From Thalia democratica (lineage: Eukaryota): a stretch of DNA of 64,000 nt. This document shows, in pieces, positions 1 through 64,000 of the stretch. Each line of letters starts with the position of its first letter. Positions within the stretch are counted from its first letter, which is position 1. The translations under genes were made by a program, and so were the position numbers. Where the stretch lies: positions 36,890,001 through 36,954,000 of the forward strand of contig OZ241830.1 in assembly GCA_965202585.1 (NCBI GenBank), given 5' to 3'. The notes below the pieces were generated by a model, which was not told where the DNA came from, did no database searches, and worked only from the letters and a program-made list of their open reading frames with translations.

Positions 1-2572
1 TTTCAATGTTTTTGTTTTATTTTTGGAATTGTATGTAGTAGTTTTTTCTTAGAATACTTTTTTTTTTTAATCGAATAGAAAAAACTATCGATACAAGAGG
101 AAACGCTTTAATTTGATTATCAATATAAGTTATTTAATTTTAAGTAGTTTCATGAACTATATAATATTTAAAATTTAATAGTCTCATAAATTAATTTTAA
201 CACATAGTTTGAAAATTATATACATAAAGCACTATTAAAAGTCACCAAAATGGTCATTTAAATGAGCCAAACAAGATCTATGAATTCAGATGAACATATA
301 CAGGCTCAGTTAGAAGTCTATTAATTCGTTTAATTTTAGTTTTTATAAAAAGTTATATGTCAAATAATAATATTTGTTACGAATACAGTATAAATATAAT
401 TCTTTACAGTTAGAATTAAAATTCTTATGTTTATTATTAATATAGATGAAACATATAGAAAATAGTAATATTTTTCTTAAGTAACGGTAATTTTATTTTT
501 AAAGTTTAACTCTCATGTTTAAAACAATTTCAATATTAGAGCTGATCTTTCAAAATTAAAGTTACAAAGTTTGAAGCTTACTTATAAACTGTAATTCCAA
601 CTAAGAAAAAAGTTAAAGTTTATTTTTAAAAACTAATTAACGCCATTAGCTCAAATTATCTAAAAAATGTAACACACCACTAAATGTTAATTATGTGTTA
701 AACTACATGTTAAACACGTGTTTCCGCCTTAATGCTTTACGTATCAGGTCATTTCTTGGCTGGTATTTATTTTATCACGAATTATGATGAGGTAATCTAA
801 GAGTTGAATTGCACTTACGTTTCAAGAATTTTGTTGCTTTTTGAGTTCAGTTTTGTAAAGCAGTGCGCAAACTAGTGTGCATTTTGTAACTGTGCACCGA
901 AAACTAAATTACTTATTTACAAGTTTATTGAATCGTAAATTTATTTATATAACAATGCTTCACTTAATTTATAATCAATATTACTGAGATTCTCAGTTGT
1001 GTTAATTATTTTATTCATAAAGATCTATTTTTTCAAATTCTATTGAATAGAAACGCTTTTATACTAATTATTTTTTGATTTCATTTTTATTAAATAAGCA
1101 TGATTCACAGTTGTTTATTTTCTCTTGTTTTGTTTCATTTTCACGGTAACTGGTATTCTTAAACCCATAAACAATTAAGTTTAATATACTATTTTGCTAT
1201 ATTTGACACAGTCGGAATTTTTAGGACTGAAACCGGGTAGTGAGTAAAGTAATTGATCTAAACGAATTTATTTATTATATTTATTAAGATATTATTATAT
1301 CTAAATAAGCTCTTTATTTACAGTGAAACGAGCTACATTTTTTAGTTAAGACAAATGACTTTTAACCTAAAAAAGAAAAGTTCAATTCAAAAACCAACTC
1401 TTAAATAAGCAAACTGGAAAACTATAAACATAAGATGTGCCAATTAGTTTTATGAATTAACTTAGTTTATATTGGATGTTATTTTTTAACTACATAAAAA
1501 TTAGTACAAACAAAAACATTAAAACAACCAATGAGTTAATACTTCAAAGTAATTGAAACCGTAAAAATTGATGAGAAAAAGTTTTGTAAAAGTATAAATA
1601 AAGTGAAATTCTATTTGTAAAGCTTGTTTACAACTGATTATCTCGTTTGATTCACTTCAAACGAGAGAAGCATTGTTTTGTTAAAAAAAATTAAATTGAA
1701 AAAAGTACTGAATCATTGTGACGTATTTTGTATGCGCGTAGCTTGCCTTCTTTATCTCATTATACTTCGGATTTAAGTTTAAGTTTTGAATCATAAATGA
1801 ACGATAAATGCTTCTTTTCAAAAACGAAAAAATTATGAATTGTAATTGGTTAGTCGAAATAAAAAGTAAGTGTTTTAATTTTCTCTTTAAAAAGTAAAGA
1901 TTATACAACATCAACTATAGTTTACTTGTGATTAAAACAACTAATTGTTATGTGTGTTTTTTCATAACTTTGGTATTATATAGAACTCAACAAAAGTCTT
2001 ACGCAAACAAATCAGTTTGAATAACGATTAAATAGTAGATACATAAGCATGATATACGTACTTCAAAGAAAGTATAGTCCATGTAAATACGTGTAAAACA
2101 GTGTTAAATTTTGATGATTGTATAATCAACAAAACTGTCAACTAATTTTATATTAATCAATTTTGAGATTAATATATAAATTAAAGTTGGTTTTGTTGAG
2201 TTTATTTGAAAACGACAAAAAAAAAGTGATAAATTGAACAAAATGAATAAAAACATTATTAATGACTTAAATATAATCAAAAGATAAATTAAACAGTTTG
2301 TAAATGTTTAAACATAGTAATTTCAGTATTAATTGTTTCAAATTTTAAGAAATAATCATAAAACGTTTAAAAAAAGTTCAGTTTTAAATTAGAATGTTAG
2401 AAAAATAAATTAATGATAAATTAATTTTGTTTTAAAAACACTATATGTGAACTTAAAATAGCAAGTCTAAACAGAACGTTGAAAAATCTCAAAAAACAAT
2501 AGCAATAAAAACAACATAAAAGCACAACATCAACAAAAAACCTTCAATAAAAAACAAAAAACATTAAAGCAG

Positions 2573-4306
2573 TTAAGCAATCTCGTAAACTGTGTGATTA
2601 AACTTGTCTCTTTTGTCAACCACTATTTCTCCTGGAAAAGCCCAAAAATTGCAGGGCAGAGGATCTTTTCGTTCATTATCCCAAAAATGCACGCCGCGGC
2701 CGAGGATGAAGACATAATTCACTTCCACAAGGCTGATAAAGAATTCAAAACTTAATATAATTTTTTACATATTATAAAGTTATTAAATTTATTTATTTGG
2801 CTCATTATGTATTACAACATTACTAACTAAATTGATCTATCATGATTAGTGTACGGCTGATTTGTTGGGTATGAATCTCTGTTACTGTAGATCTCCACTT
2901 TTACACCTAGTTTCCAAAAACTAGGTTAGAGTAAATTTAACAATAATTACAATCGTACCTAGCATTTAAATTTTTAAATAAATATTTATATTTATGATAA
3001 TATAAGATAACTAGTTAATATAAAAAAACAATGTTTGCGTTAGTTAAAACGTTGGTACCTTTGTTTAAAAAACTTTTACGCAGATTCGTTAGTTCTTTAA
3101 AATTGTTCTGTTGATCATCTGGTAAACTTAAAGTTGTAAACAAATTGACTGTCTTCAAACTTGGATAGTAAAATTTTAATGCTTCTATTAACAATTTTAA
3201 ACTCTCAACCTAAGCAAAAAAAAATAGTTCTCACGTGCAAAACTAATAAAACGAGCTAAGAGATAAAAATTAATAATCTTCAAAAAACTTTTAAACTTTA
3301 GTTAGCATACTTTTTTAGCTGTCAAAAAACTACTGAATAATTTTTTCTATATAATAGATAGATATTATATTTTAATACAAACTTGATCGATGGAATTGAA
3401 GTATCTATCTTTAATGTTTGCGCTCAAAATTTTCTCCTGCTACTGTTCAGGTCCCAGTTCTTTGATTATTCTTTTCCAGGTCACTGTCTTTTGGCTATGC
3501 TTCTTCTGATTGGGTTTTGGGTCGAACGAAAGTTTTTTGACCTGTAACTTATAAACAAAATACAGGAATTTTTATTACTTTACAAAACATAAATCTATAA
3601 TGCCAGTACTATTATAGGCATGTATTTGTAAGTTTTCATATAAAATCTAAAATAGAACCTAATGAATTTAGGTTACTCATTTTCTTTTTAATTATACATG
3701 TTTTCGAAACTGCACAAAACTTCTTATTCAAGTAACAATTAATTTTAATTTTTTTTCTAGTATGTAGAAAGTTTATAAATTGGTTTAAAGTATTACGACG
3801 TATGAATATAAACTAGATTTTTAAAAACACAAATTTTAAGATAGAGCAAAGAAAACTTTAGAAAAATGTAATAAGAAAACTAGTAATAATTTTTGAATCT
3901 TATTTTTTTTGTCTACTACTTTAGAATTGTTGTATTGTTAAAACACAGTTTTACCTTTTTCTCTGGTTCTTTTTTTGGAATAGTAGGCTTTAAGCTCGTT
4001 TTGGGCCATTCTGGTTTACGAGCTTGGATCTTTTTAATCAGTTGGCTGCAGTTCAAGTATTTTGCGAGTTTTAACAAATCAGTGTCACTACAAGTGTTGC
4101 CTAAATGATCTAAATAAGCAAACACTAAAAATGGTTTGACTGCCTTAAATTGCTGTTCATCACATTTAATTACTTTTTGGTTAAAATCATAGGCGCAAAT
4201 TGTAGCCAAAACGCATTTGTGTTCAGGAATTTTTTGGGTTTGATACGAAAATTCTATATCACAATACACATCATTTTGCTGTAGTGCACGCATACTTTGT
4301 CCTAGA
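2573..4306 (-). CDS. BTB/POZ + MITD1-C-terminal-like (PLD-fold) coding exons: 4306-3955, 3541-3383, 3209-3059, 2906-2828, 2732-2573. One in-frame TAG at 3442-3440, so possibly a null allele or pseudogene.
   Basis: All introns are GT-AG and the phases chain (0,0,1,2). The BTB-like segment reads YCDIEFSYQTQKIPEHKCVLA...FLVFAYLD...LLKLAKYLNCSQL. The C-terminus (ANIKDRYFNSIDQVESL...KTVNLFTT...KSFLNKGVKVEIY...NHDRSIYL...FILGRGVHFW) matches from memory the MITD1 pattern IEDPYI...KTIHLLTS...HGVLLEV...HDREIRF...IKIGRGLDYF. Terminal TAA at 2575-2573. Confidence 0.8.
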
Positions 4307-4371
4307 CTAGATAAAATATTATAATTTAGAGTTTATCTGTTTTTAGTATTAGTGATCTACGAGGTCTTAGT

Positions 4372-4497
4372 ATCCGGTTGGATCAAAATCTAAAAAAGCA
4401 CCGTATCCGAACAGATCCTATTTAGAAAATTTTATCTGGATTTTTATTTAAAAGTATCCAAATTCTAATTCCAAAGTATCCGGATTCGGTAGGATTC
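4372..4497. repeat. ATCCGG/CCGGAT-rich intronic repeat fragment, with a related patch at 6441-6498; probable MITE remnant
   Basis: Clustered tatccg/ccggat/ggatcc words in otherwise very AT-rich introns. Confidence 0.35.
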
Positions 4498-4783
4498 TAA
4501 TGTTATAAGTCTGATATATCAATTAAGAAACCATATACTCTAGAGTTAAAGATGAGAATCAATAAGAAAAAGTTTAGTGCTTTTAAAGTTAGTTATACAA
4601 CTTAAACTAGAAATACAAGACAACTTTAAATTGTACTGGATATTACGAGAAAAATAGCATGTTTTATAGGACCTGGCCGGATTCTTATTTTATATATTTT
4701 GTTAAATATATTTTAAAATATATTATTATATATTAATATATTCTAATTTAAATAATAATGACAAGTATTTCAATAAAAGATAC

Positions 4784-7516
4784 CTTATTCTTGATGAGTT
4801 CACTGCAGTATATTCACCAATTTCATTGCTATAATTTTTTAGCATACATAATTGATTTTCCACTTTGTTTATTTTTTTATTGTTTTTATTGAAATTTAAG
4901 ATGAGTAATGTTGCGTAAAAAACCTAAAAAAATTAATTTTGGTTACAATAAAGAGAATTTTAAACCCATTTTAAACCACTCATAAAAAAAATAGAACCAC
5001 TTAAACTCAAAACGTTATGCGTCCTATTGAAACAATACGGTGTTTCCCATTATACTTGATGAGAAGTTTTTTTTTTAATTTATACCTATATCCCTTACCC
5101 ACCTTACTAAACATTAAAAATTGATCAAAAATATAACTACTTATATTTAAAATTAGTTAACTTTAAAGAGTCTTATTGAATAGCTACGGTGTTTACCTTA
5201 ATACTTGCTAAGTCAGCAATAAAATAAGCTTATTTCCGTGTAATTTTGAATTTTATTTTATGAATATAGCTTTATATTTTAAATATGGTAATAAAAATTC
5301 TATTTTTTAATAATTTTTAATATGTTCGGGTAAGGTTAGTTAGAGGTTGGAGTAAAAATTAAAAAACTGACTCCGCAAATATTATTAATTTACCCACTCT
5401 TTATATTAATAAATACTTTCAAATTTAATACTAAATAATTCTCACTTTGACAAATAAAAGACTGATTGCCACACCGGCTGAACCAAAACAGTATGTCGGA
5501 AATATTTTTTCACACGTGATTTTCTCCATTTCATCTACATATTGGGGTATCATCGATTTGTTGAATAGAGCTTTAAATATTTATTATTCTAGGTTATCAG
5601 CCTTTTATACTTGTTATATATAGTAAATTTTAATTGCTTAAGAATCAAAATTCGATTGTAGTTGTAGTTAAATATTTAAATTAATAACAACCTTTAAACA
5701 TTATAAGATGTAAACAGAGTTGTTTATTTTAGGGTTGCAAAATGTTTTTAGCAAATTTTTTCGAGGTTTTAAAATTTCCTCCGGTTTTTAAAAGTACACA
5801 TTTTTGGGTCTATTTTTAGTTTTAATTTAAGTTCAATTTAAGAATCTGCAATAAATAGCAAAGTAAAAAAAAACATACTTTGAAGTTACTTTATTTGTTG
5901 TTTTAAATTTAAATAAAAAATGATAATAACAAAGAAATATTATCAACATAATAGCTATTTTGAGTCAAATCAAACTTTTACTACTAAACATGTTAAAGTT
6001 GTTTATATTCCAGGCTTTTTTATGTTTTTTTTTTCAAAATTCAGGTTTTTTTAGTTTTTTTTTCTCAAAACTTCTCAAATTCCAGATTTTTTAGAAAAAA
6101 TTTTCAAATTCCAGGTTTCTTGGCAGCCTTGTTATTTTTAATTAACAATAGCATTGAAACATTTTATATGGCTACAAGATAGTTTTGTTTACAAAATTAT
6201 TGTATATCAATTGAAATAGCTTCCACATATGACTTAGTATAAGATAAAAACATGAAATACACTTCACATATAAAAGTACTAATTACCTTCAAGTTCATAT
6301 TGAACTCTTAGATTGAAAATTACTCCGATCAATAACACAAAGAAGTTGATCAACATCAGAATGAGAAGCTGTTGAAAAATAATTAAATTTTAAACAAATA
6401 AGAAAAATAGTATTAGTGAGTATACCAGTGGACTACACGGTCCAATATTTGACCGGATCTGGACATTTTTTGCTTGGATCCGGAATCGGCCGGATCTAGT
6501 TTATTGGAAAGAATTTTCCAACATTAGAAATTTTCACTGACCTTTAGCAATTTAGCGCAACGCGCAAGTAATTTTGTAATTTATGATTTATAATTTAACA
6601 TAGCACTAAAAGCACATGTAAAAACTGACATTCTCTGAAGATTTTTAAGATGATTTTCCAAATAAACATTGTAACAAATAAACAAAGTAACGTATATTAA
6701 AAAAAAGGCCGACATATATTCATTGAGGAGAACTCAACTATTTCTAACAAACAAACTTTTGCACGCATTTTGCTTAAAGAATTGGAGACTACATATCAAG
6801 ATTACAACTATACATTTAATTATACCCCTATTTATAAATACATAAATACACTTGGTGCTCATAGCGGCTTTTAAACTGTTTATAAATCAGTTAAGATTGA
6901 TGTTTTAAAAAGTTTTATATTTAGTCATTTATAAGCATTTATTTCAAAAGATGCAAATATCAATTGAATTATATTTCAAAATTATTTAACTTTAAAGAGT
7001 CTTATTGAATAGCTACGGTGCTTACCTTAATATTTGGTGAGTCAGAAAAGGGATACTTTAAAATTTAGAAATGTTAAATTTTGCTAAAGTTTTTAGATTA
7101 CTGATTTTATTAGAAGGGAAAAAGATGAGCTTTTAAGTAAATAATTTAAAAATTAAGTTTTACTTTATGAACTTTAAAAAAATTAATAAAAAATGACCAG
7201 TACTACGTGGCTAACAAAAAAAATGATTTAAACTATATCATTCAAGCTGAAGAACCGCAACTTGTTAAAAAAGTAAATAAAAACTAGAATACAAAAACGT
7301 TTTGAAAAATTTGTTGAAAATATTAAAACTCACCACTCCTAGCATACTCTTGTCTTTTTTGATGTTGTTGATAAATCCAAGTATTCCTATTACAGTTGAC
7401 AGAACGCCTGAACTGATAATCATGGTAATGCCATCGGTAGTTTTTGCGTTGACAAGGCATTTTGCAGCATATTGTCTTGAGCGGATGCTGATACCTACTA
7501 ATGACAAACTGCACAG
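4784..7516 (-). CDS. Tetraspanin-like four-TM protein exons: 7516-7334, 6368-6287, 5570-5446, 4923-4784. The first coding exon was not located.
   Basis: The exons translate to LCSLSLVGISI...MIISSGVLSTVIGILGFINNIKKDKSMLGV | LLILMLINFFVLLIGVIFNLRVQYELE | ALFNKSMIPQY...CFGSAGVAISLLFVK | VFYATLLILNF...GEYTAV. Hydrophobic spacing and intron positions resemble tetraspanin TM1-TM4. Donors are gtgagt, gtaatt, gtgaga and gtatct, and the phases chain 0,1,0. Confidence 0.7.
5157..5191 (+). repeat. 35-bp exact dispersed repeat, second copy at 6986-7020, weaker third copy near 5010-5060
   Basis: ttaactttaaagagtcttattgaatagctacggtg occurs identically at both positions. Confidence 0.8.
5730..6131. mobile_element. 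hAT-like MITE of the AGGGTTGCCA/TGGCAACCCT family
   Basis: Left end tagggttgcaa, right end tggcagccttg, internal tandem aaattccaggttttt subrepeats. The body sequence (tttttgggtctatttttagtt) is shared with the copies at 7.6 kb and 14.9 kb. No convincing TSD. Confidence 0.6.
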
Positions 7517-7600
7517 CTGGAAATAAGATACATGTCAATTAGTTGTAGCTAAGTGTATAGTTTTGTTTTATTTTGAACAGTTATGGTTTTTAAGTATACA

Positions 7601-8183
7601 AGTTTTTGGGTCTATTTTTAGTTTAATATGAAGTTTTGGAAAAAAAATGTTTCAAATAGTAAAACAATATTGGTAAGACGCTAGAATACAACTTTAATTT
7701 TTTTTTTAGTAAAAATAATTAAGGATAGCAAAACGAAATTTGTGTCTATGATTGATTTTTTGTGTTAAAACAGAAACTTATTACTCTACATGTAATTTTT
7801 TTTTCGAATCTAGGTTTTTTAGTCATTTTTATTCAAAATTCCAGGTTTTTCAGTGTTTTGTTCAAAATTCCAAGTATTTTTTCAAAATTTCTTATATTCA
7901 AGTTTTTTTAGTCTAAAACTTTTAATTCCAAGTTATTTTTAGGTTTTTCGAGGATTCAAGGTAATTTTGAAATCTGCTTTAAAGCTACGTGTAAAGCTAC
8001 TATAAATGTGTCTCTTAATAAATAATATTCTAAATGATACATAAAAAGTTACTTTATATGGTAGATTTTCGTATAAAGCAAAAATTTTAAATACATACTA
8101 ATAATGTAAAAATTGTTTTAAGTTACCAGGTTTTCTAGACTTTATTTCAAAATTCTCAAATTCAAGTTTTTTCGACAACCATG
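7601..8183. mobile_element. Degenerate copy or copies of the same MITE family
   Basis: tttttgggtctatttttagtt body and repeated caaaattccaggttttt units; degenerate right end ttcgacaaccatg. Confidence 0.5.
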
Positions 8184-8725
8184 TATTATAGTACATTATT
8201 GTGCCTACACAAAAGATTTTAAATTAAATTAGGATCACAGAATAAAAATCAGTCTAAAATAAGTAAATATTGAATAAAATATATTTGTTATTGCTGGTTA
8301 TATACTAAGTATTTATAAGTATATTAGTTATTAATTTTTATTGTTTTTAGTTAATAATGATATTTATCGCCTAAATCGTAAAGCTATTTGAAACCTAACG
8401 AACTAATATTTTTTGCACTATACATAATATGTTTAATTAATAAACTAAAAAACTTTTCTTAAGGTATACTAAAAAGATGATTAAATAAGTATTTGCGTAA
8501 ACTTTTTTTCATTAACTTTGTTATATTCTTCTTAACTCAAATATTATATATATATATAAGTAAAAATTTCAAACTTATATTTCAAATATTGATCAGGGTT
8601 TTTTATTTTGGGATGTTACTACATATTTTGAGAACAACTGCTATATAATAAGTATTTTGTTAACATATGATTAAACTGGCTATTAAAAAAGGTTAATTAT
8701 AAAAGTTAATTTATTTAGCTTAAAC

Positions 8726-9022
8726 CAGCGGTTCTTAACCTTTTTATTATATTTTACCCTTTTATAGAGGGTAATTACAAAATTTACCCCAAGCAAAAAT
8801 ATTTTAATAAAATTTGATAAAAAAACTAGATTTTTTGAAAGTTTAGATAGCAAAATATTAAAATTCGTAACTTTAAACAGTTTTTTGAAGCAATGAAAAT
8901 TTACAGTTAAATACTAACTTAAAATTTTGTTAGACTTATAATAAACATTAACTTACATTACTTATAATCAAAAAAATTAACCTCCTTAAACAAAGGATTT
9001 TACCTTAGTTTAAGAATTGCTT
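8726..9022. mobile_element. hAT-Charlie-type MITE of about 300 bp
   Basis: Left terminal inverted repeat (TIR) cagcggttcttaacc; right end gtttaagaattgctt matches its reverse complement at 11/15; subterminal tttaccc repeats. TSD not clear. Confidence 0.55.
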
Positions 9023-10284
9023 TTGAACATTGGATTATTAATTCAGGTTTTATAAAGTTAAAGCTTCTACTATTTGTTTTTGATTTCATAAAAAAACTCA
9101 ATCTACTGTATTGTTTGAACAAAAATTCTTATTTCAACTAAATGTTTTAAGTTTCAAATTTTAATTTGTTAAAGGTTGTATATCTCTTAGTTTTGTGACA
9201 AAAGCTCTTAAAATTTCTTTAAAAAAAATTTCTTGTTCAACTTAAACTTATATTTTAATAAAATTAATAAATTAGTCAGTAAATTTTAAACTATAAAAAT
9301 TTGAAGAAAAATATGCTAAATTTTAGGAAAGTTGATAAAACTAGTTTAGTCTTTGCTTTATCTTTTTAAGAAATTCTAAATATAAGTTTGTTTCACTATA
9401 TTTTTTTAAACTGAGTATTTTTTTTAGGTATATCAAGTTTCTGGTAGCTTAATTATAAAAGCTAAAAAAACAAATTCCGAAATCATTATGTCCCCTATAA
9501 ACTTACTAATCTATTAATTAATAAAGTTACATTAAAAGTTAGTTTTAAATAAATAAATGAAAACATTAATAACAAAAGTTTTAATAACATTTTGAAAAAT
9601 ACAAACACTTATTTTAAAGCACTTTTAAAACATAAAATAAATAGTTTTATTTCTAATTAAACAATTTAAACTTACTAATAGTAGTATATTGACTAATAAA
9701 AGTAGTCTTTTTGCCAGAAATCCCATTTTGAAAATCAACTTTTAGGATTTCTAATCAACTTAACACTAAAAAATGTAATTAAAGTTTTATTAAACATTGA
9801 AAAATATGTTAAATCTCAAACTGTACACAACACTTAAAAAAATAAATTTAAAATAAAACTTTTATTTTACATACAAAATTGGCAAAATTTGTTATAAAGC
9901 ACTGTAAAATCATTAAATGTTTTAACATAAAGGCAACTTGTTTAAGGTTGTGTAAACTTTAAACTCTATAGAAAACATTTTTGCTCATCTTTTTATATAT
10001 GAATCATGTTTTTATACATAAGTAAACATTTAGTTAAGATTTATTTTTAAAGGAATCATTACTTTTGATTTGATTAGTATCAATATTTTAGTATATGATT
10101 ATGACTGACAATATTATTTTAAGAATGGTGTAAGGTACTTATTTTAAACTGTGTCAATTACTTAAAACAGTTAGTTACTTTAAATGTGGTTTTGAATAAT
10201 TTTTTTTTTATGATGACAAGAATTTTTCAACTATATGCAAATTTTTCTTTTTAAATCAAAATCTTACTACTAAAATGTAAAAAC

Positions 10285-10452
10285 TGTTTAAAATTCAAGG
10301 TTTTCCAACTTTTTTGGTAATAAATGTTCAAAATTCAATGTTTTATAGAGATTTTTGTTCAAAACTTGAGGTTTTGTTCAAAATTTCTCAAGTTCCAGGT
10401 TTTTTAAGCCTAAATTGTCAAATTCCAGGAATCCAGGTTTTTTGGCAACCCT
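10285..10452. mobile_element. Right-end fragment of the AGGGTTGCCA MITE family
   Basis: aaattccagg/atccaggttttt subrepeats ending in ttggcaaccct. Confidence 0.6.
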
Positions 10453-11376
10453 ATCATTTGACATCAGTGGCGTCGCGTGGTATTTTTGTTAGGGGGTGCT
10501 GCAGATTGAGTTGTCAACTTAAAAAAATCCCCTAATTTGAAACACTAAAATAAAGCTCAAGGAGTTAGAGAGAAATAGGGAAATTTGCAAGCTAAAAGTC
10601 TTTAAGATATTAGCTTAAATACTTCTTAATATGAATATAAAAAAAACATGATATACATACTTAAAAACATATATTTTATACTTAATTTGTAATATACGAG
10701 AAATTTGTTTAAAAGTACTTAATGAAGGAAATAGATTACTATGTTGCTAAAAAAGTTTATCATAATACAGTACATAAATTTACAATATATCATACATTGA
10801 TAAAAAGTTTGTATGAATTAACATAACTTAATTATAAGAGCAAAATAAGTTTTTTTTACAGATTAAAAAAATATTTATTTTTCGTGTTTAAATAACTTCT
10901 TACAATACAACTTTAAAAAAAATTAAAAACTACGTATTTAACTATTTAAGTATCAATGCTTTCATTAACAAAAAGAAGAAAACATGTTTAAAAAATTAAA
11001 ATTAAGGATCAAAAAGTTTTATTAATAACTTTTTTGTAGATTATAAAGTTAACTCAAAAAGTAAAGTAACTTTTAAAGCAAATAAAAACAAATTGCTTTA
11101 AACAGTAACTTTGTTTCTTTTGAGTTACTTACTTATTTTTTAACAGTAAAAAAAACATTAAAATTGAAAAAAAAATCACACGAGAAGGAATTTTCTATTA
11201 AAACTTTTACAATGCAACACAAAGGTCTTGAAAAAGTTATAATTATTACAGCAGTAAAAAAAAATTGACTTTATTATTAAAATAGTTTTATACACTAAAA
11301 AATTAAATAAAATTCTACATACGTTTTGAAACATATATAATTTTAATATCATTTATAAAAAACTAAAAAGAAAAAT

Positions 11377-11900
11377 TTAGTCAGAATTAGCTTTCATATA
11401 GATAATAAACAAATGAAGCAAAATTTGTTTAAAAGGTCTTTGTTTGCAAATTAAATAACTACAAGTTGTAAAATAACCTTTAAAAGTTTATATCTAGGAT
11501 CAAAAAATAATTATCTAAAACAACTAACTTTTACTAAAAACATAATTGAAGTTAAGTCAGAATTAGTTTTCATATACAAAATTAATAATCAAAGCAAAAT
11601 CTATGTGTTAGTTCTTAATTTGTTGACTAAAAAAATAAAATTTGTAAAATAACCTACAAGCATTAGCATCTATTTAATGAAATACTAACTAAAAACATAT
11701 AATGTATCTGAAAAAAAATAAAATATAAAGTTTAGTCAAAAGTAGCATTCAGTACAGAGAATTAAAAATAAAATATTTTAGGTAGTTCCTATTTGCAAAC
11801 TATAAAAATTAAAAGTTTGAAAGTAACATATAAACTTTAATACTTAATAACAATAAATATTAATCAAAAACACAAAACAAAATAATCTTAATTAATCTCA
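11377..11900. repeat. Three degenerate tandem units of about 177 bp inside the hAT element
   Basis: The unit head ttagtcagaattag recurs at 11377, 11553 and 11732, each followed by similar aagcaaaat...ttgcaaa...gtaaaataacct segments. Confidence 0.65.
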
Positions 11901-12619
11901 GCTAAAAAATATATTAGGATGAAACAATGTTTCAAATATACCTTAGCTCTAAAGACAGTTATAAAGCTAATATTTTAGTTAAAACTGCAACAATCTTTGT
12001 AAACATAATAACTTTTTCCTCATAATATATTTTCTTTTTAAAGTAACAAACACATATATAAAATAAAATATTTTTTTTCATATAGTTCAAACTTTTAGCT
12101 TAGTCACATAATAAACTTCAAACCTCTTGATGTACACTCTTGGGTAATTGAAATACCTGGTGTTGGTCTGCTGTTTTTTAACTTAAGCTTTTCAACCTCA
12201 TACAAAGCATTTATATCAAGGCGTTTAAGCTGATCCACAGTCCATTCTTTATAATTTGTAGTTTGCATGTTGTTATTTTTTAAAACAACCTAAAAAATTA
12301 ATTATGCCCGTGTTGAACTATTTGTGAAAATCTTTACACGGTACTGATATTTCAAAGCTAATTATTTTTTTTAATCTGAAAACTATCTTGTAATATATAA
12401 GTAACGCTTTAATACAATTTCTAATGCTAATTTTTGTTATAAAAATATGATAGACCCCCTATGTCCTTTGTATTAAACAATTTTTTCATTTAAATTAAAT
12501 AGATGAAACTTGTTAGTTTTAAAACAGGTTGACATAAGTTTAACTATGAGAATTGTCTTTTGTTGTGTAAGTAAGTTTATCTAAAAACTTTAATGTATTT
12601 GCCTAAAAAATCAAATTGG

Positions 12620-13400
12620 AGATAAACAATTAGTTTTTCTTTTGTTAAGTCAGTTTGTACTTTCCTCTTTTTATAAAATTTTAGTGCTCTCCAACTTTAA
12701 TTAACTATATGTCAAAATTCGATTCAAAGAGCAATTCAAAACAATTTATAGTTTACTTAAAAGTCTACAAAGTAAGCTCAAGCTGTATTAACCTATTTTA
12801 TAAATGCTTTGTTATCAATTTAAATTTCATGTCAAACCATACAGAAATCATGGAGTGGTATCAGAGTTCTTTTTAAAAAAATTTTTGTTATTTTGATCAG
12901 AATCAAATAGATGCTTAAAATAAAACTAGGGCAACAACAGGTTCTTTATGTAAGCAATTTTACAGAAAAAAAAACTATTTAACTATATCTTACCTTTTCC
13001 TTTATTTTCAGCAATTGTTAACAAAGTTTTTAGCAAAATAATTAAGATTTTTTGAAATTTTTTAAGAATAGAGTTTTCAATTTTTGAGCGGTATTTAGTT
13101 TAAAATAATTTCTTTATATCTTTAATCATAATCTTGTTCTAAATATTTTTACATTAAGTTGAGAAAACTTTAGGTTGTAGATCTAAACTTGAAAATTTTT
13201 ATTTTTTACACAAATTTTATTATCAATATAAGGCAGTTACATTTAAAACTTGCATGTAACTTGTTAGCTACATATTGCTTATTTCAATACTAAAAATTAT
13301 CAAAAAACAAAGTTAATTATATTTAAAAGAAATTCAATCATTTTATGTAAATAAGATAGGTAGTCTTTGTTTTCTTTGACTTTAAGGTAATCTGGAATAA
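12620..13400 (-). pseudogene. Possible decayed transposase remnant within the hAT element
   Basis: Stop-riddled minus-strand readings EPVVALVLF (12944-12918) and HIVN*SWRALKF (12711-12676) resemble the ExxVALxLF and VVNDxAERxxK motifs of some hAT-type transposases. Motif recall only; no alignment was run. Confidence 0.35.
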
Positions 13401-14856
13401 AAAATTAAGATATATAAAAAAAAACTTAATGACCATTTTTTAAAGAATTATCAATAAAACACACACAAATTTATTGAGTTTTGAATTTTTTTTAATAATA
13501 TCCTTTAAAAACTTGTTAGAACTTTTGGCTTATATAGATTTTTTTGTATATGTGTTGACCACTGGGTTTTGATCTTGCAACTTTCACCTCAAAAACTAAA
13601 CTTTGCTTTGACTGTATTCAAGTTGTTTACATTTAGTAGTTTTTTCAATGTACAATGTTCAAAAACTAATTAGCAGTATATTCATATTCACTATATTCTT
13701 TATATTCAGTTTAATTCACATAGCGCTGCATTGAATGCAGCTCCAAAAATAAGCTTTTTAACAACTTTTTGTATAGGATATTTGTATATGTTTAAAATGC
13801 AGCACACACAGTTTTATCTTGCAGCGCCAGCCATTTAACGAATATTTAAAAATTGAATGTAAAATTTGAAAAACTAACAAATTTATCGTTAAGTTCAATT
13901 AAAAAAAAGCAGGAAAACTGAAACAAAGTGAAATTTTCTTTTTTTTTCTTTTTTTTTTTTGAATAGGTGGGACTGCAGCTCCAGTGTGCCACCCCACGCG
14001 ACGCCCCTGTTTGACATCATCATTTACAGAATTGCAACTATTACAAAAAATTAAGCCACCCTGAGAGACCAAAAACTGGCTGACTTACAGCATCAATTTT
14101 TTTAAATAATCAAAATAAAAATTAAAAACTAACCTCACTTTTCCTTAAACAAAAGTGTGTGGTAATCCTAAATAAATAAATCACCATTTTAGCTTAAAAA
14201 TATTAAAATAATTTTGTACTCACTATTTAAGTTTAACTTTTTTTTATGCTATTTAAATGAAATATAAAAACTTGGCTTAATTAAAGTAACCTAAAGGCTA
14301 ATTTTTTTTCTTTAAGATTTTGTGATTTATTTTTAAAACCTTATTCTAAATATCAACCTTATTCTTTCTAAACCATTATATTTCGTAGTAATTTTTTATC
14401 TGTATCAGTGGCAAAAATTAAACTTAAAAGTACTTTACAATTGACAAAGATTAGAATATACTGTCAAGCTATTTCAGATGTGTTTCTAAATAAAGTTCTA
14501 AATACAAGGTTGCCACTCTTTGAGTCATAAAACCTGTTGTGAGTGACAACAAACTTTCATGGGCCATCATGAGATTTTTCTTAAACTTTGAAATTTTCTT
14601 TCTAATTTTAAATTTAAAAAAATGAATTGTTTTAATAAAATTGATTATACCTTTGATCAACTGAGCCTCATTCAAAATCTCGAAATAAACTGGCCTGAGA
14701 TTTTCAGAAATCCTAAAACTATCCTGATATTATTTAAAAAAACATCCAGAGTCAGTCTGAATTTAAAAAACAAATTTAAAACATCTGAGAGTTATACTGA
14801 GTTCCCTGCAAATATATATTTTAGACACTATTTTATTCCTCAGTTTGTATTATATA

Positions 14857-15281
14857 CAGGGTTGCCAGACGTTTTTTCAAAGTTTCTCCAGGTTTTCTAG
14901 ATTTCTGCCAGGTTTTTAAAAGGACACATTTTTGAGTCTATTTTTAGTTTAAATTAAGTTTAAGGTAAAAAACTGTGTTAAATAGCCTACAAACATTGAA
15001 AAGATACAATAAAGCTACTTTAAATATGTTTTTCAATAAAACAAAATTTGATGATGACAATTTTTTTTTATTTGTATGATAGATTTTTTGAATTTTACTA
15101 CTGAACGTGTGAAATTTTTTAAAATTTAAGATTTTTACAGGTTTTTTTTTTAATTTCATGTTTTTTCTTTTTTTTCAAAATTTTTTAAATTCCAGGTTTT
15201 TACAGATTTTTTTTTTGTATAAATTGTCAAATTCCTGGTTTTTACAGGTTTTTTCAGATTCCAGGTAAAGTGGCAATAATG
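14857..15281. mobile_element. AGGGTTGCCA-family MITE
   Basis: Left TIR cagggttgccag, degenerate right end tggcaataatg, aaattccaggttttt subrepeats, body shared with the 5.7-kb copy. Confidence 0.65.
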
Positions 15282-18200
15282 TGTATATTTTTGTCCTATA
15301 ATAAAAAACCTTCAAGTCTTTAGGTATTAAACTTCTTTTTTTTTTAACTATAAATTTTTCCAGTTTTTTCAAACAGTATCAAATTCTAGGTTGAATTGCC
15401 ACTAAGTTAAAAAAATTATAAAAATATTTTACTAAAAGGTTTTGTTTTAGAGTCAATGTTAAATTTCTAACTTTTTTTGTCAACCATTAACTTTAAGCTT
15501 ACAACTTTATTAAACAATTAAATTAATATCATGGATGTCACTCTTTGAGTAAAAATGTTCCTGTGTGACCAAAAACTGTGCTTTTAAAAATCTCAAAAAT
15601 ATGTACATTTTCAATTCAAATAGTTATTGGAGTAGAACAAAAATCTAGTTTTTAAATAAAATTGGCTGAAAATAACAAAGTATAGGATCTAAAATATTCA
15701 AGAATTATAAAAAAAAGGACTGAGATTAAAAAAAATTAAAACTTGCTCAGTATTTAAACAAAAATTCAAACTAGCCTGACTTTTCTTAAGGTATGTTATT
15801 CTATGCCAATACCCAAGTATACTATAATACAAATATTAAAACATTATTCAATTTTGTTGTATTTTTATAACATATTTTATAGTTTAGTTGAAATTTCATT
15901 ATGACAAAATTTGATGACAAAATAGATATTTAAATCAAAATAATTTAACAAAACAAATTAGTTTTAATAAACAATTGAAATGTAATATCAAGAAAATCTT
16001 AGTTTTAAATGGGATTATCAGATAATTAATAAAATAATGAGAACTTGAAAAGTCTATATCATCAAGAAAAAAAAACTATCCTGAAAATATGCAGAAATAT
16101 TACTTACTTTAAGGAATATCTATTTATTTTATGTATTTAGACTAGCTTGAAATTAATTCAACTATGTAGAACTACTTTCAACATAAAACTTGTTTTAAAT
16201 TAAGATACTAAATTATTTTGCTTTACAAAAATAATTTAATTTTAAGTGCTACTAAAAGAATTAGTTGTTGTTTGTTGTGTTTTATAATTTTAGACCATTT
16301 AAGATTGATAATAAGTCTAGCTTTATATTTCAATCCACAATTAAAGAAATGCTTATCAATACTTTAAATAATAAAGAGGTTGTAGTACATATACATAGCT
16401 TTTACAATCTCAAATTCTCATTTATTATATTAAAATTATTAATTTACAACTATATATATTTTAGCTTATTATTAATTTTTGACAGACTCTGTAAGTGCAC
16501 ATCTTTTTTTTTTCCTTTGTATCTGATACAAATGTGTATTAAAAAACTTCAAAACAAACATAGTATAACATATTTTGGCATTAACTTAGTAAAGTTCTAA
16601 TAATTTTAGAAAAGATTTTTAGATGAAATAAGCTTCTATTGTTACCAAAATATAATTTGTTAATTTTGAAGGTAAATGAACAAAACAGGGTAACTTTTAG
16701 TATTAAATACATGACTTGAGGAAGAATGTGTTATATAAATAAACAAAATAAAAGATTAATAATTAAATACCCCTTTGGAAGTATAATAAACGAAAGATGA
16801 AACTTTTAATTATAAGCCTTTAAGTAAATTTAAAAGAATACGTAATATAAATTCAGTTCTTATTTATTTCTTTGTTTAAAGTTAAAAATAAAATTTTTTC
16901 AGTTTTAGCAAGCTGCACTTAGTATTATAAATAAAAGATGTTTTTGATAATAATTTCTAAATTTAAGAAACTAAAATCTTATACATAATAATCTTAAATT
17001 GTTTAAAACTATAACATTTTTAAACTCTAGACCTGCAACGCTGTATAAAAATATCTGCTTAAGTTTGGTAAAATTAGATACAAATTACTTCAAAGGTAGA
17101 TAAAACTAAACTAAACAAGTAAACATGTGTTATCTTTAAAATATGTAGTACATAACGAAATAATACCAATTTAAAATGACCGAAAAATAAAAATGAGCTT
17201 TTTTTTATAATATTAAACTATGATCTAAACATCAAACGTTAAAATTAAAAAGGCAAGTTTCGTTCTGTGAAATTTAATAATTTATTCATTATCAATATAT
17301 AAATGCTTAAATATGCAGAACTGAATTTTTGAACATCAGCTTAATAGAGTTGAAATAGTTTTTTTGGACTTTCTAATCTCATTTAATGTTTTTGATGAAA
17401 TATACTTCTAGTTTCAAAAAGTTTTTAAAAAAACAAATTGTTAAATATTGGACAAAAATCAAACTTTTAATTAATAAAAACAAATAAAGAGTTAACATTT
17501 TTATATTAAACTTAGGAGCTTTTAAGTGGATTGTAAAAATTACTATAAACATAACAATGTTTTTGTTTTGTATCTATTCGATAACTTTTTCAATGTGAGC
17601 AAGCTGAAGCGAAATTCTAAACGCTTGTGCTAATGATTAAAACACATATCCTTTACATTTTGCCAGCAAAAAGGAATAAAATACAATTCCTCTCCCGAAA
17701 ATTTAAAATAAAAGGAAGTGTAATGAAACTAATGCTGTTTACTTGTTCTTTTTTTGTTTTAAATGGCAAGTATGTGAACTCAGTCAACCAGAAATTTCTG
17801 TTGAAATAACACATCAATTGCATGGAGTTGACCAAAAGTGTAGTCATGCGTAACATAGGTATATAAACCAGCTGCAGTGGATGTTTGAGTCAAAACCATC
17901 CAGAGGACAGTTTTAGTGTCAATTTGAAGCTGAAACGTTTGAACTTTCTAATTGGCCATTGATAAATTGTAAAAGCTTTTTTTTTTTTGATTTAATGTAG
18001 TTAATTCTTGTTTTAGATTAAACATAATGTTTTTTTCAGACTTTGTACTTGTGTGAAGGTTTTGATTTAATTTAATAAAGTTTCTAAAATATGTGGCTGT
18101 TTATATTATCATTTTATGTTTGTAACAAAATATAGCCTGATGTGCATAGTTTATATAAATATATTAAGCCTTATCAAGTATTAGCTAGGATTAAAACTAG

Positions 18201-20673
18201 TTATGTTTTATAGTGTGTTATGTGGATACAATCTTTTATACAACCATAAAAGTTCCTAAATTTAATTAATAATATCAGAAAGGGTTATGTACTAATTAAC
18301 GCCCCTAACATCCTGTAGAGCTGGGTTTTTTTAAAGTGGGCAAAGGGACAACATGGGGTCATAAGCCGGAAAGGGGCCATAAGTAGGGCATTTAATTTGC
18401 TGGCAGTCAGTAAATATTACTTAAGTTTTTTGCATCAGTAAGTTTACTATTTATATTTTGGCCCTGGTTTTAGATTAAAAATGTATTTTTCACAAGTTAA
18501 TTTTAGAGTAAATCTTATACATTTCTACGTAAAGTTTAAATTTCTATTAACTATATTTATACTCAGTTTATACATAAGTCAAATAAACTGTGTAAAAAAA
18601 AATTCTTAATATAATTAATCTAAATCAATATTTTTTTTGCAAAAAATTGCAAAAACACCATCAGCTGTTTAGTTTTTAATTTTGAAACGGTCTGACTTCT
18701 ACAAGGTATTTGGAACTAACAAAACTTATATTTTCATTAAAATTCTAAGCACTTTCTTATCTTTTTTGAATCATCATGTCAACCAGACAGTCTCGTAATG
18801 AAAAGCAATTCCCAACAGAATAATTATAGATAAAATAATTGAATAACAAACTAATTTTATTTGTGTTTGAAAAGATTGGAATTATTTTTTCATTAATACC
18901 TGGTAATAATTAAAATAATTTATTTGGATTTTATTATTATTTAAATAAGCTTTTTATTTTACAGTAAATTAAGCAATAAATTTGAGTTAGAATTTTTTTT
19001 TTTAACAAATCATATGGTATAATTTAATACTTTTTCTGTACTGTAACTTGGTTTACACTTAAAGGGTTGCTACATACTCAAAACACTCAAAATTAATCAG
19101 GATGATTTAAAAGTTTTGAAAATCTAAAAATAGATCTTTTTCCAGATTTTTGATGCAATATAGTATTATTATTTCTTTTTTATTGCCAGGTTTCTTATAG
19201 ATCATTTTTTTTTATTCTTGAAAAGTTTAAAATATAAATTTTAAAGGGTTTTAAATAACATAGGATGACTGTCAAGATGCTTAAAGGTCACTTAGAACAG
19301 TTTTTTTATTAAAAAAGAGAGAGAACTCTGAGTTTATTAATTTTTTATTTCTTCCATTTTTAGCCATTACTGTTTTTTTATTTACTTAACCCGAATCAGA
19401 CCATCTTGATTTAACTTTAAATGGCTACCCTTCAATAGTCTTTCTTTAGAAAAAATGTATGTAAATTAGTATGTGTTGGCTCTTTTTGATCAATCTAGGT
19501 ACTATACAGTTTAATTTTACGTTTAGTATACTATAGCTTTTAGCTATTGTATTTTAAAATTAAGAGTTACTTTAAACTCTTAAAAACAAATTGATGATGA
19601 CTTATCTTGAAAAAATTTTAAAATAAAATAATCTCTTTTAAAACTCTTAAATACCTATGGCCATTTTCATTCTTTTACAAAAAATTAAATATTGTTTGAT
19701 ATATGGCCGAAATAGATTTTGAATAATACTATTTTTTTAAATATTTTATAAAAACTATTTATTTTTTCACTGTTTTTTACTAGTACAGTTTTATCAATTA
19801 CATAAGACCTACAACAACATTGTTTATTATTTTCGGATGTGTATTAGTTTTAGAAATCCAGCCTTTTCGACATGTTTTCTAATTTGAGTAGTCATACTCA
19901 TGTAACCTGTTTTTAGATAATACTTATAAATACCTCAATAAATATAGAATTTTAATTAAGTTATCTTCTGTAATCTGTTATTTTTCTAACCGGTGTTTTT
20001 CTTAATAATAAGGAATTATAAACAATATATAATCAATACAATTAAACTTATATAAAAATACTAAAATAATTAAAGAATTGTCAAAGTTCTAGAAAAACGT
20101 GAAGTTTTTAATTTTTTAAATGAAAATTAATAACCTGGAATTACAAAAGAAAGAAGTAAGACAATATTAAAAGAATCTGAATTTTTTAAAAATCTTTAAA
20201 TGTACAAACTGTTTTTTTTTATATTTATTAGTTTATATCGATATATAAACTGCTTTTTATTAAAAGTATGAAATGTAGTTATTTTTTTTATAAAATTTAG
20301 CTATTTTCTATACAAATTCATTGTTAAACTTTAGTTTTGAAACACCATTTATAGCCAAATTTTGTTAAGAATATTTTAAAACATAATTTTAGTAATAGTA
20401 GCGTCACGCTGTACTTATTAGTGTGTACCAATACACGTTTATATGCATAAAAAAGGCGCAGAGTTCTTTTTAATGTTTACTTAGATTTTGAGAAATTTTT
20501 ATCAAATTTCTTCGAAAAGTCATTTGAAAAAAAGTCTAAGATATGCTGCTTTTGAGGTACCCTAGTTAAAGTTGTTATTATTTTTCAAGACTCTTTCATC
20601 TTTTTAATTTAATTGTAACTATATATTATTTTTAATTTTAGGTTTGTTTATAAAAAAAACACATAATATCATA

Positions 20674-23661
20674 ATGCTAGTGAAAAGTACTGAGAGTAAA
20701 TCCATCGAAATAAAAGAAAAAGTTGAAAAACTTAATGGAAAATCTTTTAAGTTTCATGATGAACAAAGAAGTTTTGTAAAGTTTTGCAAGAAAGTTTCAT
20801 TCGAACGCAAATTTGCTTACATTTCACAATCTTTCGATGATTTTATGATTTCAACTAAAATATGTCAGTTTCTTTGTTTTATAAAATATTTATCGTGGTT
20901 GAGTTTCAAGTTTTTTTAGTTGATTAAACTGCTTTTGAATAGTAGAAAACTTATTTATTACTAAATTTGCTATTTTATTACAAATATATTTAATATATAA
21001 AAATATAATTTTAACTGTTTACAGTACTTTATAAAATTATTAACGTTTATATTTTTTTGCATTTGAATATGATTAATTTAGTACTGAAAATCTCTTATAA
21101 ATTACTACTGTATAAAAAAGTTGTACTTGATTTTAATAACCTGATAAACTACAATGTCATTATAATAGTAACAATGAAAACAATAACATAATGGTAAAGG
21201 TGCTAACTAACTAGTCTATTTGTTAACAGTTACAAATAAATTAGTTAGTTAACACGACGATCCTTCTAAAAAGTTTAATAGCTTAAACATAGAGCTAAAA
21301 TAAAGTATGATTTTTTTTAACTTGGGTATATTGGGTCGGTGCTAAATTTCATAGAAAAATTGGGACACTATGTTTTTTTATGAGTCCTCGACGCGTATCG
21401 GAAAAAAAAACCATGTAATATCTAAAATTGTTCTTTTAAATATTTTGTAAAAAATTAAGATTATTTAAAAGTTTTTTATAGTCCTTGAAGTTTATCACAT
21501 AAATATATACAACTATTTAAATGATACTTCTTAAATATTTTCTACTAAACTAACTTAGTTTGTCAGTGTTTTGTTTTTTATATAAACTATATACTTTTTG
21601 AAATAAAGACCATTTTGTTTTCAAGTTTTGGTCTTTAATTTTGGTTTTCTTGGTTAGTCAAAAAGAATCTTTCTCAAAAAAAGCTGAACTCACTGACTAA
21701 TAAATATATTTATGGTAAACTTTTAAAAAATGGTTATTTTATTTTTTTTTTGTTTGCTGCGAGAAGCCTTAAAATGTCTATAAATTGTCGTTTAATTTAG
21801 TGGTCTTCAACCTTTTCAAAAACTACGCACACTAAAACGTTGGAGAACAGATTCTGTACACTTTAGACTTAATAAAATGTTTTACTAAAACTTAATACCG
21901 TTTTTAAAATAAGTAATACTATTTTTCATTTGTTGAGGGCCTTAAAGTAGAAATAACGGTTAAAAAATTGTTAATTTGTGTTTTAATTATCTTTTTCTCA
22001 TAAAGGTAGACAAAACAAGCGTCATCTAAAAATTATTTTATTCACCTTACTAAGTTTACCGTGCACAGTACAAAATTTTTTATTCACACTAGTGTGAAAA
22101 AGTGCACACGTTGACGACCACTGGTTTAACTAACAACTTTATTATTGTTACTTAAATAAGCTTTTTACTCAGTAATTTGAGCATTTAACATAAATACTTA
22201 TACAAGTTTTTATAATGAATCTATAAACATTTTTCAGCCAGCTTACCGAAAGGACCGAAGGAAATTTTACCATTACTCAAAACAAACAGTGCTTTTCTCA
22301 ATGAAAGACTAATAAAGAATTTTTGCACCTTCATACAAGACACTATTTCTGTAAAAAACAACATACTTTATTTCAAGTTAGCTTACTTCTTTAATTTGCC
22401 AAATGATGTTCGGTTGAAAATCATGGCTTGCACGGAGCGATGGTTCACCTCAGTTTGCAAAACCAACAACTTCCGCCAGTTGGATTTTGCGCTCACTAAA
22501 AGGATTCTATCTTCTTCCAAACTGCACATTACTTCAGAACTCCAAGTGTTTAATGCTGCAGACGACTGGATTAGTTACAATACTGAAAAAAGAAGCAAGT
22601 TTGCAAAATATCTTTTGCTAGCAACACGGCTTCCGTTGTTGTCGGAACCTGCTTTGAGTTTTCTCGTGAACGGGGAATCTTCTATTTGCAAAGTTGTTGA
22701 GTGTAAGCTTTTAGCAAGCAATGTTTTGATTAAAAACAAAGAAAGTTTAGACAAACTGCCGAAGAAAAGTTTCGAAACGAGGCACTGCGATCAACTCTTG
22801 TTTGACGTTTTCGCCTACAGCGGACGATGTCAAGGTTGTGTAGAATTGACGCAAGTGGACGGTAAAGACTTGAAAAAAGTCCAACGTTCGCCGGTGAACG
22901 GGTTATTATTGGAAAACGAACATGTTGCTAATGGAATTTGTTTGAAAGGTGAAGTTTATGCTTTTGTGAACAAGGGTTTCGGTAAGGATACGGAAACGAA
23001 GATAAAATAATATTCGCGAGCTTGCAACGCTTGGCAGAGGGTGACCGAAATCAGTTATCGCTTCAAGTTCTGTGCTTGCGTTCTCATTGACAAGATATAC
23101 GTGTTATGCGGCTATAACAGCTCTTACGACGTTCAACGTTCCTGCATTAAGTACGACCCTGCCGAAAGCGACCGGGTGACGGAGATCGCGATGATGTTGG
23201 AAGCGAGGGCGTTGGCGGCCAGCGCCGTTTACCAAGGAAAATTGGCGGTTTGCGGCGGCGCAGTTGAACGCGACGGCGAGTTTGTTTCCACGAACACCTG
23301 CGAGGTCTACGACCACGTTGCCGACGAGTGGTCCTGCATGCCGAGCATGGTGCACCCGAAATCCTGCCACGACGTGGTTGCCGTGAAGAGCAAGCTGTTC
23401 GCGATCGCAAGCTGTTACGCGTCTTGTGAAGTTTTTGACAATATTTCAAACAAGTTCGCCGTCATCAAACGCGGGTTTCGATGCGAAGAGAATCCCGCGG
23501 TCGTGGCCACTTCGGTGGGAAGCAAAATAGTTGTTTTCGGAAGGCAAGATGGGGAAGTGGTGTTCTACGATATGGAAAAGGACGAATGGTGCGAGCAGCC
23601 GCGCGATCCTTGTCCCGGCGGATTTAGTTTCTGCTCGAAAATGCCGCATACGCAGTTTTAA
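20674..23661 (+). pseudogene. Kelch-like (KLHL-type) BACK + Kelch gene with a divergent N-terminus. Exons are about 20674-20897 and about 22238/22242-23661, with a single in-frame TAA at 23008-23010.
   Basis: BACK-like segment FRQLDFALTKRILSSSKLHITSELQVFNAADDWISYN...RLPLLS. Kelch repeats include KIYVLCGY...YDP, KLAVCGG...CEVYDHVADEW and KLFAI...CEVFD. The two listed ORFs are in the same frame and are joined by *YSRACNAWQR. The exact exon-1 donor is ambiguous. Confidence 0.8.
21798..22123. mobile_element. 326-bp hAT-Charlie-type MITE in the Kelch gene intron
   Basis: TIRs tagtggtcttcaac and gttgacgaccactg match at 12/14. The TSD is gtttaatt (21790-21797) versus gtttaact (22124-22131), 7/8. 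Confidence 0.85.
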
Positions 23662-26600
23662 CGCGGGATATTTAGCATGACGTAAAATCTGTCAAACATA
23701 ACTTATTACGTTTGCTAAATACTATAACTTAGTTGCATGCAGCTGCTTTATCCTTTCTTCTTACTGCGCTGTTGGTTGTTTTCGGGCAGTATATAAATCT
23801 TGACTCATATGAGTAAAGGTGTTGCATGCATTACAAGATATTTGTACAAAATTCATGCTTGTTCGTTTTTTTTTTTAATAAATTAGAGACACAAATCATT
23901 TGTTTATTGTTGTTGTATTGTTTGTTGTGCTATGTTAGATTCAGGCATCAAAACCTGGGCCACTTAAACTTGACACACAAAAAAAATAAAATTTAAAAAT
24001 AAATCATATTGAGCAAATTAAGAAACAAAATACAAATTCACAAATTTTATTCTAAATTGCTTAAAACTTCCATTATAATATGCTATTTAATGAAAATATA
24101 TTATTATTATTATTATTATTGTTTTTCAACTAGCAAGTACAATTTAACTTCAAAAATTTTCAATGTAGTTACTAAGGTGTAATTACACTTACTTTAATAT
24201 ATATTAGTTATTTGTTAAACAAACCATATAATTTTAAACTACATAGCAATTGTGAATTGAATGAAATATTGCAAGGTCCAACACTTATACATCACATAAC
24301 ATCAACAACAGCAGGAATAAAGAAAATGAAGTGAAATGAGCAAAAAATATCAAGTTATGCAAATTTATGTGTATGTTTTTTGTGAGAAAAGGTTAACTGG
24401 ACATACTTACTTTTGACAATGACGTAACAGTTAGCATGCACTTATTTAGAAAAATTAATCTTACCATTCTTCTCAGGCAGGCATGGAGGTAGTCAGAACA
24501 GTTTTTTTATGATAAGGAAATAGGTCTACCGATTGTAATCGTTTTCGAACATAATCATTTAGAGTTATAAGTAGCTAGCTGTGTATTTTTCATAAGAAGC
24601 TTACTCTAAATTTATATTTTCTTTCATTTAACTCTTTTGTCAGATGTTTACATAATCTTACACTTAGTCATTCAGCTTAGCAAACAAGCTTTTTTATTTG
24701 TAGTTGTAATATCTTACTATCTTGATAGGAATAGTTTACAAACAGTTTTTATAAAATCATCTTTTATGAAGGAAACTTTTGAACAAATTAGACATTATCA
24801 TGAAAAATCAAAACTATGTCGACAAAAAGTTAATCTTTCATAATTTGATATTTTTTGCAGTAGTTAATCTCTTATAAGTAGAAAAATGTTAAGTTTATAA
24901 AAGTTACAAGTCTTTCTTTATATATTCTTTTGGTACTATTTCTTTCATAAAACACTCAAGTCTTTTCAAACAAGATGTGCACAGCTTTTATAGACTGATT
25001 TTTTGTCTTAATTAGGTATTTAATAAGTTTTAATTACGCTAAAAACCAGTTTTATCTGTCATTTATAATTAAGTAATACTATATATTAATTAAAAGTCTA
25101 TAAATTGTAGACTTTCAATATGTACACTATGTCTTTTTGGAACCCTTTTTATTGTAGCCTACAATATAATAGTTAAATGTTATACAAGACTGAAGTGTTC
25201 TTTTCATGCATAACACTGTGTGAATGAAAATAATAAAGTTTATTGTATTCCTTAACAAGAAAGCCAGAATTGCAATAAGATTTTTGGAATTTTAGCAGGT
25301 TGTGTTTATTTGCCAACTACCTGAAATTTTTATTTGGGATTGGATTTTGGGAAGGTGCCGGCCAATTCGGGAATTTCCCCTAAATCGAAAACAATTTTTA
25401 AAATAAAATTTTAAGTTTTTGATTTTATTTAGGGCAGGTTATGCTGTCATCTTCAATGCTTTTTAAATGTGACAGCATCTTAAAGCACACAAGTTGTTTA
25501 CAAAATACATTATTAACAGAACATATTACACCCACTAATTGGGTATATCGAAAACATAGCTTTTGATTTAGGGCAGGTTATGCTATGAGTGTCCTTAGTA
25601 TACCCATTTGCTTAAAGAGCTTTGATTTTTATAATGCACATTTAATGTGGCTGTGACTTTATTACATATTTCAATGCTTATAAGTTGTTTGTAATCCTTT
25701 TAATAACAGGACATATTACAGCTACTGTTTAGGTTATTTATTAAAAAGCTTACGCATTCAAAATATATTTTTTATTGCTAATTGGTACTATATTTTAAAA
25801 GTTTATAAATTAACTGGTTGTAATATTAGTTAGTCATGTTAATAATTAAGTGTTAACAGTTGTTTGTTGACCAAACATAACTTTTAACAAAACAATTCTT
25901 TATCAGTAACTATTAATTACCATCACAAGTTACTCCTAGTTCATTTAAAACTTAATTTTTACGTTATTATACACAATATATTTGTCCAGTTTAACTAAGA
26001 TAAATAATTTAAAAACTAAACAGCTAGTCTCAGTAGTAGTATATAAAACTTATTATTCACTCAGTAAAGATATACATGTCTGCGCTAATTATAGTGTTGT
26101 CCCAAAATACATTTGCTTACACCTTAGTAAAACATACAATTCCTATTTCTTTAGCTTATTAAACACTTTAATATCTACGCGAAATATATTTTTCAAAATA
26201 AGTAATATATATATAAAGTGGACTGGACAGTGTTTCAGAAATTATTTCCTTAACCAAAAATTTACACGATATGTATGATAAAAATCTACGTATGTAAAAA
26301 CCTTCTTTGTAAATAACATTAGTTCAATTGTTGTGGAGACTGTTTGTTTAGCATGCTGTTTAAAATACTTTTTTAAGGTTTGATAATGTATATAACAACA
26401 TTAAAATATCAGAGTTGTCTAGTTATATAACTGATCGTACTCAGTTTTATATAATTATCAATATATATAATTTTTTATCCGAAAATTTCAAACAATTTTA
26501 TGACTTAAGTCAGCAAACAATAACACTACTTTTAAAGATTTCTTAGTAGTAGTTACCAATTTTAATAATCATAAAACTGTAATTTTGTCAAGTTTTAAAT

Positions 26601-27121
26601 TTAATAGCTTAATTTAAGCTAAAAACTTGAAATATTAAATATGATGCTGCTATTAGTCTACGTCTACGTAAACATTTGAATAAAACTGTTTGAACAAATG
26701 TTATATTTTCGACAACTAGATTATAACTTTTTTATCAAGTTTTCAATTATAAATAAAAAGAAAAAAAAGAATTATTAGCACAAATAACATGAATCTTACA
26801 ACATAAAATAGTTTGAAAATTTATTTGACTTGCAACAAAATCCAACTTAAAACAAATTACAACTTAAAATAGCAATTAAGTATGTTTCAAGTTTATGTGC
26901 AAACTCAAATTATATTAAGTAACTTTTCCTAAAATAATAAATATCTAATTCTTACATCAAGCATAAGTGTGAACGGATTGAAACCAAAAATTTTACTAAT
27001 TAGCTCTTTTTTACAAAACAACCTTTAAAAACTTGTTTTTTACAAAGTCGCAACTCAAAAACTCAATAAAAAATTCGAAGTCGTTCGTTTTTATCGACTT
27101 TTTAAAACAACAGTTATTTTA

Positions 27122-27490
27122 CTTTTGCGTCTAAAGCATGCATGTAAGCAAACGGAAAGTCTAATTTTCGTTTCCTTTGCGCTGAAAAACTTTTACAAAG
27201 AAGAAACAAGCAGAATAGTTAAAGTCAAGCTTAATGTCGTTGTTTTGATTAAACACGTGTCTATTTTTTCTTTTAGTGAAAAAGGCGCTAATCAAAGTTC
27301 TTTCTTAAATTAACTAAACGAACAATGTTTCGCTGTCGGTCTTATTAAGTTTTTATAAAACAAACTTGTGTACATTAAGTTTAATTCTCGTGTTTTAAGA
27401 GAACTTTAGAATAAATAAGACCTTCTTCGCTCATTTTAGTTGGCCAAGTATATTAACAAACTTTCTTATTTGAAGACTAAAAATTCATCA
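27122..27490. promoter_or_regulatory. Paralog-conserved non-coding block about 3.7 kb 3' of DMRT copy 1; counterpart at 52252-52625
   Basis: Contains an 89-bp exact match (27402-27490 = 52537-52625) amid diverged flanks. A regulatory function is inferred. Confidence 0.6.
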
Positions 27491-28409
27491 AATTCATACT
27501 TTTGCAATATTTTAAAGTTTTTCTTTAGATTTTTTTAAAACAAAAAACTTATTTCAATTAAAAGACAGACTTATTTAAAATTCTAAAAAACAATAAATCT
27601 GTAATTTTTATGAGAAGTTTGTACTAAAATTTTAAAAACTCAAGTGGTTTCGTTGCAAATCAGAAATGTTTACTACATTTTAAAACAAAATTGCATTTTC
27701 TTGACATTTCAATCTTTGCAAACTGTATAAATATTTAAGTAGCTTTTTAAACTTTTTCTCATCTTTATGAAAGAAACTTTCGTTTATTAAAATGATACTT
27801 AGTCTCGATACAAACTTTCAAAAATTCTCGTTAATTAATAATAAGCTAAACACATAAGCACTTAGAAACACACCTTGGCTGACTCAAATATTTTACTCGC
27901 TTTTTAACATTTAAGAAGGGTTTTATGGTTGCTATGCAGCGTTGTTAGGGAGCAGCTGGGAAAATTTCTTAAGTGAAAATTATTAAATGGTCACGGGTAA
28001 AAACAATGGCCGATTAAAAATAAAACTTCTAATAACTTTTCATATTAAAGAACTTCAATGCTTGTTTTTAAAGGGCAGTTTTGTCGAGCTATTGTTAGTT
28101 TCTTTTTGAATTCGTTCGAAGCAAATCTTGGGCAAAAGAAAATATCTTGAAAGGTGCTTACATGACACAATAAGTAGAAATAAAATTTAGTCTAACCGCA
28201 TCATAGCGCACAAAGCTATTTATCTCGATATCAAATGAAGAAAGCTTATTTGAGTGCAAGTATTAATATTTTCAATATTTCAACCAAACCCGAATATTTT
28301 AGTACAAAGCCGTTTCAGATATTAAATAAACAGGTTGCTACCGCAAAATGTGAAAATAAAAATTATACACTTTAAATCAGAATATGTCTTTAAAATCGAA
28401 GTAACTGTA

Positions 28410-28612
28410 ATGCATGTGACGCTAGCCGCAGTTATTATGACGTCACAAACGCGTAGTCAGGTGGTCGGCGACGATTTCAGGGGGTTTCGGCGATTGGGCG
28501 ATTGCAATTTTGCACTTTTGTGAGACATGTTACAGATGTTGTTAAAATGGTGACAAATTAATTGGTGGCACAATGGAACATGTCACAAGTGTAAGAAATA
28601 ACTTCATTGTAT
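28410..28612. promoter_or_regulatory. Paralog-conserved CpG-rich non-coding block with a CRE palindrome; counterpart at 53548-53752
   Basis: Shared tgcatgtgacgc, ttatgacgtcacaaacgcgtagtcaggtgg and aaaatggtgacaaattaattggtg...catgtcacaagtgtaagaaataacttcattgt. Confidence 0.6.
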
Positions 28613-31219
28613 TTCTATAGATTAAGTTGTATGAGGGCAATTTTGTCGTGTCGGGCAGATTGCTTTATGTTTGAACTAGAAAATATCTTTTTGTTAATAA
28701 GTTCATTTATTCATTTTTTAGTATTTATGAGTTCATAAATACCAGTAGAGTAATGCACAAACTTAAAGTGAATATTTAACAGATCATTTCTTAAAAATAA
28801 GCATGTCATTTTTTAATTTTAATTAATCAACAATGGTTTAAGTTTTTGAAAATATATAAAACTTACTTTATTTTAAAGAACAAACATTGTTAGTAAAAAC
28901 TATCAATTTTTCATTCTTTATTATATAAGAAAGGTTTTAGTTTAAAATATAACATAACCTTTGAGTATTACTTTAGTAACAATTGTAAAAAAAATAAGCA
29001 GTTTAGTTTTTTTTCACGCCGACTATTCCCGAAAATAAAATAAAAACTCTCGATAATTCAAAGGAAAAATAAAAATAAAAACTTGATCATCTTAAATTAA
29101 AACAAATTTATCTAATCTTTTGAAATCCAAATAAAATGCCGTCATATTTTCACTTGTATCTAAAGTTTATTATAAATGCTAGAGTCTTCAATCATACTTA
29201 AAACAAACATTCTAGTTGTAAATACAACAGCTAGAAATCAAACATTTTGGGAAATAAAAACTTTTAAACTGCTTATTTGTACATAACTTTAATTAGTAAT
29301 TTTTATTTATTTAACAGTTTCTTTTTTTTTCGAAGTATGCTGATATGAACTTAATTAACTTATGTTCTTTAAAATTTTGCATATAAATTTCGTATATAGT
29401 TGAGTTTGCAATTTGAAATGTTTATTACAACAATAAATTAAAAATTAACATTTTTACTTTTTAAACCGCTTTACATGATAAACGCATTTTACAGAATACT
29501 TTTACTAAAAGTTTAGTCTTGTCTTTTTGCTTTTTTTCATTAGTCTTTATTATTTGATTTTGTGTAGAACAAAAAAACATATATCTAACAACACTTCCAA
29601 AATCTTTTTACTCTTATTATTGTTTTCTAATACTGTTACATTTGGAACCAGATACATAATAAACTTTTAGCTTTTATAAGCTTATATAAAAGTTTAAACA
29701 CTATATTAATTATTACTTTACAACTGGTTTTAATTTATATTTCATAACTACCTGGAGTTCGGTTTATTAACTAAAACTTTCTTGAACAATATTCCTGAGC
29801 TATATTTTTTGTACTATTAGTTATTGTAATCTATAATTAACTTTTAAAATTTAAGTGAGGTAATACTGTTAAGAATATTTATTTGAATTAAAAAAACGTT
29901 CACTCTATCGATTTTTTTTTATTAAAAAAAACTGGCTACATTTAACATTAAATGAAATTAAAATAAGAAACACAAAATATATTTAAAAAATCAGAATTAC
30001 TAAAATAATGAAAAACTAAAATTAAGTATTTGTTATTACAGTATTAAGCTATTTAAAGTATTTAGCCTTTTTTATCAAGAATTTGTTCTAAACTATCAGT
30101 TTGTATTTATAGTTTTGACAAGTAAATGAAAAGAATGAAGTATTATAAAAAGCGCTACTTACAATATAGTCAAGCAAAATGGCGAAACGCGTAAAGCCTT
30201 AAAAATATATTAAAAAACAAAAACGACTAGAAAAAAAAGACATTGAAATTTTAAGTGAAAAAAGTTATTCAAATTTTACTCAGCGACAATAAAAGAACGG
30301 CAGTTAAAAACATTGAAATTTAATTTAATTCTTTCAGCAAGTTAACTTATTTTTTGTATTAATTGTAAATCAGCTTTTACTGTTTTTTAACTATTATAAA
30401 TTTAGGCTCAAATTGAGTTAGTTCAAGTATTTTCTTAACTCTGTTTTAGACTTTTATAAGTATGATTAACTTTTATTGTACTGACTAGAGACAGGCAACT
30501 TTGTTTATTAAATGGCTGTAGACTTTTAAAGTGTAATAAAAAGATAAGTAAGTGTTGACTTAATTATTTATAGAATAAACTATTAAAGTCGTACTATTTA
30601 AAGGACTAACTTGGTTATTTTTAAACTTTAACAAAACAAAGCAGCTGCATCAAATGAACAGAATGCACCTATCAAAACAAATTTCAGTACTATCAAAAAA
30701 CATTGATGCATCTAAATTGATATCTCTCTGTTTGTGATGAAAACTTTGTAATTGTTATACACAATTTACTGCAAACTACACATTTCTAGTATTTTTTTTC
30801 TTACATTATATATCAATGTTTCCCAAAAAAAAGCATATACCATTCGTATAGACTGTTTTCCTATACACAGAAAAATGCATAGCTAAATGGTAACTTAAAC
30901 ATTCAAGAATAGGTATACACCTAATCTTATTGCAAAACACTTTTTATGTAACTCTTATCAAGATTTTTGTTGTTTAAATGAACATTATTAAAAATATTTG
31001 AAACAAATAAAAAAAAACCGTACATTGTTTACATCTTTATTTTTAGTTACTGTGCTTGGCTATTGATATTCGGGAAACACTGGTAGATGCTATGCATGAA
31101 TAAAATCAAAAAAAATATTCAGTTCTGTAGTTCATTCGAAAAAATTAAAGTTATTTTATTAAACAATAAAATAGTTAACTATTGACTTTTTTAACATCGG
31201 TTTCGGGTTTTTCCTGTTT

Positions 31220-33663
31220 TTAAATTTGCCTGTTCATCTGCATCATCAGCTCGTTTATGGAAAGTATCTTGTTGCTTGGCAACTTGTTGCCGTTGTTGAG
31301 GCTATACCCCTGCGGACCCTCGGACCCCGCAAAACTTTGCTGCTGCTGGGGCCGCTGGATCTGGTTGTAGGCGCTGGGAATGAAGGGGGAGATGTTGAAA
31401 GGGAGTTTTCCTTCGTTGAAACTCGACGCCCTCATTTGATGGGACGTTGTGGCAGGAAAGTTTTTGGGGAACCCTCTGCTGATTTTATGGTAATTCCCCT
31501 GAATGGCGGCGTGCATGGCGGCTATTTGCTGCTGGGCCATCAGCGCGTAGTTATGATTGAAGTTTGATTGGCTGAACAACTGGCCGGTTGAAAGGGGATT
31601 ACGCTGAATCGGCATGTTGTAGTAGGCGTAAGTTGGATAATCTGATGGAATATGTAATATTAAAAAAGTTCATTACAGTTGTTTAAAACATTATTTCAAA
31701 ATAAAGTCAGTTTTTTTTCTTGTGTAAACTTTATTAGATTTCTTAAGATAAAAATAAATAAAATGTAATGCTTAACAATTGGTAGTTAGTTTTATCAAAC
31801 GAGTAAAAGTTTATAAGAATGGTCTATTTTTAGAAATATAGCTTAACTGACTTTGTCTAGGTTTCACATGTAATGATTGTTTCTGCACTTTTCTGCTGAC
31901 TTCCCTCTCAATGTCAGGTGACACTTTTCTTTTCAAGTTTCGCGGGTGACTGATATTCGGTGGCACCACATTGTTCTCCGTGTTTTTATGACTTAACATC
32001 TACAAAATAGGAAATATTATAGTTTTGTATGCTTCGGTTAAACTTTTAAAAGTATCAGAAAAAGAAATATTTCATAGCCATATTGAATTGACTTCGAAAA
32101 AAAAACCAAGTTCATAATCTTTAAAAAAACATTTCAACTTAATATGAATTAATTAAACTTTTAGAGAAACTAATAAGATAAAAAAGAGTTTTGTGCTCAT
32201 TCAGGATTGTATATAAAAAATAACTAAAGTTTACCTGCTTAATTGTGTACATCACATTACAATTGTTATTCTGATAAATTTTCGCGAGATAGTTCTTGTC
32301 GTCTTCAGGAAAAAGCTTGTAAAGCATTGCAAAGTCTTGTTGCTCGCTTCAAAATAATTAAATTCATTTAAAAGATAATAAATTACGATTTAAACTGCCA
32401 ATAAAATTGATTGAAATTTAAGATGTTATCGATTAAAACTACAAGTTTTAGTAGTTTAAATCAAGTGTGAGCATAGCTTGTAAAAAAATCATTAAAAAAT
32501 TTGTACCTTTTTTGTACATCCCCGTTCTTTTCTGACAGGTTAACATCAAAATCCACAGCCTTTAGAGCTTCATTGTTGCTAATATCTGAACTTTGAGACG
32601 GAGATTTTAAGCTTTCGTCAATAACGGAACAATTTCTTTTATTTTCTTCTATAATTTTTTTTAAAACCAAACTAAACAAACTCTTATACAAATAAATTAA
32701 CAGTTGAACTACGATTTAAAGTTTAATAAAAAAAAAATATTTTTCACTTTTAACTATTTTTTAAGCAATACGTTTAATTTCAAACTTTATTATTAACAAT
32801 AACTTGAATAGCTACACAAAATAAAAAAAATTATTTATCATTTTCTAACAAACCTGAATCGCTGCCGGACATCGAAGCAATCGACGGCTTTGCTTTGAAC
32901 TCGTCGACATTGACCTCCTTTTCCATGGGAGCTTTCTCCTCCAGGCTTGCTACGGGTGATTTCACCGATGACGTCACCAGCAAGCTTACGGTTGGCGAGC
33001 TGCTGGCTGAACTGCGGTGGTTCAGGTACCCGTTGCTAGTGGCAACCTCGGGCAACGGGGGGCTGAAAGGGGTCTTGTTGATGTTGTACATCAGCTGCAG
33101 CTCTCTCGCTTCGTTTTCTTCCTGCGCCTGCTGCCTTCTGAGGGCTACCTGTGTTTAAAGAACTCAAATTAAAACAAATAACTAGCAGTTGAAGTATTTG
33201 AAGCATACAGTGCTTAATTGCAATAAAACCACTAAAGCAGCTAATTAAATAATAAAACAGAATCAAAAGCTTTAAGAAGTTGTTGATACCTACTAAGTTA
33301 GTTTTCGAACATTTCTTTTATATGCTCATATTTATCTAACGAATTTTAATATTCTAGTTTTCAAACCTTAGCCGTCATGACCCTCTGCCGCTCTGCAATC
33401 AAGGTGCACTTTGCACACATGCAGTCCTTCCACTTGCAGTACCTCTTGTGGCCCTTCAGAGGGGAAACCACCCCGTGGTTGCGGCACCTGGCGCATTTGG
33501 GGGCGCGCAGGTACTTTTCCATGTTGGCAATCGTCGTCCGTAGCAACACGGGTTAGCGGTGGTGGTTTGGGGGTTCTCCCTGCTGTTAGATCATCTGTTG
33601 GGTGGATTGAAGGTCGAAGACGGAGGAGGTGGGAGTCTGCATCAGTTGGTTTGAAAAATTCAT
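31220..33663 (-). CDS. dmrtA: DMRTA/Dmrt99B-like paralog, copy 1. Exons: 33663-33367, 33148-32854, 32648-32507, 32346-32235, 31999-31852, 31641-31220. In-frame TAA at 33588-33586 and 33555-33553. Open 424-aa frame from the ATG at 33522. Either a truncated CDS or a young pseudogene.
   Basis: DM domain [45 protein letters not shown]|[21 protein letters not shown] and DMA-like [32 protein letters not shown]. The lengths of exons 1-5 (297, 295, 142, 112, 148) are identical to copy 2. Whether it is translated is unknown. Confidence 0.8.
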
Positions 33664-33950
33664 ATATTTTGATATTCAATTAAACTAGCTGCAAATTTTT
33701 TATGTTTTAGTTAGGTTACTTAGTATAAAACATTTAAATAATCAAATAAAAACTATAAAAACGTATTAACCAAAAGTAGTATCATTCAAGCCTGTTGCTA
33801 ATAATGTTGGTATAGTAAGTTAATCAGAAATAGGTGACTAATTGTAATATATTTTTTCTTAATTTTTTAAAAGCACGAAAGATTGAAAAATAAAATTTAA
33901 AAACATTGAAACTGATGGTAGTTTACATTCTACAAATACCCGACGCGTAC

Positions 33951-34062
33951 CTTCTGGTATTCTTTTCACAAGCTAAAACTTTTTTATTTTCAATATAGAA
34001 CATAAGTTGTTATTGTATCTGCAACTAAACATTTTTCAGCTTCGAAATAAACAAAAAACTAT
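33951..34062 (-). other. Probable 5'-UTR exon of DMRT copy 1 (donor at 33950, acceptor before 33688); counterpart 57876-57986 in copy 2
   Basis: Near-identical block in both copies that ends at a conserved gtacgc donor on the minus strand. A conserved ttgcag acceptor lies 25 nt before the ATG in both copies. Confidence 0.55.
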
Positions 34063-35599
34063 AAAAAATAAATAAAATGTAATTTGCTATTGATTGCAAA
34101 ACACTGCTAATAATTCTCGTCGGCTTCTAATGATAAACAAGTTTACGCCTTTCCTTTGAACTAAAAGTAAAAGTTATACATGGGCTGATTTTTTTTTCTT
34201 CTCACAATATCTTTCTCTCATATTATTATTTCTTTTTCTAATTTATCTCTCATTTTGTACTACTTCTCTCGTAAAAATTCGTACCTGCGTGACACAACTT
34301 GTAATCTATTATTTTACCTTTTAATATAATAATAACTTTTTTTGCACTAATTTTAATCTTAAAATAACTGGTTTGTAAGGTTATTGTAAACGTATAAAAT
34401 AAAAATATAAAACTGTTGAGTTTTCTTAATATGAACTCAAGTTGTTTGGGGATTGTAAGTATAAAACATTACACTTAGAAAACTTTGATATCCTGAATAT
34501 GTAATTCACCAAAACATATTTCGTTTAACTTTTATGAGTAATAAGTATAAAAAAACGTTTATCTAATTTATTTGCATTAGTACTTTTAAAAAAAAGTTGT
34601 CTGCCTCAAAGTTATAACACAATTGAAACCTTATGTATCCAGATTAAATATGAAATCATTTAATCCACCTTTACAATCTATTTACAAAAAAAAAAAACGT
34701 TAAGTAAATTGCAATATAAATAAATTCAACCTACAATATCTTTCGTTATCATAAAAATTCTCAGTACCTAATAATAGGGCAGTGTTCAAACATAGATTTA
34801 CAAATTAAACAAAGAAACAGCAAACAATGTAACAGAGGTAAAAATATTTTGTAGGTGGTTCAGTGTAGAGGTTTTAACAACTAAAGCGAGTGGTCAGATT
34901 TTAGATATTCATTTCAAATCTTCTAAATAAAGTTTTTCCGGCGCTGTTGAAAAATTTTAATTGAGCGATGTTACAATGAAGTAATATTTACAAATATAAT
35001 TAATATATTTCAGTATTTTTTTGTTTGTTTTATTAACAATACATTTTTATTATAAGTTTACAGTTCAAGTAATTGTGTTTTCACACTTAAAACTTTCTTT
35101 AAGCCATAAAAAATATTAATATACGATCATTGCTAATAACAAAAACTAATTTTAAAGTTAGTACAAAATTAAAAAAAAAGCTAGTTCAAAACTTTTCTTG
35201 ACCTTTTATTGTTTCAACAGTAAGTTTTGAATTCTAAACACTTTTGCTTTGTTTTTGAAATAACTCTTTAAAAACTTAAGAAAGTATGTTTTGTTTTAAA
35301 CTTTTAAAAAGAGTTTTAGAATTATTTTGTTGTTAAATTTAATTTATTAAGATTAGATAACTTAAAATAAAATTAGAGCAAACATTTTTTTAAGGTTTAA
35401 AAATAAATTGTTTCATCTAAGGACTTTAATGTTACTGTATTACAAAATAACAATTGGATGATTAAGAATAGCTAAGAAACTTGTTAAAAATAACGAGTAT
35501 TATAAAGTACCTAATTTAATACAATCAATTTTTTTTTTTCAATTTTTATTGATTAAGAATAAATTTCAATGGAAAATTCCGCAAACAACAAAATTGGAT

Positions 35600-35762
35600 G
35601 GTTTATTACGTAATATTAAGAAACGTGCGGAAGATCAATTAAATCGTTTTGTTTATTTTGATTTTGATCTCAAATTTCAGCACCGTTATGGGTAAGAGCG
35701 ATTCTGTTCGCATAAGACGACAATTTGTGCACGCGTATAGAGTTACAAAGATGTGAATTGAA
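35600..35762. promoter_or_regulatory. Paralog-conserved upstream non-coding block; counterpart at 59628-59788
   Basis: Shared caattaaatcgttttgtttattttgattttgatctcaa..tttcagcaccgttatgggtaaga...gattctgttcgcataagacgac..tttgtgcacgcgtatagagttac. Confidence 0.6.
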
Positions 35763-38385
35763 ACTATTTAACTTAATTGTTACTTTGCTAAACGCTCTAT
35801 CAATTTATGATTTTTTTATTGACAAAGCAGCTTATTGCTTACGTATTACCGCAAAGAAACATTTTTTATAAACTTAAAGAATTTCAAATCCAGCTGCACT
35901 TTTTAAAGTGAAATAAAAAACTTATCACATTTGAAAATTATTTTGCAGGACTAAAAGTAATAAATAAAATTTTTAATCTTCTCTTAAATTACAACGTAAT
36001 TATAGAAATTTTCGAGATGCTATTTTTTAAGAGCTTTAAAATGTTTTCCGACTTATTTTGTTTTTAAAAGTTCAATTATCTCAACTTTAAATATACTTTA
36101 AGTTGTCAGCTAAAACAAATTATATCTTCAGTTATATATGAAATAATTACTTACACTAAATTGACTCTGCCAGACATAATGTCTGGTTTTAATAAATTAA
36201 ACAAAAATTCAGTTAATAAATAAAAGTACATAAGTTTAATGTCTCACTAGATGTAAATAATTTTCTTTATTTCGACAATCAGAGAAGTGTTGAAGCAAAT
36301 ATTCTTTGTTGTTGTGAAATGTGAAAACTTACTTGTTCTTTTAAAACAAAAGGAGTAAGACAATAATGTTTAAGTTTGTAATTTAAAAAGTTAGGTCAAG
36401 CAATTGACCGCAACTTTTTAGCAACTAAATAGCTATTTTTTGCGTAATGATTTTTGCAAAAGTGCTTCTTTTGTTTACACTTACTAGAAAAAGTTTACAA
36501 CAATAAAATTTACTTTTTTTCAATTTTGTTCACACACTTTACATTTAACAGTTAAAAACTCATTTTTTAAACAAATAAAATAACTGTATAAATAAATATG
36601 TAAGCCAGGTGTTGATAACAATTATTACAAGCAGTCGTTATATGTACATTATTTTTTATTTAACATTTATTTCTTTCAACAACTAAAATCCATACTAGAG
36701 CTAAAAACTTTTATTTACATATTTTTTTCAAAAACCATTTAAAATAACTACCTAATTAACTTGATTTAAAAAAAATTTAATTTATTTCTTAAATTTTTAA
36801 GAAATAATTTATTGGTTGACTTAAACATTTTTTACCTATATAAATAGCAATCCGATGTTTTTTTATAAAAGTTTTAATATGTTTTCACTCAACTCGTCAG
36901 AAATTTATTGTAGACATTTAAAATAATACAATAGTTTTTTAATTAAAAACAAAAGTCTTTAGAAAACCACTTAAGTGATTAATCAAATTTCTGTATAAAA
37001 CAATCAACAAAATCTATAAAATGATGTAAAGTAGTAATTAATGCAAAAATAAACATTTTAAATTACAAAACAAAACTAAATGGTTAAAACCAACAAAAAC
37101 ACTTTTAAGTAAAATAAATGTTTAAAGACAATTTTAAATAAATAAAGAAATCTTATAGTCAAACTCTTTCTGTTTACATATTTCAAGTTTACTTAAAAAT
37201 GACTTAAACTTTGTCATTACGATTTAAAGAATAAGCAATAGATAGGAAGAAAATCTATAAACGCGTATAAGAAGTAAAGTGTAAGTACTTGCTTTTGTTC
37301 AAATATGAAAAATAAGTGGTTAGTTTAAAACTTAAGAAACTTCTATTAAATAAAATTTCCAAAACTCCTACCATAAACACTTTGATGTTTTGTATTCTAC
37401 TTCTTTCAAGTAGAAGTATTTGTTAAACTTCTTTGTATTCAATTTTATGTTACGTATAAACTAGGATATGCTAAACAATAATTCGAAGAGTACAAATAAA
37501 ATTTTTCACTTAGCTTTATCTAAAAAGAGTGCTAGTTCATACATGTTTTCTAACATACTTGTGAGCTTTTCTAAAAGATATTCCAAAACTTTTTGATAGT
37601 AGAATGCTCAAAACCTACAAAACTAATTAAAGATTTTTTTTGGCAAACTATTTAACCAAACAACTTCATCAACAAATGAATTCTTGTATTGTACATGGTT
37701 GAATTAAGCTAAATGCAATATTTGAATTAATCAATTTGAAAACAAAAAAATTTAAAAGTCAGGTAAAACAATTTTTTATTTATCATGTGAATGCGATTTA
37801 ATCCTGTCTTCTTCAAGTAGCTTCTAAAACTTAACGACGCCTTAAATTAAGTAAACTTAGAAAGTATTTCCTTTTTATGGTAGTTATTTTGTTTTTATAA
37901 CAATTAAAGCTTTAAAAATATTTTAAGTGCTAAGTAACTTTAAAGTAAAGCTAAAACAAAGTTATAAAATAGAAAAGTTATTATAACTAACAAAACATAA
38001 TTTCTATATATACGTAGGAAATACATAATTGTTATTACAAATATACTTTATAATTCATTATTGCAATTTTACACGTTATACAAAATGATTTAATTTTGAA
38101 AATAAAAAAACTAAAGTAAAAAGTTAATGTGTTTGTTTTAGTTTTTTCAAACGCAAAACAGTGACTAATTTGAAAACTTTAATCACTGAGACATAAAAAT
38201 TATTTCACTCGTTCATCATTGCAAAATTACATTTAAAACAAACACAAGCATTTCGTAAAATTAAAAAATCACCTAACAACTGCTAGTTCGATCTTTTAAC
38301 TATTAATAGGTGTGCTTAAAGGTTGAACATTAACGGAGTGATTCTGTTTTGAATAGAAATATTCATAGATTCTAACCCCTTTTTT

Positions 38386-38494
38386 CATAACAACTATTAA
38401 TATGTCAGTTCGATGTACCGTGTGTGGGCCTGGGTTGTTTTTTGTAGTTTCAAGATGCAACATAAACAACTGTCACATGTTTCATTTTAAACGT
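38386..38494. promoter_or_regulatory. Paralog-conserved 109-bp upstream block; counterpart at 62225-62333
   Basis: Only 2 mismatches in 109 bp by eye. Contains E-box words caactg and cacatg and a tgtca word. Confidence 0.6.
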
Positions 38495-41169
38495 GTTTTC
38501 TGGCCTTTTTTGCAAAGGACAACACGAGGTTTAAATTTTGATAATTTATATATCTTAAACTCTGAATTTTTTTTTTCGTGTTTGTTTAGAAATATCTAAA
38601 TTTAATTTTTGTACGGTTAAAAAGTGCTGGTTATCTATTTAAATGTTTAAAGTTTTTGTTACTTAGCAATGCAAATAACTTTTTTTTGGTAAATAGACTT
38701 ATTTAAGTTTAATTTGTTAGTTTTATTTGTTATTTTCTAAATACTGCTATTCAAACCTAACTTAATAAAAATTTTAAGTGTTTTTATAACAAAAGTGTTA
38801 CAACTTGATTCGATATATACTCACAATAAGACTAGAACTTTTAAATTTGTAACAAATAATTATAGCATGTTGGTTTTTGTAAATCTAGTTTTTATGTTAC
38901 ATTAAAAAGTTTATAGTTCAGTTTTTTTTAATTAGAACATTAATAACTTATTTCAAAATCTAGTCTTTGCTTCAGCACAAGCTTGTTTTGTTAAAAACCA
39001 CTTTATAGGTAAATACTAAACTTCTTATGAAAATGTAAATTTTACGTTAAAATAAGAGTTAAATATTCAATAATTTAGAAAACTTGCTAACTATTAAAAG
39101 TTATCTAAAAACGTTAGATTACAAAAAAACTTATGTTTTATTTTGTTAATATATATTTTTTTTTGATTATCTCGTAAAATATTAGTCGCACTTTTTGAAA
39201 ACTTTTACATAAAAAACTTTTTTATACTATTTTTTCCAGATGTTATGTTCTTATATTTTTATCCACTTAGAACTTGTTAGAAATAAAAAAATGTAGCTTT
39301 TCTATCGATAAAGCAGTTATTTTAAAATGATAGTTCGTAAAAAATTACTAAAGCAAAGATAATGGTATAAAAATGTTAAAAAAAAGTTTAAAAGCGAATA
39401 CGCTTGATGTATCCATTTAGATTACTTTTTTTTAAACATCAAAAACTTCGTGTTGGTTTTATGATATAATTAATTAAAAAGAAAATTAACTCTACTACAA
39501 TACAAAACCAAAACGGCATAAGTTTATAAGTCTACAGGCAAAAATATTAGATTTTAAAACATCATCCAAAAGTAAATTGTTTTTTTTTTGTTTTTTTGTA
39601 ATATTCAGTATAATAAAGCAGTAGTAAATCTTAATATAGCAAATAGTAAATAGTACTGGAATTATTACGATTTTCAACAACAAAATAAAAACATTTATTA
39701 TGGTTGTTTTAGCTTTTGCTTAATTAAGATTGTTTAATTGCATTTAGTTAAACTTGATATTGAATTTGTTTTTTTTTGTTTAACGTAACAAACTTAATTT
39801 TGAAAATCTTGAATTTATCATTTTGATTTACAAATGATTTTAGTTTTTTTATTAGACGTACATAAACCTTTATTTTTGTAACTCGAACTACTTTCTAAAA
39901 TTTATTTGCTTCTTTCTTTTAAATGAAACAAAATTTTACTCTGACTAATTTAACGTTGACTTTGTTACAAGTAAGTAAAACGCCAAAACGATTTTTTTTG
40001 TTAAAAGAAATAGATTAATCAAAAAAACTTATTTTAAAAATTAGTTTCAAAATAGATAATGTAATTAAAGAATAAAAAAAGCAATAAATTAAAAAAAAAG
40101 CTAATAAACTCTGACGATCCTTAGTTTTTCACTTAACATTTTCATTAGAAGCTTTTGCAAGGTACTTCTGTCGAAGTCAATCTTATTTTATTCCTTGTAC
40201 TATGAGCTTCTGAATAATGTTTCTCAATTTCTTTAAGTCTTAAATTTAAGTTATTTGTTTTTTTTTTAGATTATCCATGTTTTTTTTTGTGTTTTTAAAC
40301 GTAATTACGTATATTTTTTCAAACAAAAGTCAGTAAACCAGGTCCATATAACCGAAAGGTTTTTCGTGCACAAGGTCCAAGGACCAAATGTTTTGATATT
40401 CAATAAACTAGACCAACTAATTAATGCTATTACAAACGCACTCTCTGTAAGATAAAAATAAAAAGTAATTGATTTTTTAGATTTGTTATTTTAAATGATG
40501 TAAAAGACTACTTCATGTTATTTTATAGCTCTACAACTAAAAATAAACTTTAAATGAGAAAGATAAAATGCAAAACTAATTATTTCAAATAGCGATTTAT
40601 GTTCATTTCAAATATAAATTTACAGTTAAAAATTTACAAAACATGTTTTATAAAAGAAGTATTTATTTTTTAAATATATATTTTTATACATTTGTTGTAT
40701 AACCTTAAAATCATAGAGTTTAAGAAGTAATTGCATCTTATATTTTCAAAAATATTTATACATTTAAATTTTTACCATTTCAGAGGGCATTAATTAATAA
40801 TCAAAGGTTTATACGATTTCTTTTTAAGTGTGTAATATGTTTTATTATTTATATTGCATGTTTGACAAATTATAAGAATACGAATAAACTAGATACAATT
40901 AAGAAAATACTAATAACTAATTGGTTTTAAAAGAATTCTGAATGTTTTTGAAGGGAAATATGAAAGCAACCGATTATTTATAAATTCATTATTAGTATAC
41001 TTTGAAAACCGAATCAACCAAGTTAGTTAATAATTCATTTTAGTTTAGAAGATGAAATGCTGTATCTGACTTGTTACAAATTTGTTTTAATTTACTTTAT
41101 ATTTAGTGGTTTAAAATTTTTCTGGGCATAAAAACTTTAAAAATAAGTATTCCAGTCTTTAACATTATT

Positions 41170-41340
41170 TGTCGAATTACGAAGCAATCAAATCAACTAC
41201 TGTGCAATTTCACTTTCAAAACTTAATTCAACTTCAGACTATTAGTCGCGTAAACCAAATTTTGCAACTATTTTTCGCGATTTAAACCGTAGCGCAGTTA
41301 GTGCTAACTCTAAACTTGAAGCATCTATCTTGCTCAACGC
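41170..41340 (+). repeat. Degenerate extra copy of the GC-richer block found at 42390-42990 and 63525-64000
   Basis: caatcaaatc..ctact...aatttcactttcaaaactt.attcaacttcagactattagtcg...ttaaacc...aagcatc.atcttgct.aac is present in all three. Confidence 0.8.
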
Positions 41341-44300
41341 TAAACAAATTAATAAAGTAAACAAAAGTATAAATGTGAAAAAAATGAAATTATTTTATGG
41401 TCTGTGATTAAAACTAAAATCTACAGGTTATTCAAGTGTGACTAAAATTAAAACTGCTGCCCACGAAGATTTTAAAACTCGAAATTTGGCCCGCGAGTAC
41501 CAATTTCTTGCTGACTCCTGTTCTACACAATATAGAAACTTTTAAACTTAAGTGATTAATACTTAATCTGTGCCCAGAAAGATAAAAAATATTTCTTAGT
41601 ACTTAATAAAATGTTTGGTTTTAAATTGAATGTAGCATTAAACTAACAATTATTTGCACATCTAAAATAGGAAAATGCATTTTTTGAAAAAAAAGTTAAA
41701 GCAATAGAACTGTATATTTAGCAATATGTTAAAAATTGCACGATAACAACTGTTGAACATTTAATGAAAATAAAAAAATTCAAACTAAATATTATATAAG
41801 CTTTAAAATCTGATAAGAACGTAGTTTAAATATTTTTACAGTAGATAAAACTATTTATTTCACAAGATCTTTGTATCTTTTCCGTTTTTAAGCTTTTAAG
41901 TGTTTAACTATTGTTACTACATAACTAAAAAAGTAAATAGTTGAGAAAATAAAATATAAAACCATCATTCTTATTATATCTTGCACAATAAAAATTTAAA
42001 GCCCTATATTTTTTAAAAATGACATATTTGCTATTAATCAAGTAAACCATTATTCATATTTCATAGTTGACAAAATATAAGAGCTATCTGAATACAACAA
42101 AGCAGATAAGTCATTGTTTTTTTTTTGTATAAGTTATTCTAAATAGCTAATGAAAAATTTTGAATAGATGTGGTTAAGCCACAGAATTCAACTAAAGATT
42201 TAACACCATTTATCCTTTGAAAATTTAAACATTTAAATATCCTACTATTTTAATTCACTTTGAAAAATAAAATGCTTAATCTATTTATTTTTTACAATTT
42301 TTTGTAATTTGTTTATTAAGAGTAGATTAAAACATTTTAGCGCCATGGTAATTTTTAATACAAGTGTTTAAGTGTCAATAACCATTCATCGCAGATTTAC
42401 GAAACAATCAAATCGGCTACTGTTTCAATTTCACTTTCAAAACTTCATTCAACTTCAGACTATTAGTCGTGTAAACAATCTCGACACTTTTATGCGTGAC
42501 TTAAACCACGGCGCCACCAATACTAAACTAAAAGCATCCATCTTGCTTAACCCGGTGTTACGTCATAATGCTTGGCAACAATGTAGATAATCAACTAGAT
42601 TGAGATTGCGGCGGAATCGATGATATTTACGAGGCGCCACGTCAGAGAAATTTTAGAAAGTTTAAACACCATCGAGACTTTGAGAGACTAAAACTTTTTT
42701 TTGTTAAAAATGCATTCGGGGTGGTATATATCAATTTTTATGTTCCTGTTTCTACTTAAATTATTTTATTACTTCATGCCTACTCGAGCTTTCAACGGAA
42801 GTTATTTTTAAAACGTTAACACCTTGACGTATTAGCAGTATTACGTCATAATTGACAATAAGATACAGTCGAGTTCTTTTCTCTTTCGCGTAATTTGCAT
42901 TGTGTTTTTAGTAAACTCAACCTTATTTAATTTTTAGAGGTCTTCAAGTTTTTCGGGTTGAGTTTAGGAAAATAATAAAAAGTGTGCTTTGAAGAATTGG
43001 TGTTTTATATTTTTACGGTTAAATTAATCGTCAACTTTTGAAAAAAATTGTTAAGTCAATATGTTCAAAAGTAAAGTATTTTAGCCATTTTATATTTTTG
43101 TTTTTTAAAGTCTTAAATAATAATAAAAGATATTAACATGAATATACATTTTAATCTGCTATCATTGTTTAATCAAAGTATTTTTTTTTTTGTTTTAACA
43201 CTCTTTTACAATGATACTGATAATGCCCCAAACTCTCCGGATTACTATAAAAGCGAGTTTTTCATCAAGTTTCTGATTCAGTTATTTTTTAAATTATTTG
43301 GTATGCTTATTATAAACATACTTTTACGTTGTATTACGTAAAACATTACAAAATATATAAAGAAAAAGGTTTGAAAAAATAGAAACTAAAAAAGTTGTTC
43401 AATAATCAACTTAGAAATTTATAATAGCAAAAAATACGAAGTTTAGCCAACTTTATTAAGATAAGCAATAAGTTACGGAGGTACTAAAATTATTATTAAA
43501 CTACATAAACCTCTCCCTAACCTACGCACATTGTGTCTGCAGCGTTAGAAAGTAAACGATACAACGTAATTAAACGAGAAGTAGCTAATTAACTTCAATA
43601 ATGGCCGGTTTTAAATAGTTCATTTGATTACAAACAGTTTGGGAACAAACAAGTTCTACGGAAAGTATGTTGTATTAAATTAAGTAAAAAAGTAATAACA
43701 TACATTCAAACAATTTTGATTAAAATTAATTAGTATACTTAATTCAGTGCAAATTATGTGGTTTTTAGTCTTAGTATGTTTGGAACAAGCACAAAACATA
43801 TTTAAAAACTATATATATTTCAAAAGCAATTTTAGCAAGCTCACGTACAGCTTTTAAATCTTTAAGAGTTATGGCAGTTAATCAAAAATATACGAGTATT
43901 TAATTTTACAATATATGCAGAAAATAAGATATTTAAAGAAAATTATTGACTTTTCTTATTAATTTATCTTTCAAATTAGAATAAAAAATTTAGTTTAAAA
44001 ATAAATAGCAGACTTTTATATTGTTTTCTAAGTAAAACAAAAACTTTAAAATGCTTCTATCTGCGCCTAAAATACCCAAAAAAGGGGTGAAAAAAAACAC
44101 ACAAAAGGTATAATTGATATTGAAAAACATGTTTATGACGTCACAAAGGCTAGTTAGATAATATTTTTCATCAGAAAATTATTTTTTTTTAAGTCTGCTG
44201 TTGTATTATCAAATCCCCATAAAAAGTGGGCGAATGTATGCAACAACTACTAAATTTTAATTCCGTCTTTTAGACCTAGTTTAACTTCCTCTGATTACTT

Positions 44301-45598
44301 TCTACTAACAAAACTGTTTCAAAGTCACTCAAGCTAAAGTTTAACTGTCATTGTTGTCATTGTAAATTTCCAGCTCAATTAATCACTAGGACTGAGAACT
44401 TATGCTGGTCCCCAGATTATTTTTAAAATTTGACAGGCAAATATGTTGAATTCGTCGCAAAATGACCAGGTCATTTGGAAGCTGAACAATTCAAACAATG
44501 AACTTGAATAATTTCAAACTATGACAATGAACCACCGTGATATAGAAGTATTCCCTTTTTTATTGGTTAAAAAATATTTTAAATGGTCAATAAAGTCAAA
44601 CTTGCATCGCAAAAACAGATGCTCGATCATCAAGTGTCTAATAATTGCAATTTGAAGAGCAAAAATTGCAATAAATTGAATATTTTATACATCTCGAAAG
44701 GTGCAATTAAGTTTTTTATTGTTGAGAGCTCATTTAAAGTTGACGTTGATGTTTGAAATGTTGTCAAAATGCACTTGACACATTGTTTTCACTTATTTTC
44801 TTCTGATGTGAAGTTATTACAATGCAAAAAAAAGTAACTCTTGTGCTGTTTGCTTAGAAAGTCAAGTGTTTTAAAGTTTTTCTTTGTTTGAGAGTAAAGT
44901 ATTATTATTAAAAAAAATACTTAATGAAAAAGTTGAATTTAATTATAACTAAATGATATATACTACAATTAAAAGATAAATATTCCAAAGAATTGAGAAA
45001 AAAGCACAAACTATTATCACGCAAAAAGCTTTATTTAATTATATCTTTCGTCTCAACTGTACAACGTCAAATTTTTTTACCTGGTACTAACCAAACAAGA
45101 GGACAACATTTAATTTATGCAAAACAAACATATAAAAAACTAATTTGATAAACCCTTGTTTAAAGCAATACAAAAGTCATTAAAACTATGGGACAATGTA
45201 TGACAATCACGAAAGAACTTATAACAAATATTTGCCAAACAAAAAAGCTAGTTTTTATTCGTGTGTGGCTCGAAATCTTTTACAATTAAAATGTTTCCCA
45301 CGAACGAGAAAGACTTTCTGTTTCTGTTTTTGTATTAAGCGTAGCAACTTTACATGATATTAGTTTGAACAAGGCTTAATGGTATGTTGCAATTATAAGA
45401 AGCTTGTTTGTATTGCAAGCTATTTGTTATCAATTGCGTGCCGTTGTTATTTGCTTTCACTACAGCTTATAAAGAATACAATTAGTTGAAATGAGTAGGG
45501 CTGTTCTTAACTGTATAAAAAAGTATCAAAAACAACAGCAAAAAATATAACATTCAGTTCACTTCAACGGCTCTGATTTTAGTTGTAATAACAAACAT

Positions 45599-45622
45599 CA
45601 ACAACAACAACAACAACAACAA
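45599..45622 (+). repeat. (CAA)8 microsatellite
   Basis: Direct reading of the sequence. Confidence 0.9.
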
Positions 45623-47841
45623 AATAACAACAACGGAAACAACAAAAGTTGCTTAAACGAAAATTAATTGCTCTTAAGCGTATCAAACCGTATAAAAATA
45701 ATTAGTTGAACTCTGTAACCCTAACTTTCAGCGTATAAAAACATATCAGCTTAAATAACAACAATTAATTAACTCAGTTGTATACTTTTCAACTGTTTCG
45801 AAAACAAAAAAATGTAAACAATAATAAGTGATAATATTCAGGAGTCCTAATTTTGGATGTTTAAAAAAAAAATTAACAGCAATAAAAACAAGATCAAAAC
45901 ATCATCTACAGCTGTTAGTTAAAATAAAAGTTGTGATTTCAATTTTATCAATGCTATTAGAGGTTTTACAGTGAAAACAATAACAATTAGTTGAACCAAG
46001 GAGTGCTTTTTTGTGTCGTTGAATACCAAGAACCATACAAAAACACGACCAGTTAAACTCTGTAGTCTCTTTTCTAAATATACAAAAGTTTTAACAACAA
46101 CAAAAATGAAATTAAACAAAGTAGGAAACAACAGCACAAGTAGTAAATAAAGTGTCTCTGGAGACGGGTCACTTTTGCACAAAGGGTTATTTTTGCAAAA
46201 ACCACAATTTTCCACAAGAGTAAAAAAATAATAAGGAAAACTTACTGACCAAGGGTTAGGGGTATTAGTAAAAGTAAAAAAAAAATAGTAAAAATTTCAA
46301 CCAGCACTAAAGTATCTTCTGTAAATTTTTAACAGCTATCCACATATGTATATAAATCAACTTTGAACAAAAGTTATGAATTAAGATTAATAATTATCTT
46401 AAGTTTTAATTTATATTCTTTTGTTAGTATTCAATTAAATTACAAAATTTTAAGCCTGTTTGTTTTGATTGTTTAAAGTTAAAATACAAATACATTTTTA
46501 TAAAATGTCTATACTTAAAACTACCTTTAAATGTTAATAATTATTTTTATAACTATACGACTGAACTGTTTTGTTATTAAAATAAAAATAACTTTTATTT
46601 TTGTAGCGTTAAGAAACAAGTTCAATATAACAAAGCCAAAGGGAAAATTTTATGAGTTTGTTCTTATAAAGTTTATAATGATTAATTGAGTTTAGGTGAA
46701 GACAGCTACTAATTTTTATTTTTAATATTAAAAATTTCAATAATGTTAAAAAATATTAAAACAATATATTTTTTTGTTTACTTAAATTTTTTTGGTTAAC
46801 AGTTTAAAAATAATACTTTTAAAAATGATAATCACTTAAATCTTAAAATTATTTAAAAACATACTTTCGTTTTGCTTTACTCTTTAAATTTTCAATGCTT
46901 GACATTCACTTAACTGATGTATTTTAACGACTTCGTTTGATATCGTAAATATTTCAAATCGTTTTACAAGTAATCCTTGGTTTTGAAAATTAATTAGGTT
47001 GTAAAAAGCTAAAAATTCATAGTTCATAACTCAAATAATTATTTTTAAGTAGTAGTATTTGTTTTAAGTAAACAGAACTTTGATTAATAAAAAATTTAAT
47101 GTCGTATAAATCAAAAAAACAAAATGTAAGGTTGCTTTATAATGCATAAGAAACAAAACAAAGTACATTTTTAAAGTTCAGCACCATATTTATTTAAAAA
47201 CCTAAGTCTTACTGAAATAAAAACAAACTAGTGATTTGCATGAGAAACAAAATTAGAATACAGTAACTGTTTGCGACGCAGAATAAGAAAATTTCACAAA
47301 AAAAAGATTGATTAACGAGATTTATTGTGACGTATGAATACAAAGGCGTGATACGAAATCTTTTGTTTCAACAATCAGCTCACATGCAAGTAAAATAACA
47401 AAAGCTGATTGAAATTCGTAACATAGTTTATTTTTGTTTTAAAACTGTGCCTGTTTAATGCATATGTCTTAATTTTATTAAAATTTGCTTTAGTAAACTA
47501 CAAAACGTATTGAAGGATAGCAAAATATATTTGCAAGTTCAATATTTTTATTGTCGTTTAGTATTTTTGTTGAGTACTAAATGAAGTGTAGTTTAACACA
47601 AAATTAGATACCTTAAAATTTGAATTTTATGAAAGATTATCAAGTGATATCAAGTTTATCTTCAAAAACAAATTTTAGCTAATTTTCTTATGAAGTTTAT
47701 TTTAAAAAAATTATATGCACACATTTATAAGTTATTTTTAGAAACTTCTTTTTTATATGCAGCCTAAACTATAACCAAAAGTGTTTAAAAAAATTAGGTA
47801 AAATATTAGCAAAAACAAATGAAAATTTGAAATAAGTAATA

Positions 47842-48510
47842 AAAACACTGACAAGTTTTGATTTAATAAGTGTGCACTACGTGATTTATGCTGAAATTTA
47901 TAATCCAGCTGTGTGTTAAGTTACGTGGTTTGCACTAACTAAATATTCAAATCGCTCTAGCATTATTGTCTTATGTTTGGTATGTTTAGATGAAACACTT
48001 GTAAATGTTTTATTTTCAAAACCTTTTATTAATTAACTTTTTTTTAATATTATTCAAAGTAAATTTTTTATGCATAATCTAACAACATTTTTATGTAATG
48101 ACTATTTAAAGCGGTTGTTTTTTCAAACTTTATAAACTAAATATTTGTTTCAATAGTTTAAAAGTTCCCTATATATATATATTTTTTAATTTTATGAAAG
48201 TTTACAAACAATGGAAGTAACTTTAATCGAACACGTCTACTTTAAAATAAATAGCTTAATTGAAACGAGGGGTTATAATTTATTAAGGTATGTAAAGTTT
48301 TTTTTAAATAGAAAAACTATTTAAACCAAAAGACAAATAAGGACTTATTTATTTAATCAGAGTAGAAAACACTGACAAGTTTTGATTTAATAAGTGTGCA
48401 CTACGTGATTTATGTTGAAATTTATATTACAGCTTTATTTACGCGGTGTTCATGAACTAAATATTCATCATTCAAATGGCTTCGACATTACTTTCTTACG
48501 AGTGATAAGT
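47842..48510 (+). repeat. Local direct repeat: 47842 to about 47975, and 48366 to about 48510
   Basis: 49 bp identical (47842-47890 = 48366-48414), then decaying similarity for about 90 bp. Confidence 0.85.
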
Positions 48511-48849
48511 TTACGAAAATAATTCTATATTGTTTGTGTATAACAACTTTCACTGTGACAAATAATTGATTCTCATTAAAAATTCAAACTAAAGTTTTTA
48601 TTTGTTTTAATATAAGTTTTTAAAATTTACAACAACATTTAAAGTTATTTTTGTAATACGGCTTATTTATAGCGCTTTTTTATAAACTTTTCAAACTTAA
48701 TGTTTTTTTCGTAAATAATATTCTTAAAAAAAATATTTTTAAACTACAGTCATACAGTAAACAAAGTTTTTAATTTTATTAGAGCTTATAAATAATGTCA
48801 GTTCTTGAACCGAATGCACCTGTTTCTTTTACGTAATATTTTTTTGTTT

Positions 48850-49205
48850 AACGGACACAAGGGGGTCAAATTTTGTAAATAAAGCCCCTTTTTCCTGTGA
48901 AAACCTACAAAACAGGTGCACAGTAACACGAACCGATTTCTTCCGCTTCTCAAATAGTATTTGTTACGTGAATCAGGCGGTGAAAAATGCAACAAGTTGA
49001 CCACCCAAGAAGTTGCATAATAGACAAGAGTTGTTTATTTTGCTATCAGCCAATCATCAGCAGGAAGACGCCCCTCGACGGGCCATTGACTTTTCAAACG
49101 CGTACCCCCTACCAACATTCTCTCATGGCAACAGTCATCATGGAGATTTGTGATGTTTGATATTTTATTTAATGTAACTCTTTTGTGAGGTCATGCGCGG
49201 GGTTC
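48850..49205. promoter_or_regulatory. GC/CpG-enriched promoter- or enhancer-like island
   Basis: agccaatca (NF-Y-type CCAAT box, 49048-49056), acgcgt, catggcaac (RFX X-box half-site, 49124-49132) and gaggtca, in very AT-rich surroundings. No linked gene was identified. Confidence 0.35.
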
Positions 49206-51596
49206 AGAATTGAAACGTTTAAAAGCTTTGTATAAATTTGTTAAAAATTTGTTTTGACAAGAGAAACAAATTATTATTGATTGTTTCAGGACGTTTTATC
49301 ACAAAAAGTTATTTTAATTTACAATTTAAAAAAGTTATTTGTGTAAAAATATTTTTTTATTTTTTAATTAAAACGTAAGAAATACTAAAATGGAGGAAAA
49401 AATTATTTACTATGTTAGTAACCAAATAAAAATTATGCTTAAAGCAGAGCTTTTCAGATTTAGCTATTATTATTTATTATAAATCTGTACTAACTAAATA
49501 CTCCATACTATCTAAATTCTAAGTGTAAAGTCAGTTAAACTGTAATAGTTTTTTTATCTAATATATAGTACATTATACTTATATCTAAAAACCTTATTTT
49601 TATTAATATTATTATTATGTAATTTAAATAAAATTTGTTTATGTTTTTGTAAAAACAGTTAAATTGATTTCAAAGACTTAAACTGAAACTGAAATGTTTC
49701 AAAATCTAATAACACCATTAAAACTTTAAACAGTTTAAGAAACAATCGTATCGACTTTTACTTAAAAACAAGACCTTTGGATATTTTAAAGTATTATTAC
49801 ATCAAAATAAATTTTAGCCTGTAATTACTTACAGGAAAAACTAAAAACACATTTATATGTTTTAAATCGTCGTTCTTAAGCTTTTTTTATCAATTATACA
49901 AGTCTTCAACACAACTTACATAGGACCCACAGGAACATAGAAAGGACAAATTTTGTTTTATTTAGGATTAAACTAATGGGACCCACCCAAATGGTTGATT
50001 TAAGTACATTTATTACTTTTTTTAGTTGATCTTTTAGGATAAACTTGTCGTCGCCTATGTAATGATGTTTATGTAAATAACCTTTTTTTAGGTTTGACGT
50101 TTTTTTTGAATAATGGATTAATTTAGGTTTAAAAATAGGTGTACTTTTAAGTACAATTGTGTTGTTATAATGGAAAAATTTTTTGATAAAAATAAAGCTA
50201 AACTTTGAGCAAATAATTAAATACTTTAAACATTTATATTCAATCTTTATGGAAACCCACTTTTATACATTTTGTATGTAATCATATAAACACAGTTATT
50301 ACAATTTTTATAATGGTTTTTTTTTCATATTTATTGTAAATAATTTGGAATATTTTTCTTTATATCAAAATAACAAAGCATTAAAAGATATAAACGAAAA
50401 TTCTATAGAAAAAAACTAAAAAATAAAACAAAAATTGTCGCCTAGTTGTACTATTTTTGGTCTTGGTTTTTGTAGTTTTTAATATGAAAAATCAAACATA
50501 TTTTTAAACTTAATTGTAAGTATACTAATAATGAATAAGCATTTTAATATAACCTTGATTACAATCTAACTTGTTTACTACTTTAAAACCAAGCAAAATT
50601 TTTAGTTTATAACCTAAAGATTTTTTTTAATATTCTTGTGCACTTTAAATAATTGCAACTTTAAGCTATTGCTTTTATCAACAAACTATCAAAAGTAAGT
50701 TTAGGTAAATTTTTATAATATTGGTTTGTTTAACTTAAATTGTTGTTAGCAATAGTTTTTAAGATTTAGCTGCTGAACAAATTGAAGTATATTTTTAAAA
50801 CGATTAGTTTGTTTCTAATTATGTTATTTTCATAAGTTTATAATTTAATCATAAAACAGTAATAAAAAATGAACTATAAAGTACAATGTATACTTAAGAG
50901 AAAACTTATACTTATTTTACGTAAAGTGAGTTAACAAAACTTTGTTATTCATTTATATTTACCACTTGTGACAATCACGAGTTTCTTTGTCAAATAATCA
51001 ATTGTAACACAATTAGCTTTCATGAAAAATAAGTATTATATCTATTACCGCTTTTTAAAACTACTTACCTAAGTGCTAAAAATAAAGATAACATATTCAA
51101 AATGAGTTATATAAAATACGTTTAAACACTTGAGACAGTGAAAAAGTTGTTTAAAAAAACAACTATTAACTCATTTCAAGACACTAATCCCTTAAGAAAT
51201 TTACTAACTTCATTTTAGGTGCTTTAGTTTAAAAAATATTTTTTTTTATAAAGTAACATGCAAATTTCATAAATTAAAAAATTAAAATCTGCTTAGCATT
51301 ACCAGCCAAAATAAATAAGAGTTGCTTTATAGAAAAAAAAAACAAAGGTTTTTTTTTTTTTTTATGCTGAAAAATGTTTAACTTGGTTCACAAAATAAAG
51401 TATTAGCTTAGATCTACTTTCAATACAATATAATTAATAAAATATCAAAAAATCCGAAGTCAATATTAAAAAAAATTGGAAAGCTCAAAGGTAGTTTTAA
51501 ATTTAGTCAAAATGTTTTTTTTGTTTTGACTTATAAGACAGGGAAGCTTATCAATGATTCATCTTAAATCTACTGAATGATTTAAGCAAGTGAAAA

Positions 51597-54500
51597 ATAT
51601 GATAAAATCTACGTAAGTAAAAACCGTTTTTTAAAAGTAGTTTGTAAATAACATCATTTCAGTTTAATGTAGAAAGTTTTTGTTTAGTATACTGTTTATA
51701 TATTCTTTCAGGTTTGATAATATGTATAAAAACATTAAAAAATCAGAGTTGTCTAATTAAGTAGTCATACTCAGTTTAAAATAATTATTAATTTAATAAA
51801 ATTTAATTCAATTTTAAATAACATCTAAATACTTAAGATGTTATACACGAAACTGCTACTAGTTACATAAACTGTCCTTCAACCTAATACTATAAAATAT
51901 AAGTATTTGATTATTTAAATTAATATTTTAATTTGAAAATTTGTTTGACTTGCATCAAAATCCAGCTCCAAAATAACTTACAACTTAAAGTAACATTAAA
52001 TAAAATTGAATTTTATGTGCATACTATAAATTGTATTAAATAATTTTTCAGTTTTCACTCAACAGTAACAAGAAAAATTTCATTGTAACATCAAACATAA
52101 GTTTGAACGGATTGACACCGAAAATAACCAATTTGCGATTTTTTACAAAACAACTTTTCCGAAGAAAATTTTAACCAAATTGCAATGCGAATTATCTATA
52201 AAATATTTTAAAGCGTTTGTTATGATCGACATCTAAAACAACTGTTGTTTTACTTTTGCCTCTAAAACGTGCATGTAAGCAAACAGAAAGTCTAACTTTC
52301 GTTTCCTTTGCGCTGAAAAACTTTTACTAAGAAGAAACAAGCAGAACAATTTAATTCGAGCTTAATGTCGTTGTTTTGATTAAACACGTGTCGGTTTCTT
52401 TTTCTTTTGGTGAAAAAGGCGCTAATTAAAGTTGCTTTTCCAGCTAACTAAAACGAACAATGTTTTGCTGATGGTTTAATTCAGTTTGTATAAAACAAAG
52501 TTGTGTACACAAAGTTTAATTCTCGTGGTTTAAGAAAACTTTAGAATAAATAAGACCTTCTTCGCTCATTTTAGTTGGCCAAGTATATTAACAAACTTTC
52601 TTATTTGAAGACTAAAAATTCATCATTTATATTTTTGCAATATTTTAAAGTTGATTTCTAAGAAGATCTTAGCTTTTAAAGTTAGAAAATTTAATTAGAA
52701 CTCCAGAAAACAGTAGTATGTATGTACTATAATTTGTTATGTGAAATTTGTGCTAAAAATCTAATAACTCAAGTGGTTTGTTCTAACTTTGAAATTTATA
52801 CCATATTTTAAATCAAAAATGCATTTTCTTGACTTTTAATCTTGATAAACTTTAAAAATATTCAAGTAAATTTTTATAGTATTACTCATTTTTTTGAAAG
52901 CAACTTTCGTTGTGCAAAACAATGCTTAGTCTCGATACAATCTTTCAAAAAATCTCGAAAATATATTATAAGCTCAACACATAAGCACTTAGAAACACTT
53001 CTTAGCTGATTCAAATATTTTACTTGCTGTTTAACTTTTAAGAAGGGTTTTATGGTTGTTATGCAGCGTTGTTAGGGAGCAGCTGTGTAAATTCCTAAAG
53101 TGAAAGTTAATAAATGGTCACGGGTAACAACAATGGCCGATTAAAAATTGAACCGCTAATAACGTTTTATATTAAAGAAGTTCAAAGCTTGTTTCAAAGG
53201 GCAGTTTTGTAGAGATCATTGTTCGATTTTTTTTTTAGATGTTTAAAGCAAAACTTGGGAAAAAGAAATTACCATAGTGGTGCTTAGATGACACAATTAT
53301 TAGAAATAAAATGTAGTCTATCCGCATCATTGTGCGCAAAGCTGTTTGGTTATCTTGACATCAAACGAAAGTAGCTTTAAAGTTTATTTGAGAGCAAGCG
53401 ATAGCAATTTCAATATTTCGACCAAACCCGAACATTTTAATATAAAGCCGTTTCAGATATTAAGTAAACAGGTTGCAATTGCAAAACATGACAGTTAAGA
53501 TTATCCATTTTAAATCAAAGCGTGGCTTTTAAATCCATATCACTCTACTGCATGTGACGCGAGCCGCGTTCAGTCATTATGACGTCACAAACGCGTAGTC
53601 AGGTGGCCGACGACGAACTTAGTGAATTTCGGTGATTGGGCGATTACAAAATTGCATTTTTGTAAGACATGTGGCAGATATTATTAAAATGGTGACAAAT
53701 TAATTGGTGACACAATGAAACATGTCACAAGTGTAAGAAATAACTTCATTGTTTTTTTATATACAAAACATTCATTTTATTGATATTTTTATTATTGATA
53801 AAACATGTATAGCCAACATAGAAACTTATTTGCTAATTAAAATAACTGGCTACATTTAGCATTTTAAAAAAGAAACGCAAAAGATATGTCAAATATCAGA
53901 ACTACTAAAATAATTAAATATCAAAGTAAACTTCTTATTGTTACAGTACCAAACAACTTAAAATTTTTAGTCCTTTTTATTAAAAATTTAACTCAAAATA
54001 TAATTTTTTTGACAAAAAAAAAATCAGTAGTAAAAGTGCTGCTAACAATGTAGTCAAGCAAAATGGCGAAACGCATAAAGCGCATGAGTAAATAAAAGCG
54101 ACTAGAAATAAAATAATTGAAATTTTAAATCAAACTAATCAATAAAATTTTACTTAGCAAAAATAACTGACATGGCAGTTTAAAACAATAATACACAATT
54201 AACTCTTTTAGCAAGTTAACTTAACTTATTTTTGTTAATTTTAAAGCAGCTTTTACTGTTTTTTACCGATTATAAATTTAGGCTCACATTGAATAAGTTC
54301 AAGTATTTTTTAACTCTGTTTAAGACTGTTATAAGTATGATTAGCTTTTATTCTACTGACAAAAGACAGGCAACTTTGTTTATAAAATGGCTCTAGATTT
54401 TTAAAGTATAAGAAAAATTTAAGTAAGTGTTCACTTTTTTAACTATAGTTTATTTTATTAAAAATCGTTTTATTTAAAAGGACCAATTTGGTTATTTTTA

Positions 54501-57500
54501 AACGTTAGTAAAACAAAACAGCTGCATAAAATGAATAGAATGTACCTACCAAAACAAATTTCAGTACTATTAAAAAGAAATCAATATATTTAAACTTCTA
54601 TCTCTCTGTTTGTGATAGAAATTATGTAATTGTTATACACGATAAGGTGCTAATTGCACATTTCAAGTGTTTTATTTCTGTTATACTATATATTAATGTT
54701 TCCCAAAAAGAGTATATATCGTTCGAAGAAATTGTTTTCCTGTGCACAGATAAATGCGTAAATAAAACTTTGATGAGTATCTAAAACATTCCAAAATAAG
54801 TATACACCTAATTTTAATTGGAAAAATGTTTTTCAAGTAACTGTTATTAGGTTTTTTGTTGTTGTTTAAAATGAGCATTATTGAAATATATTTGTAAGAA
54901 TTTATTTAAATAAAAAAGCATTCATTGTCTTCATCTTTTTTTTAGCTACTTTGCACGGCTATTGAAGTTCGGTAAACTTTTTTAGATACTGTACATAAAT
55001 AAACTAAATAAAAATAAACTAAATGGTCTTGCAATTCAGCATAAATGAAAAGTTAAATCTATTTTATTAAAATATAAAAATAGTTAATTATCGATTCTTA
55101 ATATTGGTTTCGGGTTTTCCCTGTTTCTGAATCTGCTTCTTCACCTGCTTCATCAGCTCGTCTACGGAAACCCCCTTGTTGCTTGGCAACTTTCCGCCGT
55201 TGCTAGGACTGAACCTTTGCGGACCCTCGGACCCCGCGAAACTTTGCTGCTGATGGGGCCGCTGGATCTGATTATAGGCGGCGGTCATGAAGTGAGAGTT
55301 GTTAAAAGGGAAGTTCCCTCTGTTGAAACTCGACGCCCTCATGTGGTGGAACCTTGTGGCGCCAAAGTTGTTGGGGATACCCCTGCTGATTTGATGGGAA
55401 TTCCCCTGAATAGCGGCTTGCATGGCGGCTATTTGCTGCTGGGCCATCAGCGCGTAGTTCTGATTGAAGTTTGATTGACAGAACAACTGGCCGGTTGAAA
55501 GGGGATTACCCTGAATCGGCATGTTGTAGTAGGGATGATTTGGATAATCTGATGGAATATTTAAAACTAACAAAAAATCGTTAAAGTTGACTAAAACATT
55601 ATTTCAAAATAAAGTCAGTTTGTTTTCTTGAGTAAGCTTAATTAGATTTATTTAGATAAAATAAAATAAAATGGTATGCGTTACAATTAGTAGCTAGTTT
55701 AATAAAACAAGTAAAAGTTTATAAGAATGATAATATCTTTTGAAACATAGTTTAACTGACTTTCCATAGCTTTTGCATGAGATGATTGTTTCTGAACTTT
55801 TTTGCTAATTTCCATCTCACTGTCAGGTGACAATTTTCTTTTTAAGTTTTTCGGGTGATTGAAATTCGGTGGCACCCCATAGTTCTCCGTGTTCTTTTGA
55901 TTTAACATCTACAAAAAATAAAAAATAGAGTTTTATATGATTTGGTAAACTTTTAAAAGTATCAGAAATTAAATACTTCAAAGCCATAATGGAGTGTTAA
56001 AAAGTTCAACATCTACAAAAACGTATTAAAACTTGTTATGCTTTAATAAATTTTTAAACAAACTAATAATACAATAAAGAGTTTTAAGTACATAAAGGAT
56101 TCTTTATGAAAAATTATTAAATCATACCTGCTTTATAGTGTCCATCACATTGCAATTGTGTTCCTGATAAACTTTGGAGAGATAATTCTTGTCGCTTTCA
56201 GGGAAAAGCTTGTAAAGAATTGCGGAGTCTTGTTGCTTGCTTTAAAATAAATAAAGTAATTAAAAAAAAAGATTTAAAATGCTAAAAATTTAAACTGCCA
56301 ATAAAATAAAATTCCAAAAACTAGTATTAAAATAAGCTTGATTGAATGTTTAAATCCAATATAAGCAAAGCTTGTAAATAAAAAGTATTGAAAAGTTTGT
56401 ACCTTTTTTGTACAACCCCGTGCTTTTCTGACAATTTAACATCAAAATCCGCATAATTTAGAGCTTCATTATTGCAAACATCTGAACTTTGAAAAGGAGA
56501 TTTTGAGCCTTCGTTAATAATGGAACTACTTGTTTTGTTTCCTTCTATAAGTTTTTAAAACCAAGTTAAACAAGCTTTAATGAACATAAATTAAAAGTAA
56601 CACTTTGGTATATAAAGTTTATTTGTTATTAGTAATTTTTCAGAAATACGTTTAATCTAAAAAATATTTTGAACAATAACTTGAATAGTTACATAAAAAG
56701 TACATTTTTATTTAATATTTTCTAACTAACCTGATTTGCTGCCGGACACCGAAGCAATCGACGGCTTTGCTTTGAACTCGTCGACATTTTCCTCCTTTTC
56801 CGTGGGAACTTTCTCCTCCGAGCTTGCCACAGGTGACTTCACCGATGACGTCACTAGCAAGCTTCCGGTGGGCGAGCTGCCGGCGGAACTGTGGTGATTC
56901 AGGTACCCGTTGCTAGTGGCAACCTCGGGGAACGGGGGGTTAAAAGGGGTCTTGTTGATGTTGTACATCAGCTGCAGCTCTTTCGCTTCGTTTTCTTCCT
57001 GCGCCTGTTGCCTTCTGAGGGCTACCTGTGTTTAAAGAACTCAAATTAAAACAAATAACTAGCAGTTGAAGTATTCTTAGGACAAAGTGCTCAAATGCAG
57101 TAAAACAACTAAAGCAACTGTATGAAATACAAAAACGTTTGCATAAGAATCAAAAATAAAAAAGTTTTCAAAACTGATTAAATTGATTTATGAAATTGAT
57201 TTTCAATTTTCAAAAATTTTAGACCGATTAAACTATCTAAATTACTAAACTTATCAAACAAGTTATATTATTCTAATTTTCAAACCTGAGCCGCCATGAC
57301 CCTCTGCCTCTCTGCAATCAAGGTGCACTTTGCGCACATGCAGTCCTTCCACTTGCAGTACCTCTTGTGGCCCTTCAGAGGGGAAACCACCCCGTGGTTG
57401 CGGCATCTGGCGCATTTGGGGGCGCGCGGGTATTTATCTGCATTGGAAACTGTTGTCCGTAGCAACGCCGGGTGGCGGTGGTCGTTTGGGGGTTCTCCCT

Positions 57501-60500
57501 GGTTTAAGATCATCTGTTGGGTTGATTGAAGGTCGAAGACGGAGGAGGTGGGAGTCTGCATCAGTTGGTTTGAAAAATTCATATATTTTGATATTCAATT
57601 AAACTAGCTGCAATTTTTTATATTTTAGGTAGTTTACTAAATAAAATCTACTTAATCATATCAAATAAAAACAATAAAAGTATAATAGATAAAAAGCAGT
57701 ATCAGTCAGGCCTTTTGCTGGGAATGTTGGTATAGTAAGTTAACAGAAATAGCTGAGCTGATTAATTGTAATACATTTTTTATTCATTTTGTAAAAGCAG
57801 GTCAGACTGAAAGATAAAATATAAAATACATTGAAACTGATGGTAGTTAACATTCTACAATTACCCGACGCGTACCATCTGGTATTCTTTTCACAAGCTA
57901 AAACTTTTTTATTTTCAATATAGAACATAAGTTGTTATTGTATCTGCAACTAAACTATTTTCAGCTTCGAAATAAACAAAAAACTGTAAAAAACAAAATT
58001 AGTTTGCTTTTGATAGTAAAACATTACGAATACTTCTAGTCGGGCTTCTAATGATAAATAAGTTTTACGCCTTTCCTTGTGCTGAAATTATTTTTCTTCT
58101 CAAAATGTCTCTCTTTCATACTATATTTGTTCTCTTAATTTTTCTCTCATATTTATATTACTTCTCTCGTTAAAAATTCGTACCCGTGTAGCACAACTTG
58201 TAAACAGATATTTTAACTGTTTATTTAGTTTTTGCAAAACTAATTGAAAATTTTTCAAACTTTTAATATAATTTTCTTGAAGAATATATTATCAATTACC
58301 TTTTATGTACTAATTAGTTTTCAATGAAATTATAAATGATTTGTACGGTTATTGTAAATGTAAAAAATTTCAAAAACTGTTTAGTTTTCTTAATAAGAAG
58401 GCAAGTTGTTTGGGGATTGTAATTATAAAACATTACACTTAAAAAACTTTGATATCCTGATGTATAAATTACCAAAATATATTTCGATTAAAAAAAAAAA
58501 GTTAAAGTTAACTAAATAACGTATACCTGTTTTATTTTCATTGGACGAACTTACTATTAATTTGTATAAAGCTCTTATAAACAAAAAAAAAGTTTGTCTG
58601 CCTTAAAATTATAATATAATTAAAACTTTTTAAATCAAGATAATAGTATGAAATCATTTAATCTACCTTTACAATCTATTTACAAAAAAAAAAACGTTAA
58701 AAAATTGCAACATAAAAAAGAATTCAACTTATAGTATCTTTCATTATTATAAAAAATTTTAGTATCTAATAATAGGGCAGTATTCAAACAACAATTAACA
58801 AATTAAACAAAGGGACAGCATACACAATGTAACAGAGATAAATGATAGGTTTGTAGGTGGTCCGGCTTGGAAGTTTAAAAAATTAAAGCAAGTTGTCAGC
58901 TTTTAAATATTAAGTTATGCTCTATTTCAAATTAGGTTGAAAATCATACAAATTAAACTTTTCCGGCGTTCTATAGATAAAGCAGCGCTGTTATAAAAAA
59001 TTAATTGCTTATTGCTACAATGAGGTAATACTTACATATCTTAATATCAGTAATTTTTTTTTGTTCTATTAACAACACATTATTACAGTTCAAGTTATTG
59101 TGTTTTAACATTTAAAACTTTTTCTAAGTCGTAAAATATATTCATAAACCTTTATTGCTAATAACAAACACTAATTTTAAAGTTAGTACAAAAAAAAATC
59201 TGTTCAAAACTTTTGTTAAACTTTTATTGTTTAAACAGTAAGTTTTTAGTTTAAACTACTTTTGCTTTGTTTTTGAAATAATTCTTTAAAAGCTTTAAAA
59301 GAAAGTATGTTTTGTTTTAAACTTTTTAAAACAGTTTTAGAATTATTTTTTTATTAAACATCATTTATTTAGTTTAGACAACTTAAAATAAAATTTAAGC
59401 AAAAATTTTCCTTTAAAGTTCAAACATAAATATCATCTAAGGGCTTTATTGTTACTGTATAACAATATAGCAATTAAATAATTATGAATAGCTAAAAAAA
59501 CTTGTATAAAAATTAAAACTATAAAGTGTACTAAATTACCTAACTCAATACAATCAAGTTTTTTTATTCCAATTTTTAGTTATTGAATTAATATTACTTG
59601 AAAAGTGCAGAAACAACAAGTTCGGATAGTTTATTACGTAATAATGAAAAAGGGACGGAAACGCAATTAAATCGTTTTGTTTATTTTGATTTTGATCTCA
59701 AGTTTCAGCACCGTTATGGGTAAGAAAGATTCTGTTCGCATAAGACGACTATTTGTGCACGCGTATAGAGTTACGCAGATGTGAATTGAATAAAAAAAGT
59801 GAATATTTTACAGGTATATAGTAAGAGATTATAATTTATAATCTTCTGTTTAATTAAAAAGTAAATATAGAAATATTTAAAATAGTATTTTTTAAAAGCT
59901 TAAAAATGTCTTTCCGTCTTATTTAGTTTAAAAAGTTCAATTATCTCAGCTTATAATATACTAAACGTTGTCACCCAAAACAAATTATTACTTCAGTTTT
60001 ACAAGAAATAAAAACTTACACCAGAATATAGAAACTTTGACTCTGTCAGACATAGTGTCTAGTTTTATAAATTTAAAAAAAGCTTAAGTTATAAATTAAA
60101 AATACATAAGTTAACTGTCTCATTAGATATAAATAAGATTTTTTTATTTTGACACACAAAGAACAGTTGATGCAAATATTCTTTGTCGTCGTGAATCGCG
60201 AAATTTTGCACGAACTTTCTAAACAAAAGGAGTAAGACAATGATGTTTAAGTTTCTAGTTTTAAAAAATTAATAATAAACTCAAGCAGTTGACTGCAACT
60301 TTTTAGCAATTCAATAGCTATTTTCTGCGACATAATTTTTGCAAAAGTGCTTCTTTTGTTAACAGCTGAAATTAAAAAGTTTACAACAAAAAAAATTACT
60401 TTTTTGCAGTTATGTTCACACACTTTACATTAAAAAATTAAAAACGCATTTTTTAAACAAATATAAAAACTTTATAGATTATTATGTAAGTCAGGTGTTG

Positions 60501-63500
60501 ATTATTATTAGATAATGTTAATAAAATATAATCATTATTTATATTATTTTTTTAAAAGTTTATTGTCAAACGAAGGACCTATGCATTAAAACCTAAGCCA
60601 CTTAAACTGAAAGACACTAACATAAAAAGAAAAAACAAATTACAGTTTCAAAACAAACATAAAACCCATACAAAGCACAAACTGAAAAAACTAAAATTTT
60701 CACAACCAAAATATAAAACGATTCCAAAGTCACCAATCTCAAATTATACATTCCAAAACAGCAAATCTTTGAAACAAGCATCTCTTGTCAAAATTCTTCA
60801 GAACCTGGCTCAAAATTCATTATATTCAAATTCAAATTATGTACATTAATTTTTGTTTTTCATTCAACTTTTTCAAATTGTAATAGATATTATTAACAAC
60901 TAAAATCTATACTAGATCTGGAAACTATTTTTTTCAAAATTAAATTAAGATAACTACATAATACATAATTGACTTGATTTCAAAAAATTTTAGTTTATAT
61001 TTTTATTTCTTAAGAAATAACTTTTTAGTTAATCCAAAAATTGTCACTACGTGTTTAGAAATAAACAATTAATAAGAAAACAGTCTATAAACAATTGTTA
61101 AATGCGTACAAAAAGTAAAGTAAAACTACTTGCTGTTCTTCAAGTATGATGATAAGTGGTTAATTTCAAAATTAAGAAACTACTATCAAAAACACTGAGA
61201 TTTATTGTATTCCACTTCTTTCAAGTAGAAGTATCTGATAAACTTCTTTGTTCTCAAGTTTATGTTAAGTACAAACAACGATATGCTAAGCAATAATCCG
61301 AACATTATCAATAAAAAAATTTACTTAGTATTATCTGAAAAAGGGTGTTAGCTCAGACATGTTTTTTTAACATACTTGTGGGCTTTTCTTGAAAATAAAA
61401 CAAAACGTTTTGATAGTAGAATACTTAAAACCTACAAAACAAATTTCAGATTTTTTTGACTAATTATTTAACGAAACAACTTCATCAACAAATGAATTCT
61501 TGAAATGTGCACGGTTCAATTAAGCTGAATGCGATATCTTAGTTAATGAGTTTAAAATAGAAACTATAACAAGTCTATTGAAACAGTATTTTATTTATCA
61601 TGTGAATGCGATTTATCCCGTCTTAATCAAATAGTTTCTAAAATTTAACGACGCCTTAAATTAAGTAAATTTAGAAAGTAATTTTTATCTTCTTTTGGTA
61701 GTTTTTTGTTTTCATAACAATAAAAACTTAAACAAGTTTTTCAGTGTTTAATAACTTTAGATTAACGCTTTAGTTAACAGAATTATAAAATAGAAAAGTC
61801 TAAAAATCAGTTTAATTATACTTGTTAAAATATAATTATAAAGAAACAATACTGTTTCTTTATAAACTTAAAAAACTCTGTTTTACAAAAAAAAAAATTT
61901 CATTATTGCAGTTTTACACGTTCTAAAAAATGATTTAGTTTTAAAAACAGAGCAACTAAAGTAAAAAGTTAACGTTTTTGTTTTAGTTTATTCCAACGCA
62001 CAACAGTAACTATTTTGAAGTATTTATCTACTGAGACACAAAAAACAATTTAGTTATTTATCATTGCAAAATTACATTTAAAAAAAATACAAGCTTTTTG
62101 TAAAATTAAAAAATCACCTAACAATTGCTGGTTCGACTTTCTAACTATTAACAGGTGTGCTTCAAGGTTCAATATCAACGAAATATTTAAACCAGCAATA
62201 TTGATAAATTTGAGCCCCTTTTGTCATAACAACTATTAATATGTCAGTTCGTTGTACCGTGTGTGGGCCTGGGTGGTTTTTTGTAGTTTCAAGATGCAAC
62301 ATAAACAACTGTCACATGTTTCATTTTAAACGTTTTTTCTGGTCTTTTTCGAAAATACTTCACGTGCAGGGATTAGAGGTTTAGTTTTGTTAGGTTATGT
62401 TTGTTAATCTGTGAACATTTTCTATCGCGTTTGCTTTGAAGTGTTATAGTTTTTTTTTTTTGAACGGTTGAAAAGTGCAGCTTATCTACTTAAATGTTAA
62501 AAATGTTGGTTACTGATTGCTGATTCACTGCAGAAAACAATTTTTCACTTTTAAATCGTTCATTAAGTTACTTTATTTGTAATGTACTAGAGTAATTATC
62601 AGTTGAAAATAAATTTTATTTATGGCTATTCTATCTCTGGACATCTAAAAATATTTTATAAGTACTCAATAAATTTGACGTCTCAAAATGGTTGAAGCAT
62701 TAAAACAGAGTTTTAACTAAAACAGTTACAACTGTGACAATTATTATATAAATATTGATTTATTAACATTTCAGCAAATACTACAAATTATTAGCACATA
62801 TTAAGTATAAAATTGTCTTCTTTATATAAAGTTTTAGCAATAACCTTTTTGTTTTGTAAAAAGGTTAAAAAACACACAATGACAACTACTAATCATTTAA
62901 TGAAAACAAATTAAAGTTCAATCTTATATGTCGAAAAATATATAATCTGATAAGAATGCTGTAAAAACATTATTAATCTGAAAGTACCAAAGTTTAATGA
63001 TTTTTACTGTAGATAAAACTATTTATTTTTACAAGATCTTTGCATCTTTTGCATTGTTAAGCTTTTAAGTGTTTGACGATTTTATTATATTTAAGCATAT
63101 ATACTTTTTCCTTCTTAATGCAAAAAAAAAAGTGGAAATTTATAGTTTTTAAAAGTAATACCAAAGATAGCGAATTAGTAAATCACTTTTTATATCGCAT
63201 GTTCGAACTAAAATAAATACAACTAAGCGAAAACATAGATGTATTTTTGTTTTCAAATAATTATTCAATCTTAAAATAACTCCGAATACTTATGAAGGGA
63301 AACATTTTGCATCCAATTATTTATAAATTCATTACTAGTATCTTTTAAAAACCGAAGCAATAAAACTATTTAATAAGTTATTTTGGTTTATAAGATAAAA
63401 TACTATATCTGATTTTTTATAACTTTGATTTATTCAACTTTATATTTAGTCGTTTAATACTTTTCGTATCATAAGAATTTCAAATAGAGGTGTTCCAGTC

Positions 63501-64000
63501 TCCATCTATATTTATCACCGATTAACAAAACAATCAAATCGGCTACTGTTTCAATTTAATTTCAAAACTTCATTCAACTTCAAACTATTAGTTGCGCAAC
63601 GAATTCGACACTCTTATGTGTGACTTAAACCACGGCGCCACCAATACTAACGCAGAAGCATCCATCTTGCTCAACCCGGTGTTACGTCATAATGCTTGGC
63701 AACAGTGCAGATAATCAACTAGGTCGAGATTGCAGCAGAATCGATGATATTTACGAGGCGCCACGGAATTTTTAGAAAGTTTAAACACCATCGAGGTGTT
63801 GAGAGATTAAAACTTTTTATTGTTAAAACTTTATTCGGGGTGGTATATTTCAACTTGTCAACACCGTGACGTATTATCATTATTACATCATACTTGACAA
63901 TAAGATACAGTCGAAGTTTTTTTCTGTTTTGCGTAATCTTCATTGTGTTTTTAATAAACTTCTAAATTATTTCATTTTTAGTGGTCTCCCAGTTTTTTTT
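51597..64000 (+). repeat. Tandem segmental duplication, copy B, which runs off the window end
   Basis: Colinear with 26270-42990. Confidence 0.95.
55088..57582 (-). CDS. dmrtA: DMRTA/Dmrt99B-like DM-domain transcription factor, copy 2, intact, 484 aa. Exons: 57582-57286, 57025-56731, 56544-56403, 56239-56128, 55908-55761, 55548-55088.
   Basis: The exons sum to 1455 nt (485 codons) with no internal stop. All introns are GT-AG with matching phases (0,1,2,0,1). [52 protein letters not shown]|[21 protein letters not shown] is the DMRTA/99B-type DM domain. The DMA-like segment is [32 protein letters not shown], followed by a Q/P/S-rich C-terminus. Confidence 0.95.

Follow-up and report, generated by a model that had tools for sequence, protein, structure and literature searches.

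The MIT_C domain is, to our knowledge, seen in almost no setting other than MITD1, in which it is paired with the MIT domain and tethers ESCRT-III to membranes during abscission. A locus on the minus strand of the Thalia democratica genome raises the question of whether this module has acquired a different partner. The locus lies within a 64,000-nucleotide stretch of DNA, hereafter the window (contig C6, positions 36,890,001-36,954,000, in the 802 Mb assembly), and the initial annotation of the window had proposed that a BTB domain stands in front of a MITD1-like domain in the place of MIT. Three points decide the matter: whether the BTB exon and the exons downstream of it form one gene, whether the C-terminal module is MIT_C, and whether the gene is intact. 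Coordinates without a contig name refer to the window, which consists of AT-rich eukaryotic DNA with a GC content of about 25%. Elsewhere in the window, positions 22001-24000 and 30001-34000 have a GC of 0.31-0.41, compared to a background of 0.20-0.27, and are probably coding.

Exon structure of the locus

Five exons, designated A to E, were reconstructed on the minus strand from position 4308 down to 2573, with GT-AG at every border and compatible phases throughout. GC is 26-42% in the exons compared to 17-21% in the introns. Exon A (4308-3955) encodes a full BTB domain, located at about 4287-4024, followed by a Lys/Pro-rich tail, ARKPEWPKTSLKPTIPKKEPEKK. The first ATG of exon A is at 4293-4291, candidate acceptors lie upstream at 4308/4307 and 4303/4302, and the donor, AAG/gtaaaa, is in phase 0. 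Exon B can be read in two forms. The long form, or linker exon (3541-3383), begins at the phase-0 acceptor ttacag/GTC, ends at the phase-0 donor CAA/gtttgt, and reads VKKLSFDPKPNQKK...GPEQ, a TAG, and then QEKILSANIKDRYFNSIDQ. The short form (3439-3383), which was the version chosen in the initial annotation, begins at a tag/CAG acceptor at 3440/3439 that is weak and is preceded by a purine-rich stretch. The detectable MIT_C match starts in this short form, where KDRYF aligns with the DxYI motif. The GC of exon B is 0.38-0.41, compared to 0.21 in the adjoining introns.

The three remaining exons, also on the minus strand, carry the rest of the module. Exon C (3209-3059) follows a phase-0 intron, encodes the MIT_C core (VESLKLLIEALKFYYPSLKTVNLFTTL...) and has a phase-1 donor. 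Exon D (2906-2828) encodes the segment GVKVEIYSN...TNHDRSI+TA and is followed by a phase-2 intron, with HDRSIY straddling the junction between exons D and E after the isoleucine. Exon E (2732-2576, with a TAA stop at 2575-2573) encodes the C-terminal part of MIT_C, YLVEVNYVFILGRGVHFW...NHTVYEIA, and its protein is 94% identical to that of a second copy on contig C1. The phase-1 intron between exons C and D is specific to the window gene and is extra relative to the MIT_C genes of the genome. Spliced readings of the locus comprise 266 aa with the short form of exon B (261 aa from the ATG) and 300 codons with the long form.

Exons B to E contain no methionine, and the MIT_C part therefore requires an upstream coding exon. 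The sole compatible upstream coding exon is the BTB exon, the phase-0 donor of which fits the phase-0 acceptor of exon B. The phase match, the lack of a methionine in exons B to E and the evolution of the linker exon as coding sequence (see below) together support a single fused gene rather than two, with the splicing itself inferred. Exact spliced-junction patterns for D-E and A-B had no match in metagenome contigs, and a sequencing-run search with the stretch returned three runs of unspecified type, each with a low share, and no RNA run.

Two open reading frames that lie upstream were considered for a tetraspanin link to the BTB exon. The ORF at 5580-5434 ends at a phase-0 donor, AAA/gtgaga, which is incompatible with exon A, as its two candidate acceptors require phase 2 or phase 1. 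The ORF at 7534-7268, within the duplication shared by contigs C6 and C1, matched Pfam Tetraspanin only weakly (E 0.014, below the cut-off). No support was found for a link between tetraspanin and BTB.

Exon A encodes a BTB domain

When compared to Pfam BTB (PF00651), exon A matched with an E-value of 5.8e-8 and 33.3 bits (cut-off 20.5), with residues 8-95 covering profile positions 3-103 of 110. An ESM Atlas feature search with exon A returned BTB clusters, and the best 10 named matches all belonged to the BTB family or clan. The nearest solved sequences were the BTB domains of BACH1 and NAC1, which matched weakly (E 0.04-0.45). A single-sequence AlphaFold2 model of the BTB exon was too poor for use (mean pLDDT 49.5, pTM 0.33). 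The sequence contains no BACK or 3-box after the BTB core, only the Lys/Pro-rich linker. Like short BTB/POZ proteins without BACK, Kelch or zinc-finger partners, the window gene has a full Pfam-type BTB core, here within one exon, and it has no 3-box/BACK, Kelch, MATH or zinc fingers. It differs from those proteins in its partner domain, a predicted PLD-fold membrane binder.

With the BTB exon as the query, phmmer found no match at E <= 1e-3 among 1.84 billion representative proteins. The self-match was absent too, which indicated that the library holds no annotated or transcript-derived protein of this kind. Within the genome, a search with the BTB domain found no relatives other than its own three copies.

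The C-terminal module is a divergent MIT_C domain

The C-terminal module comprises approximately 148-150 aa and contains KDRYF, HDRSIY and LGRGVHFW. Pfam gave no MIT_C match for the extended exon B, C, D or E taken singly, and an Atlas search with exon E returned nothing; the lack of Pfam, PDB or Atlas matches for single exons is attributed to their short length. Searches of the PDB by phmmer with exons C and E returned GINS and glutamyl endopeptidase, both of which were chance matches. In a six-frame genome-wide scan with PF16565, the window locus was not among the 20 candidates scored.

A profile HMM was therefore built from eight MIT_C domains, mostly of this genome: five spliced multi-exon domains, a single-exon MIT_C-only ORF, and the two database relatives of that ORF, which were the only close relatives found in a homologous-protein search with it. 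The seeds were verified as MIT_C by Pfam PF16565 and by their match to the human MITD1 structures 2YMB and 4A5Z (E 1e-19). The spliced C-terminus of the window gene scored 26.9-29.6 bits against this profile (E 3e-8 to 2e-7 in a 1003-sequence set), compared to 6-7 bits for the best of 1000 shuffled sequences. When the window and C1 copies were compared to the seed alignment by hhalign, the probability was 92.5% (P 4.9e-7, 101 columns), compared to 0.2% for the reversed control.

The alignment is colinear, pairing IKDRYF with IxDxYI, LLIEAL with FIEA, LKTVNLFTT with LKxIxLxT, HDRSI with HDRRI, and ILGRGVHFW with KIGRGLDIY. The MIT_C core motifs DxYI, HDRxI and GWxIKIGRGLD are matched in order by KDRYF, HDRSI and NYVFILGRGVHF. 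Intron positions are also held in common. A phase-0 intron after "...Q", directly before [IV]xx[FL]xx[FL]IEA, is shared by the window gene and every one of the genome's five multi-exon MIT_C genes, and a phase-2 intron placed 2 nt after HDRxI is found in the window gene and in four of the five. In the fifth, the canonical MITD1-like copy, the second intron lies 5 codons later and is in phase 1. These results support the homology of the C-terminal module, in a divergent form, to the C-terminal domain of MITD1, as the initial annotation had suggested from its motifs. Profile comparison thus bore out the annotation where Pfam recognized BTB in exon A and where the spliced C-terminus matched our own profile and the seed alignment, but not where Pfam was applied to single C-terminal exons.

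Compared to MITD1 (Pfam MIT PF04212 and MIT_C PF16565; 2YMB, 4A5Z), the window module is homologous over about 105 of the 142-145 profile positions and retains the motifs DxY(I/F), HDRxI and GRG(L/V)xF. It differs in having one extra intron and a highly divergent sequence, and its reference copy has an interrupting stop. The MIT domain of human MITD1 binds CHMP1A/B, CHMP2A and IST1, which are subunits of ESCRT-III, and the C-terminal domain dimerizes, a process that requires residues 88-123 (PMC3496609). A review describes a PLD-like fold for the C-terminal domain and states that abscission depends on its binding to membranes (PMC6015221, citing Hadders et al. 2012). In the window gene, about 12 positions at the start of the MIT_C profile are undetectable, and they fall within residues 88-123 needed for self-assembly of human MITD1 (PMC3496609).

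BTB probably stands in the place of MIT

The MIT_C family is expanded in this genome, as found in the PF16565 scan. A canonical MITD1-like gene with MIT and MIT_C is located at C2:28272805-28276920 on the plus strand. Four further MIT+MIT_C genes are related to it, at C2:57469765-57472559 (minus strand), C2:60082984-60087561 (minus strand), C1:96378050-96380444 (plus strand) and C9:54998384-54999859 (minus strand). These four have additional N-terminal exons, one of which gives a weak match resembling the Not1 domain DUF3819 (E 1.8e-4). The single-exon MIT_C-only ORF used as a seed (C2:30194304-30194708, minus strand, 150 aa) matches Pfam at E 7e-24 and human 2YMB/4A5Z at E 1e-19, and has NVNR in place of HDR. 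Contig C8 holds two weaker partial MIT_C matches.

One gene of each multi-exon type was searched for MIT. Pfam identified MIT helices (E 1e-5 to 7e-5) in the upstream exons of the genes at C2:28.27 Mb and C2:57.47 Mb, and the upstream exon translations of the other three MIT+MIT_C genes were closely similar. In the two genes searched, MIT helix 3 and the start of MIT_C occupy the same exon. The window gene, in contrast, has BTB at its N-terminus and no MIT domain, and tblastn with the MIT exons of the paralogs found no MIT-like exon in window positions 1-30000. It would thus lack the predicted ESCRT-III (MIM) binding of MITD1. It is also not the MITD1 orthologue of this genome by domain content, as the N-terminal MIT domain is absent from it and the canonical MITD1-like gene is the one at C2:28.27 Mb.

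The best scorer against the window domain was a profile of the four related MIT+MIT_C paralogs (18.6 bits), and their family is the likeliest source of the MIT_C exons. Since BTB precedes MIT_C, no MIT exon lies nearby, and the other multi-exon MIT_C genes keep MIT, exon shuffling that replaced MIT by BTB would be the simplest history. The initial annotation had proposed the same exchange, and the comparison with the MIT_C genes of the genome agrees with it. The literature on MITD1 with BTB and on PF16565 yielded no description of a BTB + MIT_C architecture. As far as this analysis and our knowledge reach, BTB–MIT_C is a new, lineage-restricted architecture within the MIT_C family.

The window copy carries a premature stop

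An in-frame TAG on the minus strand at 3442-3440 interrupts the long form of exon B at codon 152 of 300, or codon 147 counted from the ATG. It precedes nearly all of the MIT_C coding sequence: the detectable match begins directly after it, at MIT_C profile position 13-14, and nothing ahead of it aligns. Downstream of the TAG there is no methionine at which translation could restart. Alignments revealed that the same site is CAG (Gln) in both other copies of the locus, the paralog on contig C1 and a haplotig on the unplaced contig C1508. In these two copies the long exon B frame is open from ttacag/GTC (3541), an acceptor located 102 nt upstream of tag/CAG. The additional 5' segment of the long form encodes about 33-34 residues, has a GC of 0.41, and differs from the paralog by four synonymous and one nonsynonymous change, the stop aside. 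The native linker exon most likely starts at 3541.

The earlier description of a BTB exon spliced through a Lys/Pro-rich linker to about 150 residues bearing the three motifs was therefore correct in part. The features, the GT-AG borders and the phases are in place, but the open frame depended on the weak tag/CAG acceptor, and the native exon contains the TAG. The TAG could be a base error of the primary assembly, because the two other copies read CAG. As the C1508 haplotype still has CAG, the TAG probably marks a null allele that is segregating.

The C1 paralog and the C1508 haplotig

A whole-genome search found three copies of the locus only: those of the window, C1 and C1508. The C1 paralog (C1:15.2465-15.250 Mb) lies within a duplicated segment that extends over 14 kb or more and is 92-98% identical between C6 and C1. 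The duplication spans window positions 2001-16000 and beyond, compared to C1:15243000-15258010, and takes in all five exons. In the C1 copy, an insertion of 1.67 kb with a 9-bp target duplication on its flanks splits the BTB exon, and the donor of exon A reads AT instead of GT. The insert (C1:15248030-15249698; L020:5031-6699) belongs to a repeat of 1.64-1.67 kb with inverted terminal similarity between positions 1-231 and about 1546-1669, and the repeat family has 2914 first-look candidates genome-wide and includes copies whose identity reaches 99%. The repeat resembles a non-autonomous DNA transposon with recent activity. When the native exons were examined for an intact frame, none was found in the window copy, owing to the TAG, or in the C1 copy, owing to the transposon and the lost donor.

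Window positions 2710-23810 align colinearly, at 97.5-99.2% identity, with the unplaced contig C1508 (17.5 kb), and this identifies the contig as the alternative haplotype of the same locus. The contig has seven one-base indels in homopolymers within exons A to D, close to the contig end, and these look like consensus errors. Approximately 3.5 kb of the window, at 10467-14009, has no counterpart in the C1508 haplotig or in the C1 paralog and is probably a haplotype-specific insertion.

Short fragments of 18-25 aa that resemble exon E were found at C2:1486603-1486677 (L031:5607-5678) and on contig C71 (L032:4728-4781 and L033:3754-3810). They read FLVDINYYYILGREVHFW and GRGIHFW-NESNNLLGCNFFGFHGE. 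With no surrounding ORF and no BTB near them, they were rejected as further gene copies, and they may be remnants left by older copies or else similar by chance.

Selection on the BTB and MIT_C exons

Rates of substitution were estimated from the window and C1 copies, for which the substitution counts are small. Over all exons dN/dS was 0.34, with values of 0.23 for the BTB exon A, 0.12 for exon B (5 synonymous and 3 nonsynonymous changes) and 1.16 for the MIT_C part in exons C to E (3 synonymous and 14 nonsynonymous changes). Exons A and B together had an excess of synonymous changes (Fisher p 3.5e-5; dN/dS about 0.2), whereas exons C to E had none (p 1.0). The 3' half is less diverged overall between the two copies, which is compatible with a later gene-conversion event that may have taken place there.

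Changes specific to the window copy were polarized with the haplotig, and all five were nonsynonymous: A29E, D39A, Q152stop, H185Y and N224K. The branch to the C1 paralog carried 17 synonymous and 18 nonsynonymous changes in exons A to D. This pattern fits constraint after the duplication followed by a recent loss of constraint. The initial annotation had treated the gene as intact, and that view is not supported, given the premature TAG, the transposon and the lost donor in the paralog, and 3' MIT_C exons that show no constraint since the duplication.

Discussion

The reading that we lean towards is a lineage-specific fusion gene that is now decaying, the reference haplotype carrying a null allele that segregates. 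The least likely alternative is that the C-terminal 150 or so residues are not MIT_C at all and resemble it by a chance likeness of motifs. Such a likeness would sit well with the single exons that have no Pfam, PDB or Atlas match, with the absence of the locus from the 20 scored candidates of the PF16565 scan, and with the E-value of 0.008 that was obtained when a profile was made from the canonical MITD1-like copy alone. It does not sit well with the full profile (E about 1e-7, compared to 7 bits or less for shuffled sequences), the hhalign result, the colinear order of DxY, IEA, LKxxxL.T, HDRxI and GRG, or the two introns that agree exactly in position and phase. Chance resemblance is for these reasons largely refuted already, and we regard it as very improbable. 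It is also improbable, if less extremely so, that there is no fusion and that a BTB-only read-through ORF of 125 aa (4293-3916) lies beside an MIT_C relic that has lost its 5' exons. Exon A ends in a good donor at a phase-0 boundary, for which exon B offers a strong acceptor of matching phase. In that frame exon B has evolved under constraint as coding sequence, exons B to E are without a methionine and no other coding or MIT exon lies upstream within 30 kb, and the five exons were duplicated together. Two separate elements would nevertheless agree with an ORF that remains open from 4293 to 3916, ending 13 codons into the intron, and with 3' exons that are neutral while BTB is constrained; moreover, the splice from exon A to exon B is a predicted one.

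More weight is due to the idea that the gene is functional, although we consider it doubtful. On this view, the TAG would represent a mistake in the assembly, the null member of a heterozygous pair whose other allele is intact, or a codon that splicing at the tag/CAG acceptor bypasses. Both the haplotig and the paralog have CAG, splicing to the short form gives an uninterrupted frame of 261 aa from the ATG, BTB and linker have evolved at a dN/dS of about 0.2 since the duplication, and the one-base indels of C1508, being in homopolymers by the contig end, are likely consensus errors. The window haplotype, however, has accumulated five derived changes that are all nonsynonymous and none that is synonymous, and MIT_C exons C to E have a dN/dS of about 1. 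The alternative acceptor follows a purine-rich stretch and its use would drop about 33-34 residues that evolve as coding sequence. Furthermore, no related protein was found among the 1.84 billion representatives, and no RNA run matched in the sequencing-run search. A functional BTB–MIT_C protein from the CAG haplotype, acting on membranes as an oligomerizer or Cul3 substrate adaptor independently of ESCRT-III, is a tentative proposal and on present evidence an unlikely one.

Under the favored reading of a decaying fusion, the history of the locus would run as follows. Most likely, one phase-0 BTB exon came to lie ahead of MIT_C exons derived from a member of the MIT+MIT_C family, giving a lineage-specific five-exon gene. 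Its ancestral product would have comprised about 295 aa, with a full BTB domain, a Lys/Pro-rich linker of approximately 55 residues and a divergent MIT_C domain. The intact protein is predicted to have oligomerized through BTB, or possibly to have served as a Cul3 adaptor, with MIT_C anchoring it to acidic membranes and no coupling to ESCRT-III. The gene would then have been copied from C6 to C1 as part of a segmental duplication (14 kb or more), with purifying selection acting afterwards. Both copies now appear to be undergoing loss, the reference haplotype by the change from Gln to stop and the C1 copy by the young transposon that splits it and by the lost exon A donor.

The weight of the finding is limited to one lineage and to a gene that had no match as protein or RNA in the searches made and is probably decaying. 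Within these bounds, the locus is a compact case of gene birth and death, in which exon shuffling, constraint and segmental duplication were followed by independent inactivation through a nonsense change and a transposon. If a functional protein is made from the CAG haplotype, it would amount to a natural experiment in which the part of MITD1 that binds membranes is separated from the part that binds ESCRT-III. A BTB–MIT_C protein would suggest a membrane-anchored BTB scaffold or ubiquitin-ligase adaptor, and BTB in the place of MIT would show the PLD-like membrane module to be an independent, reusable cassette.

What the first reader, a model, noticed from the sequence alone, without database searches (positions are those of the whole stretch)
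33520..33663. DMRT copy 1 appears re-started: two upstream stops and a new strong-context ATG at the DM domain
Seen: codons 26 and 37 are TAA. Codon 48 (GCA, Ala, in copy 2) is ATG in gccaacATGG (-3 A, +4 G), six codons before PKCARC. The three upstream ATGs all have a pyrimidine at -3, and no other ATG lies between the first stop and 33522. From 33522 the frame is open for 424 aa across all six exons, with splice sites and exon lengths preserved although the introns have many indels. In a 79-codon stretch of exon 2 I count 8 synonymous and 11 amino-acid-changing codon differences. Inference: the old N-terminus became a 25-codon uORF, and copy 1 may encode an N-terminally truncated DMRT under translational control. 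That would be a candidate neofunctionalised or dominant-negative paralog, analogous to truncated DMRT-derived sex determiners.
Basis: partly seen in the sequence, partly recalled or inferred. Interest (0 to 1): 0.85.

Follow-up and report, generated by a model that had tools for sequence, protein, structure and literature searches.

The report
Decaying tandem copy of DMRT gene
One of two neighbouring copies of a DMRTA-type developmental regulator gene carries three premature stop codons and has lost protein-level constraint, so it is most likely a dying duplicate, though its unusually intact 424-codon reading frame keeps a shortened, re-started protein possible.

Summary
Copy 1 lies on the minus strand in six exons, 33663-31220. 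It has TAA at codons 26 and 37, and ATG at codon 48 where all relatives have Ala. From there 424 codons are open, and every splice site and exon length matches copy 2.

New facts change the reading:
- Eleven related contigs from ocean metagenomes serve as outgroups. They show a third derived TAA at codon 472, which removes a conserved C-terminal tail.
- Copy 1 has private changes at near-invariant DM-domain positions: A97T and Q99K (0 of 244 DM domains), plus P52L.
- A restart at M48 would drop the PxLLxR motif, which is conserved from vertebrates onwards.
- The ATG is explained by two CpG transitions. Its good context is inherited.
- A codon branch model gives dN/dS = 1.35 on the copy 1 branch (95% CI about 0.73-2.8). 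Paralogs give 0.12-0.46 (p about 2e-6).

Against a plain pseudogene:
- There are no internal stops (P about 0.004-0.1) and no exon indels.
- GC3 is retained.
- Spliced copy-1-like RNA contigs exist.

Verdict: most likely a decaying, still transcribed paralog of a multi-copy family (0.5). A functional restart protein is not excluded (0.33).

The parts
33367..33663 (-). Copy 1 exon 1: old start ATG 33663-33661, N-terminal region, and the DM domain (codons 53-99, continuing into exon 2)
   Evidence: Translation, gene model, Pfam DM E=6e-25
33586..33588 (-). TAA at codon 26. Relatives have TCA (Ser); copy 2 has TTA.
33553..33555 (-). TAA at codon 37. Relatives have CAC/CAT (His), so two base changes are needed.
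33520..33522 (-). ATG at codon 48. Relatives have GCG/GCA (Ala). C-GCG-G to C-ATG-G is two CpG transitions. The -3 A and +4 G are inherited from the flanking Asn and Asp codons.
33508..33510 (-). P52L in the YPR motif just before the first zinc ligand. Pro is invariant in the DMRTA alignment, and no Leu occurs at this position among 244 DM domains (129 Pro, 106 Gln).
33367..33375 (-). Recognition-helix motif MAAQ changed to MTAK (A97T, Q99K), private to copy 1
   Evidence: Ala in 243/244 and Gln in 243/244 DM domains; neither Thr nor Lys seen there
33605..33694 (-). 90-nt tract (5' UTR plus codons 1-19) identical to copy 2, although neighbouring sequence differs by about 20%. Probably a gene-conversion tract.
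   Evidence: the metagenome relative L001 differs at several sites in the same tract
32854..33148 (-). Copy 1 exon 2
32507..32648 (-). Copy 1 exon 3
   Evidence: spliced E3-E4 contig in RNA-like run X4
32235..32346 (-). Copy 1 exon 4, with a weak DMA-like motif
   Evidence: 14.3 bits, below the Pfam cut-off of 23
31852..31999 (-). Copy 1 exon 5
   Evidence: the E5-E6 junction type 31852|31641 is seen in X4
31220..31641 (-). Copy 1 exon 6, ending at a third derived TAA (31222-31220). Copy 2 and all five contig relatives have CAG/CAA here, followed by a conserved tail.
55088..57582 (-). Copy 2: intact 484-codon paralog. Exons 57582-57286, 57025-56731, 56544-56403, 56239-56128, 55908-55761, 55548-55088.
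26306..42953 (.). Copy 1 block of the tandem segmental duplication. Its partner is 51641-63997, at about 80-85% identity.
   Evidence: self-BLAST

Best explanation
Copy 1 is a decaying member of a multi-copy, tandemly duplicating family of DMRTA2-like genes.

After duplication it lost selection on its amino-acid sequence. It picked up three nonsense codons (26, 37, 472) and replacements at near-invariant DNA-binding positions. It is probably still transcribed and spliced, because promoter and splice signals were duplicated with it. A recent gene-conversion tract keeps its 5' end identical to copy 2.

On this reading the ATG at codon 48 is a by-product of CpG decay in a favourable inherited context, not an evolved start. 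The long open frame reflects a recent or incomplete death of a copy that was earlier kept open but evolved fast.

Shown here: the anatomy, the three derived stops, loss of constraint, the family context, and copy-1-like spliced RNA contigs. Inferred: that no useful protein is made.
For: - Outgroups polarise the changes. All relatives have Ser26, His37, Ala48 and a conserved C-terminal tail, so copy 1 has three derived TAA codons.
- Branch codon model (my GY94-F3x4 implementation; copy 1, copy 2 and nine of the eleven contigs, as two 7-taxon exon blocks): omega on the copy 1 branch is 1.27-1.35, against a background of 0.31 (0.12 for E1-E2, 0.46 for E3-E6). Equal omega is rejected at p=2.4e-6. 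Omega=1 is not rejected (p=0.34-0.44). The 95% CI is about 0.73-2.8.
- No other terminal branch is elevated except L004 (omega 0.375 vs 0.127, p=0.055), another damaged copy. The result holds under an alternative topology.
- Distance-based branch estimates agree: omega 1.16 for E3-E6.
- Copy 1 differs at 15.8% of positions that are invariant in the others, against 7.6% for the other lineages (p=0.008).
- Its private replacements are as radical as random missense changes: mean BLOSUM62 -0.5, against -0.30 expected and +0.25 in the other lineages.
- A97T and Q99K hit positions that are Ala and Gln in 243 of 244 DM domains. P52L hits an invariant Pro of DMRTA proteins.
- A start at M48 would omit the PxLLxR motif, which is invariant from Xenopus DMRTA2 to this family.
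- Family context: at least 14 exon-6 variants and 5 exon-1 variants occur in ocean metagenomes, and 7-10 distinct DNA unitigs cover exon 2 in single runs. That is a birth-and-death setting.
Against: - The 424-codon frame has no stop. In a neutral simulation with 60-130 substitutions, P(no stop) is 0.004-0.10.
- The three stops sit at the extreme ends. For three uniformly placed stops, P is about 0.005 that the longest open stretch is at least 434 of 485 codons (my arithmetic).
- There are no exon indels, although noncoding DNA shows one indel per 13 mismatches.
- All 10 splice sites are intact.
- GC3 of copy 1 (0.55 and 0.75) is not below copy 2 in a genome with about 24% GC. Its substitutions are less AT-biased than my rough 3:1 neutral estimate from the 24% GC of noncoding DNA (45:26, p=0.03).
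- Omega in the DM/E2 block is 0.53, not 1.
- The RNA-like run X4 holds a spliced E3-E4 contig with 2 mismatches in 106 nt to copy 1, and a 3'UTR contig of the copy 1 locus.
- These points require at least a long phase in which the frame was kept open.
Confidence: 0.5

Rival explanations
1. Functional restart. The old N-terminus acts as a 25-codon uORF. Ribosomes reinitiate, or scan leakily past three weak-context AUGs, at M48. The product is a DMRTA protein without its 47 N-terminal and 13 C-terminal residues and with an altered recognition helix. It evolves under relaxed or diversifying selection as a neofunctionalising paralog.
For: - The uORF is short and is followed by a 63-nt spacer. M48 is the only in-frame AUG that keeps the whole DM domain, and it has A at -3 and G at +4.
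- All zinc ligands are intact, and the Pfam DM score is almost equal to copy 2 (87.3 vs 88.6 bits).
- The ORF, exon lengths and splice sites are preserved beyond the neutral expectation, and the stops occur only at the ends.
- GC3 is retained.
- Copy-1-like spliced RNA contigs exist.
- Omega in E3-E6 is 1.85, which could reflect positive selection (p=0.087 against 1).
Against: - There is no detectable purifying selection on the protein: omega 1.35, with 0.5 rejected at p=7e-4.
- Replacements are as radical as random ones and hit conserved positions as often as variable ones.
- A97T, Q99K and P52L lie at near-invariant positions.
- The conserved PxLLxR motif and the C-terminal tail would be lost.
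- The ATG is explained by CpG decay.
- An early stop followed by five downstream junctions invites nonsense-mediated decay (general knowledge).
- No copy-1-type exon 1 or exon 6 was found in the metagenome or transcript protein collections.
Confidence: 0.33
2. Segregating null or sex-limited allele. The stops belong only to the assembled haplotype, while the other haplotype at the same locus encodes a full-length protein. In that case the locus is a live gene and the window shows a loss-of-function or haplotype-specific allele.
For: - The copy 1 locus is heterozygous in the DNA run X1. A second haplotype differs at about 5% of the 3' flank.
- That haplotype is the only form seen in DNA run X3 and in the RNA-like run X4.
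- It carries the family-consensus Pro at codon 446, where the reference has Leu.
Against: - The state of codons 26, 37, 48 and 472 on the other haplotype could not be read, because the tables were truncated.
- The X4 E4 contig has only 2 mismatches to the reference in 106 nt, across about 10 copy-1-private base changes. So at least about 8 of these changes are shared, and the fast evolution predates the haplotype split.
- Three individuals say nothing about sex linkage.
Confidence: 0.12
3. Assembly or sequencing artefact: the stops are errors in the assembly.
For: No independent read support for the three codons was visible in the truncated tables.
Against: - Codons 37 and 48 each need two base changes.
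- The surrounding 99 nt differ from copy 2 at 20 sites.
- Exact-match unitigs of the reference haplotype exist in the introns and exon 3 in X1.
- There are no indels and no homopolymer context.
Confidence: 0.03

Closest known systems
DMRTA2 / DMRT5 (vertebrates), DMRTA2-like of hemichordates and echinoderms, Dmrt99B (arthropods)
   Same: - DM domain with the same flanking motifs (PxLLxR and (E/D)KYPR(T/A)PKC) and a short N-terminus.
- The best full-length match is Glandiceps talaboti DMRTA2-like, at 60% identity over exon 1, and it shares the first residues.
- There is a weak DMA-like motif in exon 4.
   Different: - The DMA motif is below the Pfam threshold.
- The Q-rich C-terminal half has no match outside ocean-metagenome relatives.
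- Here the gene is a multi-copy family, not a single conserved gene.
- Copy 1 has stops and an altered recognition helix.
DM-W of Xenopus laevis and the DM-only iDMY of a spiny lobster (truncated DMRT-derived sex determiners; from my own knowledge)
   Same: A duplicated DMRT paralog that retains the DM domain, evolves fast and differs in length from its parent.
   Different: - Those proteins lack the C-terminal regulatory part and are sex-linked.
- Copy 1 would lack only 47 N-terminal and 13 C-terminal residues and would keep the rest.
- Its DNA-recognition helix is altered.
- No sex linkage is known.
Transcribed duplicated pseudogenes in birth-and-death gene families
   Same: Tandem origin, several nonsense codons, dN/dS about 1, replacements at invariant residues, retained promoter and splice sites, and gene-conversion tracts shared with the live copy.
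   Different: There are no frameshifts and no internal stops in 424 codons, and codon GC3 is retained. This copy is less decayed than expected for about 60-90 private substitutions.
Early nonsense alleles rescued by downstream reinitiation (general eukaryotic translation; from my own knowledge)
   Same: A short upstream reading frame, tens of nucleotides of spacer, and a strong-context in-frame AUG downstream.
   Different: No translation evidence exists here, and the downstream protein shows no sequence constraint.

Membership tests
DM-domain (DMRT) proteins | Intertwined zinc module with all Cys/His ligands (CxxC..H..H..C..CxCxxC) | tested here: met
   Both copies match Pfam PF00751: E=2.4e-25 for copy 2 and 6.2e-25 for copy 1 from M48. 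All ligands are present. The solved DMRT1 domain 4YJ0 matches at E=4e-25.
DM-domain (DMRT) proteins | Conserved recognition helix ERQRVMAAQ | tested here: not met
   Copy 2 has MAAQ. Copy 1 has MTAK. Thr and Lys at these positions occur in 0 of 244 DM domains.
DMRTA subfamily (DMRT3/4/5, Dmrt99B/93B) | DMA domain downstream of the DM domain | tested here: inconclusive
   Exon 4 scores 15.8 bits (copy 2) and 14.3 bits (copy 1) against PF03474; the cut-off is 23.
DMRTA subfamily (DMRT3/4/5, Dmrt99B/93B) | PxLLxR and (E/D)KYPR(T/A)PKC motifs directly upstream of the DM domain | tested here: met
   Invariant in the alignment from Xenopus DMRTA2 to copy 2. In copy 1 PxLLxR is still encoded (codons 38-43), but it lies between the second stop and M48, and YPR has become YLR.
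Selectively maintained protein-coding gene | dN/dS below 1 on its own branch | tested here: not met
   Omega for copy 1 is 1.35 (CI about 0.73-2.8). Omega=0.5 is rejected at p=7e-4.
Selectively maintained protein-coding gene | Open frame, intact splice sites, no frameshifts | tested here: met
   424 codons are open from M48, with 10 GT..AG sites and 0 exon indels. In the neutral simulation, P(no stop) is 0.004-0.10.
Pseudogene | Disabling mutations relative to functional relatives | tested here: met
   Three derived TAA codons (26, 37, 472), polarised with metagenome relatives.
Pseudogene | Neutral decay along the whole length (frameshifts, internal stops, loss of codon bias) | tested here: not met
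   There are no frameshifts or internal stops, and GC3 equals that of copy 2.
uORF / reinitiation-controlled mRNA | Short uORF, a spacer, and a downstream AUG in good context | tested here: met
   25-codon uORF, 63-nt spacer, A at -3 and G at +4.
uORF / reinitiation-controlled mRNA | Translation from the downstream AUG | not testable with these tools
   No ribosome profiling or proteomics is available. RNA contigs show only transcription and splicing of a copy-1-like sequence.
Truncated DMRT sex determiner (DM-W-like) | Sex-limited inheritance | not testable with these tools
   The runs carry no sex labels. The locus is heterozygous in X1 and homozygous for the other haplotype in X3, which proves nothing.
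Truncated DMRT sex determiner (DM-W-like) | DM domain retained with the C-terminal regulatory region lost | tested here: not met
   Copy 1 keeps exons 2-6 and loses only the last 13 codons.

The most novel reading that the evidence does not exclude
Copy 1 is a live, reinitiation-dependent DMRTA paralog. It is trimmed at both ends, has a re-tuned DNA-recognition helix (MAAQ to MTAK), and is kept open by selection while its sequence diversifies. It sits on a haplotype that is heterozygous in one individual and absent from two others. That would make it a candidate haplotype-specific, possibly sex-linked, regulator within an expanded DMRTA family of a marine planktonic animal.
Probability: 0.2. 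Interest if true: 0.7.

Novelty: new member of a known kind. Interest (0 to 1): 0.3.

Why it matters
As a decaying duplicate it is ordinary, and the high first-stage score should come down.

Two things remain of some interest.
- The combination of dN/dS about 1 with an unusually intact frame is a useful test case. It bears on telling a "dead" duplicate from one that is "fast-evolving but translated".
- The gene belongs to a previously undescribed multi-copy expansion of DMRTA2-like genes in an abundant marine animal. DMRTA genes are normally single-copy and conserved, so this may bear on how that lineage uses DMRT genes.

Tried and rejected
- **Ancestral-state reconstruction.** I did not try it by other means. 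I used distance-based branch estimates, site-pattern counts and a marginal-likelihood branch model instead.
- **Site-pattern count.** My first version accepted any outgroup as confirmation. It double-counted some sites as private to both copies, so I treat it as rough only.
- **JGI metagenome scans.** Two scans for exon-6 relatives found nothing.
- **Exact look-ups.** Eight ORFs from copy 1 and copy 2 are not in the protein collection.
- **Full-length family members.** A profile search returned only generic DMRTA2 orthologs.
- **Organism.** It could not be identified. The atlas search of the neighbouring Kelch ORF was uninformative.
- **DMRT1-DNA structure paper.** It is not held, so contact roles of A97 and Q99 rest on conservation only.
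- **Cryptic intron.** I considered one that would remove the stops. There is no plausible GT donor upstream and AG acceptor downstream within exon 1 (reading), so I rejected it.
- **Alternative exon-6 acceptor.** I considered an upstream acceptor, as suggested by the transcript protein P0251. The CAG|ATTATCC acceptor is conserved in copy 1, copy 2 and all five contigs that hold exon 6, and it is used in X4, so I rejected the alternative for copy 1.

Full report
**What is there.**
- The window is AT-rich, about 24% GC outside exons.
- It holds a tandem segmental duplication, 26306-42953 against 51641-63997, at about 80-85% identity.
- Each block carries a six-exon gene on the minus strand. Copy 1 is at 33663-31220 and copy 2 at 57582-55088. 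All introns are GT..AG, and exon lengths are identical except for the last exon.
- Exon 1 encodes a DM domain: Pfam E=2.4e-25 for copy 2 and 6.2e-25 for copy 1 from M48. The solved DMRT1 domain 4YJ0 matches at E=4e-25.
- Exon 4 holds a weak DMA-like motif, below the Pfam cut-off.
- The closest full-length named proteins are DMRTA2-like proteins of a hemichordate and of starfish.
- Motifs just upstream of the DM domain, PxLLxR and (E/D)KYPR(T/A)PKC, are invariant from Xenopus DMRTA2 to copy 2.

**The observation.**
- It holds in every detail. TAA sits at codons 26 and 37. ATG sits at codon 48 within gccaacATGg. The three upstream in-frame ATGs each have a pyrimidine at -3, and no further ATG lies before 33522. 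From there 424 codons are open.
Copy 1 stops 13 codons before copy 2.

**Relatives and polarity.**
- Protein searches with exon 1 and exon 6 of copy 2 found five exon-1 variants and fourteen exon-6 variants. Nearly all come from ocean (Tara) metagenome assemblies, plus one metatranscriptome protein.
- I fetched eleven contigs, L001-L011.
- All exon-1 relatives have an open N-terminus, with Ser at codon 26, His (Asn in L004) at 37 and Ala at 48.
- Nearly all exon-6 relatives that reach the C-terminus continue past copy 1's stop into a conserved tail, QIQ..EKPETDI..VDN; in the five fetched contigs the copy-1 stop position is CAG or CAA.
- So all three TAA codons are derived in copy 1.
- The ATG arose from GCG in the context C-GCG-G, that is, by two CpG transitions. 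The -3 A and +4 G belong to the ancestral Asn and Asp codons. The start codon and its context therefore need no selective explanation.
- Several distinct variants come from one metagenome sample. In single DNA runs, 7-10 distinct unitigs cover exon 2, and exon depth is about ten times intron depth.
- This is a multi-copy family. At least one other member, L004, has lost its first ATG and has changed invariant DM residues.

**Constraint.**
- *Pairwise.* Copies 1 and 2 give dN/dS 0.5 and dS 0.23. That alone cannot say which copy changed.
- *Trees.* Trees were made with the relatives.
- *Distance-based branch lengths.* These give copy 1 omega 1.16 in E3-E6, where other terminal branches are 0.27-0.61.
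- *Branch codon model.* I wrote a GY94-F3x4 model on fixed topologies. Missing data are integrated and no ancestral sequences are produced.
  - Omega on the copy 1 branch is 1.27, against a background of 0.31.
  - Equal omega is rejected (p=2.4e-6). Omega=1 is not rejected (p=0.44).
- *Block-specific backgrounds.* With backgrounds of 0.12 for E1-E2 and 0.46 for E3-E6, omega for copy 1 is 1.35. The likelihood interval is about 0.73-2.8.
- *Other branches as foreground.* No other terminal branch shows a significantly raised omega. The nearest is L004 (omega 0.375 vs 0.127, p=0.055). An alternative topology gives the same answer.
- *Otherwise-invariant positions.* Copy 1 differs at 15.8% of these, against 7.6% for the other lineages (p=0.008). 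It hits conserved and variable positions equally often.
- *Radicalness.* Its private replacements are as radical as random missense changes.
- *DM domain.* Copy 1 has A97T and Q99K in the recognition helix. These positions are Ala and Gln in 243 of 244 DM domains, and none has Thr or Lys. It also has P52L.

**What does not fit a plain pseudogene.**
- *Number of changes.* Copy 1 has at least 63 unique nucleotide changes in codons 48-471.
- *Stops.* If 60-130 neutral substitutions are applied to this frame, it stays stop-free in only 0.4-10% of simulations.
- *Placement of stops.* The three real stops lie at the two extreme ends. For three uniformly placed stops, the chance that the longest open stretch spans at least 434 of 485 codons is about 0.005 (my arithmetic).
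- *Indels and splice sites.* Exons have no indel, while noncoding DNA has 22 per 1,202 aligned bases. All splice sites are kept.
- *Composition.* GC3 of copy 1 equals that of copy 2 despite the AT-rich background. The substitution spectrum is less AT-biased than my rough 3:1 neutral estimate from the 24% GC of noncoding DNA.
- *DM/E2 block.* Omega there is 0.53.
- A simple two-phase history, with paralog-like constraint followed by neutrality, cannot satisfy both data sets. There must have been a phase in which the frame was kept open while the sequence was free to change. Whether that phase has ended is the open question.

**Expression.**
- Only one read-laying run was allowed.
- Run X4 behaves like RNA, with exon-only coverage and spliced junctions.
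- It holds an E3-E4 junction contig with 2 mismatches in 106 nt to copy 1. Copy 2 differs at 18 of 112 bases in that exon.
- It also holds a 607-nt contig covering exon 6 and the 3' flank of the copy 1 locus.
- Its E1-E2 junction contigs and the metatranscriptome contig in X8 come from other paralogs, since they read AAQ rather than TAK.
- So a copy-1-lineage transcript is made and spliced. That fits both readings.

**Haplotypes.**
- The copy 1 locus is heterozygous in DNA run X1.
- A second haplotype, about 5% divergent in the 3' flank, is the only form in X3 and X4. It carries the consensus Pro at codon 446.
- Its state at the stop codons could not be read.

**Gene conversion.**
- A 90-nt tract (33694-33605: 5' UTR plus codons 1-19) is identical between the copies. 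The next 99 nt differ at 20 sites.
- The relative L001 differs within the same tract.
- A recent conversion is the simplest explanation. It stopped just short of the first stop codon.

**Judgement.**
- Most likely (0.5): copy 1 is a decaying, still transcribed member of a birth-and-death DMRTA-like family, and the ATG is incidental.
- Possible (0.33): a translated, re-started and end-trimmed protein under relaxed or diversifying selection.
- Less likely: a haplotype-specific null allele (0.12) or an assembly artefact (0.03).
- The comparison with truncated DMRT sex determiners is not supported by anything tested here.

Noticed in passing
window 31220-33663 and 55088-57582; loci L001-L011: The DMRTA2-like gene is a multi-copy family. 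There are 14 exon-6 and 5 exon-1 protein variants (66-93% identity) in ocean metagenomes, several of them from one sample. In single DNA runs, 7-10 distinct unitigs cover exon 2, and exon depth is about ten times intron depth. DMRTA genes are usually single-copy.
   Followed up: partly
L004:43-337: Another family member has ATT in place of the first ATG and several changes at near-invariant DM positions (E to K, R to K, M to L). Its omega is raised (0.375 vs 0.127, p=0.055). It is probably a second decaying copy.
   Followed up: partly
window 30800-34400: The copy 1 locus has two haplotypes about 5% apart in noncoding DNA. Run X1 is heterozygous. Run X3 (labelled as another organism) and the RNA-like run X4 hold only the non-reference haplotype.
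   Followed up: partly
window 22396-23661 (+): An intronless, GC-rich (41%) BACK-Kelch reading frame sits in AT-rich DNA. It is interrupted by one in-frame stop at 23008-23010 and has no BTB domain upstream in frame. It may be a retrocopy or pseudogene.
   Followed up: partly
window exons of both copies vs introns: Exons have about 48% GC (GC3 0.53-0.75), while introns tens of bases away and the surrounding DNA have about 20-25% GC. The composition step at exon borders is very sharp.
   Followed up: no
L009:1-211: Exon 3 of this family member matches in two overlapping pieces, as if partly duplicated.
   Followed up: no
window 31642-31851 (intron 5): Intron 5 is much better conserved between the copies (15% mismatch) than the other introns (24-29%).
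   Followed up: no
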